DNA of 64,000 nt. Source: Alphaproteobacteria bacterium. GTDB lineage: Bacteria > Pseudomonadota > Alphaproteobacteria > UBA8317. Both the position numbers and the translations under genes were made by a program. This document shows positions 1 through 64,000 of this stretch, in pieces. Each line of letters opens with the position of its first letter. Position 1 is the first letter of the stretch. Location of the stretch: the NCBI GenBank assembly GCA_038131935.1, contig JAYPQH010000037.1, positions 32,001 to 96,000 on the forward strand. The letters are read 5' to 3'. The notes below the pieces were generated by a model. That model saw nothing but the letters and a program-made list of their open reading frames with translations. It searched no databases and was not told where the DNA came from.

Positions 1-840
1 CATATAAGAAAATCATCACCAGAACCAGTGTAAAACATCGTCACCATCACCACCTCTGATGATATCATCACCATCTTTACTGCCAAAAATTATATCCTCA
101 CCCAAGCCACCAGTTATAATGTCATCGCTGAATAAGCCTGTAAGAATATTATTCTGATCTTTCATCGCTTACTAATTTGGTTATGAGGCCAATGTTAAAT
201 GATTGCCCATACCAGCGTGATTAGTAGAAATAAGATAATGAACCTAAAGAAGCACTTTGGGAAACTCTCCAAGGTTAAAGGAATCTGGTTAGGGATAACG
301 TTATCACCATTCAGTATTAAGTTTTAGCCGAAATGGTGTGTTGGAAGTGATGCATCAGAAAGACTGGAAAACATAAGTGTATACTAATAAGATCTTAAGA
401 TAGTGCGCTCAATACCATCCAAATAATATTTTCCATTAAGAGCAGTAACGGTAATATTATGTCTTGTGGTCATCATCCTGATGTTCCTTAACGCAATTTT
501 TGGGTATGATCGAAAATCTAGATCTTATTAAATCTGTGACTTCAAGTAAGCATATGAAGGCAGTTTTCCTATCTCGATATAAATGTTTGTCACATCACTG
601 AGCATTTGAGATTAAAAAACCCCAACTATTTTAAAATGGTTCATCACCCTCTTCCAGCTTGCAAACAGGCGCGATAGTCTGCAGCGTTAACACCCCAGTT
701 AATTTGTATTTCCTTAGGCTTAATTTGGCTATTCAAGAGTAGGTATGCTCAGAGAGGCGATGCAACAAAGGTGCCAGTAATATACCAGGTCAACTTTGAA
801 TTATTTAGAGATAAGTGGAAGTTGTTGATAGGATTTTGAA
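1..840 (-). CDS. RTX/hemolysin-type Ca-binding repeat protein with a cupredoxin-like module (runs off the window edge; heavily frameshifted; 5' end uncertain)
   Basis: Reverse strand of 1-160 reads ..NNILTGLFSDDIITGGLGEDIIFGSKDGDDIIRGGDGDDVL..TGSGDDFL (GGxGxDxI nonapeptides). 200-450 reads VTALNGKYYLDGIER..YTYVF.LSDAS..YF.TNHAGMGN across frameshifts. Confidence 0.6.
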
Positions 841-999
841 CCTATTGACCCTATCATTACGAATGATGCCTAGCCTATCCACAACAGTGGCTTTCCCCGC
901 TATGGCGACGATGAAAACAACTCTAATAAGAACCTCCTGAGCTAAAATATTTTCTAGGGGATTGGGTCTTGCTCAAGTTCCCATCAAGAAGTTTCTAAC

Positions 1000-2292
1000 C
1001 AAGGATAATCCATGACTTCTCTTGCTTGTATCTTCCACCAGAGCAATGGTCTGGAAACCAAGACAATGTCCACGATACGGCATGTGCCAGCTTTCATGGA
1101 TCTCACCACAACCTCCCGCGTCCATAAATTATCTGTGGCAGTCATCACTTGGTTAACCATGCAAAAAGCGTACAACCGACTCTTACCCGCCACGGATTCT
1201 TTTTCAACTGCTGCCATCAATGTGCAAACACGCTGATGTTGGATTATCATTGGCTGTGCGAGCCACTGGGTCTCAGTGCTTGTGTTATTTGACCGTTTTC
1301 AAGGGCAAATACAGTGCTTGCGCACTTTGGGCTTCTAGCATTGGTCTTTGTTGGTCTGTAGTATTTTATCAATTTTTGATTTTTGTCTGACTTTGGGGGC
1401 GTTTGAGACAATTTCTAAGGTTTTTAATAATCTCTGACGAATGGCTGTCCAGCCCTCTCTCACAACTTTTATGGCCTGGTCTCTTTTGCCTATCGCCAAC
1501 AAACATTTGACCAATCCAGCTGCTGCTGGAATGATCTGAGACGTCATGGAGCCTGGGAAAATACCAAGCTTGGTGGAACTAAGGTCTCTTTATAGCCACG
1601 CGCAAGTTCTACTTTCAACATAGCCCAGTTTCCTATTACCAACGACTGGGTCAAAGTGACTTTCTTTGATCTGAGCGCCATGACTCCCATGGCCTTCCCA
1701 GTTTCTTTGTAGCAACTTCAAGTTGAGAAGAGGTTCAAGCAATTCCTTTGATCGGTCTCCGAGAGTAAATGCTTATGGGCCAGCCTGGCGCTGACTGATC
1801 ATCTGGCTCGACTGGTGCGCCCATCCAACAACCCTCTTTGAAAGCCAGCAAGCCTAGTTTCGATGACTGAGCCACATCTGCCAAAACTTCTGTGCTTGTT
1901 GATGATTGCCTGCTGACGCAGCACGCAAGAATAGGGGCGGTGAGCAGTGGGCGGTCTAATACCGCGTCCGCTTTGCGTAAAAGCAATGCGCCGATCGGTA
2001 AATGTCCATCTTCAAGTTCGATAAGCGCTTTTTCAATGAGTGCGAGTCCTTTTTGGTTTTTCTTGAGACCATTTATCTGTCCGCAAAAACGTGGAGCCAT
2101 GACGAGCTTGTGAACAGTGATAGGATGAATCCAAAATAGAATGCCCGTAATAATGAAAAAGCATGAGCATGCTGGCGCTACGCGTCTACAATGATAACCG
2201 CGTAGTCAATTGCAACATGTCCTGATTGCTCCAAGGAGCCAGACCAAGAGCTTTACGCAAGGCCAGCAAAAACAAAACAGAATCTTAGCATG
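1000..2292 (-). CDS. hemY: HemY-like TPR protein (heme biosynthesis associated), many apparent frameshifts; boundaries approximate
   Basis: Fragments: hydrophobic N-terminus MLRFCFVFAGL.., KNQKGLALIEKALIELEDG, IIPAAAGLVKCLLAIGKRDQAIKVVREGW, RVCTLMAAVE and a C-terminal GGCGEIHESW..HCLGFQTI Cys motif. Position matches the alphaproteobacterial hemC-hemD-COG4223-hemY operon. Confidence 0.7.
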
Positions 2293-3430
2293 ATATTAAT
2301 TCTTTCTGCCGCGTTGGAATGTATTGATGATTTCAAGGCTTCAACCATGAGGCGGATTCTCCGATGAAATGGGTTCCAAAACAGCTTGCGCTTGCTCGTT
2401 AAGGTGGATAACCCAATAAATAATCTTGCGAGAAGCCGCGTACAGAGCATTTCCATGTGAAACGATGAAGCATCAAGTCCTTCAGCGGCATCAATTCTTC
2501 CGGATGGTTGGTGGAGTGAACTGGGCCGAATGCATGATACTGACATCAAGCCCTTACTAGTCCCAGCACCTTTGCTTCATGGAGTATTAACGGCAATAAT
2601 TCTAAAATGCTGTAAATATGCAGAGGCAAAGGTTTCAAAGCCATCCTTGGCACGTTGTCACCGCAGCTGTAAGTTTAGGGCCTTGTCGAGATAGGAGTTC
2701 ATTTAGTTCTGCACTGCAAAAGGGTGTTCACCGAGAATGGCAACGCATATGGCAAGGTCAACACGATTGGCATCAGTTGTGCTGAGACGTGCCAACTGTG
2801 AATTCATCTCGTTTAAATCCATTGTTATAAGCGTCGAGATTGTATCTGAGCCTGATTGCGTGTCGTTTCCAAGTTTGTGGGCCAGTTGAGAAACATCCGT
2901 TTTCAATGACGTGCATATTGCGCCTGTAATTTTGAATGATCACGGATGTTACTTAAATTTGCTGGGTCTGCAATTTCCAGATTCGTCTACCCGCGCTTAA
3001 GCTGGTAACCTTTTGCTGAGAGTTCCTCTAAACGATTAGACAAGTCTAAATGGTTGTCGTAAGGAAGCTGATTTTTTGACGTGAAGTTTTAAGATCTGTC
3101 TTTCTAGGTCGCGAAATATTATTTTCCACTGATCCAATTTTTTTTTTCTATACTGATTTATCTGGGACTTTAGGGCGTTAATTTGTTCATCCACATCTTG
3201 TGATCCTAAAAACCTAATGGATGATTCCGTGGGTTCCAAACCAAAATGATGTATGAGTGAGAGGGCGTCAATAAGACTGACAGCACCAGATAAAAATATT
3301 CCGATTGCTCAATTGAAGAAAATGGCCAACTAGTAGGGGTTGTTTGGCGACATGGTGAAGAAGCATCCTCAATTGGATTTTGAAAACTACAAGGTTGTGC
3401 CTTCTTCGTTTGAACTTTCTCAATCCACAG
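2285..3430 (-). CDS. COG4223 / mitofilin (Mic60)-like inner-membrane coiled-coil protein, frameshifted; boundaries approximate
   Basis: Coiled-coil fragments (QDVDEQINALKSQINQ; LNEMNSQLARL), an LAI..A..GEHPF motif and a hydrophobic stretch near 3270-3310. It lies between hemD and hemY. Confidence 0.55.
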
Positions 3431-3479
3431 AGGGCCCCTTGTGGTGGTGGGTGATGAGAAGATGTGACGTTATGGAAAC

Positions 3480-4183
3480 TTGCCAGTCTTTTCAAGAAAG
3501 CTATCAACTATCTTGTAATGCGACAATTTCCGTGTTTTATTGATCAATGCTGATGCGGTTGATAGCTGAGGTGGTCTGCATCAGGGGTGATATGCAGGCA
3601 GTATGGATATTGTTTGTTTCTAGTTGATGCATGGGCTGAAAATAGCCTTGCAATATTTGCAGAAGAAGGATAACATTATCTGGCTGTCGCCAAAGCTTTC
3701 TTCCCAATCTGTTGGAATTTTTCTGATTGTTTTGGGCTCTATAACAAACGACCCTGCTGGTGTGCGGCAAATGCTTCAGATCTGAAAATCAAGGTGGAGC
3801 ATCTTGTCCAGACAGAAATAGTACTCTGATGATTTGTGTCTTTTTGTAATGATTGAAGGTTGTTCTGGTATTGAGCTCCTGTTATGGCCAATGCGACAGC
3901 CAAGATCCTTGGGAGTTGTTACAGTTCGTTCGTCGACCAACGACATGAAACACAGGCTCAGGAGGCAACTGTGCCAATGATCTCGCCTAAGCGAAACCGT
4001 AAGACATTTTTCAGAGGAAATAATGATCTCAGAAAATGGCCAACATGATATGTTTGCGTAACGCTTCTATGGCGCTACGATAGGTGTATGGTAGAAATGG
4101 TAATCATGACGCTGCGCAATCATACGCCAGCACTTCAGCACTTTCGTGCGGGCGTAGTGATATGACAGCGTTGAGTCATGGAA
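3480..4183 (-). CDS. hemD: Uroporphyrinogen-III synthase, frameshifted; boundaries approximate
   Basis: Fragments ..IT(R)PHESAEVLA, VVGRRT, LSGQD, SRVVCYRAQ, HTACISP. Directly downstream of hemC. Confidence 0.6.
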
Positions 4184-5078
4184 GTTCCAAAACTCATCCT
4201 ATATGACCAAGCAATTCTTTGCTAATTCCGTTCCCAACATTTCAGCATCTGATGCAGAGGCGCCACTTTAAAGAAAAACCTTCTTGCTGCCAACACAGCG
4301 ACAGCTCACCACGCAACAAAAATTTCGCCCTCGTAGAAGGTGGCGTTTCCAAATTGGGGTCTGACAAGAACCATCTAACTTTTCTTGAGAAAGCACGCCC
4401 AGCGCTGACACAAACGACAGTTGATGCTTCATCATGTAAGGGCGTTAGAAAGCCATCGATTTATCATCATCCGCGGCATTGATACTCAACAGCGCCTTGC
4501 GCTACAGCAGGAAGCTACTTCCATACGCTGACGTGTTGCCAATGTTCATGCCTCAATCTATTTAGGCCATGCGTAAGAAATGTCGCATCAGCGATGCCTT
4601 CTGAGTTTTTGAAGGCGGGTTTGTACATTACCTCGAAGCCAACATTTGGATGTCAGATTTTAGATGTCGTAATTGCGCAGCTCTTTCTAAACTGATGAGT
4701 GTGCCCATAACAGAGCCAAGTGGTAAGGGGCTTGAATAGACTCATAAGGTCCTAAAAGACTGACATCTTCGACGGCTCCACGCGCTAAGAGAAATCGTTA
4801 CAAGATCTGGTGTAAAATGCGGCAACATCTTCATCGAATGTACGGCAAACATCGATGTCACCCTATAGAGAGCCTCTTCTAACTCCTTGGGTGAAAAGGC
4901 CTTGCCACCAATTTCTAAAGAGGTTTGTCTTGGATCGGCTGCCGGTTGTGTGGAAGGTCTGAATGATAAACTTGTTCATCAGTCCAGCCATGAGCAAGGA
5001 GCACCCATTTTTCTACATCGTAAGCAGCCAAGGCAAGGGCGAACCTCTTGTCCTGATCCGCAATATGGTTGAGCTCAT
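4180..5078 (-). CDS. hemC: Hydroxymethylbilane synthase (porphobilinogen deaminase), frameshifted
   Basis: Reverse strand fragments MSSTILRIRTRGSPL.., IQDKPL.EIGGK..KELEEAL..DID.AVHSM, and LDGSCQTPI (cofactor-binding Cys). Confidence 0.85.
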
Positions 5079-5219
5079 TCAGTCTTACTCCTGTCAATTA
5101 TTCAGACACCTCCTTTGCAATGGATGTGACCAATCGAGTGTTTGATTATCACCAATTGTTTCATACTGACTAAAGCTGAAGTCCATTTGTAGCAAAACTT
5201 TGAGTTTGTAAGACGCTTT

Positions 5220-6240
5220 ATGTTGGTTTTGGGTATTGAAACAAGTTGTGATGAAACCGCTGTAGCCTTTGGTCGAGGGTAATCCACCTGGTCCTGCCGA
5301 ATTATCAACGAACAGCTTTATACACAGCTTATTGAACATCAGGATTTTCAGGGGTTGTCCCAGAGATCGCGGCGCTGGGTACATCTTGAACGGCTTGATG
5401 CCCTGACCTGAGACTTGTTTGAAAACAACCTCAGTAGATTGGGGTGATATAGACGCTATAGCCGCAACGGCAGGCCAGGGTCTTATCGGGGGGTATTGGT
5501 GGTCTCATGTATGCAAAGGCCTAGCGCAGGCGTGGGTCTACTATTCGGTTGCAAGTAATCATTTGAAGCCCATGGGTTTGACAGCGCGTCGGAGTCATGG
5601 CGGCGCTTGCCTTATTGGCTTTTTTGGTTGGTTTCTGCGGTCAGATCATACAAGCTCGTGATGTTGATGATTGTCCAAATAGGTGGAAAACTACTGACGA
5701 TGCCCTGGGGTGAGGCATCTGATAAAGCAAGATGATGGGGCTTTTGGGGATGCCAGGTGGCCCAAAAGCAGAAAATCGGCGTTAAACGGGGATCCAAAGG
5801 CCTTTGAACTGCCAAGGCCATTGCTAAAAACAGGACATGACTTTTCTTTCAGGTTTGAAAACGGGCTGTGTGCAGGCATTTGAGTCTGTAGTGAGATTGA
5901 AGCGAGCAGAGCATGGCAGATCTAGCCTGCGTCATTTCAAGATGCCCGGGTGATTGTCAGAGTGGTGCTAGAGCGGGCGCTTGAGGAGCATGGGAAAGCA
6001 TTCTGACGTTGGTCGTTGCTGAGGTGCTGCCTGTAATCACATTTGCGAACAAGATTGGAGCAATTGGTACAAGCACATGAAGTTTCTCTTATCTGTCCTC
6101 CCTGATGTCGCTTTGCTCTGATAATGCAGCCATGATAGCTTGGGCAGGAACCAGATGTTGTCACGCGGCCATCATGATGCGCCAGACGTACTGGCAAAGC
6201 CGTTTGGCCAGTTGTTATCTTCCTCGAAGTATACGTGATT
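5220..6240 (+). CDS. tsaD: tRNA N6-threonylcarbamoyltransferase TsaD, frameshifted; 3' end approximate
   Basis: ATG at 5220 gives MLVLGIETSCDETAVA. Later fragments DIDAIAATAGQGLIGG, NHL..H, GEA.DK and DNAAMIAWAG (6116-6149). Confidence 0.9.
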
Positions 6241-6283
6241 GATGCAACAATAGTGCCAGCTTGTTAGGGCTTGTGATCCAGCT

Positions 6284-7239
6284 ATGACAGAGAAGAATGC
6301 ATGTTGTAGGTGCTGGGGCTTCTGGGGTACAGCATTAGCTAATCACTTTGCCAAGTCTATGAAGACATCACTTCCAGGTGCAATAAAATACATGTTAGCT
6401 GAAATGGTCTAACGACAAAAGAGAGTCCGAGGTTGCCAGGTGTTACCCTCCATGAGCAATTGAAACTTGTCGATGCGTTTGTTGAGGCTGACATTATCTG
6501 TTTTGCATTACCATTCTGTCTTGCAAGAATTCCTCCAAACAGCACCTTGTCTATAGACCTTTTTGGTTGTGGCATCGAAAGGTATTACGGAAGATGGTTT
6601 GTTGGTCCCAGATGTTCTGAACAAAACGGGATTCTGGCCAATGGCTTTTACTATCAGGACCTAGTTTTGCTCGTGATTTGGCACATAGTCGTCAGCGGCT
6701 GTTACATTGGCTGGTCACGGTTTGCATCAACAGGGAGGCCTTGGCTCATTGTTTACTAATACGCAATTACGTGTTTATCCGATAGTGATATGCAGAGTTG
6801 CGTTGGGCGGTGCGGTGAAAATGTTATGGCCATGGCATGTGGTGTTGCGCGTGGGGGTGGTTTAGGTGAGTCAGCTGTTGCTGCGGTGGCGGCAATGGGG
6901 TTCGCTGAAATAAGAAGACTCTTTATGACGTCATTGGCGCGGGCCATCTACCATGATGGGGCTCTCAGCTTTGGCGATCTTTTTAACCGCTTCTTCCCCT
7001 TCCCCGTAAACACTCAGTTTGGGATGGCATTGGGTTCTGGTAAGACCGTTGACCAAGCCATGATATCTGTTTTTGGTATTGTTGAAGGGCGGGCGAGTAT
7101 TAACGGCGTCCTTGCCTTAGCAGAAAAATATGACTTGGATTTGCCTATTACTTCAGGTTTAAGAGATTTGTTGCTTGCGAAATGTTCTGTGCAAGAGCTG
7201 TTGGATAGCTTTCGTGCGCGGCCAATGACAAGGGAATAG
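6284..7239 (+). CDS. gpsA: NAD(P)H-dependent glycerol-3-phosphate dehydrogenase, frameshifted
   Basis: VVGAGA.GTALA Rossmann motif at ~6303, AVKNVMAMACG, GFAEIRRL, VEG, DLPIT..RARPMTRE*. Follows tsaD as is typical. Confidence 0.88.
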
Positions 7240-7343
7240 AGATGTACATAATGATGGTAGAGGGTTTCCCGATCATGTAAATGTACGTAAATTCCCCAAA
7301 AACAAGATGCCAAAAATGTAACAATGGATATGATAAGAGGAAA

Positions 7344-9564
7344 ATGAGCATGGAATCATCATCACAAAGTGATATTATTTACACCATCGTAGACGAAGCC
7401 CCCGAGCTTGCTAGTGCGTCTTTGCTGCCGATCATACGGAGCTTTGCGCAAGCTGCTGGGGTACGAGTAGGTACAAAGGATATATCTCTGGCAGGGCGTA
7501 TTTTGGCTGCATTTTCCGACCGGCTACCTGATGATCAGAAGCATTCAGATGACTTGGCTGAATTGGGTGCTTTGGTAAAAACCCCGCATGCTAATGTCAT
7601 TAAGTTGCCGAATATTTCTGCATCAGTTCCACAGTTGGTGGCTGCAGTTGAAGAGCTTCAGGCGCAAGGTTACGCGATTCCCGATTATCCCCACGAGCCG
7701 AGCAACGATGAGGAAAAAGAGATCAGGGCCATTTATGATGGTATCAAAGGATCAGCTGTAAACCCTGTCCTTCGAGAAGGTAATTCGGATCGGCGTGCCG
7801 CAAAAGCTGTGAAAAATTATGCGATGAGTAACCCTCATTCAATGGGTGTTTGGTCGAGAGATTCTAAAACACATGTTTCATCCATGACGGGGAATGATTT
7901 TTTCTCCAATGAAAAATCGGCCACCATTTCAGCGTCGCAAGCAGGATCTGCACATATTGAATTCATCTCGTCTGACGGCCAAACAGAGATCCTGAAAAAA
8001 GGGCTTAATGTTGGCAGAAGGAACAGTTGTTGATGCTACATTTATGTCGGTCAAAGCATTGCGTACATTTCTTGAAGAACAAATTGAAGATACGAGAGCA
8101 GGGGGGATCTTGTTTTCGCTGCATTTGAAGGCAACCATGATGAAGGTCTCTGATCCCATTATATTCGGTCATGCTGTAGAGGTATTTTTTGCGGAAGTGT
8201 TCAGCAAACATGGTGAGAAGTTGCGTGAGCTTGGGGTCAATCCAAATTCAGGCCTTGCGGATGTTTTAGCACGTGTGGCTGAGTATCAAGATATAAGTGC
8301 AGATTTTGCTGATACCTTATCTAAGCAGCCACCCATGTATATGGTAAATTCTGATAAGGGTATCACCAATTTGCATGTTCCTTCAGATGTTATCATTGAT
8401 GCATCTATGCCGGCTGTTATTCGTGCTGGCGGAAAAGGGTGGGGACCAGATGGTCAAGAGGGCGATACCAAATGTGTTATCCCTGATAATAGTTATGCAC
8501 CTGTCTATGACGAAGCGATTGCATATTTTAAGCAGACCGGTGCCTTAGATCCTACGAGCTGTGGGACCGTTGGCAATGTAGGTTTGATGGCTCAGAAAGC
8601 TGAGGAATATGGCTCACATCCGACAACATTTGAAATGAAAGCCGATGGGGAAGTGCGTTATGTCCTTGCCAACGGAGAGGTTCTACATAGTCATAAAGTT
8701 GAAAAAGGTGATATCTGGAGAGCTTGTTCTACCAACAAAGCACCGATCTTAGACTGGGTACAATTGGCAATCGACCGTAAACGGGCAACCGGAAGTCAGG
8801 CTATTTTTTGGTTGGATAAAAACCGTGCCCATGACGCACAACTGATACCGTTGGTAGAGGAGATTCTTGAAGCAGAAGGGTTGTCTGATGCATTTCTCAT
8901 CTTACCCCCGCGTGAGGCCACAAGACTAACATTGGAAACCATTCGTGAAGGCAAAGATAGCATTGCCATTACAGGAAATGTATTGCGTGATTACTTAACA
9001 GATTTGTTCCCTATTCTAGAGTTGGGTACATCCGCAAAAATGTTATCGATTGTGAAGCTCATGAATGGCGGTGGTTTGTTTGAAACAGGTGCAGGTGGTT
9101 CTGCACCCAAGCATGTTCAGCAACTTGTTGAAGAAAACCATCTTCGTTGGGATTCTTTGGGCGAATTCTGTGCCCTTGGCGAGTCCTTTAAGTTTCTGGC
9201 AAACATCAAAAACAATAAAAAAGCTGCCATATTGGGTGCAGCCATTGATGTTGCGACCCAGGGCATTTTAGATGAAAATCATTCGCCGCAGCGTCGTGTT
9301 GGCCAACCTGATAACCGGACGAGTCATTTTTATTTTGCAAAATACTGGGCGCAGGCACTAGCTGAGCAAAATGATGATGAAGAGCTTTCTGCACATTTTA
9401 CCCCCATCGCTCAGGCATTGGTCGACAATGAGGAGCAAATTCTCCAGGAGCTTCTTGGTGCGCAAGGGGTGGCTGTTGATTTGGGTGGATATTATCATAC
9501 TTCGCCTGATAAAACCGCTGAAGTGATGCGTCCAAGCGCGTTGTTCAATCAAATTATTTCTTAA
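7344..9564 (+). CDS. icd: Monomeric NADP-dependent isocitrate dehydrogenase (one frameshift near the A6 run at 7995-8000)
   Basis: [97 protein letters not shown]. ORFs 7281-8033 and 8008-9564 join to about 740 aa. Confidence 0.95.
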
Positions 9565-9632
9565 CGTGCTCGTGGATATGAAACGCATAGACTAAGGCTA
9601 TGCGTTTCATCAAAAATGAGGGTGAACATTCA

Positions 9633-10079
9633 ATGGATAGATTTTGTTATTGGGTATTTAAATCTGAACCTGGAACTTGGTCATGGGAGCAGCAATGCGA
9701 TCGCGGGGATGAAGGTGAGGGTTGGGATGGTGTGCGTAACCATCAAGCTTCTAACAATATGAAGGCGATGCATGTTGGGGATCTAGGATTTTTTTATCAT
9801 TCCGTTAATGAAAAAAGAATTGTTGGTGTCGTTGATGTCATTGAAACCTACCATCCTGATCCAACAGACGAGACAGGAAAATGGGGCATGGTCCGGTTAC
9901 GGGCCTTAAAAACAGTTCCAGAGCCTGTAAGTTTAGCTGATATCAAAGCAAACCCTGCTCTAGATGGGCTGGCACTCATCAAACAATCGAGGTTATCGGT
10001 TGTCCCTGTAGCAGACCATCATTGGCAGGAGATCTGTCGCATGGCCAAGTTAAATCCTGTGCCCAAAATTGACCGATAA
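9633..10079 (+). CDS. EVE domain (PUA-like) protein
   Basis: YWVFKSEP..WDGVRNHQA.NNMKAM.VGD..FFYHS..QSRLSV motifs. Confidence 0.93.
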   Translation: MDRFCYWVFKSEPGTWSWEQQCDRGDEGEGWDGVRNHQASNNMKAMHVGDLGFFYHSVNEKRIVGVVDVIETYHPDPTDETGKWGMVRLRALKTVPEPVSLADIKANPALDGLALIKQSRLSVVPVADHHWQEICRMAKLNPVPKIDR

Positions 10080-10485
10080 GATGGACCTCGATCCTGAAGA
10101 TGCTCTGCCCAAAAGCGGCATGGTTTTGGCACATATTGAAGATTTAGCTCAGCAGCGTACGATGAGCTTGGAATTCCGTGTTGATGAACGTCTAGGTCGT
10201 CTGATTTTGGTATATCATGATGGTGAAGTCACTTGTTTCATCAACAAATGTCCTCATGCACGGGCACCCCTAGATTGGATTGGAGGGAGATGTCTTGATC
10301 CTACGGGGCGCTACCTTCAATGTGCAGTTCATGGCGCGTTATTTCGTATGTCAGATGGCTATTGCGTTAAGGGACCGTGTTATGGGGACAATCTTGAAAG
10401 CTTTCCCGTGATTGTTGAAGATAGTGTTGTGCTGGCTGCGAGAGGTGATGGTTCAGACCGCACGTATAAGCCGTTGGATGAATAG
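10069..10485 (+). CDS. Rieske [2Fe-2S] ferredoxin-type protein
   Basis: CPH...CAVHGALF..DG.C..GPC ligand motifs. Confidence 0.9.
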   Translation: MTDKMDLDPEDALPKSGMVLAHIEDLAQQRTMSLEFRVDERLGRLILVYHDGEVTCFINKCPHARAPLDWIGGRCLDPTGRYLQCAVHGALFRMSDGYCVKGPCYGDNLESFPVIVEDSVVLAARGDGSDRTYKPLDE

Positions 10486-10590
10486 CCGACAGGCGCATGG
10501 TTTGGTAGGTAGCAAGGAATGAACAGATAATCGCCCACACAGAAACCAACAAAATGAAGAGATAGATGGGCTTGGAGGCAGGAGAAAAAA

Positions 10591-12528
10591 ATGAGTGACC
10601 TTTATGAAGTGCAACCTTCTTGGCGTGAAAAAGCTTTGCTGAATAATGAAGACTATCTCCAGATGTATCAACAATCCATTGATGATCCAGACGCATTCTG
10701 GGGAGAACAAGGTAAGCGCATTGATTGGATAACGCCCTACACAAAAGTGAAAAACACAAACTTTAACGGTCAAAACGTCTCAATCAAATGGTTTGAGGAT
10801 GGTGTTCTGAATGTTTGTGCCAATTGTGTTGATAGACATTTGCCAGAAAAAGCAAATCAAACAGCCCTTATCTTTGAAGGTGATGATCCTGAGGTGCATG
10901 AACATATCACCTATGCGCAGCTTCATAAACATGTGTGCCAGTTGGCTAATGCCTATAAACAGCTAGGTGTACAAAAGGGTGATAGGGTTACCATTTACAT
11001 GCCGATGATACCCCAGGCCGTTTACGCTATGTTGGCTTGTGCCCGTATTGGTGCGGTGCATTCGGTTGTTTTTGGCGGCTTTTCACCAGAAGCCCTGGCG
11101 GATAGGGTAAGAGATTGTGGTTCGAAGCTTGTTGTTACCGCAGACGAAGGATTGCGGGGCGGACGTAAAATACCACTTAAAGCCAACACTGATGAAGCAT
11201 TAAAAAAATGTGATCAAACCGTTAAAACTATTGTGGTACAGCGCACAGGTAATGATGTAGGTATGCAGGAGGCTAGGGACCATTGGTATCATGATATTAC
11301 CTCATCTCAGCCGGAGACATGCCCAGCAGAGCCAATGAATGCGGAAGATCCGCTTTTTATTCTCTATACTTCTGGGTCTACAGGAAAACCGAAGGGTGTC
11401 TTGCATACTTCTGGTGGGTATCTTGTGTACGCGTCCATGACGCACAAATATGTCTTTGATTATCAAGATGGAGATATTTACTGGTGTACTGCTGACGTCG
11501 GTTGGGTGACAGGCCATTCCTATATTGTGTATGGTCCACTTGCAAATGGCGCCACAAGTTTGGTTTTTGAAGGCGTGCCAAACTATCCCACAGCGTCACG
11601 TTTCTGGGATGTATGGGAAAAAGCATAAGGTTACAATATTTTACATGGCGCCAACGGCTATTCGCGCGTTGATGGGCAGTGCAGAGATGACTATGTAAAA
11701 CAAGCTGATCTCTCAAGCCTACGGGTTTTGGGCTCCGTGGGCGAACCGATCAATCCCGAAGCATGGCTTTGGTACTACAACCAAATTGGTAAGCAGAGCT
11801 GCCCAATTGTCGATACATGGTGGCAAACTGAGACAGGAGGGATTTTAATCACACCTCTTCCCGGCGCCACGGATTTAAAGCCAGGTTCAGCCACACGGCC
11901 GTTTTTTGGTGTGTTGCCGCAAATCGTTGATGCAGATGGTCAAGTATTGGAAGGCGCAGCGGAAGGAAATTTATGTATTGCAGACTCATGGCCTGGCCAG
12001 ATGCGAACAGTTTTTGGAGATCATGAGCGTTTTGTGCAAACCTATTTTAGCACCTATCAGGGCAAATATTTTACAGGTGATGGCTGTCGGCGAGATGAAG
12101 ATGGGTATTACTGGATTACAGGTAGGGTTGATGATGTGATCAATGTGTCAGGTCATCGAATGGGTACCGCGGAAGTGGAGTCTGCGCTGGTTGCTCATGA
12201 AAAAGTTTCCGAGGCTGCCGTGGTTGGTTACCCCCATGATATCAAAGGTCAAGGCATCTATGCCTACGTGACATTGATGGTGGGTGAGGAACCTTCGGAA
12301 GAGCTGCGCAAAGAGTTGGTCAAATGGGTTCGTCAGGAAATTGGTCCTATTGCATCACCAGATTTGATACAGTTTGCACCTGGGCTTCCAAAAACGAGAT
12401 CAGGAAAAATTATGCGTCGCATTTTGCGCAAGATCGCTGAGAATAGTTATGATAGTCTCGGAGATACATCTACCCTAGCAGAGCCTGCTGTGGTGGATGA
12501 TTTGATTGAAGGACGCATGAATAAGTAA
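10591..12528 (+). CDS. acs: Acetyl-CoA synthetase (frameshifts at ~11620-11700)
   Basis: [60 protein letters not shown]. Two ORFs join. Confidence 0.96.
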
Positions 12529-12625
12529 CATTGTTCCGCCTTTATCCTATCTCAAGCGCTCTGATCTACTGGTATTCAGGAGAGGCCGCTAAATATTCTC
12601 TCATCTATTACCATGAGGGAAGACG

Positions 12626-12986
12626 ATGCGTAGGTATTTTTTCTTAGGTACCATTATGGTGCCTGGTTATGTTTGGGCGGCCGGGATCGGTGCGGTTGCA
12701 CAACGGATAAGGGATGAGTTGACCGGGCATTGCCATGCTGCTTGAGGGTTATCGTTTCTTTCTAGGCCTGATCATGGCAATGATTGCAATCGGACGGCTT
12801 TTGGCGCATGGCCGTGATCCTATTCGTTTTTCTATGGGTGATGTTATTTGGCGTGCTGTGGCTGCGGCCATGTTCATTGCGCTACCTGAAGTTTTAGGGG
12901 TTGGGGTCAGCACACTTTTTGGTGAGAACGCGACCATTCTAGATAGCACAGGCGATGGTCTGGTGGGAGCATTAAGACTTGGTTGA
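12626..12986 (+). CDS. Pilin-like small membrane protein resembling Dot/Icm IcmD (DotP)/TraQ-TraR and VirB2 types; one frameshift at ~12725
   Basis: GAGGGA SD at 12615 and ATG at 12626 give MRRYFFLGTIMVPGYVWA/AGIGAVAQRIRDELTG. Removing one G at 12725-12727 joins it to ORF 12735-12986: two hydrophobic helices separated by AHGRDP, ending IALPEVLGVGVSTLFG. Confidence 0.6.
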
Positions 12987-14427
12987 TGCTCAGGAATGTT
13001 TTCTCATTCGTCGTGCTCATCCAGTTTACAATATGTTGGCAGATTATATGATCATCACGCCGGATAAGGCAAAAACCCAACAAAATATTTACTTCGAGAG
13101 TTTTCGAAGTTCATGTCAACATAGGCATCCTGTTTGGCCTAAGCTGCAAAATTGTTGGGATTTATTGGCAGTAGAAAATCCCTCTTTGGATGTGGATGAC
13201 ATCTTGGCGCAACTTATTCCCCAGAGGGATGTTGTTTGGGTAATCTGGTTTCAATCAATGCTTTTTGAGGAACCTTTATGGCGTTCAGCACTTGAACGTG
13301 GGTTGGCAACGCTCGATAGGAATATAGCTGTACGAAGGAAGTGGATTGCTAAGCATAGCGATGAAAACCTGTCCGTTTTAAGTTTAAGACTTGTGGTTTT
13401 CGCCCAAGATCCTGTCCCTGATTTGTCTCTTTCTGGTTGTGTCATGAGATCTACCTCATTCCAGCAAGAAACAACCTATCTCCTCACCTATTCGCGGATC
13501 GCAAACCAACTAAAACCTAGAGAAACGCCTAGACCGCACGATAAGACGCAACCCATTTTGGCTGATCGCGCGCACCGGGCCTATTTGGCACCAAATTGGG
13601 GTCAAACAAACAAATGGGGCCTTTTGTTATCTGGTGGCCCCGCTAGTGGAAAAACCTCTTTGGCAAAAACATTTTTGCGACATGCTGCACGTCAAAATTA
13701 TCCTATACTTCATGTAGCATTGGAGGATGAATGGGGCGAGCATCTAACATGGGTAGATGATAAGCCATTCAAAAAAAGTTGGGCGCCTCAACCACCAGAC
13801 CCCATTTGCATCACCGCTGGTCCCCTCATGCAAACTGTCTTTGGCCAGTTTTTGGCACATTTGGATGGTCAAGATCATCATCGTGAAGACCGAGAGGATA
13901 TGTGGAAAGATTTTCAAGAGCGTATTCACCAACCTAAAATAAAAGATTTTGTGCAATCTCTTCTGGTAAGCCAGATAAAAACCAACAGCCCTGATCCCTC
14001 TGGCTATCAATTGATGATGTTTGCCGATCAATTTACCGATCAAGAGCCAAGTAAGTTTGTGAGGGGGCAACATATCATGGTGGGCAAATATCTTCGTCTT
14101 CATGCTAAGGATCCCTGGTTGGCAGATATCATGATTAGTTTGGAGGTTGCATCATTTATTGACGCGTGCATGGATGGTATTGCTGTTGTATGTCTGGACG
14201 ATGCGCATGTATATTCCGATGCGCCAATGATGAATTTTCTGATGGAATCTCTGCTGCGCAAAAGAGGAAGAGGAAAAGTCCACCTCATCGCTTCTTATCA
14301 GGATCAGAGCGATATCCCAAGTTACTGGCTCCAGCTGGCTACCCATCATTACAAAGCTGAGCTCGATCATTATAGCTTTGTGAACACAAAAGAAGACAAA
14401 TCTGTTGCGGTTCACATTCTCTCATGA
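12979..14427 (+). CDS. Divergent P-loop ATPase, IcmB/TraU (VirB4-like) type, about half the usual length
   Basis: Walker A GGPASGKT (13633-13656), Walker B VVCLDDAH (14185-14208), then R..RGKVHLIASYQDQSDI (HerA/VirB4-type RK..hhhxxQ region). Overlaps the pilin-like gene by 8 nt. Confidence 0.6.
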   Translation: MVDAQECFLIRRAHPVYNMLADYMIITPDKAKTQQNIYFESFRSSCQHRHPVWPKLQNCWDLLAVENPSLDVDDILAQLIPQRDVVWVIWFQSMLFEEPLWRSALERGLATLDRNIAVRRKWIAKHSDENLSVLSLRLVVFAQDPVPDLSLSGCVMRSTSFQQETTYLLTYSRIANQLKPRETPRPHDKTQPILADRAHRAYLAPNWGQTNKWGLLLSGGPASGKTSLAKTFLRHAARQNYPILHVALEDEWGEHLTWVDDKPFKKSWAPQPPDPICITAGPLMQTVFGQFLAHLDGQDHHREDREDMWKDFQERIHQPKIKDFVQSLLVSQIKTNSPDPSGYQLMMFADQFTDQEPSKFVRGQHIMVGKYLRLHAKDPWLADIMISLEVASFIDACMDGIAVVCLDDAHVYSDAPMMNFLMESLLRKRGRGKVHLIASYQDQSDIPSYWLQLATHHYKAELDHYSFVNTKEDKSVAVHILS

Positions 14428-14467
14428 CCAAAGATATCATATTTTGCTGCTTAAAACAGTTATGAGG

Positions 14468-14500
14468 CTTGAACTTTTTCTGTAAAGTGGCATTTATATA
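14468..14500 (+). promoter_or_regulatory. Candidate promoter of the RND operon (CTTGAA-N17-CATTTATAT, sigma32/sigma70-like)
   Basis: CTTGAA at 14468-14473 and CATTTATATA at 14491-14500 in an AT-rich intergenic region. Motif match only. Confidence 0.3.
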
Positions 14501-14576
14501 AGAATGAGAAGGGTCATCCTGACGCAGGGTGAATGCTCTGATGACCTGCCTCCCTCTTTAGTAATGGGTCATCACC

Positions 14577-15668
14577 ATGTTTTCCGCAAGAATTGTTGTT
14601 TTGTGTTTGTTGTTCGTGCAAGCAGCTTGGGCGCAAGAGAGACCATCTATGGTTGGTGTAGATGACGTTCGCCTGAGCCCTATCACACGGGATGTAAGCT
14701 TAATTGGTAAGGTTGTTGCCAACCAATCTGGACCGATTTCCAGTAACATTTCTGGGCGTGTTCAAACAGTTCTGGTCCGCGCAGGTGATGTTGTTAAAAT
14801 TGATGACCCAATGGTGATCATTGACCCAGAAGGTTTACAATTGAATGTGGAGCTTGCCCAAGGGCGTTTGCGCGAAGCCGTAGCGTCACTTCAGGTTGCT
14901 GAAGCTGAGCTACGTCAAGCAGAACGAGGTCTATCTCGTGCCAAGCAGCTACGCAATTCGGCAAGCTTTTCATCTGCAAGGCTCGAGGATGCGGAAGATG
15001 CTATCGTACGGGCACGGGCTTTGCAAACGCGTGCAGCTGCAGCAAAAAACCAGGCAGAGACGCAGCTATCACTTGCAGAAAAAGCCTTGCGTGAAGGGGT
15101 AATACGGGCCCCATTCAACGGGGTGGTCTTTGGCGTCATGGCCATACCGGGGGCCTATGTCACAACAGGTAGTCCTGTGGTGTCTATGGTAAATGTGGGA
15201 TCACTTGAGTTGGAAATTCCTCTACCCTCTCAATATCTGAGCCAAGTTACGATTGGATCTCAAGTTGTGCTTGGGGCAATGGGGGAAACACGTGTTTTGT
15301 CTGTCTCACGGATCATACCACGAGAAGACCCCCGAACACGGGCCCGACCTATTCGAATTGAATTGCCATTATCTGACGATTTTGTTGAAGGAAAATCTTT
15401 AGAGGTCTCCGTACGCTTGCGTGGGAAAGAGCGCCAATTAACAATGTCAAAAGACGCTCTGATTGATGGCCCTCGAGGGAAAATGGTATTCAAGATGGTC
15501 GATGGCGCAGCCATTGCGCAACCCGTTGTATTGGGAGAAAGCGTGGGGAACCGCTTCATTGTGAAGTCGGGTTTGCAAGATGGTGACAAGGTTGTGATCC
15601 GCGGGAATGAGCGCCTCCGACCAGGTCAAGCCATTAAAGCAATGCCAAAAGGGAGATCTCAGTCGTGA
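14577..15668 (+). CDS. RND efflux periplasmic adaptor (membrane fusion protein)
   Basis: Signal peptide, ISGRVQTVLVRAGDVV lipoyl-like motif, coiled-coil hairpin, IRAPFNGVV, SGLQDGDKVVIRG. Confidence 0.93.
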   Translation: MFSARIVVLCLLFVQAAWAQERPSMVGVDDVRLSPITRDVSLIGKVVANQSGPISSNISGRVQTVLVRAGDVVKIDDPMVIIDPEGLQLNVELAQGRLREAVASLQVAEAELRQAERGLSRAKQLRNSASFSSARLEDAEDAIVRARALQTRAAAAKNQAETQLSLAEKALREGVIRAPFNGVVFGVMAIPGAYVTTGSPVVSMVNVGSLELEIPLPSQYLSQVTIGSQVVLGAMGETRVLSVSRIIPREDPRTRARPIRIELPLSDDFVEGKSLEVSVRLRGKERQLTMSKDALIDGPRGKMVFKMVDGAAIAQPVVLGESVGNRFIVKSGLQDGDKVVIRGNERLRPGQAIKAMPKGRSQS

Positions 15669-18600
15669 TCTTAATTCGTCAGGCTATTGCGCGTCCAGCC
15701 GCCGTTTGTGCAGGCGTCTTTTTGATTGTTTTGTTTGGTTATGTGGGTTTGCAAAAAATCCCCATTCAATTGGTTCCAGATGTCGATCGTCCTGTTATTG
15801 TTGTAGAAACACAATGGCCTGGTGCGGCCCCTGCTGAAGTTGAAAGAGAGATTATCAACAAACAAGAAGAGCAACTCAAAGGTGTTAAAGGTGTCGAAAG
15901 TATGGAGGCCAGGGCACGCACTGGCCGCGCACAAATCACCTTGGAGTTTGGGGTTGGTCAAGATATTGATCAGGCGCTTATTCAGGTCGCCAACAGACTT
16001 GATAGGGTAAGTGGCTATCCTGATGAAGCTGATGAGCCAACATTAGAAACCTCCGGTTCTGAAGATAACCCCATAGCCTGGTTTGTGTTGAAGCGAAAAC
16101 CAGGAAATACCCAGCCCATGGTCACGTTTTCAGCATTGGTTGATGACGTGATTACAGAGGCCATAGAACGGGTTCCCGGTGTGAGCCGGACCAATGTATA
16201 TGGCAGTTCCGAAATCCAAATGCAGGTTCGCATTCGCCCAGAAAATTTGGCAATGTATCGACTAACCATAGATGATGTTGTTCGGTCGTTACGACAATCT
16301 AATGCATCCATTTCTGCTGGTGATCTTGACGAAGGTAAACGCCGCTATGTGATACGTGTGGAGTCAGACCTTGCAACTCCAGAGCTTGTTGGCGCTGTTG
16401 TGGTTCGGACGGATCCTGCCATTGGGAGGGTTTATGTCCGCGATATTGCTGAGATTGCAATGGCGTATCCAGACCCTGACTCCATTCGTCGTCATTTGGG
16501 AGAGGATGCAATTCCTTTCAACGCTGTTCGGGAAACAGGTGCAAATGTAATCTCGACAATGGCCAGAATTCGAGAAGTGGTTGATGATCTCAACAACGGT
16601 ATTTTAAAAGATAACGATCTTCATGTGCGAATGGTCTATGATGAAACCATCTATATTGAAGACGCCATAGATCTTGTTCAGGGAAATATTCTATTAGGTG
16701 CTGCATTTGCAGCCCTGATATTAATGCTGTTTTTAAGGTCCTGGCGCGCAACAACGGTGATATCCATCGCTATACCTGTATCTGTGATAGGAACATTTGT
16801 TGCGATGTCTCTTACGGGCAGAACCGTTAATGTCATATCCTTGGCGGGTATTGCCTTCGCGGTTGGCATGGTCGTTGATGCGGCGATTGTTGTGTTGGAA
16901 AATATTTATAGATTAAGGGAACGTGGGATGCCTTTGCACCAGGCGGCGTTTCATGGAGCCAATCAAGTATGGGGCGCAGTGCTGGTGTCAGCATTAACCA
17001 CGGTAATGGTCTTTATTCCTATCATGACAACAGACCTTGAGGTGGGGCAACTTTTTCGCGATATCGCCGTGGCCATATCGGTTTCTGTTCTTTTGTCTTT
17101 GTTGATTTCTATAACATTGATTCCTGCTTTATTTAGTTGGCTTTTTGCGGGTGGAACGGGCATCTCCACCAGAAGGCTGCCATTTATAGATGATATTGCT
17201 TCACTGTTCAGTAGAACCGTTTTGGGATTAGCGAGGCGCACAACTGGCTCTATGGTCCTAGGCCTAACTTTGGTTGCGGTCATGACGATGGGTGCTGTTT
17301 TTGTTTCATGGAAATTTCTCCCCAAGTTGGAATATCTACCAGAGGGAAATAACAATTTTGTTTTTGGGGTTATTTTGCCCCCACCAGGTTACAATTTGAA
17401 TACCTCTCAATCCATTGCTTCACGTGTTGAATCCCAGGTCGAAGATTTATGGGCAAGCAAAACCGGCCCAGAAGATAGCCCTGAAGGTCTACCAAAGTTT
17501 GACAACTTCTTTTTCGTCGCGAGGCAAGAGTTGAGCTTTATTGGTGGATCGTCCCTCAAACCAGAGCGGGCAGAAGAACTTATTCCCATTATGCGGAAAC
17601 CTATATTTTCTGAACCAGGAACTTTTGGTTTCATAAACCAACGGTCGATTTTTGGTCGTGGTATAGGTGGTGGTCGATCGATAGATGTTGATGTCATGGG
17701 TGATGACCTCAATGTTATTCTTCCAGTGGCGCAACAGGCTGCAGGCTTGATCTCACAGATATTACCCAGGGAAAAAGGCCATCAATTTCGGCCTCGACCA
17801 GGTTTAGAGCTGGGAGCACCAGAGGTTCGTGTAACACCCGATTATGTTCGATTAGGTGACAATGGCTTGACTGCTTCAGGTTTAGGTTTGGCCATAGATG
17901 CTGCGAACGATGGTGTCCGTGTTGCAGAAATCAATGTGGCAGGAAAACAAACAGATTTGGTTGTAAAAGGTTTTTCGGAGAGTTTTACGGCGACGCAACA
18001 GGTGGCAGAGATTCCCGTGGTGACGGGAAATGGTGAAATTGTGACGGCGGGAAGTTTAGCCGATGTTGAGGTTACAGCCGGACCAGTTGAAATTCGTCAT
18101 AGAGAGAGGTTCCGTACGATTACCCTGCAAGTACGGCCCTCAAAGTCCATGCCTCTAGAACAAGCCATGGATTTGTTGGAAACGGAAGTGCTGGCAAAAT
18201 TAAACGAACAAGGATTGCCAGAGGGGGTGCGTGTTGAACTCTCCGGAACAGCCGACAAGCTCACGGAGGCATCCCAAGCCCTTACGGGAGATTTGATCTT
18301 GGCTATTGTGATCGTCTATTTGGTCATGGTTGTCCTGTTTGAAAGCTTCATGTTCCCCTTAATCATTTTATTCACAGTCCCTATCGCGATGGCTGGTGGC
18401 GTGGGCGCTTTGGGTATTTTGAATATGTTCACGCTACAATCCTTAGATATGCTTACGCTTCTTGGGTTTATTATTTTGACAGGTATTGTGGTGAACAATG
18501 CCATCCTATTGGTGGATCAATCACTCATTGGGATCAGGGAAGAGGGACTGTCTATTGTTGAAGCTATTTTGGAGGCAGTACGTAACCGAATGCGGCCTAT

Positions 18601-18817
18601 TTTTATGTCGACCATTACCTCTTTGGTTGGGATGTTGCCACTGGTTTTGTTTCCAGGTGCTGGGTCAGAGCTATATCGCGGCTTGGGGACCGTTGTTGTT
18701 GGTGGTTTGGCTTTATCATCGCTTATTACCCTTCTCGTTATGCCGCCTCTGATTGCATTGATCGCAAAGCTGCGTGCTGAACAAACCAGGCAAGATCTTG
18801 TATCAAGCGAAGCTTAA
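15665..18817 (+). CDS. RND efflux transporter permease (AcrB/AcrD/AcrF family)
   Basis: 1050 aa; PGAAPAEVEREI, GMVVDAAIVVLENI, GIVVNNAILLVD, RMRPIFMST. GTGA overlap with the adaptor gene. Confidence 0.96.
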   Translation: MILIRQAIARPAAVCAGVFLIVLFGYVGLQKIPIQLVPDVDRPVIVVETQWPGAAPAEVEREIINKQEEQLKGVKGVESMEARARTGRAQITLEFGVGQDIDQALIQVANRLDRVSGYPDEADEPTLETSGSEDNPIAWFVLKRKPGNTQPMVTFSALVDDVITEAIERVPGVSRTNVYGSSEIQMQVRIRPENLAMYRLTIDDVVRSLRQSNASISAGDLDEGKRRYVIRVESDLATPELVGAVVVRTDPAIGRVYVRDIAEIAMAYPDPDSIRRHLGEDAIPFNAVRETGANVISTMARIREVVDDLNNGILKDNDLHVRMVYDETIYIEDAIDLVQGNILLGAAFAALILMLFLRSWRATTVISIAIPVSVIGTFVAMSLTGRTVNVISLAGIAFAVGMVVDAAIVVLENIYRLRERGMPLHQAAFHGANQVWGAVLVSALTTVMVFIPIMTTDLEVGQLFRDIAVAISVSVLLSLLISITLIPALFSWLFAGGTGISTRRLPFIDDIASLFSRTVLGLARRTTGSMVLGLTLVAVMTMGAVFVSWKFLPKLEYLPEGNNNFVFGVILPPPGYNLNTSQSIASRVESQVEDLWASKTGPEDSPEGLPKFDNFFFVARQELSFIGGSSLKPERAEELIPIMRKPIFSEPGTFGFINQRSIFGRGIGGGRSIDVDVMGDDLNVILPVAQQAAGLISQILPREKGHQFRPRPGLELGAPEVRVTPDYVRLGDNGLTASGLGLAIDAANDGVRVAEINVAGKQTDLVVKGFSESFTATQQVAEIPVVTGNGEIVTAGSLADVEVTAGPVEIRHRERFRTITLQVRPSKSMPLEQAMDLLETEVLAKLNEQGLPEGVRVELSGTADKLTEASQALTGDLILAIVIVYLVMVVLFESFMFPLIILFTVPIAMAGGVGALGILNMFTLQSLDMLTLLGFIILTGIVVNNAILLVDQSLIGIREEGLSIVEAILEAVRNRMRPIFMSTITSLVGMLPLVLFPGAGSELYRGLGTVVVGGLALSSLITLLVMPPLIALIAKLRAEQTRQDLVSSEA

Positions 18818-19338
18818 TTTTGTCTCCGAAAGGTCCAAGGAGGGGTAAAGCTTCCTTGGAATAAACCAAGTTTTTTTTGTTTCGCTTCATTCTCTTCCTG
18901 CACATATTTGTTGCTGTAGCGCCTATATGCCAAGGCCCAACCTTGTTCTACCATATGTTTTGCCAGATCTTTGTCGCCAGCATAACATTCAGCAATAATG
19001 CGCTTATAACGATCTCTTCCAATAATCTTACATGTAACCTTGGTATTTTGGGTCATGGAGATCATTACATTTTTGGCGATGAGGCCGCAGGGATAGGGTT
19101 GTTGGCTTAGGTTAAGGCAGGTTTGCTTCAATTCAGGTGCATCAATGCCGAAAAGACGAATACGCTGTCCATCAATGCGAAGGCTATCCCCATCAGAAAT
19201 GTATGCAGGACCAGATATCATGCTTAGAGCAGGACTTGCATTTAGCAGAATGCATAACCAAATAAACAGTGTTGCTCCATAGTGGAGAACCATTCCAGGG
19301 ATACGCTGAATGCTGTTCATCAGGTTTAGCTGGATCAT
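18814..19338 (-). CDS. Thermonuclease (SNase-like) family secreted protein; true start may be ~19293
   Basis: ISDGDSL, IRLFGIDAPELKQ, DRYKRIIAEC, MVEQGWALAYRRYS motifs; signal-like N-terminus. Confidence 0.92.
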   Translation of the reverse strand: MIQLNLMNSIQRIPGMVLHYGATLFIWLCILLNASPALSMISGPAYISDGDSLRIDGQRIRLFGIDAPELKQTCLNLSQQPYPCGLIAKNVMISMTQNTKVTCKIIGRDRYKRIIAECYAGDKDLAKHMVEQGWALAYRRYSNKYVQEENEAKQKKLGLFQGSFTPPWTFRRQN

Positions 19339-19379
19339 GGATGTTTAGCTTTGTTGCTCATGAGAGAATGAAGGAGTAC

Positions 19380-19810
19380 ATGATGAATAATTTGCAATCT
19401 TTTGACCTTTCCCCTTTGCCCGTTCAGTTATAGGCCTCGACAAAATTGAGCGCCTATTTACCTCTGCCATGGAAGGCGTAGGAAATGATGGATACCCCCC
19501 TTTCAATATAACGCGTGAAGGCGATATGGTCTATCGGATTGAGCTGGCAGTGGCTGGCTTTACCGACCAAGATCTTTCCGTAACAGTTAAGGAGAACACG
19601 CTCACGGTCAAAGGTGCCAAGCGTGATCCACAAGATGAGCGTGTTTATTTGCATCGTGGCATCGCAAACCGATCGTTTGAACGGTCCTTTACACTTGCAG
19701 ATCATGTGGTTGTTGAAGATGCTGCACTAAAGAATGGCATGTTGGAAATCCATCTCCGACGTGAGGTGCCCGAAGAGAAAAAAGCACGTGAGATTGCTAT
19801 CAACGTGTGA
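19380..19810 (+). CDS. ibpA: Small heat-shock protein IbpA/Hsp20 (frameshift at ~19410)
   Basis: AAGGAG SD, MMNNLQSFDLSP../..GYPPFNI..YRIELAVAGF..YLHRGIANRSFERSF.LADHV.V..A.LKNGML.I.L.REVPEEKK. Confidence 0.92.
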
Positions 19811-19843
19811 TACGTCAATTTGAAAAGATCCAATAATGATGTG

Positions 19844-19884
19844 AAAGAGGATGCTGCATATGTTGTGCAGCATCTTTTGTTTTT
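19844..19884 (+). terminator. Intrinsic terminator after ibpA
   Basis: Stem AGGATGCTGCA / TGCAGCATCTT followed by TTGTTTTT. Confidence 0.75.
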
Positions 19885-19896
19885 AGGAATGTAGAA

Positions 19897-21735
19897 ATGA
19901 GTCCACCAAGGGACCACAGATTTTCAAGAAGATTGCAGCAAGGTGAATTAAGGCGTACTTTTGGCATTCTTTTGCCATATTTGTGGCCGAGCGATAGTTT
20001 GGAAACCAAAGCTCGTGTGGTCACAGCTTTCGTGCTGTTAAGTTTGTCGAAGGTAGCTGGGTTATTCGTGCCAGTCATTTTGGGCCAAGCCGTTGATATG
20101 GTCTCTGAAGAAGCTTTCGCTTTGCCGATGATCTTGGGATTGTTGGTGGCTTATGGTGCTTTGCGTGTTGGTGAGCAATTATTCTCTGAAGGAAGAGAAT
20201 ATATTTTTGCTCGGGTGGCTCAAAGGACAATTCGTTCCGTTGGTGTTAGGGTTTTTGACCATTTGCATAGTTTATCATTACGGTTTCATCTCGATCGACA
20301 AACGGGAGGGCTGAGCCGGATTATTGAACGTGGAACGAAAGCAATTGAGTTTCTTCTTACATTCATGCTCTTCAATATTGTCCCCATGGCCATTGAATTG
20401 TTGTTGGTCTGCGCGGTTTTATGGTCACTTTATGATGTCTCTTTCGCAGTCGTGACCTTGTTGGTGATTACAATTTATGTGGCATGGACACTGATTTTTA
20501 CAGAATTTCGTATTAAGCTCCGCAAACGCATGAACCAGTCAGATCAGCAAGCGCATGGAAGAGCTGTTGACTCCTTACTGAATTATGAGACCGTAAAATA
20601 TTTTGGCAACGAACAGCATGAGAGTGATCGGTTTTCAGGGGCCATGAAGCGGTATGAGGATGCAGCTGTGCGATCACGCACATCGCTCTCTGTTTTGAAT
20701 GTGGGACAAGGCTTCATCATTGCTGTTGGTTTAACTTTGGTAATGTATCTTGCCGCAAAGGGCATCGACCAAGGTCATATGACCGCTGGTGACTTCGTCA
20801 CGGTGAATGCTTATCTCATTCAACTCTATTTGCCTTTAGATTTTCTTGGTTTTGTCTACAGAGAAATCAGGCAATCCCTGGTTGATATGGCTGATATGTT
20901 TGGTTTGTTTGGCCAACCTAAGGAGGTCGATGATATGCCAAACGCACCTCCATTGGTGAGAAAAGGGGGCGAAGTTGTTTTTGACCATGTAGGTTTTTCG
21001 TATCAAGAAAATCGTCAAATCCTTCATGATGTAAGTTTCGTCGCAAGGCCTGGAGAGACTGTGGCCATCGTAGGACCTTCAGGAGCAGGTAAGTCGACAT
21101 TGTCCCGCTTGTTGTTTCGTTTTTTTGATGTGACATCTGGCGAAATCAGGATTGATGGACAGAACATTTCCCACGTTCAGCAGCATTCATTACGCCAATC
21201 CATCGGGATTGTACCTCAAGATACCGTACTTTTTAATGATACGATTGGGTATAATATTGCGTATGGACATCCAGGGTCCTCTAAAGATGCGATTGTTGAG
21301 GCTGCGAAATTGGCCAGTATTCATCAATTTATCATGGAGTTACCAGATGGTTATGATACCATGGTGGGTGAACGTGGATTGAAATTGTCTGGTGGTGAGA
21401 AACAGCGGGTTGCCATCGCAAGAACCCTTCTGAAAGCACCGGAGATATTTCTATTCGATGAAGCGACTTCTGCGTTAGACACACGAACAGAGCGCGCCAT
21501 ACAAGGCTCCTTGCGCACGCTCTCCGAGGGGAAAACAACTTTAATAATCGCACATCGCCTCTCCACAATTACCCATGCAGACCAGATCATTGTTTTGGAC
21601 AAAGGCCGTGTTGTTGAACAGGGTCATCACGATGCTCTACTGGCTAAACAGGGGCTTTATGCGCAAATGTGGGAACAGCAAGCACGTGTGGATAATGATA
21701 GCCGTGAGCTGGTGTCCATAAGTCATCATCCATGA
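19897..21735 (+). CDS. Atm1/ABCB7-type ABC exporter (fused permease-ATPase)
   Basis: LSLRFHLDRQTGGLSRIIERG, AVDSLLNYETVKYF, GPSGAGKST, LSGGEKQRVAIAR, DEATSALD. Confidence 0.93.
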   Translation: MSPPRDHRFSRRLQQGELRRTFGILLPYLWPSDSLETKARVVTAFVLLSLSKVAGLFVPVILGQAVDMVSEEAFALPMILGLLVAYGALRVGEQLFSEGREYIFARVAQRTIRSVGVRVFDHLHSLSLRFHLDRQTGGLSRIIERGTKAIEFLLTFMLFNIVPMAIELLLVCAVLWSLYDVSFAVVTLLVITIYVAWTLIFTEFRIKLRKRMNQSDQQAHGRAVDSLLNYETVKYFGNEQHESDRFSGAMKRYEDAAVRSRTSLSVLNVGQGFIIAVGLTLVMYLAAKGIDQGHMTAGDFVTVNAYLIQLYLPLDFLGFVYREIRQSLVDMADMFGLFGQPKEVDDMPNAPPLVRKGGEVVFDHVGFSYQENRQILHDVSFVARPGETVAIVGPSGAGKSTLSRLLFRFFDVTSGEIRIDGQNISHVQQHSLRQSIGIVPQDTVLFNDTIGYNIAYGHPGSSKDAIVEAAKLASIHQFIMELPDGYDTMVGERGLKLSGGEKQRVAIARTLLKAPEIFLFDEATSALDTRTERAIQGSLRTLSEGKTTLIIAHRLSTITHADQIIVLDKGRVVEQGHHDALLAKQGLYAQMWEQQARVDNDSRELVSISHHP

Positions 21736-21875
21736 TCCTTAGCAAGGAGCTCCACAAGGCGCACAACTAGATTGTGGCTGAGAGCTGTCAAACCCCTTTG
21801 ACGGTGATGATAAATGATCAAATAGCGCAAAGAGGATGAGCAAAAGGACAAGGTATTTTGGTAAAAACCGCATCA

Positions 21876-23021
21876 CTATCGCTCCATTCCTAAGAAATAC
21901 CGTAACTTGATACCTAAAGGGGTGCTAACAAAAGCGATCAAAAACCAGAGCCAACCATGTATTGAGCCAGACGCAGTACCCCCCAAAAATGCACCTATAT
22001 TGCATCCAAATGAGAGACGTGCCCCGTAGCCCATTAAAAGGCCGCCAACGATAGCGATCAGCATTTCACGAATGGGGAGTTGTGATGGTCCTACGGTTTT
22101 CTGGGCAAAAGCTGCATAGGCTGAGGCCCCAAGCAACATCCCTATATTCATGACCGAGCTGACTTCTGTAAGCACAGAATGTTCAAGGGCTTGCTGTCCT
22201 TTCTGCCAAGTCCAAAAAGGAACTGTTGACAAGTCTACGCCCATGATTTGTGCAAATTTAGCACCCCATAATGTAAAGCCATAGGTGACTGACCATGGAT
22301 GACCTGCGAGCAATAATGTGCATAGGTTGAGAATGATGAGGATAATGCCTGCTTCGGTCCAGCTCCATGAGCCTGTAAAGGGAAGGCGCTGAAAAGGTGA
22401 AGAAATCTGCCAAGATTTCGTTTCACGAAAGAATAGTAATCCACAGATTACAAAAACCCATGTTGCCAAAAGTGCTAATGGCCAGCCCCACAGATTTGCC
22501 ATGGCTACGGGCTGTGTTTTTGGTAAGGCCAACCAGAAACCCATATCAAGAGACGCCCAGAAGGCGCCTGCAATAAAGCCAATAAGGGCAAAGCTTGAGC
22601 GAATAGAGCCACCACCCAGTGCAAAAAGGGTTCCTGAGGCGCACCCATTAGCAAGCTGCATCCCAATAGAAAATAGCACCGCCCCTACCAGCAAACTGAC
22701 ACCAACGGGGGCAATGGCACCTCTCAACTGATCAGGAAAATAGGCAATGAGTGGAATAAACAAGGTCGCAGTGGCAGCTATGACCCATAATTGGGCCCGA
22801 ATACCTGTACCATCACCCGTTTTGAAATAAAGTCGCCAAGAGCCAGCAAATCCAAATGAGCCTGCGAGCATGGCTGCTCCAAGTCCTGCACCAACCAGTA
22901 GCAGTATGGCTTGGCGTGCATGAACCTCAAAAAAAATGATCGTAAAAAGGAACAATAGGCCAGCAAGAGCTGGCCATCTTGTGTTTGGCAAAGCAAGACT
23001 TGTCATGATTATTGTAGCCAC
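21876..23021 (-). CDS. YeeE/YedE sulfur-compound (thiosulfate-type) transporter
   Basis: Multi-TM protein; GMQLANGCASGTL and GYGARLSFGCNIGAF Cys motifs. Confidence 0.92.
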   Translation of the reverse strand: MATIIMTSLALPNTRWPALAGLLFLFTIIFFEVHARQAILLLVGAGLGAAMLAGSFGFAGSWRLYFKTGDGTGIRAQLWVIAATATLFIPLIAYFPDQLRGAIAPVGVSLLVGAVLFSIGMQLANGCASGTLFALGGGSIRSSFALIGFIAGAFWASLDMGFWLALPKTQPVAMANLWGWPLALLATWVFVICGLLFFRETKSWQISSPFQRLPFTGSWSWTEAGIILIILNLCTLLLAGHPWSVTYGFTLWGAKFAQIMGVDLSTVPFWTWQKGQQALEHSVLTEVSSVMNIGMLLGASAYAAFAQKTVGPSQLPIREMLIAIVGGLLMGYGARLSFGCNIGAFLGGTASGSIHGWLWFLIAFVSTPLGIKLRYFLGMER

Positions 23022-23971
23022 GCGCTCAAGAAGCTTTTTAGGTCATCAAATCGTGTGCGGTCTGATTCCATGGCCAATTTGGTATCTTTCGACCATGCCA
23101 ACATAGATCCATCATATAACGATACCTGGGGAATTTCCAAAAGTTCATGAAGGACGAACCAGTTATTGGCAGCCCAGTGACCAGAGTTGCAATAACTTAC
23201 CACCGGCTTGGTTATGTCCAGTTTGTTCTGGTTCTGTGTGCGTAATGTATCCAGTGGTAGAAAATATGCCGTACCAGGCTGAAATTGGCTGGCTTGATCA
23301 AACCAAATGGAATCTTTGATTCTTCCAAAACGGCTTGCCAAAGGATGCTTCTCTTTGCCAAGGAACTGGGCTTCGGGTCTCCCGTCGACCAAATTGGCTG
23401 TGTTTTTATCAAGTGCGGCGACCTGAGATGTTGTGGAAAGCAATTCAGGTCTTGGATTGGCCGTGAAAATAGTCGCATCCGCTTCTTGTGCCTGTGTTGA
23501 TAAGGGCCGGTTTGCCTTTTCCCACGCATCAAAGCCACCATCAAGTAACGATACCTGATCATGGCCTAGATATTTAAGGGTCCAATAAACTCTTGTGGCA
23601 GCACCAATATCCGTGGGGCTTTTGCCTTCAGAATAGATAACAACATGAGTTTGTTCATCAATGCCAAGGCTGCCCATAAAAGCTTCTAATGCAGAAATAT
23701 CTGGTAACATACCTGGAATATCATTTTGTTTGACACGCCATGATTTTGGATAAGGGGCGGCAATGGCACCGGGTATATGGCCTTCGCTATGAGGGACAAT
23801 TTTTTTGCCGTCTTTTTCGATCAAGGACCTTATATCGACAAGCCGGATTTTTTTCATGACTTCTGGTGTGATGTCATTGACCTGTACCAGTGGTTTTAAA
23901 ATGTTTGCATGACCAAAAGGTGCAGCAAAGAGAACAAGAATGAGAGAAAGGGAATATAAAAAAGGACGCAT
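23009..23971 (-). CDS. Exported tandem-rhodanese sulfurtransferase
   Basis: Signal peptide (..APFGHA), GHIPGAI, ATRVYWTLKYLGH..LLDGG, active-site YCNSGHWA, LYDGSM..W. GGAG SD upstream of ATG 23971. Confidence 0.9.
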   Translation of the reverse strand: MRPFLYSLSLILVLFAAPFGHANILKPLVQVNDITPEVMKKIRLVDIRSLIEKDGKKIVPHSEGHIPGAIAAPYPKSWRVKQNDIPGMLPDISALEAFMGSLGIDEQTHVVIYSEGKSPTDIGAATRVYWTLKYLGHDQVSLLDGGFDAWEKANRPLSTQAQEADATIFTANPRPELLSTTSQVAALDKNTANLVDGRPEAQFLGKEKHPLASRFGRIKDSIWFDQASQFQPGTAYFLPLDTLRTQNQNKLDITKPVVSYCNSGHWAANNWFVLHELLEIPQVSLYDGSMLAWSKDTKLAMESDRTRFDDLKSFLSAWLQ

Positions 23972-24116
23972 ATCGGATCTCCTCCAAAAAACTCTCTCAC
24001 ACTTGCGCAACAGGAGATATTTATTCTACTTAATTGGAGTAAATTGGGATAAAAAAAGAATAATTATACCTAATTTCTGATTTATAAAGCATATTTTTTT
24101 CCAATAAGGTCAGATA

Positions 24117-24581
24117 ATGGACAAAATTGATCAAAAAATACTATCGCATTTGCAACGTGATGCTGCCATTCCTATTGCGGATCTTGCTCGCGCCGTTGGG
24201 TTATCCACAACGCCTTGCTGGCGAAGGGTTCAAAAACTTGAAGCTGATGGTGTCATCAAGGCCAAGGTGGCGCTATTGGATGCGGACCAACTTGGCCTAG
24301 GTCTCACGGCGTTCATGGCTGTAACCACGAACCGTCACAACCGAGAGTGGTTAGACCATTTCGCGCATGTCGTTGTGGATTTTCCTGAAGTGGTTGAGTT
24401 CCATCGGTTGGCAGGAACTATTGATTATCTGTTGAAGGTCATGGTTCCCACCATGCAACATTATGATGATTTTTATAAAAGATTGGTTGCCCGTGTTGAA
24501 ATTTCGGAAGTAAGCAGCTGGTTTGCCATGGAGCGCATAAAAGAAACCACCATGCTTCCCCTCCATCACATACCTCAATGA
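24117..24581 (+). CDS. Lrp/AsnC-family regulator (DecR-like)
   Basis: MDKIDQKIL..VGLSTTPCWRRVQKLE..GVI, PEVVEFHRLAG.IDYLLKV, YDDFYKRL, FAMERIK.TT.LP. Confidence 0.93.
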   Translation: MDKIDQKILSHLQRDAAIPIADLARAVGLSTTPCWRRVQKLEADGVIKAKVALLDADQLGLGLTAFMAVTTNRHNREWLDHFAHVVVDFPEVVEFHRLAGTIDYLLKVMVPTMQHYDDFYKRLVARVEISEVSSWFAMERIKETTMLPLHHIPQ

Positions 24582-24708
24582 CAATGAAAAACATGATGTT
24601 TTGTGATATATTACGAATTCACACCCTGTGCATATAAAACCAACGTTTTGTGCAAGGGTTATTGGGTGTGGTAAATTGATATTGTAAGGCTTCAAGGGGT
24701 TTAGAAAA

Positions 24709-25206
24709 ATGTTACGTTTCATAAGTTTAAGTGTAATGATGGCTATTTGTGCGGTGTCTGCTAGAGCGCAAGAAGATAGCTTGCAAAGATTTCACGTATT
24801 GGCACCACATCTGGCTCATGAATTGGTTGAAGCCACCCTACAAGCCTGTGAGGAAGATGGCTTTCAGGTAGCTGTTGCCGTTGTTGATCGCTTTGGTGTG
24901 CCTCAAGCTTTGTTGCGCAACAGGTTTGCGGGGCCTCATACCCCCAAAACGGCCATTCGCAAGGCTTACACAGCCATAAGCTTTCGCAGCAATACCTTAG
25001 ATTTGATCGAGCCAACACAATCTGGTTCACCTCAGTCGGGTGCGCGTAACATTGATCATGTGCTCATGTTAGGGGGTGGTTTGGTGATTGAAGCAGCTGG
25101 TGAAATGCTTGGTGGTCTGGGTATCTCAGGAGCGCCTAGCGGAGAGGATGATGAGGCCTGTGGGCAAAAGGGATTGGATGCTATTGCGGATAAGTTGCCT
25201 TTTTAA
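24709..25206 (+). CDS. GlcG/HbpS-family heme-binding protein, exported
   Basis: Signal peptide; VAVAVVDRFG, A.RKAYTA, GGG..I...GE.LGGLGISGAPSGEDDEAC. Confidence 0.9.
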   Translation: MLRFISLSVMMAICAVSARAQEDSLQRFHVLAPHLAHELVEATLQACEEDGFQVAVAVVDRFGVPQALLRNRFAGPHTPKTAIRKAYTAISFRSNTLDLIEPTQSGSPQSGARNIDHVLMLGGGLVIEAAGEMLGGLGISGAPSGEDDEACGQKGLDAIADKLPF

Positions 25207-25280
25207 AAGAACGCGAAACCCTTGGAGATTTTGCCTATTTTCAGACGTTATCCACAGCAATCACATGAGGTGGTCTTGAG

Positions 25281-25520
25281 TTGAACAACTTGGAATTAAG
25301 ACAAGAGCCTGGGAAGTTGGTATTGAAGGACTTCTACACCCCTTGGGCTTACTGCTTGTATCATGATGATGGTGGTATCGAATATGTTTTCGTAGCCCCA
25401 CGTTTAAGAAGACGTGGTTTAGGGCGGCTTATGTTGCAAATTGTCCAGAGGATCACGTCATCTTTAATCTACCCTGCAACACCTATGAGTGAGAAAGGCG
25501 AGGCTTTTTTCAGCATTTAG
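25281..25520 (+). CDS. Minimal GNAT-like acetyltransferase (79 aa)
   Basis: IEYVFVAPRLRRRGLGRLML (acetyl-CoA binding motif A). GAGGTGG SD-like sequence before the TTG start. Confidence 0.65.
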   Translation: MNNLELRQEPGKLVLKDFYTPWAYCLYHDDGGIEYVFVAPRLRRRGLGRLMLQIVQRITSSLIYPATPMSEKGEAFFSI

Positions 25521-25619
25521 ATCTGATCAAGACACAGCATCCGGGGCGGTTACGCGATCATATGCACAAAGCGTACCTCTCTCCTCCTGTTGGTCTAGCC
25601 TGTCCTCAGGAGATGAAAA

Positions 25620-26903
25620 ATGGATGATCAAGGATTGACGACATTACTTTTGCTCAGCGTTGGGTTTTTTTTCTTGGGCTTTGCCACGGCATGGTTACGT
25701 CTATCGTCATACCGTAAACATGCAGAGAAAACACAAACCGAGCTTGCGGTATTGCAAGCACGATTTGACGAGGTCAATCGAGGACATGCAGAACAATTGC
25801 GCAGTTTGGAAAATGTTCGAGGGCAGATCGAAAAAGACCTAAAGTTGGTTAATCAAGAGCTTCTTGAGCGCAATAGCGAAACTTTTTTGAAAAGAGCGCA
25901 AGATAGTCTTGCCCAGCGTGAGGCCCTGGCACGCGAACAGATGTCAGCTTTGGTGAAACCTATTCATGAGGGATTAAAAGGATATCAGGAGCATTTGCAT
26001 AAAATTGAGTCCACACGCCGCCGAGATGAGGGGGCACTTTATGAACATTTACAAATACTCGCGCGGTCTCAACAGGATCTTGGTCAGCAAACCTCAAAAC
26101 TTGTGAATGCATTGAAATCAGCTCCCAAAACCCGAGGTCGTTGGGGTGAGCAGCAATTGAAAAATGTTATGGAAATTGCAGGTCTCAGTGAGCATGTTGA
26201 TTTTGTTTTAGAAAAATCCTTTTCCTCTAATGATATAACCTTACGACCAGATGCGGTTATCCAGCTGCCTCAAGGTCGTCAGTTGGTTGTTGACGCCAAA
26301 ACACCTATGGCGGCTTATCTTGAGGCGTTGGAAATCCTGGATGATGAGGAACGAGAAATCAAACTTCGTGATCATGCGCGTCAAGCAAGGGTGCATATGC
26401 AATCTTTGGCTTCAAAATCTTATTGGTCGCATATAAAGGGTGCTGCGGATTATGTGGTGATGTTTATGCCCGGTGAAAACCTTTTTACCGCCGCGGTGGA
26501 ACGTGATCCCGCTCTACTTGTTGATGGCATTGATCGGCGTGTCTTGATTACAACGCCTACCACCTTTGTGGCCCTGGCACATGTGGTGGCTGCCAGTTGG
26601 CGTCAGGAGCGGCTAACCGACAACGCCATCCAAATGGGCAAATTAGGCCAAGACCTTTATGAGCGGATGTCTATTCTTGGTGAGAGGGTTGCAAAGCTTA
26701 CCCAACATATGGATCGTGCGGTGAAGTCACATAACGAATTGGTGGCAACCTTAGAATCGAGGGTAATGCCACAAGCACGAAAATTTGTGGATATGGGTAC
26801 GGTGACAAATTCAAGAGATATAGCCACTTTGGAAATGGTCGAAACAACGGCGCGCAAATTGCGAGAAGATCGTGACTTTGCACAAGATGAAACATCATCA
26901 TAA
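25620..26903 (+). CDS. rmuC: DNA recombination protein RmuC
   Basis: N-terminal TM plus coiled coil, RGRWGEQQL, LRPDAVI.LP, VVDAKTP, DYVVMFMPGE, TPTT. Confidence 0.93.
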   Translation: MDDQGLTTLLLLSVGFFFLGFATAWLRLSSYRKHAEKTQTELAVLQARFDEVNRGHAEQLRSLENVRGQIEKDLKLVNQELLERNSETFLKRAQDSLAQREALAREQMSALVKPIHEGLKGYQEHLHKIESTRRRDEGALYEHLQILARSQQDLGQQTSKLVNALKSAPKTRGRWGEQQLKNVMEIAGLSEHVDFVLEKSFSSNDITLRPDAVIQLPQGRQLVVDAKTPMAAYLEALEILDDEEREIKLRDHARQARVHMQSLASKSYWSHIKGAADYVVMFMPGENLFTAAVERDPALLVDGIDRRVLITTPTTFVALAHVVAASWRQERLTDNAIQMGKLGQDLYERMSILGERVAKLTQHMDRAVKSHNELVATLESRVMPQARKFVDMGTVTNSRDIATLEMVETTARKLREDRDFAQDETSS

Positions 26904-26911
26904 CAGCGTGG

Positions 26912-28660
26912 TTATTGTTGCCAAAAGCTTGCGTTTAAGTCGAGCTGTTCGCTTCGACGTGACTGAATCAACGTGCGTGTTTCCGAGACCATTTCTTGGG
27001 TTAAACCTATCGAGCGTAATGTCTCCTCTGACATCAATAAAGATGAGCCCAGCATGTCCGGGATAGCTGTGTCAGCACCTTGGTCTCGAAGTTTTTGCGC
27101 CTCATGTTCATCATGGGCACGCGAAATAATGGTGGCATGAGGTGCCATTTGGCGAATGATTTTGGTGACCGTAAACACGGCATAAGGATCATCTAAAGCC
27201 ACCACAACCACCTGCCGTTTGTCCACATGAAGTTTGGCGAGAAAATCCTCTCGCTTAGCTTCTCCAAACAGGACATCAATACCAGCACGACGGGCTTCTC
27301 GAACATGGTTCATGTGATTATCAACAGCAATATATGTAATGGCTTGTGCACTGAGGGCTTCGGCAATCGTGGTTCCTACCCGACCAATACCAAGCAATAA
27401 AACGTCTGCAATGTCTTCTTCGTCTTGGGCAGGCGTGGTGACATGCAAAGCGTTTTCTTTAGCCTCTGTGCGTTTGGCCAATTTTGCTCCCCAGGAGGCA
27501 AGAAAAGGATGTGTCATCATTGAAATGAGGACGACTGATACAAGTATTTGTTTGGTCGCATCATCAATCAAATTGGTTTGGGTGGCTGTAGCGAGTAAGA
27601 TAAAGGCAAATTCTCCTGCAGGTGCAAGCAGCAACGCTGCTTCAATAGAAGCGGAACGGGTTTGCCGGAAAAATGTCATCAAAGCCATGATCACTGTAGA
27701 TTTTATCAAAAGAACAAGAATGATGAGGCCTATAATTTGGGGCAATTGCCAAAGTATGCCATCTAAAGGCAGTAGCATGCCTGTGGATAAGAAAAATAAC
27801 CCCAATAACAAGCTTTTAAATGGTTCAATGTCAGCTTCAATTTGATAACGGCTAGAGGTGTTTGCAAAAACAAGACCCGCCAATAAGGCGCCAAGCGATG
27901 AGGAAAGTCCTGCCAACTCGGCACCAGCAGACATGACAAACATGACCAGTAAAATGATGGCCATGAAGCCTGCTCTCCCCGTGAAGCGAGAATGCACCAG
28001 GATAGGTCTTACCACCACACGCCCGATCCCATACATAGCCAACATGATCAAAATAGCCTGCAAAACACCAAAGCCCAAAGAATTGATATCTAGGGCGCCA
28101 GCTTCGGTATTTCCCAAGCTCACAACTACAAATAAAAGCGGAATTACGGCCAAATCTTGAGCCAACAATATGCCAAAGCTAGCGCGGCCTAAAGGTTCCC
28201 CCATTCGTTTGGTTTCACCAAGCCGGTGCATCACCATAGCTGTTGAACTTAAAGACATGCATATTCCAAACAAAAGCGCTTGCTCTGGGGGGAATTGAAG
28301 CGCCATCATGGCCATTGCAAGGATAAGTATGGTGGCAATTATTTGTAACCCCCCAACACCAGCAATGAGCCGCCTCATGGTAAAAAGACGAGAAGGCGAG
28401 AGTTCTAAGCCAATGGTAAACATCAAAAAGATCACCCCTAAGTCACCTAAAAGCGCGATATCTTCGTCATTGGTAAGCAAAAAAGGATGAAGCTCTGGGA
28501 TTTGACCAAGAATGTCAGGGCCAATAAGGATGCCAATGATGAGGAAGGTTAGAATTTCGTCAAGACCCAGGCGCTTTGCCAGTGGCACCAACAAGCCCGC
28601 CATTCCGAGGTAAACAATAGGCTCACTTAAAACGACCGCACCTAGGTTGCTTCCAGCCAT
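26912..28660 (-). CDS. CPA2-family (Kef-type) K+/H+ antiporter with TrkA-N domain
   Basis: GVIFLMFTIGLELS, SLSSTA, GILLAQDLAV, IEPFKSLLLGLFF, GEFAFI, GIGRVG Rossmann domain. Confidence 0.92.
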   Translation of the reverse strand: MAGSNLGAVVLSEPIVYLGMAGLLVPLAKRLGLDEILTFLIIGILIGPDILGQIPELHPFLLTNDEDIALLGDLGVIFLMFTIGLELSPSRLFTMRRLIAGVGGLQIIATILILAMAMMALQFPPEQALLFGICMSLSSTAMVMHRLGETKRMGEPLGRASFGILLAQDLAVIPLLFVVVSLGNTEAGALDINSLGFGVLQAILIMLAMYGIGRVVVRPILVHSRFTGRAGFMAIILLVMFVMSAGAELAGLSSSLGALLAGLVFANTSSRYQIEADIEPFKSLLLGLFFLSTGMLLPLDGILWQLPQIIGLIILVLLIKSTVIMALMTFFRQTRSASIEAALLLAPAGEFAFILLATATQTNLIDDATKQILVSVVLISMMTHPFLASWGAKLAKRTEAKENALHVTTPAQDEEDIADVLLLGIGRVGTTIAEALSAQAITYIAVDNHMNHVREARRAGIDVLFGEAKREDFLAKLHVDKRQVVVVALDDPYAVFTVTKIIRQMAPHATIISRAHDEHEAQKLRDQGADTAIPDMLGSSLLMSEETLRSIGLTQEMVSETRTLIQSRRSEQLDLNASFWQQ

Positions 28661-28772
28661 TCATCCCATCCAATTCCATATCATCACCACCCACATACCC
28701 AAACCGACTCACATTTGCTATGGTCTTTGCCAAAATATGTTCGTGCATGATGATAAAGAGGCTTGGTAATCG

Positions 28773-30566
28773 ATGTTGTTAGAAAATGGACCAAGTGCTT
28801 ATTGTCGTCGTCTGCCTGATGCGAAGGTGGTGTGGGATGGAAATGTCTTACGTTCAAAAGAATTTGATGACATTTATTTTCATGTGGGAGATGGTCTGGC
28901 AGAAACATATCATGTTTTTTTGGACGGCACAGATTTTGTTCGTAGATTGCATCCTTCATCTGTGCATCATGTTATCGAAACAGGGTTTGGGACAGGGCTG
29001 AATTTTTTGGCAACCTGGTCATGTTTTCGAGAACATGCACCTTCCACGGCAAGGCTGCGTTTCGCATCGATTGAGGGCTATCCCCTTGAGCTCGATATGC
29101 TGAATGACATTCACAAAGTTTGGCCTGAACTGGGGGAGCTTACACGTGCCTTGCAAGCTAAGATGCCTCCAAGATGGCGTGGTGTTCATCATTGCTTTTT
29201 CGATGGAGGACGGGTGGAATTGATCCTTATCTATGCACCTATTGATGAGGTGTTGGGCCATTATGATCTCAAAGCGGACACTATTTTTTTGGATGGATTT
29301 TCGCCATCAAAAAATCCTGACATGTGGTCAGAAAAAGCATTAACAGCTTTGGCTGATAGCCTTCTTCCAGAAGGCCGCTTGGCAACATTTACAGCGGCAG
29401 GTCATGTGCGCCGCCAGTTGTCTGCTGCTGGTTTGCAGGTCGATAAAAAACCAGGGTTTGGGCGAAAGCGTGACATGACCTGCGCCACCAAGCCTGGCGG
29501 CAAAAAATTGGTTCGATCTAACTCTGAGGTAAATATCCTTGGAACAGGTATTGCTGCTGTATCAGTTGCCCGACAACTTAGCCATTTTGGGTTGAACCCA
29601 ACGCTTTTTGAGCCTGCTGGTGAGTTATTTGTGGGGGCATCTGGAAATGGAGTTGCCAATCAATTGCCACGTTTAGGGTTGGACAATTCTCCCGCCCATC
29701 GTTTTGCGCAAGCAAGTTTTGCCTTTGCCCGTGGTTGGGCTACCGATGAAGGTTTTTGCCTCGGTCAATCAGGCGTTCATCTTGCTACAGATGAAAAGAG
29801 CCACAAACGGTTTCAAACGATTTCTGAACAAAACTGGCCAGAAGATTACTTGGTTTTTATTAAGGGCGATGCATTGCATAAGCTCGTGGGCTTCTCTCAT
29901 CCTTGGGGTGGTCTTCTGCACCGAAAAGCAGGGTCTGTAGATGTCCGTGGATGGTTAGCTCATGCGCTATCACAATGGGAAGTAAAATTTGGCTGCCCAG
30001 AAAAAGATGACGAAAAGCTTTTGGTGATCGCACAAGGTAGCAAAAGCAAACAACATTACCACGACCTTCAACCCTACCTACCATTGCAATATCCCGCTGG
30101 ACAAATTTCAATAATGCCAAGCCAAGGCTTGGTAGGAGACATAGCCTTATCATATGGTGGTTATTTCACCCCAGCTAAGGATGGAGAACATATTTTTGGC
30201 GCGACATTTGAGCATAACCGTCTCGAGGATAACCATACAATTAACCCCTTAGGTCATGAGCATAACTGGTCTTTATTGCCCTCAGAACTTCAAAAATTGT
30301 TAGGGCCATTCAGCCCTCATGATCTCAAAGGAAGGGTTTCGTTCCGTGTTTCAGCTAGGGATAGGCTGCCTGCAATCGGTCGTCTGGATGAACGGCGTTA
30401 TCTTATTACAGCTTTAGGATCACGTGGTATGACATATGGGCCTTACGCAGGCTACCTACTCGCTTGTGATATCATGGGTTATCCAAGTTTTGCACCTCTT
30501 GATGTCCAGCAATCTCTTGATTGGCAACGATTTGCCCGCCGCGATAAACAGCAAGCTGTTCTTTGA
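28773..30566 (+). CDS. mnmC: Bifunctional tRNA mnm5s2U34 biosynthesis protein (MnmD methyltransferase + FAD oxidoreductase)
   Basis: S.EFDDIYF, ETGFGTGLNF, FLDGFSPSKNPDMW, KKPGFGRKRDM, GTGIAA, GASGN, ALGSRG. Confidence 0.92.
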   Translation: MLLENGPSAYCRRLPDAKVVWDGNVLRSKEFDDIYFHVGDGLAETYHVFLDGTDFVRRLHPSSVHHVIETGFGTGLNFLATWSCFREHAPSTARLRFASIEGYPLELDMLNDIHKVWPELGELTRALQAKMPPRWRGVHHCFFDGGRVELILIYAPIDEVLGHYDLKADTIFLDGFSPSKNPDMWSEKALTALADSLLPEGRLATFTAAGHVRRQLSAAGLQVDKKPGFGRKRDMTCATKPGGKKLVRSNSEVNILGTGIAAVSVARQLSHFGLNPTLFEPAGELFVGASGNGVANQLPRLGLDNSPAHRFAQASFAFARGWATDEGFCLGQSGVHLATDEKSHKRFQTISEQNWPEDYLVFIKGDALHKLVGFSHPWGGLLHRKAGSVDVRGWLAHALSQWEVKFGCPEKDDEKLLVIAQGSKSKQHYHDLQPYLPLQYPAGQISIMPSQGLVGDIALSYGGYFTPAKDGEHIFGATFEHNRLEDNHTINPLGHEHNWSLLPSELQKLLGPFSPHDLKGRVSFRVSARDRLPAIGRLDERRYLITALGSRGMTYGPYAGYLLACDIMGYPSFAPLDVQQSLDWQRFARRDKQQAVL

Positions 30567-30575
30567 TCTTTGGGC

Positions 30576-31457
30576 TCAGATGCGTGCACGTCCAACTTTT
30601 GATCCATTGGCTCTCTCCAGAACAGAACCAATCCATTGTCCCGTCCTGATGAGGCTATCAAGATCAATACCTGTATTGATACCAAGACCTTCCAGCATGT
30701 AAACAACATCCTCGCTGGCAACATTACCTGATGCACCTTTTGCATAGGGGCACCCTCCAAGCCCACCAACCGAGGCATCAATGATAGAGATATCTTCTTC
30801 GAGACAGGAGAGTATGTTGGCGAGTGCTTGGCCATAAGTATCATGAAAATGCAGTCCAATGCGATCGACGGGTACGACCGTTTTGACGGCTTTGATCAAT
30901 GTCCGTGCTTTGTATGCGGTTCCTACACCAATCGTGTCACCCAAAGATATATCATGCGCACCATGCTCAAGCATCCATTCTGCTATTTCAACGACACGAG
31001 ATACGGGAACCTCACCTTCATAAGGGCAACCAAGAACACAAGATATATATCCGCGTATACGAATATTTTCGGCATTCGCCATCGCCATGACAGGAGCGAA
31101 CCGCTCGAGTGATTCAGCAATAGAGCAATTGATATTTTTATGTGAAAAGGTTTCACTGGCGGCGCCAAATACTGCTATATGGTCTGCGCCCGCTGTTATG
31201 GCGGCTTGTAGGCCTTTCATATTGGGGACAAGAACAGGAAACCGAAATGGTTCATGGGGAAGGGCTTCCAAAATAGTATCTGTGTTGGCCATTTGAGGTA
31301 CCCATTTGGGTGAAACAAAACTACCCACCTCAATATGAGGGCAGTTGGCGGCCCGTAATTTTTCAATCAAGGTAAGACGCGTTGCAATATCCAAGGCTTT
31401 AACTTCATTCTGAAGGCCATCGCGTGGACCCATTTCAAATATTGTCATGGCTGTCAT
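30576..31457 (-). CDS. liuE: Hydroxymethylglutaryl-CoA lyase
   Basis: EMGPRDGLQNE, SFVSPKWVPQMA, HFHDTYGQAL, GLGGCPYAKGASGNVASED. Confidence 0.95.
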   Translation of the reverse strand: MTAMTIFEMGPRDGLQNEVKALDIATRLTLIEKLRAANCPHIEVGSFVSPKWVPQMANTDTILEALPHEPFRFPVLVPNMKGLQAAITAGADHIAVFGAASETFSHKNINCSIAESLERFAPVMAMANAENIRIRGYISCVLGCPYEGEVPVSRVVEIAEWMLEHGAHDISLGDTIGVGTAYKARTLIKAVKTVVPVDRIGLHFHDTYGQALANILSCLEEDISIIDASVGGLGGCPYAKGASGNVASEDVVYMLEGLGINTGIDLDSLIRTGQWIGSVLERANGSKVGRARI

Positions 31458-33438
31458 GATGCTGTTTCCAATGTCATTAGGGTTTGGCCTTCATGCACTT
31501 GGTCTCCCTCGTTGACGCGTATATCATCAACAATAACGGTTTGTGGTGCACGAAATGTGGTGATAATTTTCATGGCCTCCATGGTAATCAATGGTGATTG
31601 AGAGGCGACGATATCACCCTTCCCGACATGAATTTGTGTGATCTGACCAGGAATTTCTGCTCGAATGATATTGTCCATTGCCAAGTCATCTTGTTGTTGA
31701 GCAAGCGCATCAAAAATCTCAAAAGACCAGCTTCCATCTACCGTTTGAACAAACACGGTATTTTGGTGTCTCAGGACATACCCGTGGGTTGGTTGACCAT
31801 CGAGGCAGATGGATAATCTTTTGTCCATAAATCCAGAGATTTCGGCGAATATTTCTGCGCCTTCTGAGTCTATGATCATGTAGCCATCTTTTTGGGGAAT
31901 AAGGCTTAATGTGCAGGGGTGACGTCCCACAAAGTTGATGTCATGGCGTGGGTTCATGTTCAACGCCCAATCCCAACTTCGTAAATAGGGATTATGGTTA
32001 TCAATGGGGTCTGGGTTTTCTTGGCTTGTTTTTCAGAGAAAGAGGGCCGCCAGAACCTGTGCTTGGAGAGATTGATCAGAGCGCGACGTGACTTGTTCAA
32101 GATGTTCATCAATAAAGCGTTGACATTTGCCCTTGTTGAAAGACTTCTGTTGAGAGCAATTGAAGAAGGAAATCACGGTTGGTGTCTATTCCTGCTACAA
32201 ATGTTTGAGCCAAAGCCTCTTTCATGAGCGTGATAGCCTGAGATCGATTGTCTGCGTGAACAATCAGTTTGGCGATTAAAGAATCGTAAAATGGAGATAT
32301 TCTATCTCCCGAAAACACCCCGCTATCGATACGAAGACCATCCATTTGGGGAAACTCAAGTGCAGAAATTTTCCCCGTTGATGGCCGAAATGCCTCATGA
32401 GGCACTTCTGCGCAAAGTCGAACCTCAATGGCATGACCCTGTGGCTTTAGAGTGTGGCTAGGGGAGTTTTTCCCTTGTGCGATTTGTAATTGCCAAGCCA
32501 CCAGATCTAGGTTTGTAATCATTTCGGTGATGGGATGCTCTACCTGTAGCCTTGTGTTGATTTCAAGAAAATAAAAGCAATCATCTTCATCTAATAAGAA
32601 CTCAACTGTGCCCGCACCTTGATAACCAATTCCTGTTATTGCTTTGCATGCGGCATCACCGATTTGCTCCAATATATTGTCGGGAATAAAGGGTGCGGGG
32701 GCTTCTTCAATGACTTTTTGATGTCTGCGTTGAAGTGAACAGTCGCGCGTAAACAAATGCCGCACCCCACCATGGGCATCTGCAAAGACTTGGACTTCAA
32801 TATGCCGAGGGTTAGGCAAAAATTTCTCAATCAGGACATGAGCATCCCCCGAAACTGGTAGAGGCCTCTTGACGGGCTGCAAGAATGGCTTCTTTTGCAT
32901 CGTCACCATCGCGCACCAAGCGCATGCCTCTGCCTCCACCTCCCGCGACGGCTTTGATCAAAGCAGGTCGACCAATTTCCTCAATTGCTGCACATAATTT
33001 GTCACTATTTTGGTCATCACCATGATAACCAGGAAGGGTAGGGACTCCAGCTTTTGTCATGAGTTGTTTTGCCATGGCTTTATTGCCTAGAGCATCAATC
33101 GCATCGGCGGGTGGGCCCACAAAAATAAGACCAGCTTCTTGAATGGCTTGGGCGAAGCTGGCCCTCTCTGATAAAAATCCATACCCTGGATGAATAGCAT
33201 CAGCGCGGGATAATCTCGCTGCTTGCATGATATGATCACTATTTAAGTAAGACTCAGTGGCTGGGCTGTTTCCAATACATACAGCCTCGTCTGCATAACG
33301 GACATGGGCCGCGTATCTGTCAGCTTCAGAAAAAACGGCGATGGTTGTCATGCCCAATGTTTTTGCTGTTTTCATAATGCGAATAGCGATTTCACCACGG
33401 TTCGCAACCAAAAGACGTTGAATAGATTTATTGGTCAT
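31454..33438 (-). CDS. liuD: 3-methylcrotonyl-CoA carboxylase alpha (biotin carboxylase + biotin carrier), split by frameshifts
   Basis: LLVANRGEIA, IHPGYGFLSE, AGGGGRGMR, RDCSLQRRHQKV, EINTRLQVEHP, biotin motif EAMK. Three ORF pieces inside the liu operon. Confidence 0.9.
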
Positions 33439-34220
33439 GTGATTGTTACCCATGAAGGTTTTTCTTTCGCAAAAAATGCCTGAAGGCCGTGCTGGGCCTC
33501 AGGTTCCATTCGTTTATCTGCAATGCGTCGCGCTGTCTCTTCCGACATATGCGTATCAATGGGTTTTTTATGCACCCATTGCACCAAAGCCTTGATATCT
33601 TGTTGTGCTTGGGGTCCACCTGCCAAAAGCTTGGTAAGTAAATCATGACAAGCATCGTCAAGATTGTCTTCTATGGCGCCCACAAGCCCAAAAGTTTTTG
33701 CACTTTGGGCATCAAATTTTTCTCCCGTGAGCATAAGGGCTTTGGCATGCCGAGGCCCCATAGCTTCCACAACAAAAGGGCTGATGGTAGCTGGTGTGAG
33801 CCCAAGTCGGACTTCTGATAAGCAAAAAAGACTTTCAGGATGTGCTATGGCAAAATCACATGCCGCCACCAAGCCAACACCACCGCCGAATACGGGGCCG
33901 TGTGCTAAGCAAATTGTTGGTTTTGGGAATTTGTAAAGACGTTCAAGCATTTTTGCCAATTTTCGTGCATCATCGAGATTTTCTGAATGGTCAAAATGAG
34001 CCATGGACTTCATCCAGTGTAGATCAGCACCGGCACAAAATGCACGCCCCGAACCACGTAAAACCAACGCGCGAACTTTTGTGTCTTCTGCTAAGCATAT
34101 CAGCTGCTGATCTATTTCTGCGATCATCGATGCATCAAACGCGTTATATATTTCTGGGCGATTGAGTGTTAGCCAAGCAATTTGTTGGCCATCTCTTTCC
34201 ATATGTACATAATGGTTCAT
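33435..34220 (-). CDS. liuC: Methylglutaconyl-CoA hydratase (crotonase family)
   Basis: LNRPE.YNAFD, FCAGADLHWM, GGGVGLVAACD, FCLSEVRLGL.PATI. Lies between liuB and liuD. Confidence 0.88.
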   Translation of the reverse strand: MNHYVHMERDGQQIAWLTLNRPEIYNAFDASMIAEIDQQLICLAEDTKVRALVLRGSGRAFCAGADLHWMKSMAHFDHSENLDDARKLAKMLERLYKFPKPTICLAHGPVFGGGVGLVAACDFAIAHPESLFCLSEVRLGLTPATISPFVVEAMGPRHAKALMLTGEKFDAQSAKTFGLVGAIEDNLDDACHDLLTKLLAGGPQAQQDIKALVQWVHKKPIDTHMSEETARRIADKRMEPEAQHGLQAFFAKEKPSWVTIT

Positions 34221-34232
34221 CCCAGCCTCCCT

Positions 34233-35840
34233 TCACATTCGGAAAACGCCAAATGCTGTGTCTTCAATGGGTGCATGCTGCGTAGCCTTTAACGATAGTG
34301 CTATGACTTTTCTGGTATCTAAAGGGTCAATAATGCCATCATCCCATAATCTTGCTGAAGCATAATAAGGATGGCCTTGTTCCTCATATTGAGCTGTAAT
34401 CGGCGCTCTAAATTTAGCCTCTTCCTCTGATGTCCATTCTTCTGAACGGGACTCCATTTGAGCTTTTTTTACTGTTGCCAACACGTTAGCGGCTTGTTCA
34501 CCTCCCATGACAGAAATACGTGCATTGGGCCACATCCATAAAAATCTTGGAGAAAATGCACGCCCACACATGCCATAATTCCCTGCCCCAAACGAGCCAC
34601 CCGTGATGATTGTTATCTTGGGAACCTTCAACGATGAAACTGCGGTTACCAATTTTGCCCCAGCTCGCACGATACCTTCATTTTCATATTTTTTGCCCAC
34701 CATGAAACCCGTGATATTTTGCAAAAATAGGACGGGTATTTTTCTTTGTTCGCAGAGCTGTAGGAAATGGGCGCCTTTTTCTGCAGCCTCAGCAAAGAGG
34801 ATGCCATTGTTCGCTAATATGCCTACTTGAAATCCCCAAATTTTTGCAAAACCTGTGACCAAGCTTGTTCCAAAGCGCGCTTTGAATTCATCAAATTCAG
34901 ATCCATCAACAATCCGTCCAATCACTTCCCGGATATCAAAGGGTGTACGGAGATTATCAGGTATAATTCCATAAAGGTCTGAAATATTTAGTTTGGGGGG
35001 TTTGGGATCATTCTGGGTAAAGGCTGGGTATTTGGTGTCGGGTAAGGTGGACACAATCTGGCGTATAATTGCCAACGCATGCAGATCATCTTCTGCAAGA
35101 TGGTCACAGACGCCGGAGAGACGGGTATGAACGTCACCACCTCCAAGTTCTTCCGCGGTTACATCTTCTCCTGTGGCAGCCTTCACCAATGGCGGACCTC
35201 CCAAGAAGACTGTGCCCTGATCTTTAACGATGATGCTCTCATCAGCCATCGCAGGCACATAAGCGCCCCCAGCTGTGCAAGAGCCCATCACAGCTGCAAT
35301 TTGGGCAATGCCTTGGGCAGACATGTTGGCTTGATTAAAGAAAACACGGCCAAATCCATCTTTGTCAGGAAAGATCTCGTCCTGTTTGGGCAAAAAAGCC
35401 CCTCCTGAGTCAACAAGATATATGCATGGCAAACGGTTTTGAGCCGCAATTTCTTGCGCGCGCAAATGTTTCTTTCCTGTCAATGGATAGTAGCTGCCTC
35501 CTTTTACGGTGGCATCATTGGCAAGAATCATGACTTGACGTCCAGAAACCTGTCCAACTCCTGCAATCAACCCAGCGGCGGGGACATCATCATCATACAC
35601 TTTCCACGCTGCAAATTGGCCGATTTCCAAAAAGGCAGTGCCTTGGTCCAAAAGCTTTTGAACACGGTCGCGAGGAAGCAATTTGCCCCGCTGTACATGT
35701 TTTTTTCTAGCATGCTCTGGGCCCCCGCGTGCGATCACTTCAACGTTCTTGCGCAGATCCGATACAAGCTGTGACATCGCCTCGTGATTTTGCTGAAATT
35801 CAGCGGTGCTGGGATCAATTTTTGTCAGGATAACAGCCAT
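34233..35840 (-). CDS. liuB: 3-methylcrotonyl-CoA carboxylase beta (carboxyltransferase)
   Basis: [55 protein letters not shown]. Confidence 0.95.
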
Positions 35841-35841
35841 G

Positions 35842-37062
35842 TTAAGCGCTCATCTCAAACAATTGCCGGCCAATCAACATACGGCGGATCTCTGAGGTGC
35901 CCGCACCGATTTCATAGAGTTTAGCATCGCGTAGCAAACGCCCTGTTGGATAATCATTGATGTAGCCATTACCACCCAAAGTTTGAATGGCTTCAAGGGC
36001 CATCCATGTTGCTTTTTCAGCGGCATACAGAATGACCCCTGCTGCATCTTCCCTGGTGACCTGGCCACGATCACAAGCTTGTGCAACAGCATATACATAG
36101 GATTTCGTAGCGTTCATGGTTGTATACATATCCGCCAATTTACCTTGCATGAGCTGAAATTCACCAATGGGGCGACCAAACTGTTTTCGTTCATGAAGAT
36201 AGGGCATCACAACGTCCATACAGGCTTCCATGATACCAATAGGACCGGCAGCAAGAACAGCACGCTCGTAGTCAAGTCCTGACATCAATACGTTCACCCC
36301 ACGGCCCAAACCACCTAAAATATTCTCTTCAGGCACTTCACAATCTTCAAACACAAGTTCACCAGTGTGAGAGCCTCTCATGCCTAACTTGTCCAATTTT
36401 TGGGCAACTGAGAATCCAGGAAAATTTTTCTCAATGATGAAAGCTGTAATACCACGTTTGCCAGCCTCAGGATCAGTTTTGGCATAAACAACCAAGGTTT
36501 GGGCATCTGGGCCATTGGTAATCCACATTTTGGAGCCGTTAAGAATATAGCGATCACCTTTTTTTTCAGCGCGGAGTTTCATGGAAACAACATCAGAGCC
36601 CGCAGCTGGTTCGGACATGGCAAGGGCACCAACGTCTTCACCGCTTATCAAACCTGGTAAGTAACGCTTCTTTTGCTCGTTGGTTCCATTAAGACGGATT
36701 TGGTTCACGCAAAGATTTGAATGAGCTCCATAAGACAACCCAACAGATGCTGATGCGCGAGAAATTTCTTCCATGGCAATAACATGTTCGAGATAACCTA
36801 GACCCGTACCACCGTCTTCCTCGGGTACCGTCATCCCCAAAAGCCCCAAATTGCCCATCTTTGACCAGAGATCCATAGGAAATTCATCTGTACGGTCAAT
36901 AAGTGAAGCTCTAGGTGCAATTTGTTGGCTTGTGAATTCTCTTACTGATGTGCGGATCATATCTGCTGTTTCGCCCAAGTGAAAATCAAATCCTTGGTCT
37001 GGTCTTGGCAATACCACCATATGGTGGCCTGTGTTATGGCCCAATTGTTCCTGCTCACCCAT
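35842..37062 (-). CDS. ivd: Isovaleryl-CoA dehydrogenase
   Basis: [71 protein letters not shown] upstream of ATG 37062. Confidence 0.95.
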
Positions 37063-37357
37063 GGTTTCCTCCTGTTGATTATGCTGACATTCTATGGTCG
37101 CATTTTTGCTGTACACGCCTAGGATCTTGTCAACATTTTGATACCCATCTGCATGACATATGCCTCTAGAAAAAAGCTACCGTCAAACCACAAAAGCATT
37201 TCAAACCACACAAACGGGGTTCTTCAATCTTTGCTTGCTGACAAAAAAGCCAGTTGGGTTTGGCTTTATCTCCAGCTGAAACGTAAAATTTAGTTTTGAT
37301 GGATTGCACTCGGCGTTTCTTCAGGCCATGGTGGAGCAAATTTTTTGGGAGGAAGAT

Positions 37358-38247
37358 ATGGCAAAAATTGTTTTCTTTGGTTTAGGTAACATGGGACGCC
37401 CCATGGCACATAACTTACGCAAAGCGGGCTTTGAAGTGATAGGTCACGATGTCATGCCCAATGCTTGCGCAATGTTTCAAGATGAGGGCGGCGTGATAGC
37501 GGATGATCTCCCTCAATCCCTCTCCCAGGCCAACTTTGTGATTTCTATGTTGCCTGCTGGGCCTCATGTACGCGCACTGTATGAAGATATTATTCTTGGC
37601 CATGTTTCAGCTGAAGCTGTCTTGATTGATTGTTCAACCATTGATGTGGAATCCGCACGCGCTGTTGCTGACATGGCCCAACAGAAAGGACTGGATGTCT
37701 TAGATGCTCCTGTTTCAGGCGGTACGGTTGGTGCTGAAAATGGAACGTTGACGTTCATGGTTGGTGGTGCCGAGAAAGCCTTCATTCGTGCTCGTGAGGT
37801 TCTTGAAGCTATGGGTAAGAATATCATTCATGCAGGCGGTGCTGGAAATGGCCAGGCTGCCAAAATTTGTAACAATATGATGTTGGGCATCCAAATGATT
37901 TCCGTCGCGGAAGCGTTTAATTTGGCAGAGGCGTTGGGCTTAGATGCGGAGAATTTGTTCAATATCTCATCAACTTCATCTGGCCAATGTTGGTCACTTA
38001 CCAATTACTGTCCTGTTCCAGGTTTGGTGCCAACAGCCCCATCCAATCGGGATTATCAACCCGGCTTTTCTGCAAATATGATGCGCAAGGACTTAGGTTT
38101 GGCAGAGCAAAGTGCGCTGTCATCTCATGTGGCCACTCCATTGGGTGCGCAAGCGCTCTCCTTTACAAGATGTACTGCGCCGCAGGTGGCGGTGAGGTCG
38201 ATTTTTCTTCCATTATCCGCTTTTTGCGTAACGGTCAGACACAGTAA
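37358..38247 (+). CDS. mmsB: 3-hydroxyisobutyrate dehydrogenase (frameshift at ~38158)
   Basis: FFGLGNMGRPMA, DAPVSGG, AKICNNMML, YCPVPG. The natural C-terminus DFSSIIRFL is in the alternative frame ending at 38247. Confidence 0.92.
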
Positions 38248-38256
38248 GGAAACATA

Positions 38257-39312
38257 ATGTCTCATTGCCAAGTTGTTCAAAACGGATCCATCCTTGAAGT
38301 CACCCTTGATAGACCCAAGGCGCTCAATGCGATCACTATAGAGATGATTGATGAAATCATCTTTCAACTCGACCGCTTACAACAAGAAGATCATCTCGTA
38401 GGCATGGTATTGCTAGGCGGTGGTGGCAAAGCGTTCTCTGCCGGAGGGGACGTTCGTGCGGTTTATGACGATGGGCATCAAAACCCTCATCTTGCACCAT
38501 CTGATCAAACTGCACAGTTTTTTCTGCGTGAATATCAGATGAATTTGGCACTACATCGCTCTGAAAAACCAGTTGTTTCATTGGTTGATGGCATTGTCAT
38601 GGGGGGTGGTGTTGGCCTCTCATTTCATGGTGCACGTGCTGTGGTGACAGAGAATGCTCTGTTTGCCATGCCCGAAGTCGCTATTGGCTTTGTGCCTGAC
38701 GTTGGCGGGACTTATGCACTTTCCCACTGCCCTGGAAAACTGGGCCTACTTCTGGGTGTCACAGGTGCCCGTTTGAAGGGTCGCGAGATCCTTGATGCCC
38801 AATTGGTGCATGGGTTTATACAATCGGAGCATTTGGAGGTCTTGAGAGAGAAGTTATCTCGTGCCACAAGCCCAGAAAATGTTCTTGAAATAACAGATGC
38901 GCATATTGATCGTGAGCGACGTGAATTTCCTGACCTGTCCGTGATTGACCAGGCCTGTCAGGGGAGTATGAATGATATGGCAGAAGCCTTGAAAAATTCC
39001 GAGCATCCTTTCCTTCAAAAGGCCTATGCAGGTCTTACCCGTGGCAGTCCATTGGCATGTCATGTTGTGCATAAACAGCTTACCTCTGGACTTGGTCAAA
39101 ACCTCGTCGATGCCCTGCGTCTCGAATATCGCCTTGTGGTTCGCATGTTACGTAAAAAGGATTTTTATGAGGGTGTTCATGCCGTCCTGGTTGATAGATC
39201 CCATCAGCCAGAATGGCTCTACCCCTCAATATCCGATGTTCCAGAGTCGGAACTATCAGATATTCTGGAGCCAATTGATTTGCCCGATTGGGATCCTGAC
39301 AAACGTTACTAA
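38257..39312 (+). CDS. 3-hydroxyisobutyryl-CoA hydrolase (crotonase family)
   Basis: [52 protein letters not shown]. Follows mmsB. Confidence 0.88.
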
Positions 39313-40109
39313 CGGGGTTTCACCTTCATAGCTGTTTTTTGTGCAAAGGCTTCAAGCCGCTCTCTTGAAGCCTCTTGCGTATTAACAACACCGGCTATGA
39401 AAGCCTCCGCAAAGTAAGCTTCAAGTGCAGGCATGGACTGAATATGTGCTATCCCAGCGGTGATGGCATGGTTTGAAAGAGGGGGGTTGCTTGAGGCTTG
39501 ATGGGCCAACTCAACGGCCTTTTCAAGGCTTGGTCCTTCAACAAGATATTGGCACAAGCCTACATCAACAGCCTCCTGTCCGTGGTAAACACGACCAGTG
39601 AGCATCATGTCCACCATGCGGGCGCGACCAACAAGGCCCGCTACACGAACCGTAGCGCCACCACCTGTGAAGATGCCCCTTTGTCCCTCTGGTAAGGCAA
39701 AGTAAGTGGTTGGATCAGCCACCCTTATATGAGCAGCACTGGCTAGTTCTAAGCCTCCGCCAACAACAGCACCTTTCAGCGCAGCAATTACAGGAACACC
39801 ACCATACTCCATTTTGTTGAATGCATCATGCCACTTTTGGCAAATACGGGTGAATTCAGCTGCGGATCTGTCTTTATGATAATGTTCTACCAGATCAAGT
39901 CCTGCACAAAAATGATCGCCTTGCGCATGGAGGACCACTGCACGAATGCCAGAGGTAGGAATTTGCCCAAACAAGGTTTGTAACTGTGTCACAAAGTCTT
40001 CATCCAAAGCGTTGCGTTTGTCTGGGCGTGATAAGGTAACAATGGCGATGTCACCATCTTGGGTGACTTGGATATATTTAGATGAAAGTTTTTCCATAAC
40101 ATTATCCAT
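39309..40109 (-). CDS. Crotonase / enoyl-CoA hydratase family protein
   Basis: [42 protein letters not shown]. Confidence 0.9.
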
Positions 40110-41598
40110 GTGTGGGCATCACAAATTGTGCATCACCAAAGTTATCATCCCATCTTGCTGTTATGGTTTTAATTTTGGTGTAAAATCTCACGCCTTCCAT
40201 TCCATGCTGGTTATGGCCGCCAAATGCCGAGGCTTTCCAGCCACCAAAAGTATGGAATGATAGGGGTACAGGAATTGGTACATTGATTCCGACCATTCCT
40301 ACCTGGACATGTTGCGCAAATTGCCGCGCAAAACGACCATCTTTTGTAAAAATCGCAGTGCCATTTCCATATTGATGATCAGATGGTAAGCGCGCGGCTT
40401 GTTCAAAATCATCTGCACGAACGATTTGCAGAGATGGCCCAAATATTTCCTCTTTGTAGGTTGTCATGTTGGCCGTCACATGATCAAAAAGACATGCCCC
40501 CATGAAGTAACCTCCCTCATACCCTTGGAGCGAGAAATCTCTTCCATCAACAATAGGTTTTGAACCCTCTTCGATAGCAAGGTCAAAATACTGGCGCACC
40601 TTGTCTCTATGTTCTTTGGTCACCAAAGGACCCATATCTGAGTCTGGATCCAATGAAGGCCCGATTTTCAGTGATTCAATACGTGGCTGAAGCCTCTCCA
40701 TCAGTGCTTCAGCTGTTCCTTTTCCAACGGCTACAGCAACTGGTGTGGCCATACAACGTTCCCCGGCTGACCCAAAGGCTGCACCCATAAGGGCATTTGT
40801 CGCCGCATCCATATCCGCATCTGGCATCACAAGTAAGTGGTTCTTCGCACCGCCCATGCATTGAGCTCTTTTCCCATGGGCTGTGGCTCCCGCATAAACA
40901 GCCTTGGCGACGGGGGTAGAGCCCACGAAGCTAATCGCTTGAATCGTCGGGTGCGCAAGTAAGGCGTCCACAAGCTCTTTGTCTCCATGGACAACGTTGA
41001 AGATATGCTCTGGCCCTCCAGCTTCCATGAACAATTCCGCCAGTCTTACCGGGCATGACGGATCCTTCTCTGAAGGCTTAATAATAATGGCATTACCACA
41101 GGCAACAGCAACGCCCATCATCCACAAAGGGATCATTGCTGGAAAATTAAAAGGAGTAATCCCAGCAACAACCCCTAAGGGTCGACGCAAAGAATACATA
41201 TCCACATTTGTGGAAACGCCATCTGAATATTCCCCTTTCAACAAATGTGGAACGCCCACAGCAAATTCTACGGCTTCTATGCCACGAACCACATCACCTT
41301 CCGCATCAGCGAGAACTTTTCCATGTTCTTGTGCGATCATGGTTGCCAATTCAGATTTATGCTCCCACAACAGTTGCTGATATCTTGCCATCACGCGGGA
41401 GCGTGTGATGACCGAGGTATTCCCCCAGTCTTCGGCGGCCCGCGCAGCATGAGTGCAGATATCGTCTAAATCATGAGGAGATGCGAACAAGACTTCGGCT
41501 TGTTGTTCCCCAGTGGTAGGGTTCATAACGGGTCCTCGACGCGTTCCCGTTCCTGCATAATGTTTGCCGCCTACAAAATGAAAAATTTCTCGCATCAC
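40102..41598 (-). CDS. mmsA: CoA-acylating methylmalonate-semialdehyde dehydrogenase
   Basis: [60 protein letters not shown]. Confidence 0.95.
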
Positions 41599-41838
41599 AT
41601 CTCTCCTCTATGGTCCAGCCTGACGCGCCACGTGCCTTTACAGGCGCTTTGATACAAAGATTACTATGTCAGGTGCTGTATGTAGCAGATTAGGTAAAAA
41701 TACCAAGCCCTCAGCATTTTTATTGTTTGATAATGTTGGCGACGTCCCGTCCGGCTTTTGTATGTTTGAAAAATATCGTAACATATGTCGGAATTATTCC
41801 AGCAACAGAGTTAAGCGGTGCAACGAAAGGCGATTGAT

Positions 41839-43002
41839 ATGAATGCTATGAGCCCCACCCAAGCTATATTGGAAACATTAGAAGAAGATCAGCGCATGAT
41901 TGTCGAGACGGCGCAAGCATTCGCACGCGATGAATTGCGGCCTAACTCAGCGCGTTGGGATAAAGAAGGGGCGCTTCCAAGGGCGATGCTTGATCAACTT
42001 GGTGGTTTGGGTTTTTTAGGTATGACAGTGCCTGCTGAGCATAATGGTGTTGAAACCGATTATGTCACATATGCCTTGTCGCTGATGGAAATCGCGGCTG
42101 GTGATGCGGCTACCTCCGTGGTCATGAGTGTGCATAATTCTCCCGCTTGTGCCGTGTATCATATGTATGGAAATGAGGCACAAAAAGAGCGCTTTTTAAA
42201 GCCCATGGCTTTAGGGGAGCAGATAGGCGCGTTCGCACTCACAGAGCCTGGTGCTGGATCTGATGCGTCAAACCTTCGGACCAGAGCTACAGCCGTTGAA
42301 GGCGGCTGGAAAATTAATGGAGCAAAACAGTTTATTTCAAATGGGTCTATTGCTGGCAATACTGTTGTTTTCGCAGTGACTGATCCTGACGCTGGCAAAC
42401 GCGGCATTACTGCTTTTGCTGTCCCAACTGACACCCCAGGGTACCAACTGGCCAGACTTGAAGATAAGCTAGGTATCAAAGCATCAGACACAGCAGCATT
42501 ATCTTTTGATGATATGTTTGTTCCAGATGAGGCCATTATTGGCACGCTTGGCATGGGGTATAAAATTGCTTTATCAACCCTGGAATCAGGGCGTATCGGT
42601 ATAGGTGCACAGGCCGTCGGTATCGCTATGGAGGCTGTCTCTCGGGCTCTTGCTTATGCGCAAGAACGCAAAGCCTTTGATGTTCCCATTTATGAATTGC
42701 AGGCGGTGCAGTTCCGCTTGGTCGATGCTGCGACCCGACTTGAAGCCGCACGTCAAATGGTCATCCATGCCGCACAGCTGAAAAACCGCGGTTTGCCATG
42801 CATAAGAGAGGCTTGTATGGCGAAACTATTCGCATCAGAGGTTGCAGAAACAATCGTGAGTGAATGCCTTCAAGTGCTCGGAGGTTATGGATATTTACAT
42901 GATTATGAAATGGAGCGCCTCCATCGCGATGTAAGAATTTGTAAAATCTATGAAGGAACGTCGGATATACAAAAACTTATCATTGCCAGGCATTTGATTT
43001 AA
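41839..43002 (+). CDS. Short/branched-chain acyl-CoA dehydrogenase
   Basis: GAFALTEPGAGSDA, KLGIKASDT, LESGRIGI, LGGYGY, RDVRICKIYEGTSDIQ. Confidence 0.93.
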   Translation: MNAMSPTQAILETLEEDQRMIVETAQAFARDELRPNSARWDKEGALPRAMLDQLGGLGFLGMTVPAEHNGVETDYVTYALSLMEIAAGDAATSVVMSVHNSPACAVYHMYGNEAQKERFLKPMALGEQIGAFALTEPGAGSDASNLRTRATAVEGGWKINGAKQFISNGSIAGNTVVFAVTDPDAGKRGITAFAVPTDTPGYQLARLEDKLGIKASDTAALSFDDMFVPDEAIIGTLGMGYKIALSTLESGRIGIGAQAVGIAMEAVSRALAYAQERKAFDVPIYELQAVQFRLVDAATRLEAARQMVIHAAQLKNRGLPCIREACMAKLFASEVAETIVSECLQVLGGYGYLHDYEMERLHRDVRICKIYEGTSDIQKLIIARHLI

Positions 43003-43003
43003 A

Positions 43004-43417
43004 ATGCAGGCTGACCAGGTTTTAACCTTAATCAAAGAGCAAATCCCCTTTGTTGGGCAGCTTGATATGAGGTTTTTAGAATTCAACGCGGATAGAGTTG
43101 AGTTAGAATGTTTGTTGGATGAAGGGCATGCCCGACCAGGTGGAACCATATCTGGACCTGTGATGATGGCACTGGGGGATGTTGTTGCCTACGCATGCAT
43201 TCTCGCGCGTAACCCTATGGCATTATCGTCTGTAACGGTCGGGTTTCAGGTTCATTTTTTTCGCAGGCCAAAGCCTGATAAAATTCGTGTTTCTGGCAAA
43301 GTTATGAAAATGGGGAGACGGCTGGCGTTTTGTGACATCTTGCTGTTTCAAGAAAGTGAGAAAAATCCCGTGGCACAAATTACCTGCTCTTATGCCATTG
43401 CTGAGGGCAATGGATAA
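43004..43417 (+). CDS. PaaI-family thioesterase
   Basis: RPGGTISGPVMMALGD, FFRRP, K.GRRL hotdog-fold motifs. Confidence 0.88.
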   Translation: MQADQVLTLIKEQIPFVGQLDMRFLEFNADRVELECLLDEGHARPGGTISGPVMMALGDVVAYACILARNPMALSSVTVGFQVHFFRRPKPDKIRVSGKVMKMGRRLAFCDILLFQESEKNPVAQITCSYAIAEGNG

Positions 43418-43512
43418 CAGCAAAAATTTTCTAGTAACCTGTATTTCTGGCTTGCCCTTCTCTCTGCGCTTCGACAGGATCAGGACGAATAAAAATTGGG
43501 AGTTTGCAGAAC

Positions 43513-44295
43513 ATGGATATGGAATTTGAGACCATCAAAACTTGGCAAGAAGGTGCGGTCGCTGTCATTCAGTTGGATCGCCCTAAGGCACTGAATGCGT
43601 TTAATGCACAACTGATGAATGAACTTGGAGATGCGGTGCATGAAGCGGATCATAACGCTGATGTAAAAGTCATTGTTATCACGGGCTCAGATCGTGCTTT
43701 TGCTGCGGGTGCGGACATCAAAGAGATGGTCGATAAAGATTTTTCAGCCGTTTTTAACGAGGACTTTATAAGTAAGTCTTGGGAAGAAGTAACAAAAATC
43801 CGAAAGCCGGTTATAGCAGCTGTTGCAGGTTTTGCTTTGGGCGGCGGTTGTGAATTGGCGATGATGTGCGACATGATCATTGCTGCTGATAATGCCCAAT
43901 TTGGTCAGCCGGAAATAAAAATTGGTACCATGCCAGGGGCGGGTGGATCGCAGCGTATGGCGCGTGCAATCGGAAAGGCAAAAACCATGGACATGGTGTT
44001 GACGGGGCGAATGATGGATGCCGAGGAAGCAGAGCGATCTGGTTTGGTGGCCCGCATTGTTCCCCTAGATAAGCTCATGGAAGAGACATTAAAAGCAGCA
44101 CAGATGATGGCATCATATTCATTGCCTACGCTGATGATGGCCAAAGAAGCTGTCAATATGTCGCAAGAAACCGGATTGAGTGCGGGTATAAAGTTTGAAC
44201 GGCGTATTTTTCACTCAAGTTTTGGCTTGGATGATCGCAAAGAAGGCATGACCGCATTTATAGAGAAGCGTAAGCCAGAATTTAAGGAGCGATGA
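43513..44295 (+). CDS. Enoyl-CoA hydratase
   Basis: AFAAGADIKEM, GGGCELAMMCD, FGQPEIKIG..PG.GGSQR, EGM.AF.EKR. Confidence 0.94.
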   Translation: MDMEFETIKTWQEGAVAVIQLDRPKALNAFNAQLMNELGDAVHEADHNADVKVIVITGSDRAFAAGADIKEMVDKDFSAVFNEDFISKSWEEVTKIRKPVIAAVAGFALGGGCELAMMCDMIIAADNAQFGQPEIKIGTMPGAGGSQRMARAIGKAKTMDMVLTGRMMDAEEAERSGLVARIVPLDKLMEETLKAAQMMASYSLPTLMMAKEAVNMSQETGLSAGIKFERRIFHSSFGLDDRKEGMTAFIEKRKPEFKER

Positions 44296-45539
44296 GCATG
44301 AAATTTCCTGATCCACGTGAAAAAAGAGACCCTCGCGAACGTGTAATTGAGCAAATTGCGTCGTTCAATGAGCATGTTGCATTTGCACGTATGCATGCGC
44401 CATTCATGCGTGGCCATTTGCAACATGCACCAGCTAGAATTTCATCATTGCAAGATTTGCAAGAATTTCCATTGCTCAGAAAATCAGATCTGAGTTCTCT
44501 TCAAAAAGGCGATATCTACGGGGGCTTGGTGGCCGAGACTAGCAAATTGGCTCATATCTACAGATCCCCTGGTCCCATCAATGATTTTGATGGTCATGGC
44601 GAGGACTGGTGGCGTTTCGCACGCGCACTACATGCCGCTGGTATAGGTCCAGGGGATTTGGTGCAAAACTGTTTTTCTTACCATTTTACCCCTGCAGGCA
44701 TCATGTTTGAGCGGGCTGCCTTATCACTGGGGGCAACGGTATTCCCAGCAGGTCCTGGTCAAACTGAAGCGCAGGCTGAGGTGATGCATGCGTTACATGT
44801 CACCGCATATGCGGGGGTACCTGATTTTTTGAAAATTATTCTACAAAAAGCTGATAGCTTGGGATTGGATACCTCTTATTTGGTCAAGGCTGTTGTGTCA
44901 GGTGGCCCCTTATTCCCCAATGTGCGTCAATGGTTAGAAGAACGTGGCATTGCGGTGTTTCAAAGCTATGGAACTGCGGACCTTGGATTGGTTGCCTATG
45001 AATCAAGCCCTGAATCTGGATTGATCGTGGATGAAGATGCCTTGGTGGAAATCGTTCGGCCTGGAACAGGGGAGCATGTTGAACCTGGTGAGGTTGGAGA
45101 GATTGTGGTGACGCCTTTGGGCAGGAGGGAATACCCTCTTGTGCGCTTTGCAACCGGTGATTTGTCAGCCGTTGTGGAAGGGCCTGGTCCATTTGGTCGC
45201 ACCAACATGCGCCTCAAAGGCTGGATGGGACGGGCAGATCAAACAACCAAGGTGCGTGGAATGTTTGTTCATCCGTCTCAAATTGATCAGATCTGCAAAG
45301 ATATTCAAGCGCGCAAGGCAAGAGCTATTGTTCGTCGGGAGGACGGAAATGACGTGATGGATATTCAGATTGTCTTGAATGAAGGCCAAAATCCAGAGGA
45401 TGCAAAACTTATGAGAAACACCCAAATGGCCATTGAAAAATTTTTAAAACTTAAAGCTTCTATTGATTTTGTTTCCGTTGAATCTTTGCCAAATGATGGC
45501 AAAATTATTGACGATCAACGTGACTTTGGAGCGTCATAA
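44292..45539 (+). CDS. Phenylacetate-CoA ligase family protein
   Basis: SPGPI, NCFSYHFTPAG, YGTADLG, YPLVRFATGDLS, GWMGRADQTTKVRGMFV. Confidence 0.88.
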   Translation: MSMKFPDPREKRDPRERVIEQIASFNEHVAFARMHAPFMRGHLQHAPARISSLQDLQEFPLLRKSDLSSLQKGDIYGGLVAETSKLAHIYRSPGPINDFDGHGEDWWRFARALHAAGIGPGDLVQNCFSYHFTPAGIMFERAALSLGATVFPAGPGQTEAQAEVMHALHVTAYAGVPDFLKIILQKADSLGLDTSYLVKAVVSGGPLFPNVRQWLEERGIAVFQSYGTADLGLVAYESSPESGLIVDEDALVEIVRPGTGEHVEPGEVGEIVVTPLGRREYPLVRFATGDLSAVVEGPGPFGRTNMRLKGWMGRADQTTKVRGMFVHPSQIDQICKDIQARKARAIVRREDGNDVMDIQIVLNEGQNPEDAKLMRNTQMAIEKFLKLKASIDFVSVESLPNDGKIIDDQRDFGAS

Positions 45540-46285
45540 TGGACTTGGAAAACAAAAAGATATTGATCACTGGTGGTGCATCCGGTCTGGGCCACGCGAC
45601 TGCAACCTACTTTAAAAAAATAGGTGCGGTCCCCATTTTGGCAGATTTGCCCGGTACTGCGCTTGAAGAAACTGCAGCGGCATTGGGGGTATCTGCGCTT
45701 GGAATGGATGTCACCAAATCAGAGGATGTTTCCCTTGCTTTGCAAAGTTTGGATCGCCTTGATGGGGTGGTCAATTGTGCAGGTATAGCCCCTGCAAAAA
45801 AGATACTTGGTCGCCAAGGGCCACATGATCTAGAGCTTTACGCACGTGTTATATCTGTCAACCTTGTTGGAACATTCAACGTTTTGCGCTTAGGTGCGGA
45901 GAAGATGGCCGTGAATGAACCCAATGAACATGGTGAACGCGGTGGTATTGTGAACACAGCGTCTGTGGCCGCATTCGAGGGGCAAATCGGTCAAGCGGCT
46001 TATGCTTCCTCAAAGGGCGGTGTTGTTTCTTTAACATTGGTAGCCGCACGTGAGCTGGCATCTATTGGTGTAAGGGTGAACACAATCGCACCCGGAATTT
46101 TTGCAACGCCCATGTTGATGTCACTTGGTGATGAGGTGGTAGCGTCGCTTGAGGAGACAACTATTTTCCCAAAGCGGCTAGGTGATCCAGAAGAATTTGG
46201 AAAATTGGTTGAAACCTGTTTTACAAACCCTATGCTTAATGCCGCAGTTTTAAGGCTTGATGGCGCACTGCGGATGATGCCATAA
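45539..46285 (+). CDS. SDR, type II 3-hydroxyacyl-CoA dehydrogenase-like
   Basis: [46 protein letters not shown]. Confidence 0.92.
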
Positions 46286-46359
46286 CAATTCAAACAAAAC
46301 GGGCTTCTAAAAAGTCTGGGTGAAACACGACCCCAAATATTAAGGGGCTACATGGGAGG

Positions 46360-48331
46360 ATGAGCGACGTGACCGACGCCGTGACTTTGCCTGCGGATGC
46401 GCAGTCATTTCCAAAACTATTGTGCCGGAATGCAAAATTATTCCAGCAGGATATTGGGTACCGTGAGAAAGAATTTGGTATTTGGCAGTCTTGGACATGG
46501 TCGAAGGCTGAGCAATCCGCCCGTCAAACGGCGTTGGGACTCCTGGCTATGGGGCTACAGCCTGGAGAGAAGGTCGCCATTGTTGGCTCCAATCGTGTAG
46601 AGCTTTATCTATCGATGATTGCTGTGCAGATGGCATCTGGGATTCCTGTGCCATGTTACCATGATTCTGGGGTTGCGGAGATGAGCTACGTTATGGCTCA
46701 TAGCGGCGCTCGTATCGCAATTGTTGAAGACCAAGAGCAAGTGGATAAATGTATAGAAATCCAGCAGACCGTCCCTTCATTGCAAGAGGTTGTTTATTTA
46801 AACCCACGCGGTTTAAGAAAATATGATCACAAGCATCTGAAAAGTCTTGAAACCTTGCGAGAAATTGGCCAAGCCCATCGGGAAGAGTGGGCTTCGAGAC
46901 TGGATCAAAATATATCAGCGCAAGTTGAAGATGATACCTGCGTTATTTTGTATACATCGGGAACCACAGGAAATCCAAAAGGTGTGGTGCTTACCAACAA
47001 GAATGTTATTGCGACGGCGAAGTCATCATCTGAGTTTGATGGGTTGACGCATAAAGATTCCATGTTGGCTTACCTTCCCATGGCTTGGGTGGGAGATTTC
47101 ATTTTTTCCATGGGGCAGTGCCTTTGGTGTGGTTTTTCTATCAATTGCCCGGAATCTGCGGAAACAATGCAGTCAGATCTTCGCGAGATTGGGCCAACCT
47201 ATTTCTTCGCACCTCCTCGTTATTATGAAAGTTTGCTCACCAATATTTCAGTGAGAATTGAAGATGCAGGCAAGTTTAAGCGTGGATTGTACAACCATTT
47301 CATGAAGCTCGCCGGAGAGGTTGGTGAGGATATTCTGAATGGCAAGGATGTGGGTTTCGGCAAAAGGTTTCAATATTGGTTAGGTGGGTTGTTCATTTAT
47401 GGGCCGTTGTTGGACACCATCGGGCTTCGACGTGTGAGGGTTGGTTATACTGCTGGTGAGGCAGTAGGAGCTGAGTTGTTTGGGTATTTTCGATCCATGG
47501 GGCTTAATCTAAAGCAGCTATATGGTCAGACAGAAGCAGCTGTCTTTATCACGCAGCATCCTCATAACGCAGTTTATACAGATACAGTGGGTGTAGCGAC
47601 GCCTGGCGTGGAGCTTAAGATTTCAGAAGGCGGTGAGGTTCTGTATCGCTCCCTGGCGCTTTTAAAGAATATTACAACAATCCAGAAGCTACAGAAGAAA
47701 CCAAATCATCAGATGGATGGGTCTCTACGGGTGATGCTGGGTTTATCGATGAGCGCAATGGACAATTACGTATCATTGACCGTGCGAAGGATGTGGGGAA
47801 ACTTGCTGACGGAAGTCTGTTTGCCCCTAAATATGTAGAGAATAAGCTAAGTTTTACCCAAATATTCTGGAAGCGGTTGTATTTGGTAACTGTCGTGATC
47901 ATTGCAATGCCTTTATCAATATTGATTTGACAGCTGTCGGTAACTGGGCTGAGCGCAACTACATTGCGTATTCATCATACCAAGAGCTTGCTGCGCATCC
48001 AAAGGTCTACGAGATGATCAAGTCAGAAATTGAATCGGTGAATGCATCCTTGGCCGAAGATCCAATGTTATCAGCCTGTCAGGTGAACCGTTTTTTAATT
48101 CTGCACAAAGAACTGGATGCAGACGATGGTGAGCTCACACGGACACGAAAAGTTCGTCGTCGTATTATTGAGCAAAAGTTTCATGACCTTGTTGATGCAT
48201 TGTATTCTGATGTTTCGCGCATCAAGACAACAACAGAGGTGACCTATGAAGATGGTCGCAAGGGAAGTATTAGCGCTGAGCTTGTGATCGAGAACGTAAA
48301 GACCTTCGATAGAAAGGCCAAATCAGCATGA
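46360..48331 (+). CDS. Long-chain fatty-acid-CoA ligase (AMP-binding), frameshifts at ~47650-47900
   Basis: REKEFGIWQ, LYTSGTTGNPKG, LKQLYGQTE, (TGDAG, IIDRAKD in a shifted frame), LHKELDADDGELTRTRKVRR. Confidence 0.9.
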
Positions 48332-49173
48332 ATGATCAGGTAATGGACAAAGTGGATGATGGTTACATCACGCCGGATGGCCGTAAGATTGGTGGAACAG
48401 TCCTAGAGGTGAAAAATATCACCTTGAGATTTGGAGGGGTTGTTGCCATCAAAGATATTTCATTCGACATCAAACAGGGTGAGATCCGTGCAATCATTGG
48501 CCCGAACGGAGCAGGTAAATCTTCCATGCTCAATGTAATCAATGGTTTTTATCATCCTCAAGAAGGAGAGATATATTTCCGTGGAGAGAAGCGAGGCCCA
48601 ATGAAGCCTTATGAGATTGCCCGTCAGGGTATCGCGCGTACCTTCCAAAATATTGCGTTGTTTAAGGGGATGTCGACACTTGATAACATCATGACTGGTC
48701 GCTTTACCCACATGCATTCGTCGTTGTTTTCACAGATGTTATGGTGGGGACCTGCTGAACAGGAAGAGGTTGATAACCGTGAAATTGTCGAAAAAGTCAT
48801 TGATTTCTTGGAAATTCAATCGATCAGAAAGGCACCTGTTGGAAGCCTTCCCTACGGTCTTCAGAAGCGCGTGGAGTTGGGGCGTGCATTGGCTGCTCAA
48901 CCCTCTTTGCTGCTTTTGGACGAGCCAATGGCGGGTATGAATGTGGAAGAAAAAGAAGATATGAGCCGCTTCATTTTGGATGTGAATGACGAATTTGGTA
49001 CAACCATTGCGCTCATTGAGCATGACATGGGTGTGGTCATGGATATCTCAGACCGGGTTGTGGTTCTTGATTATGGACAGAAAATTGGTGACGGGACCCC
49101 TGATGAGGTGCGTTCAAATCAAAAAGTTATAGATGCCTATCTGGGTGTCGTGAGCGATGGTGAAGGGGCGTAA
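48328..49173 (+). CDS. Liv-type ABC transporter ATP-binding protein (LivG-like)
   Basis: GPNGAGKSS, RTFQN, LPYGLQKRVEL, LLLDEP, IEHDM. Confidence 0.93.
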   Translation: MNDQVMDKVDDGYITPDGRKIGGTVLEVKNITLRFGGVVAIKDISFDIKQGEIRAIIGPNGAGKSSMLNVINGFYHPQEGEIYFRGEKRGPMKPYEIARQGIARTFQNIALFKGMSTLDNIMTGRFTHMHSSLFSQMLWWGPAEQEEVDNREIVEKVIDFLEIQSIRKAPVGSLPYGLQKRVELGRALAAQPSLLLLDEPMAGMNVEEKEDMSRFILDVNDEFGTTIALIEHDMGVVMDISDRVVVLDYGQKIGDGTPDEVRSNQKVIDAYLGVVSDGEGA

Positions 49174-49175
49174 TA

Positions 49176-50156
49176 ATGGAATCATTATTGATACTCTTAG
49201 AGGTAACAATTAACGGGCTGATGGCTGGAGTGCTCTATTCATTGGTGGCGTTGGGATTCGTCTTTATTTTCAAGGCATCTGGTATTTTTAATTATGCTCA
49301 AGGCGTGATGGCACTGTTTGCTGCAATGACCTTGGTGGGCTTTATTGAGGGAAGAGTTCCCTTTGCTCATATGATAAATATCGTGTTTGGGACAAATATA
49401 CATCACTTTGGATTTCATGCGCCGGTATTGGTGGCATTGGTTGGAACAGCCCTTGTGATGTTCTTATTTGCGGTGATCGTTGAAAAATACATCTTGCGGC
49501 ATTTGGTCAACCAAGCTCCCATTATTTTGTTCATGGCAACCATTGGCCTGGCCTTCTTTATGGAAGGGTTCGGGGACATGATGTGGGGGTCAGACGTGAA
49601 GACCCTGGATATCGGTATTCCATCAGGAATGTCACTGACCATTGATGAACTGACCTACCCAATGGGCTATGGGATGTATATAGACCAGCTTGATATTTAC
49701 GCAGCTCTGATTGCCGTTGCTTTGGTGGTAGGGCTTACCATGTTCTCTCAATACACCAAAACCGGGCGTGCCCTGCGGGCTGTGGCGGATGACCACCAAG
49801 CAGCACTTTCTGTGGGCATCACCCTTCGCTCTATTTGGGTTATTGTTTGGACTATTGCGGGCATTGTGGCCTTGGTTGGTGGTGTCCTCTGGGGGTCAAA
49901 ATCAGGTGTACAGTTTTCTCTATCTTTAATTGCGTTGAAAGCATTGCCAGTATTGTTCTTGGGAGGACTTACATCCATCCCCGGTGCAATTGTTGGTGGT
50001 TTGATCATTGGCGTTGGCGAAAAATTATTTGAATTTGGCGTTGGTCCTTTGATTGGTGGCGCCACGGAAAATTGGTTTGCTTATGTCGTGGCTTTGTTGT
50101 TCCTCGTCTTCCGTCCACAAGGACTGTTTGGCGAGAAGATCATTGAGAGGGTGTAG
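49176..50156 (+). CDS. Liv-type ABC transporter permease (LivH-like)
   Basis: NGLMAGVLYSLVALG, GRALRAVADD, GGLTSIPGA, RPQGLFG. Confidence 0.93.
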   Translation: MESLLILLEVTINGLMAGVLYSLVALGFVFIFKASGIFNYAQGVMALFAAMTLVGFIEGRVPFAHMINIVFGTNIHHFGFHAPVLVALVGTALVMFLFAVIVEKYILRHLVNQAPIILFMATIGLAFFMEGFGDMMWGSDVKTLDIGIPSGMSLTIDELTYPMGYGMYIDQLDIYAALIAVALVVGLTMFSQYTKTGRALRAVADDHQAALSVGITLRSIWVIVWTIAGIVALVGGVLWGSKSGVQFSLSLIALKALPVLFLGGLTSIPGAIVGGLIIGVGEKLFEFGVGPLIGGATENWFAYVVALLFLVFRPQGLFGEKIIERV

Positions 50157-50158
50157 TC

Positions 50159-51235
50159 ATGTTTTATCGCGAAAGTGGCGAATTTAAATCTAGTTATCGC
50201 GGCGATAACCGTACGTTCCCAATGTCTTATGATGTGAAAATTCATATTTTCATGATGTTGGTGGCGATATTTGCTATCCCTATGGTCATTACTGATTACT
50301 GGGCCGGTGCCATCCTGTTGCCCTTTATGATTTATTCAATTGCATCGATCGGTTTAAATCTCTTGACGGGATATAGTGGGCAGGTGAGCTTAGGAACCGG
50401 TGCGTTTATGGCCGTAGGTGCCTATGCGTCATATAAGCTTATGACGAGTTTCCCAGAATTGAATATTGTTTTTGTTGTTCTTGGATCAGGTATTGTCACC
50501 GCAGCGGTTGGCGTGTTTTTTGGACTTCCTTCCTTGCGCATCAAAGGTTTCTATCTTGCCGTGGCTACATTGGCTGCACAGTTCTTCCTTGTGTGGCTAT
50601 TTAACAAGGTAGGTTGGTTTTATAACTATTCGGCAACCGGACAAATCACCTCACCTGAGCGTACCCTTTTTGGGTTTGCGGTCACAGGTGCCAATGCCAC
50701 AACAGAAGTGCGCTATCTCTTTTGCTTGGCCTTTGTTGTGGTGCTAGGGTGGGCAGCCAAAAACCTTACACGCGGGAAAATAGGGCGTAGTTGGATGGCC
50801 ATTAGGGACATGGATATTGCCGCTGAGATCATAGGGGTTAATCCTATGATGGCAAAAATGTCAGCATTCGCGGTCAGTTCGTTCTACGTAGGGATTTCTG
50901 GTTCACTTCTGTTTACAGTTTTTTATGGTGCTATCGAGGTGACGGAAGTTTTTGGTATTGAGCGCTCTTTCCTCATCTTATTTATGATTATCATTGGGGG
51001 TCTAGGATCCCTTTTGGGTAGTTTCATCGGTGCAGCCTTCATGGTTATCATGCCTGTTTTGCTCAAGAATATTCTTGTGACAGGGCTTGGATGGCCTACA
51101 GACGTTGCCACACATTTTGAATTCATGATTGTGGGCGCACTGATCATTATCTTCCTTATTGCCGAACCTGATGGATTGGCAAAACTTTGGGGTCTTGCCA
51201 AACAGAAGTTGAGGCTTTGGCCCTTCCCGCACTGA
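50159..51235 (+). CDS. Liv-type ABC transporter permease (LivM-like)
   Basis: GLNLLTGYSGQVSLG, LRIKGFYLAVATLA, GRSWMAIRD, IIGGLGS. Confidence 0.93.
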   Translation: MFYRESGEFKSSYRGDNRTFPMSYDVKIHIFMMLVAIFAIPMVITDYWAGAILLPFMIYSIASIGLNLLTGYSGQVSLGTGAFMAVGAYASYKLMTSFPELNIVFVVLGSGIVTAAVGVFFGLPSLRIKGFYLAVATLAAQFFLVWLFNKVGWFYNYSATGQITSPERTLFGFAVTGANATTEVRYLFCLAFVVVLGWAAKNLTRGKIGRSWMAIRDMDIAAEIIGVNPMMAKMSAFAVSSFYVGISGSLLFTVFYGAIEVTEVFGIERSFLILFMIIIGGLGSLLGSFIGAAFMVIMPVLLKNILVTGLGWPTDVATHFEFMIVGALIIIFLIAEPDGLAKLWGLAKQKLRLWPFPH

Positions 51236-51293
51236 GGAAGGCAGCACCATCACAAAGATGGTGTATACATAAAAACACTCCAAGGAGGTAAAC

Positions 51294-52583
51294 ATGGGTG
51301 TAAAAAAAATTATGGGGATCGCCGCTGTCGCTGCAGTGTTCGCTATTCCTGCTATGGCGGAGTCACTCAAGGTGGTTACGCTTGGATACCGTACCGGTGC
51401 ATACGCGCCTAACGGCATTCCTTCACAGGATGGATTTGTTGACGCCATCAAACTTGTCAACGAACGCGATGGTGGTGCCAATGGTGTGACCATTGAAGCC
51501 ATTGAATGTGAAACAGGTTACAAAACAGATAAGGGTGTTGAGTGCTATGAGGCTCTGAAAAAAGACTCTCTTGTATTTATTCCACGCTCAACCGGCATTA
51601 CCTATCAGTTGATCCCACGGGCAACATCTGATGGCACAACCATTTTCTCTATGGGTTATGGACGTACATCTGCAATGGATGGGAAGACGTTCCCATGGGT
51701 ATTTAACTTCCCTACAACATATTGGCATGGTGCTTCTGTTGCGGTGAATTACCTTCTTGGTGAAAATGGTGGTAGCTTGAAGGGCAAGAAGATCACTTTG
51801 CTCCACCATAACTCAGCATATGGTAAAGAACCAATCCGCACCTTGGAAAAACTTTCAGAAAAGCATGGGTTTGAGCTTGGCATCATTCCAGTCGACCACC
51901 CAGGCCAGGAACAGAAGTCACAATGGCTACAAATTCGCCGCGACCGCCCAGATTACGTTTTAATGTGGGGATGGGGTGTGATGAACCAAGTTGCTATCAA
52001 AGAAGCTTCTAACGTTCGCTTCCCATTAGAAAACTTCATGGGTATTTGGTGGTCAGGTTCAGAGCAGGACGTTGTACCTGTTGGTGAAGGTGCACATGGC
52101 TACAAAGCGCTGAACTTTGTGAAGGTTGGATCTGATGCGCCGGTGTTTAAGGATATTAAAAAGTATCTTGTCGACACAGGTAAGGTTACCGGTGATGGTA
52201 CCCATATTGGATCTGCAATTTACAACAAAACCTTCTTCGAAGCGATGTTGGTTGTAGAAGCGATCAAGACCGCGCAAAAGATGCATAACACAAAAATGAT
52301 CACAAAAGCCCAATTCCGTGATGGTATGGAAAACTTGGTTGTGACCGAAGAAACATTGGCATCATGGGGTATGGCTGGTTTTGCGGCTCCAATTTCAGTG
52401 AGCTGTGACAACCATACTGGTCAGGGCTATGCATTTGTTCAGCAGTGGGATGCTAAAAAAGGTGCATGGAACAAAGTATCTGATGACATTGCACCAGATA
52501 TGGATGTGATTGAGCCTTTAATCCGTGAAGATGCTGCGGGTTACGCTAAAGAAAATGGCATCACACCAAAGTGCATGTCTTAA
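51294..52583 (+). CDS. Liv-type ABC transporter substrate-binding protein
   Basis: Signal peptide, YRTGAYA, ECETGY, SAYGKEPI, WGWGVMN. AAGGAGG SD. Confidence 0.92.
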   Translation: MGVKKIMGIAAVAAVFAIPAMAESLKVVTLGYRTGAYAPNGIPSQDGFVDAIKLVNERDGGANGVTIEAIECETGYKTDKGVECYEALKKDSLVFIPRSTGITYQLIPRATSDGTTIFSMGYGRTSAMDGKTFPWVFNFPTTYWHGASVAVNYLLGENGGSLKGKKITLLHHNSAYGKEPIRTLEKLSEKHGFELGIIPVDHPGQEQKSQWLQIRRDRPDYVLMWGWGVMNQVAIKEASNVRFPLENFMGIWWSGSEQDVVPVGEGAHGYKALNFVKVGSDAPVFKDIKKYLVDTGKVTGDGTHIGSAIYNKTFFEAMLVVEAIKTAQKMHNTKMITKAQFRDGMENLVVTEETLASWGMAGFAAPISVSCDNHTGQGYAFVQQWDAKKGAWNKVSDDIAPDMDVIEPLIREDAAGYAKENGITPKCMS

Positions 52584-52593
52584 GATAATGAAT

Positions 52594-52619
52594 TTCTGGC
52601 CGGTTTTAACCGGCCAGAA
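52594..52619 (+). terminator. Intercistronic hairpin after the SBP gene (partial terminator or mRNA stabiliser)
   Basis: Perfect 12-nt inverted repeat TTCTGGCCGGTT-tt-AACCGGCCAGAA, with no long U tract. Confidence 0.6.
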
Positions 52620-52644
52620 GTTGTGAACAGGTGGGGATAGAAAA

Positions 52645-53472
52645 ATGGAAACACAGCAAACCGCTGCACAAGAGAATGTTCTGGAAGTCAGCAACATTGA
52701 AGTTATTTACAACCATGTGATCCTTGTGCTCCGTGGGGTTAGTCTCAATGTTCCAAAGGGTAGTATTACAGCACTGCTCGGTGGGAATGGGGCAGGTAAA
52801 ACAACCACATTAAAGTCTATTTCAAACCTGCTACGCTCCGAACGTGGAGATGTGACAAAGGGCTATATTCGTTACTTGGGAAAGGATATCCACAACTCTA
52901 ATCCTTCTGATCTCGTTCAAAATGGGGTTATCCAAGTCATGGAGGGGCGTCACTGCTTTGAGCACTTAACCATTGAAGAAAACCTTCTTACGGGTGCTTT
53001 CACCCGCCGTGAAAGTTCATCTGTTATCGCCCAAGACCTTGAAATGGTGTATAATTATTTTCCACGCTTAAGGGAGCGTCGCCGCAGCCAAGCAGGTTAT
53101 ACCTCTGGTGGTGAGCAGCAAATGTGCGCGATTGGACGTGCTCTTATGTCAAAACCTGAAATGGTATTGTTGGATGAGCCAAGTATGGGTTTGGCACCAC
53201 AACTTGTGGAAGAAATTTTTGGTATTGTGAAGGAATTGAATGAGCGCGAAGGTGTTACATTTTTGTTGGCTGAGCAGAATACCAACGTTGCACTAAGATT
53301 TGCTCATTATGGATATATTTTGGAATCTGGCCGCATCGTGATGGATGGTCCTGCGGCCGCTTTACGTGAAAACCCTGACGTGAAAGAGTTTTACCTTGGT
53401 GTATCTGAGAAGGGCCGTAAGTCCTTCAGAGATGTGCGTAGTTATCGCCGTCGTAAGCGTTGGTTGAGCTAA
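52645..53472 (+). CDS. Liv-type ABC transporter ATP-binding protein (LivF-like)
   Basis: GGNGAGKTT, TSGGEQQM, LLDEPSMGLAP, AEQN. Confidence 0.93.
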   Translation: METQQTAAQENVLEVSNIEVIYNHVILVLRGVSLNVPKGSITALLGGNGAGKTTTLKSISNLLRSERGDVTKGYIRYLGKDIHNSNPSDLVQNGVIQVMEGRHCFEHLTIEENLLTGAFTRRESSSVIAQDLEMVYNYFPRLRERRRSQAGYTSGGEQQMCAIGRALMSKPEMVLLDEPSMGLAPQLVEEIFGIVKELNEREGVTFLLAEQNTNVALRFAHYGYILESGRIVMDGPAAALRENPDVKEFYLGVSEKGRKSFRDVRSYRRRKRWLS

Positions 53473-53491
53473 GGACTTACGTCGTTCGCTC

Positions 53492-54979
53492 TCATCTGCC
53501 AAAATTAATGGTAGACGAAATGGCGCGAGACCATCGGTTTCGCGCGATCTCAATATCATCAACTTCATACTTGGGCGTGCAGAATGTTGCGTTGTCCTTG
53601 GTTGTGTCTTTTACGTCTAATCCGTGATGTTCTGCAGCAAGTTTGGCTACACCTAAGCTGGTGAGTTCCTTGTGATAAGGTACACGTACTTTATACTGGG
53701 ATATGTCTGATAGAGTTTGTTGAAACCATATATTGTCTGATAAGCCTCCATCTATTCCGATATAACCTATATCCTGCAAGCCTAAGTCATGCTCAGCGGC
53801 TTTCAAGAAGTCGGCAGTGACCCAAGCGATAGAGCTCACCGCTGCAGCACTCAAATCTGCTTGATTGTGATACGCTTCCATTCCCAACCAACTGGCGCGA
53901 CATTGGGTTTCCCAATATGGTGTCCCTAAGCCATTAAATGCCGGTATAAATATAGGTAAATCTTGCAGCATGCGCGCTTGGCTTAGCAGTTCATCTAGCT
54001 GGTCAAATGTTGTGAATAAACCCAATTGATCTCTCAACCAATCAACGACCGCACCGGCAAAGAATATGGACCCCTCAAGGGCAAAAAGGGTTTTGGTGGG
54101 TAATTTGGCAAATACTGTCGATAACAATCCATGACCTGATTTTGCGCAACTTGTGCCGGTGTTGATGAGTCCAAATGCACCTGTGCCATAGGTTAATTTT
54201 GCGCCATGAATGGTTTGACCGACATGACCATATAATGAAGCCTGTTGATCACCTAAGATGGCGGTCAGCGGAATGGGATGAGGCCACCCATCAATAAAAA
54301 TTTCACACAAATCACCTTGAGAAGGAATAAGTTTGGGTAAAATTTCTTCTGGAAGTGAAAACGCCTCGAGAAGTTCTGGAAGCCAGTCACCCTCATGCAG
54401 TCCATATAGTAATGTCCGAGACGCATTTGAATGCTCAATGACAATCTCTTGCGTAGTGTCCTGTAGGCCAGAGATCAACCAACTATCTATTGTTCCAAAC
54501 GCAATGTTTTTAAAATTCACATTTTTATTCTGTCTCAGAAGGTTATTACATGCGTTTTGAAGTTTGCTGGCGGTGAAGTAAGGATTAATGGGAAGACCAG
54601 TACGTTGCTGAAACCATGCATCCCCAAGTTCCTGACGCAAATGCTCACATGATTCAGCAGAAGAGGTATCTTGCCAGCTCACAGCAGAACAAAGGGGCGT
54701 CTTTGTTTGCCGGTCAAACAGCACAAAAGTTTCTCTCTGGTTGGTCAGTCCCGCAATTAATCTATCTGTGCTGCCAAGTTTCGCCAAGTGGATTGCTTCT
54801 GCACAAACATCTCTTGTTTTTTCTAAAATCTCCACCGGGTCTTGATGAACGACACCATGTTGGCCACGTGAGATTTTTAGACCTCGTTGGGCGGATGATC
54901 TAACGGTGAGGGCCTCATCATAAATGATAGCGCGGGTAGACGTTGTTCCAGCATCTATCGCTAAGATAAAAGTCGCCAT
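53492..54979 (-). CDS. glpK: Glycerol kinase (divergent FGGY family)
   Basis: AIDAGTTSTR, TNQRET, PYFTASK, FGTIDSWL, NASRTLL, GDQQASL, TYGTG, ALEGSIF, PAFNGLGTPYW. Confidence 0.82.
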   Translation of the reverse strand: MATFILAIDAGTTSTRAIIYDEALTVRSSAQRGLKISRGQHGVVHQDPVEILEKTRDVCAEAIHLAKLGSTDRLIAGLTNQRETFVLFDRQTKTPLCSAVSWQDTSSAESCEHLRQELGDAWFQQRTGLPINPYFTASKLQNACNNLLRQNKNVNFKNIAFGTIDSWLISGLQDTTQEIVIEHSNASRTLLYGLHEGDWLPELLEAFSLPEEILPKLIPSQGDLCEIFIDGWPHPIPLTAILGDQQASLYGHVGQTIHGAKLTYGTGAFGLINTGTSCAKSGHGLLSTVFAKLPTKTLFALEGSIFFAGAVVDWLRDQLGLFTTFDQLDELLSQARMLQDLPIFIPAFNGLGTPYWETQCRASWLGMEAYHNQADLSAAAVSSIAWVTADFLKAAEHDLGLQDIGYIGIDGGLSDNIWFQQTLSDISQYKVRVPYHKELTSLGVAKLAAEHHGLDVKDTTKDNATFCTPKYEVDDIEIARNRWSRAISSTINFGR

Positions 54980-56463
54980 TAGTCCTCTCCCAAATATTTT
55001 TTAAGTGACATTTTTGCGTTTTGGGTTGCCTGTAAATATTGCTTGGTTCGGCGATACAAAATATCCTCGCTGGTATAAGCCCATTCATTATGTTGCAAAT
55101 AGTCAATTTCCCGCAACGAAAGATCACCAACCATCAGATCACCAATGTCTTCTATGCAAGATGCATCGCCAAAAATGTCAAACACGCGCATTCCTTGCTG
55201 CCTCATCATACGATCCACCAAGGTTAGAGGTAAAAAAGAATAGCGTCCAACAATTTGCTGGCGGAGATCATTCTTCTGCGATGGGTGATAGCCTGCGCCC
55301 GGGAAGGTCTCATCTTTTATCCAAGGACCATCAATTGTGGTCAATTTTGTATGTTGGGAGAGTTGTTTGATGGCGTCTAGAGCAAGGCGTCGGAAGGTTG
55401 TGATTTTTCCGCCTATAACATGTAAACAAATGGAAGCATTGTGATCAGAAATATGGAATTCGTAATCACGTGAGGCTGTGCTGTTGTTCTTGCCCTTCTG
55501 ATGCATCAATGTGCGTACACCAGCAAAATCATGGCATATCTCATCCTCCATGATCGGCTGTGCAAAAAACAAATTCATACCATCAAGGATATATTGTCTT
55601 TCTTCCTCAGAGCAATGAACAGCATCTAAGGCAGAATGATGCGTTACATCTGTGGTGCCCAACAATGCGAAATGTTGCTCATAAGGAAGCGCGAACATAA
55701 TGCGTTTATCCGCAAGTTGGAAAATATAAGCATGATCAAGTGAGCGCTTAATGATCAAGTGGCTTCCCCGAACCCAACTAACATTCTTCTCAAAGTCTCT
55801 ACGCTCTATCTGTTCTGCATTGTCTGAGACCCATCCACCAGAGGCGTTGATCAAAAACTTGCTGTAAACCTCAACTTCATCTTGACCAGTTGTTTGATAA
55901 CACACATGCCATGAACCGTTACGAGGTTTGGATGAAACAAAACAGCTACGCGTCTTGATATCTGCGCCCATATCAGCAGCATGTCGTGCACATAAAAAAA
56001 CCAAGCGAGAATCATCGACCCATGCATCTTGATAATCAAAGCCCAAATTAAAATTGTCGCCAATAAATGGATCTGTTTGAGGCGTCATAGAACGTGGACT
56101 AACCCAAATTTTTGATACATTACCTGCCAACATATTGTATAAGCCAAGGCCGGCACGAAGCATGAATTCTGAGCGAAGTTTCTTGTCAAACGGAAGCGTA
56201 AAGGTCATTGGCCAAGCGATATGGGGAAGTCGTTCCACCAAATAGTCACGCTCAAGCAATGATTTACGCACCATGGAAAACTCATAATTTTCTAAATAAC
56301 GAAGTCCACCATGAAGCAATTTTGTTGATGCTGATGATGTTGCGGAGCCCAAGTCATTCTTTTCAAGAAGAAGTACCTTATGGCCACGTCCTGATAATTC
56401 GCGCGCGAGGCTACAGCCATTGATTCCACCTCCAACAATTGTAAAATCATAACGTTGTTGCAT
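54979..56463 (-). CDS. glpD: FAD-dependent glycerol-3-phosphate dehydrogenase
   Basis: VGGGINGC, ATSSASTKLLHGGLRYLE, VDDSRL, GSHLI, GTTD, GGKITTFR, DILYRRTK. Confidence 0.92.
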   Translation of the reverse strand: MQQRYDFTIVGGGINGCSLARELSGRGHKVLLLEKNDLGSATSSASTKLLHGGLRYLENYEFSMVRKSLLERDYLVERLPHIAWPMTFTLPFDKKLRSEFMLRAGLGLYNMLAGNVSKIWVSPRSMTPQTDPFIGDNFNLGFDYQDAWVDDSRLVFLCARHAADMGADIKTRSCFVSSKPRNGSWHVCYQTTGQDEVEVYSKFLINASGGWVSDNAEQIERRDFEKNVSWVRGSHLIIKRSLDHAYIFQLADKRIMFALPYEQHFALLGTTDVTHHSALDAVHCSEEERQYILDGMNLFFAQPIMEDEICHDFAGVRTLMHQKGKNNSTASRDYEFHISDHNASICLHVIGGKITTFRRLALDAIKQLSQHTKLTTIDGPWIKDETFPGAGYHPSQKNDLRQQIVGRYSFLPLTLVDRMMRQQGMRVFDIFGDASCIEDIGDLMVGDLSLREIDYLQHNEWAYTSEDILYRRTKQYLQATQNAKMSLKKYLGED

Positions 56464-56513
56464 ACCGTGCACTTCCCTTATCAAATATATGATAACCAAA
56501 ATAAAAATTAGAC

Positions 56514-57701
56514 TTGTACCTTAATACGTTGAAAGGCGATATCAATTTGGCAGACCATAACATTCTCTATGAATTTGGCAAAAATAAGATTGAGCCTTGG
56601 GTAGGTGAATATCCGTATGCACATGAGACAGACAGAGCAATATTTCAAGAAGCTGGACGTTTAGGGCTTATCGGTTGTGATATTGGTCTAGAATCCAGCA
56701 GTGATGACTCTTTACTCATGAAAAAGTTTTCGATGGCAACAATTTGTGGCTTTTTTGACGCCAATGTAACGTTGTCGTTGATCAATTCTGGAAATGTTGC
56801 CAAGAAAATTCTCTCATCATCACAGGATGAAAAGGTTATTTCTTTAGCTGAGAAAATTCGTTCCGGTGGGTGCGTTGCTTGTACCGCCATCACAGAGGAT
56901 AGCTCTGGCTCAGCCGTTTCATCACTCTCCACATGTGCACGTAGATATCAAGATGGCTGGCTGCTTCATGGTTCTAAGTCATGGATCATTAATGCGACGA
57001 TTGCAGATTATATATTGGTTTACGCACAAATACATGACGATCATGGTGCTACCGATCAATGGGGTGCATTTTTGGTGGCCAAGGATTCTAAAGGTTTTTC
57101 TGTGACAGCAACTAGGCTGGATGGAGCTGAAGGGCTTGGATTGGGTGCCGTCTCGTTAAACAATGTCATGATACCTTCTTGGTGCTGCATGATTGCGAAT
57201 GATAGGGCGAAAAAACTCCTTCTGCATGAATTGAATGAAGCCCGAGCCTATGTTGCAGCTTTGGCTGTTGGGGTCATGGATCGTCTTTGTGAAGAAACCA
57301 TCACTTACGCATCACAGCGTCAGATCGGTGTGGATGTTCTGGTGCATTTAAGCGGTTGGAGATCGATGATGGCAGACGCTCAGTCTGACCTTTTCGTATT
57401 ATCAACAGCGCTGAAGCAACTGCCCCCTGATATGCTACGCCAACAACAATTTCCCAAGGTTGCTGCCCAATTAAAACTCATGGCAACAAATATGTTGCAG
57501 CGCCATGTCCCCGCTTTTATGCATACACATGGAGCGCAAGGGCTATTAAGTCACGGAAGGGTTTTACGTATTGCAAAATTTGTCTCCATCATAGGTTTGA
57601 TTGATGGCGCAACAGAAGTCCTTCAAGATCGTGTGGTGAGGTCGGTCTTGAGTGCGCGTAATAGCCAAAAAGGCAATGCTGAACGAGGAAGCGGAAAATA
57701 G
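56514..57701 (+). CDS. Divergent acyl-CoA dehydrogenase family protein
   Basis: TAITEDSSGS, LHGSKSWIINA, YASQRQ, HGAQGL, IDGATEV. Confidence 0.8.
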   Translation: MYLNTLKGDINLADHNILYEFGKNKIEPWVGEYPYAHETDRAIFQEAGRLGLIGCDIGLESSSDDSLLMKKFSMATICGFFDANVTLSLINSGNVAKKILSSSQDEKVISLAEKIRSGGCVACTAITEDSSGSAVSSLSTCARRYQDGWLLHGSKSWIINATIADYILVYAQIHDDHGATDQWGAFLVAKDSKGFSVTATRLDGAEGLGLGAVSLNNVMIPSWCCMIANDRAKKLLLHELNEARAYVAALAVGVMDRLCEETITYASQRQIGVDVLVHLSGWRSMMADAQSDLFVLSTALKQLPPDMLRQQQFPKVAAQLKLMATNMLQRHVPAFMHTHGAQGLLSHGRVLRIAKFVSIIGLIDGATEVLQDRVVRSVLSARNSQKGNAERGSGK

Positions 57702-57703
57702 AG

Positions 57704-59245
57704 ATGATGGATATAGGTAGCTGGGCGCAAAAACACCCCCATAAGATAGCTTGCAGCATGGCTGATGGGTCTCAAAAATTGACCTTCCAGCAGTTGAATG
57801 AGCAGGTAGGCAAAGGCGCACAGTTTTTCGAAGATGAAGGGCTTGCACCAGGTGATCATGTTGGCCTTCTTTTGGATAATCAGCTCGCTTATTTTTCCGT
57901 ATGTTTCGCAGCTGAGCGTGCTGGGCTTTATTATACACCTATCAACATACGGCTTTCATGCGATGATATTGCTTTCATTATCCAGCATTCAGAAATAAAA
58001 ATTCTTGTGACTGAACAACGCTTCGTTCAACAATGGCCAGAACTTTTTACCAAATTGCAACAGCATATGGCCATTTTTTATGTTGACGGGGTGGGAACAG
58101 ATAACTGGTTCCAGACGATTCAAGGCCACCATGTAAAGGACACAGCCACAGGGTCATTGGGTCAGGATATGATTTATTCATCGGGCACCACAGGTACGCC
58201 GAAGGCGATTAAGTGGCCCCTGGTGGAATTGCCCAGCAACGGTCGAACAATGCTGGTGGATTTGCTCAGTGGTTTATTCGGGTATGATGACAACACAAAT
58301 TATCTATCAACGGCACCTTTGTACCATGCAGCACCCCTCCGGCATTCCATGACCGTGATGAAGGTCGGTGGTTGTGTGTATGTTATGGAAAAATTTGATG
58401 CGCTTGAGTCACTGAAAGCTATTGAGACATTGTCAATCACCCATTCCCAATGGGTTCCTGCGATGTTTGTAAGGCTTTTGAAGTTGCCGCTTTCCACACG
58501 CACGCAATTTGATCTCAGTTCACATCAAATGGCTGTTCACGCGGCAGCACCTTGTCCGATTGATATCAAACAGATGATGATGGACTGGTGGGGCCCGATC
58601 ATACATGAATATTACGCAGGCACTGAAAACAATGGCTTTTGTGCCATTACACCCACGCAATGGATGTCTCATCGTGGTTCCGTGGGCCGATCAAAGCATG
58701 GTGTCATACATATTTGTGATGACGAGGGTTCACCATTGCCAATAGGCCAGATTGGCCATGTCTATTTTTCTGGGGGGCAACCATTTGCCTACCATAAAGA
58801 TCCTGAGCGTACAGCGAAAACGCAAAATGAACTTGGTTGGACAACGATTGGCGATATCGGAAAAATTGATGAAGAGGGTTATCTGTATCTTCAAGACCGC
58901 GTAGATTTTCTTATCAATTCTGGTGGGGTAAAAATCTATCCACAAAAAATTGAAGACGCCATTGTCACCCAGGAGAATGTCATGGATGTTGCTGTCTTTG
59001 GCTGGCCTGATGATGATTTTGGTGAGGTGGTTACCGCTATTATCCAACCTTTAGAGGCTGTTGAAGATGAGAAACGTTTCGCTGATGACATAAAGAGGGA
59101 GCTAAGTTCTAAGCTTGGAAAATTTGAAATCCCCAAACATATTGGTTTTTTGGAGCAATTGCCTCGCCATCCAACGGGTAAATTGTATAAAAAGAAATTA
59201 CGAGAAGATCTTTTGGCATCAGTGCAAAAGATAAATTTTTGGTAA
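57704..59245 (+). CDS. Acyl-CoA synthetase (AMP-forming)
   Basis: YSSGTTGTPK, APLYHAAP, HAAAPCP, EYYAGTE, TIGDIG, LPRHPTGKL. Confidence 0.92.
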   Translation: MMDIGSWAQKHPHKIACSMADGSQKLTFQQLNEQVGKGAQFFEDEGLAPGDHVGLLLDNQLAYFSVCFAAERAGLYYTPINIRLSCDDIAFIIQHSEIKILVTEQRFVQQWPELFTKLQQHMAIFYVDGVGTDNWFQTIQGHHVKDTATGSLGQDMIYSSGTTGTPKAIKWPLVELPSNGRTMLVDLLSGLFGYDDNTNYLSTAPLYHAAPLRHSMTVMKVGGCVYVMEKFDALESLKAIETLSITHSQWVPAMFVRLLKLPLSTRTQFDLSSHQMAVHAAAPCPIDIKQMMMDWWGPIIHEYYAGTENNGFCAITPTQWMSHRGSVGRSKHGVIHICDDEGSPLPIGQIGHVYFSGGQPFAYHKDPERTAKTQNELGWTTIGDIGKIDEEGYLYLQDRVDFLINSGGVKIYPQKIEDAIVTQENVMDVAVFGWPDDDFGEVVTAIIQPLEAVEDEKRFADDIKRELSSKLGKFEIPKHIGFLEQLPRHPTGKLYKKKLREDLLASVQKINFW

Positions 59246-59282
59246 TTGCCGTGATAAGGTCCAAAACATAGGGTGGTAAGTT

Positions 59283-59990
59283 ATGGGCGAAAATAAAAAA
59301 ATACTTTGTGTCCTGCATCAAGCTCATTCGACCACGGCACGAATTGGACGCCTTTTGCGCGAGCAAGGTTATGAAATCATCAAATGCCGACATGCTCTTG
59401 GTGAGCCTTTGCCATCAAATTGCCAAGATTATGCAGGCATTGTCGTCTTTGGTGGGCCTATGTCGGCAAATGATACGCATCTTGATTTTATCAAAAATGA
59501 GATTGATTGGATTGCTTCTGGAAAGCCATTGGAGGTTCCATTTCTGGGGGTATGTTTAGGCGCTCAACTGCTAGCCCGTGCCATGGGGGGAACAGTGCAT
59601 CCTCATCCCGAGGGTGTTAAAGAAATTGGTTATCACAAAATCAATATGACCACAGATGGGCAGGACCTTTTGGGCCTTACAGATACGCATGTGTTTCAAT
59701 GGCATTCTGAAGGGGTACAATTGGGAGAATCTGGACAAACACTTGCCTATTCACAGCATTTCGATAATCAAATGTTTGTAGCTGGAAAACATATTTGGGG
59801 GGTGCAATTCCATTTGGAGATGTTCGCTGAGCTCATGGAGCGCTGGTACGCCCGTGCAAAACCCGATTTGAATATTGCTGGCACACATGATGTACATCTA
59901 TCCCGCGAAGGTTCCCGAGAATGGCTTGGACCAAATGAGGACTTGCTTAAACAAGTGGTACATGAATGGCTCCACTCGGGGTCTAAGTAA
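59283..59990 (+). CDS. Class I glutamine amidotransferase-like protein
   Basis: FGGPMSAND, LGVCLGAQLLA (catalytic Cys), FQWH.EG, VQFHLE (His-x-Glu). Confidence 0.9.
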   Translation: MGENKKILCVLHQAHSTTARIGRLLREQGYEIIKCRHALGEPLPSNCQDYAGIVVFGGPMSANDTHLDFIKNEIDWIASGKPLEVPFLGVCLGAQLLARAMGGTVHPHPEGVKEIGYHKINMTTDGQDLLGLTDTHVFQWHSEGVQLGESGQTLAYSQHFDNQMFVAGKHIWGVQFHLEMFAELMERWYARAKPDLNIAGTHDVHLSREGSREWLGPNEDLLKQVVHEWLHSGSK

Positions 59991-60050
59991 GCCTAGTATC
60001 ACAAACTTACGCATGATAGGGCCATAAAAGCATTTGGGAGATCAGAATTT

Positions 60051-60347
60051 ATGTGTTCACTCGTTCAACTTTTATCAATGATTATCGATATTGCGACTTG
60101 GTTACTCATCGCGAATGTATTGCTTAGCTGGCTGACAGCCTTTGGTGTGTTGAATATGCGTCATCGTATCGTGTATCAAATTGCAAGTTCCATATATTCT
60201 GCTACTGAGCCGATGGTTGGGCCTGTTCGTCGCCTTCTACCTCCCATGGGTGGGTTAGATTTTTCACCTATCGTTGTATTTTTGTTGCTGGGATTTCTCA
60301 AAAGCTTGCTTTGGGAATATGGTGGCCCAAGCTTCTGTATGGGGTGA
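60051..60347 (+). CDS. yggT: YggT family membrane protein
   Basis: LLSWL.AFGVLN, TEP..PVRRLLPPMGGLDFSP. Confidence 0.9.
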   Translation: MCSLVQLLSMIIDIATWLLIANVLLSWLTAFGVLNMRHRIVYQIASSIYSATEPMVGPVRRLLPPMGGLDFSPIVVFLLLGFLKSLLWEYGGPSFCMG

Positions 60348-61232
60348 ATGATGGCCAAAATTTTGAATGGAAAAGATCTCTCTCAGCATGTTGACAGCCG
60401 GACCCAGCAACGTGCTCAAGATTTTCAAAAACAGGCAGGGCGTGCCCCCAGACTGGATGTTATTCTGGTGGGTGAAGATCCAGCATCGCAAGTTTATGTT
60501 CGCAATAAAGTGAAGCGTTGTGGGTTGGTGGGTATCCATTCGGAAGAGCATCTTTGCGCGTCGGATATAACCCAAGAAGAACTTCTCAAGATTGTTATGT
60601 CTTTGAATGAACATCCTGGTGTAGATGGAATTTTGGTGCAATTGCCATTGCCTGGGCACATAAACAGTTCTGTGATTTTAGAGGCTATTAACCCTGATAA
60701 AGATGTGGATGGGTTTCACCCTGCAAATGCGGGACTTTTGGCCTGTGGTGTCCCACGGTTTGTACCTTGTACACCACGAGGATGCATGCATTTGATTCAT
60801 GAACAACATCAAAAAATAGAGGGTTTGCATGCCGTTGTCTTGGGGCGTTCCACTATTGTTGGTCGGCCCATGGCACAGTTGCTTTTGATGGCAGACGCAA
60901 CTGTTACCATCGCGCATTCTCGAACCACCCAACTTAATGATGTATGTCGCATGGCAGATATTTTGGTTGTGGCGGTTGGTCGGGAAGGATTCGTGGGTCC
61001 AGATATGATTAAACCAGGTGCAACCATCATTGATGTTGGCATCAATCGCATTGTTGAGAATGATCGCTCATTCTTGCGCGGTGATGTTCTTTTTGACGAA
61101 GTGGCCCCCATTGCTGGGGCCATAACACCAGTCCCCGGTGGCGTGGGACCGATGACCATAGCTTGTCTTCTGGAAAATACAGTCGATGCCGCCATGATGC
61201 GTGTACTGAAAACATCTGTGCCCAAATTATAA
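60348..61232 (+). CDS. folD: Methylenetetrahydrofolate dehydrogenase/cyclohydrolase
   Basis: VGEDPASQVYVRNK, GILVQLPLP, KDVDGFHP, PCTP, IDVGINR, TPVPGGVGPMTIA. Confidence 0.96.
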   Translation: MMAKILNGKDLSQHVDSRTQQRAQDFQKQAGRAPRLDVILVGEDPASQVYVRNKVKRCGLVGIHSEEHLCASDITQEELLKIVMSLNEHPGVDGILVQLPLPGHINSSVILEAINPDKDVDGFHPANAGLLACGVPRFVPCTPRGCMHLIHEQHQKIEGLHAVVLGRSTIVGRPMAQLLLMADATVTIAHSRTTQLNDVCRMADILVVAVGREGFVGPDMIKPGATIIDVGINRIVENDRSFLRGDVLFDEVAPIAGAITPVPGGVGPMTIACLLENTVDAAMMRVLKTSVPKL

Positions 61233-61300
61233 GATTTTGCATATTTTTATGCTGGATAGGTTTTTTATAGCTTTAAAAGACCCAACATGGGGAGGGCATT

Positions 61301-61651
61301 ATGCTCATTGCGTTAACCCAATTGTTAATATGCCAACTGATTGGTGAAATCATTGCGCGCGCCTTCAATCTTGCTATTCCAGGCCCAGTGATCGGTATGG
61401 GTATTCTCTTGGTGGTCCTGTTGTGTAGAAAATCTATACCGCAAAACCTTGAAGCTACGGCCGAGGGAATTTTGTCTCATCTTTCTCTTTTGTTTGTACC
61501 TGCAGGTGTGGGTGTGGTGGCACATTTAACAATATTGGGAGACGAATGGCAGCCGATTATAGGGTCTTTGATTGGTTCAACAGTGCTGACGGTTCTCGTC
61601 ACGGGTTGGCTACTTCAGCGATTGCATAAGGGTGATAAAGATGAAACCTGA
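61301..61651 (+). CDS. CidA/LrgA family protein
   Basis: QLIGE..IPGPVIGM, LSLLFVPAGVGV. Confidence 0.9.
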   Translation: MLIALTQLLICQLIGEIIARAFNLAIPGPVIGMGILLVVLLCRKSIPQNLEATAEGILSHLSLLFVPAGVGVVAHLTILGDEWQPIIGSLIGSTVLTVLVTGWLLQRLHKGDKDET

Positions 61652-62378
61652 TTTTAATGAGTTATGGGTTTACCTCTCCGCAAGCCCATTAACCGCCCTT
61701 ACGATTACGTTATTGGCCTATTTGGTAGGGGATTGGATCTATCAAAAATCTGGTAAAATGCCGATCTTAAATCCAGTGTTGATAGCTGTCATTTTGATCA
61801 CATTGGGTCTGACCACCACGGAAATAGACTACTGGACGTACTTTGAGGGTGCCCAGTTTGTTCATTTTTTGTTGGGGCCTGCAACCGTTGCCCTAGCGAT
61901 TCCAGTGGCGAAGCTTTTAAAGCGGATGCGGCGAGGATTTGGAGCTCTCATGGTAACGCTTGTCTTTGGCTCATCTACAGCGGCTATATCTGCTGTGGTT
62001 ATTGCAGAAATCTTACAAGCTTCTGAACGTACGGTATTATCCTTGGCACCAAAAAGTGTGACCACACCAATAGCCATGGGTATCGCGGAGCGTATAGGTG
62101 GGTTGCCGTCACTTACAGCTGTTTGTGTTATTATGACAGGGATTATTGGCGCCATGCTTGGGCCTTACGTTCTCAATGCTGCAGGTATTACCTCTTGGAA
62201 TGCGCGTGGTTTTGCCATGGGCGTTGCCGCCCATGGTATTGGGACAGCGCGTGCAATCCAGGTGCATAAGGATGCGGGTGCGTTTGCCTCGCTGGCTATT
62301 GGGCTTAATGGTTTGGCGACGGCAACCTTAATTCCTCTTTTTTACACAATATGGCAATGGTGGAGCAGCTTATCGTAA
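61641..62378 (+). CDS. LrgB/CidB family protein
   Basis: LLGPATVALAIP, SLAPKSVTTPIAM, AAHGIGTARA. Confidence 0.92.
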   Translation: MKPDFNELWVYLSASPLTALTITLLAYLVGDWIYQKSGKMPILNPVLIAVILITLGLTTTEIDYWTYFEGAQFVHFLLGPATVALAIPVAKLLKRMRRGFGALMVTLVFGSSTAAISAVVIAEILQASERTVLSLAPKSVTTPIAMGIAERIGGLPSLTAVCVIMTGIIGAMLGPYVLNAAGITSWNARGFAMGVAAHGIGTARAIQVHKDAGAFASLAIGLNGLATATLIPLFYTIWQWWSSLS

Positions 62379-62400
62379 GCGCTGTGGTGCAATGTTCGCC

Positions 62401-62443
62401 AAAAAAAAGACGCGGAAGCATCTCCACGTCCTTTTGGTTTTTT
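62401..62443. terminator. Probable bidirectional intrinsic terminator between lrgB and argG
   Basis: A8-GACGCGGA...TCCACGTC-CTTTTGGTTTTTT imperfect hairpin flanked by A and T tracts between convergent genes. Confidence 0.6.
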
Positions 62444-62519
62444 ACAGGTTATCACGCTCGATGGGTCTTAAATTTGACCTGCAGTGAGGAATATTATTCT
62501 GCATGTTAACGTCTAGAGG

Positions 62520-63727
62520 TTACCTATTTTTACGTGCAGCGAGCAATTTAAGACGTAAAGCGTTCAGTTGGATGAAACCCTCAGCGTCTGTTTGATCATA
62601 GACATAGTCTTCTTCAAAAGTGACATGGGCTTCAGAATATAAACTCATGGGGGAGGTTCGGCCAACAACGTCTACGCGACCTTTGTATAGTTTTAAGCGC
62701 ACGTCTCCAGATACATGTTCTTGAGAATGATCTATTAGCGCCTGGAGCATTTCTCGTTCAGGCGACCACCAAAATCCATTATAGATCAACTCGGCATACC
62801 GAGGCATCAGTTCATCTTTAAGATGGGCAGCGCCACGGTCTAAGGTGATGGACTCTATCCCCTATGGGCTGCCAAAAGAATTGTGCCCCCTGGTGTTTCA
62901 TAGATACCACGGCTCTTCATGCCCACAAATCGGTTTTCAACCAAATCCAAACGGCCGATTCCATGTGCTCCACCCAATTCGTTGAGCTTTGTCAACAATT
63001 GAGCAGGGCTTAAGGCCTCACCATCAATAGCACACGCATCTCCTCGTTCAAATGACACGGTAATATATTGAGGGACGTCAGGTGCTTCTTCTGGAGATAT
63101 TGTACGTTGATACACATAATCCGGTGCAGGTTGAGATGGGTCTTCCAAAACCTTGCCCTCTGAGGATGTATGCAAAAGGTTTGCGTCAACGGAGAATGGT
63201 GCTTCTCCCCTCTTATCACGAGGAATAGGAATTTGGTTTTCTTCTCCAAAAGCGATTAATTTTTCCCGGGATGTTAGATCCCATTCCCGCCAAGGCGCAA
63301 TGACACGTATGTTTGGTTCTAAAGCGTAATAGCCCAATTCAAAGCGAACTTGGTCATTTCCCTTCCCGGTTGCGCCATGGCATACAGCATCAGCGCCCGT
63401 GGCACGGGCAATTTCTATTTGTCGTTTCGCAATGAGTGGCCGCGCTATGGAGGTCCCAAGCAGGTAGATCCCTTCATAAAGGGCATTTGCACGGAACATA
63501 GGGAAAACATAATCTCTTACAAATTCTTCTCGTAAGTCTTCTATGAATATTTCCTTTACGCCCAGCAGTTCTGCTCTTTTACGCGCAGGTTCTAACTCTT
63601 CACCTTGGCCTAGGTCAGCCGTAAATGTTACCACTTCACACTGATAATGGGTTTGCAGCCATTTTAGTATGATTGAGGTATCAAGACCGCCAGAATAGGC
63701 AAGAACAACTTTTGAAATGTTGGCCAT
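62520..63727 (-). CDS. argG: Argininosuccinate synthase (frameshift at ~62860)
   Basis: [52 protein letters not shown]. The C-terminal ORF 62520-62807 reads [18 protein letters not shown]. Confidence 0.95.
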
Positions 63728-63787
63728 AATGGTACTTTCTTTTCGTGAATGATATCGCAGTTCCGTAACGTATATCGGGGTATCTGC

Positions 63788-64000
63788 TCAAGCGGGATCG
63801 CCTTGTTGCTGCTGTTTTTCTGTGCGCTTGCGTTCTGCTCTGCTCATTTTCTCGGATGCAGACTTTAATTGACCGCATGCTGCCATGATATCTCTGCCTC
63901 TTGGCATCCTAATGGGGGAGGCATAACCTGCAGCGTTAACATAATCTCCAAACGCTTCGATGGTGGACCAATCTGAGCATTCATAAGGTGAGCCTGGCCA
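63788..64000 (-). CDS. rlmN: Dual-specificity RNA methyltransferase RlmN, 3' end only (absent from the ORF track)
   Basis: Reverse strand from 64000 reads [47 protein letters not shown], with TGA at 63790-63788. RGxDIxAACGQL is the RlmN C-terminal motif. Confidence 0.92.

Follow-up and report, generated by a model that had tools for sequence, protein, structure and literature searches.

The window (the whole 64,000-nucleotide stretch of alphaproteobacterial DNA that was analyzed) holds two overlapping genes in the interval between acs and an RND operon, one encoding a membrane protein of ~119 amino acids (aa) and the other a 482-aa P-loop ATPase. This is what the initial annotation had reported, and both the open reading frames (ORFs) and the Pfam assignments of the neighbors bear it out. 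On the 5' side, Pfam identifies monomeric IDH, EVE, Rieske, and acs (split in the window assembly into 10591-11628 and 11728-12528); downstream of the pair are an HlyD-type MFP (14577-15668), an AcrB-type RND pump (15665-18817), and an SNase-like gene. The GC content of the pair, 0.44-0.47, is that of its surroundings. The reported lack of integrase, relaxase, and other type IV secretion genes was confirmed by profile searches: none of the five tyrosine integrase matches in the genome falls on the 116-kb contig bearing the pair, the relaxase model PF03432 has no match anywhere in the window genome, and custom type IVB secretion system (T4BSS) profiles detect no further T4BSS gene within the window. 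Rfam has no match in the window, and promoter and terminator scans gave counts not above those of shuffled sequence. Runs from 13 studies contain this stretch.

Gene 1 (12626..12986, forward strand) is broken in the window assembly, where frame A runs from the ATG at 12626 to a stop at 12740 and frame B covers 12735-12986. Contigs from four of four sequencing runs (four studies; three DNA libraries and one RNA library) have one base fewer at 12725, an additional G after 12743, and one base fewer at 12759, and with these three single-base changes 12626-12986 is a single open frame of 119 aa. In acs, too, these contigs depart from the window assembly, with indels at 11618 and 11677-11683. Because none of the four runs carries the three gene 1 indels, the break belongs to the window assembly and not to the population; the frameshifts in gene 1 and acs are private to that assembly. 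The corrected protein is identical to its counterpart in a sister species in 68 of 120 aligned columns.

The N-terminus of gene 1 resembles a signal peptide (12626..12685, forward strand, end approximate) in the translation, the sister protein, the hydropathy profile, and the alignment: a basic start and a hydrophobic core are followed by V-W-A or A-W-A ahead of the mature part, which would make this a putative cleavage site. Hydropathy shows the signal-like segment (residues 1-18 in the sister species) and two hydrophobic segments, at about 30-62 and 72-98, so that the corrected frame has the layout initially proposed, namely a protein of ~119 aa with a signal peptide and two hydrophobic helices. 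This size and layout fit IcmD/DotP and TraR (about 120-135 aa, a signal segment, and a two-helix hairpin). The label "pilin" is not supported: the TrbC/VirB2 model PF04956 has no match in the genome (E<=1) or in the intact sister gene 1 protein (E<=10), and the literature presents IcmD/DotP as a small integral protein of the inner membrane whose function is uncharacterized (PMC8896642).

The closest relatives of gene 1 are found in T4BSS clusters on Hyphomicrobiales plasmids (Aminobacter pSR4, Shinella, Brucella/Ochrobactrum, Sinorhizobium, and Martelella). A tblastn search of plasmids with the sister-species protein returned five records with E values of 6e-11 to 2e-7 (36-44% identity, with 76-79% of the query aligned); Martelella contributed three more, at 0.01-0.02. 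In seven of the eight plasmid loci inspected, IcmK and IcmL lie on one side, and on the other side the order is TraP-like, TraQ-like, gene 1 homolog, and then an abutting or overlapping ORF of ~1006-1011 aa (annotated as two pieces in one locus); DotA/TraY follows further along wherever the flank extended that far. The immediate junction between small gene and ATPase gene in these seven loci is the same as that in the window; however, the plasmid ATPase is a ~1008-aa TraU homolog (that of pSR4, with 1008 aa, shares 30% identity with R64 TraU across 996 residues, E 3e-112), and the remaining system is present. Beyond plasmids, a profile of the gene 1 family hit 35 of the 401 class genomes scanned. 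Among 20 contexts fetched, 14 contain IcmL, IcmK, and IcmE, and in 13 a TraU/IcmB ORF (E<1e-100) lies shortly after gene 1 homologs; the alphaproteobacterial clusters with such homologs keep the Dot/Icm order, IcmL-IcmK-IcmE-...-TraQ/IcmC-like-gene 1 homolog-(gap)-IcmB. In many T4BSS clusters of Alphaproteobacteria, members of the family occur as tandem arrays and even as fused repeats.

In the IncI1 plasmid R64 (NC_005014), where the gene order is traM(IcmL)-N-O-P-Q-R-S-T-U, TraR (134 aa) corresponds in position to gene 1, and TraU is the full-length counterpart at the ATPase position. Profile-profile alignment of the gene 1 family to R64 TraR gave an hhalign probability of 63% (E 6.8e-5) over 48 columns spanning the hairpin. 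R64 TraR and gene 1 family members match the TraQ model equally weakly (R64 TraR at 1e-4), and NCBIfam seems to lack an IcmD/TraR model. In the Dot/Icm systems of Legionella and Coxiella, a gene for a small (~130 aa) membrane protein is likewise found upstream of a gene for a VirB4-type ATPase; the table in PMC6761968 lists icmD with 399 nt and icmB with 3030 nt, in the order icmC-icmD-icmJ-icmB that the initial annotation had given. On the other hand, R64 is a complete conjugation system with a relaxase, DotA/TraY, and an outer-membrane core, none of which is present in the window, and its traR and traU are separated by traS and traT. Compared with Dot/Icm, the window lacks icmC, icmJ, and a flanking system, and its ATPase has 482 aa vs ~1009 and matches only at the level of motifs. 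Gene 1 does not lie between an IcmC/TraQ-like gene and a full IcmB/TraU, as an IcmD of a T4BSS would: acs takes the place of the TraQ/IcmC-like gene at this locus, and no TraQ-like match was found in the window genome. Judged by its homologs in alphaproteobacterial clusters, gene 1 is a T4BSS component of the IcmD/DotP (TraR)-position family, and the suggested link to IcmD/DotP is supported by position: these homologs directly precede the TraU/IcmB homolog in Dot/Icm-like clusters.

Gene 2 (12979..14427, forward strand) starts with TTG and is predicted to encode a soluble ATPase of the FtsK/HerA/VirB4 superfamily, an assignment drawn from the ORF, profiles, and ESM features (all ten of the ten best ESM feature clusters are DUF87/AAA_10/TrwB/FtsK). 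The TTG start lies inside the end of gene 1, so that the two genes share 8 nt, the gene 1 stop codon included (12979..12986, forward strand, from the ORFs); in the sister species the overlap is a 4-base TTGA. We interpret this arrangement as translational coupling. An N-terminal domain of ~205 aa with no detectable relatives precedes the C-terminal ATPase core, and hydropathy indicates no transmembrane segment. The translation contains both motif sequences that the initial annotation had quoted, GQTNKWGLLLSGGPASGKT at residues 208-226 and RKRGRGKVHLIASYQDQSDIPSYWLQLAT at residues 427-455, and its intact Walker motifs confirm a P-loop ATPase. Walker A is GGPASGKT (residues 219-226; 13633..13656, forward strand), of which G219, P221, S223, G224, and K225 are invariant across five of five family members. 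Walker B is VVCLDDAH (residues 403-410; 14185..14208, forward strand), has the form hhhhDEAH in the sister clade, and aligns to the Walker B of VirB4, HerA, and TraU/IcmB. It is followed by R-x-x-G-R-x-K-V-x-h-h-x-S-x-Q-x-x-x-D...L-A-T (residues 427-455; 14257..14343, forward strand), the arginine/glutamine block typical of VirB4/HerA/IcmB ATPases, which hhalign aligns with identical spacing to the TraU/IcmB consensus "..RegRKwGVQivLaSQLLdDF......lAt" and also to VirB4. The IcmB motifs named in the initial annotation thus align with a tool-derived consensus at equal spacing, and gene 2 carries the IcmB/TraU-type Walker A, Walker B, and R-x-G-R-K...S-Q...D...A-T block.

The origin of gene 2 within this superfamily is less straightforward. 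The core aligns best, and in one piece, with type IVA VirB4: hhalign of the gene 2 family against 29 VirB4 sequences gave 97% over 215 contiguous columns (score 93), against 20 TraU/IcmB sequences two colinear segments of 70% and 67% confined to the Walker A and Walker B blocks (scores 49 + 48), and against 19 HerA sequences 90% and 56% over 53 + 66 columns (scores 57 + 43.5). BLASTP of gene 2 against a TraU homolog aligned the Walker blocks only. A TraU/IcmB HMM scored five gene 2 family members at E 0.18-42, and a VirB4 HMM scored three sister-clade members at about 1e-7. HMM matches of the sister-clade ATPase include AAA_10 (2.3e-5), F-type TraC (2.2e-5), and PADLOC mad8 (5.8e-11); DUF87 (PF01935) reaches E 0.039 and 14.5 bits, vs a cutoff of 23.2, in the sister species and does not match the window ATPase. 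In a tree built from 72 rows and 141 columns of motif blocks (HerA_L049, which has an odd composition, and coupling proteins were left out), the gene 2 family is placed beside IcmB with a support of only 64, and the AU test rejected neither a forced VirB4 grouping (p-AU 0.62) nor a forced HerA grouping (p-AU 0.69). AlphaFold2 modeling of gene 2 alone gave a pLDDT of 35.9, and with a 5-sequence alignment a pLDDT of 45.5 and a pTM of 0.45; Foldseek ranked TdpA/HerA first among PDB structures, then TrwK/VirB4 and TrwB, at TM 0.15-0.28. With pLDDT values this poor, the ranking says no more than that gene 2 broadly agrees with the HerA/VirB4/TrwB class of folds. Gene 2 is so diverged that neither the sequence and profile comparisons nor the tree and the fold distinguish among IcmB, VirB4, and HerA as its ancestry. 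The initial "IcmB" reading of gene 2 is not supported: it lacks full-length TraU/IcmB homology (482 aa vs about 1000 aa), its IcmB matches are limited to Walker blocks, and it is at least as close to VirB4 and HerA. What the comparisons do indicate is a member of the FtsK/HerA/VirB4 superfamily that sits at IcmB's place with about half the length of IcmB, for which descent from IcmB would be a plausible origin.

Type IVA systems differ from the pair in several features. VirB4 proteins combine PF03135 with a C-terminal ATPase (about 800 aa), and only the C-terminal core of gene 2 aligns to them. PF03135 has no match in the window genome or the sister genome, and the N-terminal 205 residues of gene 2 have no hhalign match to VirB4, HerA, T4CP, or TraU/IcmB; the sole lead for this domain is an ESM feature score of 0.92 to the TraC_F_IV / CagE_TrbE_VirB clusters. 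In type IVA systems a small two-helix membrane protein also precedes VirB4; however, VirB3, unlike gene 1, is not known to have a cleavable-looking signal peptide, PF04956 is unmatched as well, and the relatives of gene 1 sit in type IVB clusters.

The comparisons with HerA lead to an unlikely alternative, in which only gene 1 is T4BSS-derived and the ATPase is an unrelated member of the HerA/FtsK/VirB4 superfamily, e.g., a HerA/MADS-Mad8-like defense or DNA-handling ATPase, that ended up downstream of gene 1, with the hairpin protein now serving as its membrane partner or sensor. The best single HMM match of the sister-clade ATPase is indeed PADLOC mad8, accompanied by weak HerA matches, the summed hhalign scores for HerA equal those for VirB4 and TraU/IcmB, TdpA and HerA head the Foldseek ranking, and the HerA grouping has the p of 0.69 given above. 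However, according to the methods of the MADS report (10.1101/2023.03.30.534895), the MADS profiles were made from HHpred alignments against PDB homologs, and mad8 is therefore a generic profile of this ATPase fold; the fold model itself is of low confidence, and the 53 + 66 columns aligned to HerA compare with 215 contiguous columns for VirB4. HerA-type systems (HerA-NurA, Sir2-HerA, TdpAB, and MADS Mad7/Mad8), whose ATPases pair a HAS barrel with a RecA core, share with gene 2 the superfamily and the Walker B/arginine block, but they align in short blocks and usually have a nuclease or effector partner, whereas gene 2 leaves PF01935 below threshold, has no nuclease, Sir2, or other defense partner beside it, and is accompanied by a T4BSS membrane protein. 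Where it sits, behind an IcmD-family gene, and how its start overlaps the preceding stop both reproduce what is seen in the plasmid T4BSS clusters.

The pair is conserved in the sister species, where the order acs-gene 1-ATPase-MFP-RND is the same, both ORFs are open, and the overlap is kept; the initial annotation had asked whether the pair stays next to acs in relatives, and here it does. The gene 2 motifs are invariant across clades of only ~30% identity within one genus. In our searches (phmmer, word-indexed searches, 401 genomes of the class by profile, and a species-representative collection by pattern), relatives of gene 2 were found only in this genus, and tblastn against phages gave no match, which suggests a family confined to the genus among the collections searched. 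No indels or stops in the ATPase were seen in the two run contigs that span it or in partial contigs. Among 19 listed population differences, 11 are synonymous and 8 non-synonymous (9 further differences lie outside this list); non-synonymous sites are about 3.7 times more numerous than synonymous ones, yet synonymous differences are in excess. The resulting pN/pS, about 0.20 for these 19 differences, is fourfold that of acs (about 0.05). Population variation indicates purifying selection. Contigs from the RNA library include gene 1 linked to acs, along with patches of gene 2; they show neither a transcript nor its level and are a hint only of transcription.

These observations make it very improbable that the pair is a nonfunctional, decaying pseudogene remnant. 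Such decay might be read from the frameshifted gene 1 of the window assembly, from an ATPase half as long as IcmB that evolves fast (~30% identity within the genus), and from a pN/pS above that of acs. However, the frameshifts are missing in four of four other assemblies and acs shows the same kind of error, the ORFs are open in both species with the overlap and catalytic motifs conserved, and synonymous differences outnumber non-synonymous ones (11 to 8 among those listed).

Both the window species and the sister species have a second locus with T4BSS genes, encoding IcmL/DotI and a truncated DotL/TrbC-type coupling ATPase together with a 147-aa protein, a multi-pass membrane protein (558 aa), and an adjoining ECF-like sigma factor. 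In the window genome this locus is split over contigs of 1.1 and 2.5 kb (C67 and C62), which share an overlap of 146 nt (98.6% identity) and line up in colinear order with a single sister contig (C25). IcmL/DotI matches PF11393 (1.4e-13 to 1.7e-13) and NF038072 (1.9e-15). The coupling ATPase matches NF041447 (9.2e-53) and is 25% identical to R64 TrbC over 461 residues (E 8e-35), relative to which it is short by about 120 residues at the N-terminus and about 195 at the C-terminus. The 558-aa membrane protein has no BLASTP similarity to R64 TrbA. The profile search of the rest of the genome, proposed initially as a check, had a divided outcome: IcmL/DotI and the coupling ATPase were found, and the outer-membrane core, DotA, and DotB were not. 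Profiles for IcmK, IcmE, DotA, IcmT, TraU, TraQ, TraW, and TraX, which found their targets in 13-14 of 20 control contexts, have no match in the window genome. PF12293, TIGR04346, PF16816, and PF16932 have none in either genome (the DotD, DotC/TraI, and DotH Pfam searches were run without a positive control), and DotB (TIGR02524) gave only sub-threshold matches in a Tad-like locus, with none above the cutoff in either genome. In sum, the outer-membrane core (DotC, DotD, DotH/IcmK, and DotG/IcmE), DotA, a full IcmB, and a relaxase were not found in these 84-90% complete genomes. The description of the pair as chromosomally domesticated and part of a scattered, very divergent Dot/Icm apparatus fits the synteny in the sister species and the second locus. 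Apart from the labels "pilin" and "IcmB", the initial interpretation is largely upheld, and the pair is probably a reduced and dispersed derivative of a T4BSS. Nothing found bears on the suggested predation or host contact, and the outer-membrane core, DotA, and DotB went undetected.

Mobile elements are often missed by binning, and a complete canonical type IVB system could in principle lie elsewhere, on a plasmid, on an island, or in the unassembled 10-16%, with the pair and the second locus as diverged paralogs. Both genomes are indeed incomplete metagenome-assembled genomes (89.9% for the window genome and 84% for the sister genome), the second locus is fragmented, as expected of poorly assembling, variable regions, and other Alphaproteobacteria split T4BSS genes over several loci (three of the contexts examined, L128, L136, and L139, contain orphan TraQ-like/gene 1-family loci). 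We nevertheless regard this as a poor prospect, less probable than the unrelated-ATPase alternative: profiles that work on the control contexts miss the window genome, Pfam and TIGR T4BSS models are unmatched in either genome with DotB below threshold, there is no relaxase, and the two ATPases that are retained are truncated and have diverged strongly, as would not be expected in a working canonical machine.

The explanation that we favor, and consider reasonably probable, is that a secretion or conjugation cluster of type IVB (Dot/Icm, IncI-like, MPF-I) was cut down and domesticated, leaving the pair as a remnant that looks to be still in use. The gene 1 product would be exported via its Sec-type signal peptide and would form a helical hairpin in the inner membrane, with both ends periplasmic and a short basic loop (..HGRDPxR..) in the cytoplasm. 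Gene 2, translationally coupled to it, would provide a soluble ATPase of RecA type, akin to VirB4, IcmB, and HerA, that was shortened to about half of IcmB and evolved very fast while keeping Walker A, Walker B, and the arginine/glutamine blocks. This ATPase may assemble into a ring at the inner membrane, where it would dock on the hairpin protein either directly or through other components, and may cooperate with the IcmL/DotI, the truncated DotL/IcmO/TrbC-type ATPase, and the 147-aa and multi-pass proteins of the second locus. The combined parts would make up a translocation or assembly motor of the inner membrane only, not an envelope-spanning injection machine.

It is tentatively possible, though we would not count it as the likelier outcome, that this free-living marine genus has built from Dot/Icm or conjugation parts a minimal device restricted to the inner membrane and possibly controlled by the ECF-type sigma factor. 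It would combine an IcmD-family hairpin with a half-size ATPase derived from IcmB, with IcmL/DotI, with a trimmed ATPase of the DotL type, and with a new multi-pass protein. Lacking an outer-membrane channel, such a device would do something other than contact-dependent injection; it may transport DNA or protein no further than across the inner membrane, or serve envelope or vesicle biology. A literature search for a reduced T4BSS in free-living Alphaproteobacteria showed no such case among the matching papers listed, judged by titles and abstract openings. Type IVB systems depend on IcmD/DotP, IcmC/DotE, and the corresponding IncI proteins, whose function was still called uncharacterized in 2022 (PMC8896642). 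This lineage would be a natural reduction experiment pointing to the parts of a self-sufficient inner-membrane module, and the reduced set suggests a direct working partnership between the hairpin protein and the ATPase. If so, a free-living marine bacterium that is abundant would have exapted conjugation or secretion hardware.

The pair lies in a 2.48-Mb genome of 67 contigs that is 89.9% complete (G000), and the GC content of the pair, 0.44-0.47, is the same as that of the surroundings. Upstream, Pfam identifies a monomeric IDH, EVE, Rieske and acs; downstream, it identifies an HlyD-type MFP, an AcrB-type pump and an SNase-like gene. The lack of a relaxase and an integrase remarked on in the initial annotation was borne out: PF03432 had no match in G000, and no integrase was found on the window's contig. 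On the forward strand, the small gene (gene 1, 12626-12986) appears as two frames, the first starting with ATG at 12626, encoding MRRYFFLGTIMVPGYVWAAG.. and stopping at 12740, and the second (12735-12986) carrying the two hydrophobic helices that had been described earlier. The ATPase ORF (12979-14427, forward strand, 482 aa) starts with TTG and overlaps the end of gene 1 by 8 nt.

The frameshift in gene 1 is not biological. Single-base indels split the monomeric IDH gene (7281-9564) into pieces of 250 and 518 aa and acs (10591-12528) into pieces of 345 and 266 aa; because both are broken in the same manner, assembly indel errors appear to be present in the window, whose apparent pseudogenes therefore deserve distrust. 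The stretch is present in sequencing runs of 13 studies, mostly marine, and contigs from four runs, each from a different study (three of DNA and one of RNA), were compared with the window. All four runs differ from it in the gene 1 region by the loss of one base at 12725, an additional G after 12743 and the loss of one base at 12759, and all four also differ by indels in acs; both genes are unbroken in these runs, and the indels adjoin homopolymer stretches (for example AAAAA, GGG and TTT). After correction, gene 1 is a single open frame of 119 aa, whose product is identical to the sister-species protein in 68 of 120 aligned columns. No indels were found within the ATPase in the contigs of the four runs. 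Elsewhere in the window, the ~7 kb at 1-7280 (GC 0.37-0.48) hold seven ORFs of at least 90 aa, the longest of 149 aa, and no Rfam match; either indel errors abound in this region or it is genuinely non-coding.

The same locus is found in G001, the sole other species of the genus examined (84% complete), on an 8.8-kb contig. In this one sister species the pair stays beside acs, as the order EVE, Rieske, acs, small gene, ATPase, MFP and RND pump is that of the window; the small gene is intact (117 aa) and is followed, with a 4-nt overlap, by a 499-aa ATPase. The small proteins of the two species are 57% identical and the ATPases only ~30%, with Walker A, Walker B and a subsequent R...H...Q...D..P..W block invariant. 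The initial annotation asked whether dN/dS is below 1. In the population data, the substitutions listed, which leave out nine further differences in the stretch, comprise 19 in the ATPase (11 synonymous and 8 non-synonymous; pN/pS ~0.20) vs 12 synonymous and 2 non-synonymous in acs (pN/pS ~0.05). The conserved start/stop overlap, catalytic motifs intact across ~70% divergence, the synonymous excess and the occurrence in many marine samples argue for a pair in use rather than decaying. One RNA-library contig (5.7 kb) covers acs and gene 1 and stops 90 nt inside the ATPase (window 10500-13070), and the ATPase has patchy coverage in that library. Such a pattern may reflect read-through from acs together with lower ATPase expression, although contigs cannot show transcripts.

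The gene 1 protein has no match in Pfam, NCBIfam or PHROGs. When the intact sister protein was used in tblastn searches against plasmids, five records from Aminobacter, Brucella/Ochrobactrum, Shinella and Sinorhizobium matched at E values of 6e-11 to 2e-7 (36-44% identity over 76-79% of the query), and three Martelella plasmid records matched at 0.01-0.02. We inspected 8 of 14 plasmid records, and in seven the homologue (123-127 aa) lies within a type IVB cluster. One strand of these clusters carries IcmT/TraK, DotG/IcmE, DotH/IcmK, IcmL/DotI and a thioredoxin-fold gene; the other carries weak IcmG/TraP-like and TraQ-like genes, the small gene and then an ORF of 1006-1011 aa that abuts or overlaps it (annotated as two pieces in one record), with TraX/IcmV-like and DotA/TraY genes further along. 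The eighth record (Bosea, E 0.6) has the homologue adjoining a DotI/IcmL/TraM gene only. With 30% identity to R64 TraU over 996 residues (E 3e-112), the 1008-aa protein of pSR4 can be assigned as a TraU homologue. Because this ORF follows the small gene, and because R64 itself has the order traM(IcmL)-N-O-P-Q-R-S-T-U-V-W-X-Y, the small gene occupies the traR position. Its position also matches that of icmD in Legionella, where a published table gives icmL, K, E, G, C (585 nt), D (399 nt), J (627 nt) and B (3030 nt) (PMC6761968). The small-family profile matches R64 TraR over the hairpin (63%, E 6.8e-5), and a TraQ model is matched equally weakly by R64 TraR and by several members of the small family. 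Since the small-family and TraQ-like profiles cross-hit, IcmC and IcmD look like paralogues.

Matches to the small-family profile occur in 35 of the 401 class genomes, frequently with 2-5 copies per genome; the tally counts G000 and G001 as well as a genome flagged as unpublished, which supports no other result given here. For 20 other genomes, the context of the best match was scanned with profiles built from annotated plasmid and R64 genes. IcmL, IcmK and IcmE occur together in 14 of these contexts, a TraU/IcmB ORF (E<1e-100) lies 0.7-1 kb past the last small gene in 13, and TraQ-like/small genes stand alone in three; the short ATPase of the pair was found in none of the 20. In other alphaproteobacterial type IVB clusters, the IcmD-like family forms tandem arrays of 2-4 genes (among others L129:9498-10772, L130:9925-11285, L134:9557-11779 and L140:10288-13251). 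IcmD-like repeats are also fused in frame with a TraQ/IcmC-like module, as in a 988-aa frame with three repeats, and some clusters have four tandem IcmL/DotI-like genes (L135:15233-18152 and L144:3156-6090).

The ATPase has no detectable relative outside the genus. A word-indexed search returned one match (98% identical), an exhaustive phmmer search against 1.84 billion representatives returned two (the sister clade and a fragment), and a pattern scan of a species-representative genome collection returned one locus, in G001. Family profile searches added no new relatives, none were found in phages, and among the 401 class genomes the profile identified only G000 and G001, besides three matches at motif level (E ~1e-4). 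Against family libraries, the window ATPase matches generic P-loop families only, and weakly. The sister-clade ATPase matches AAA_10 (2.3e-5, 24.1 bits vs a cut-off of 27.5) and, weakly, DUF87, P-loop_TraG, FtsK, TraC-F-type (2.2e-5), CedD, VirB4_CagE and TcpF, all far under the cut-offs; for one sister-clade cluster, a PF12846 assignment had been precomputed. It also matches PADLOC mad8 (PDLC04140, 5.8e-11) and phrog_2666 (2.7e-9). The methods of the MADS preprint describe its profiles as derived from HHpred alignments with homologues in the PDB (10.1101/2023.03.30.534895); mad8-type matches may mark the generic ATPase fold, not a MADS system. By ESM features, all ten top matches are DUF87/AAA_10/TrwB/FtsK clusters, and in tblastn against plasmids a "TraC family protein" of an F-type transfer region spans the whole ATPase core (28% identity, E 2e-3).

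We then compared the ATPase family by hhalign with reference alignments built from genomes of the class. It matched 29 VirB4 proteins at 97.2% (score 93) over an unbroken run of 215 columns that begins at Walker A and extends past Walker B, 19 HerA proteins at 90% (53 columns) and 56% (66 columns), 24 coupling proteins at 8-13%, and 20 TraU/IcmB proteins in two colinear segments (70%, query 65-245; 67%, query 382-463). The two IcmB motifs given in the initial annotation both align, with equal spacing, to the TraU/IcmB consensus derived here ("..qt.W.DL....PGaGKS" and "RegRKwGVQivLaSQLLdDF......lAt"), but the first is missing from the sister clade. A Walker-block tree (72 rows, 141 columns) places the family beside IcmB with support of 64; it does not reject groupings with VirB4 (p-AU 0.62) or HerA (p-AU 0.69). 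The N-terminal 205 residues matched nothing by hhalign, and their nearest ESM clusters, TraC_F_IV / CagE_TrbE_VirB (0.92, 161 shared features), are a lead only; structure models are too poor in quality to decide the fold. Thus, on sequence grounds, the ATPase belongs to the FtsK/HerA/VirB4 superfamily and has intact catalytic motifs, a level beyond which sequence resolves no finer.

Searching G000 and G001 for remaining dot/icm genes recovered IcmL/DotI and a DotL/TrbC-type coupling ATPase, but not the other genes sought in these incomplete genomes. The plasmid and R64 profiles gave two IcmL/DotI matches in G000, both on tiny contigs, and none for IcmK, IcmE, DotA, IcmT, TraU, TraQ, TraW or TraX in the whole 89.9%-complete genome. 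Contigs C67 (1-1090) and C62 (1-2539) of G000 share a 146-nt overlap (98.6% identity) and are colinear with C25 of G001 (L152:1-6203); they constitute a second conserved T4BSS-derived locus. Its order is an ECF-like sigma factor, IcmL/DotI (PF11393 ~1.5e-13, above the cut-off; NF038072 1.9e-15), a 116-147-aa protein, the coupling ATPase and a 558-aa multi-pass membrane protein with no family match. The coupling ATPase matches NF041447 TrbC_conju (9.2e-53) and R64 TrbC (25% identity over 461 residues, E 8e-35), has no transmembrane segment and lacks ~120 N-terminal and ~195 C-terminal TrbC residues; its frame is broken in G000. In the incomplete G000 and G001 genomes, PF03135 VirB4, PF02534 VirD4-type and TIGR04346 DotA gave no match, nor did PF12293 DotH, PF16816 DotD and PF16932 DotC/TraI in Pfam searches run without a positive control. 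DotB gave sub-threshold matches only, to 450-aa and 264-aa frames in G000 (C22, ~6000-13900; L153, L155); this region resembles a Tad/Flp-type pilus locus without connection to the pair. A weak secretin-like match was seen in the same region.

The most economical account of the pair and the second locus is the loss, trimming and scattering of an ancestral type IVB cluster. The genus ancestor would have carried a cluster like those of alphaproteobacterial plasmids and chromosomes, most of which would have been lost. What survived would be a handful of trimmed, scattered inner-membrane and cytoplasmic components, namely the IcmD-family hairpin plus its following ATPase (now half-sized) and IcmL/DotI plus a trimmed coupling ATPase. 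The proposal of domesticated T4BSS components concerned a real finding and was largely right. The least secure link of the whole account is the ancestry of the ATPase, which may descend from IcmB or have been recruited from another superfamily branch. Export of the gene 1 protein would be Sec-dependent and would yield a hairpin of N-out/C-out topology whose cytoplasmic loop is basic, and the soluble ATPase would assemble as a ring on the membrane; lacking an outer-membrane channel, such a device would be confined to the inner membrane in its action. Together, the pair and the second locus appear to be a strongly reduced version of a type IVB system.
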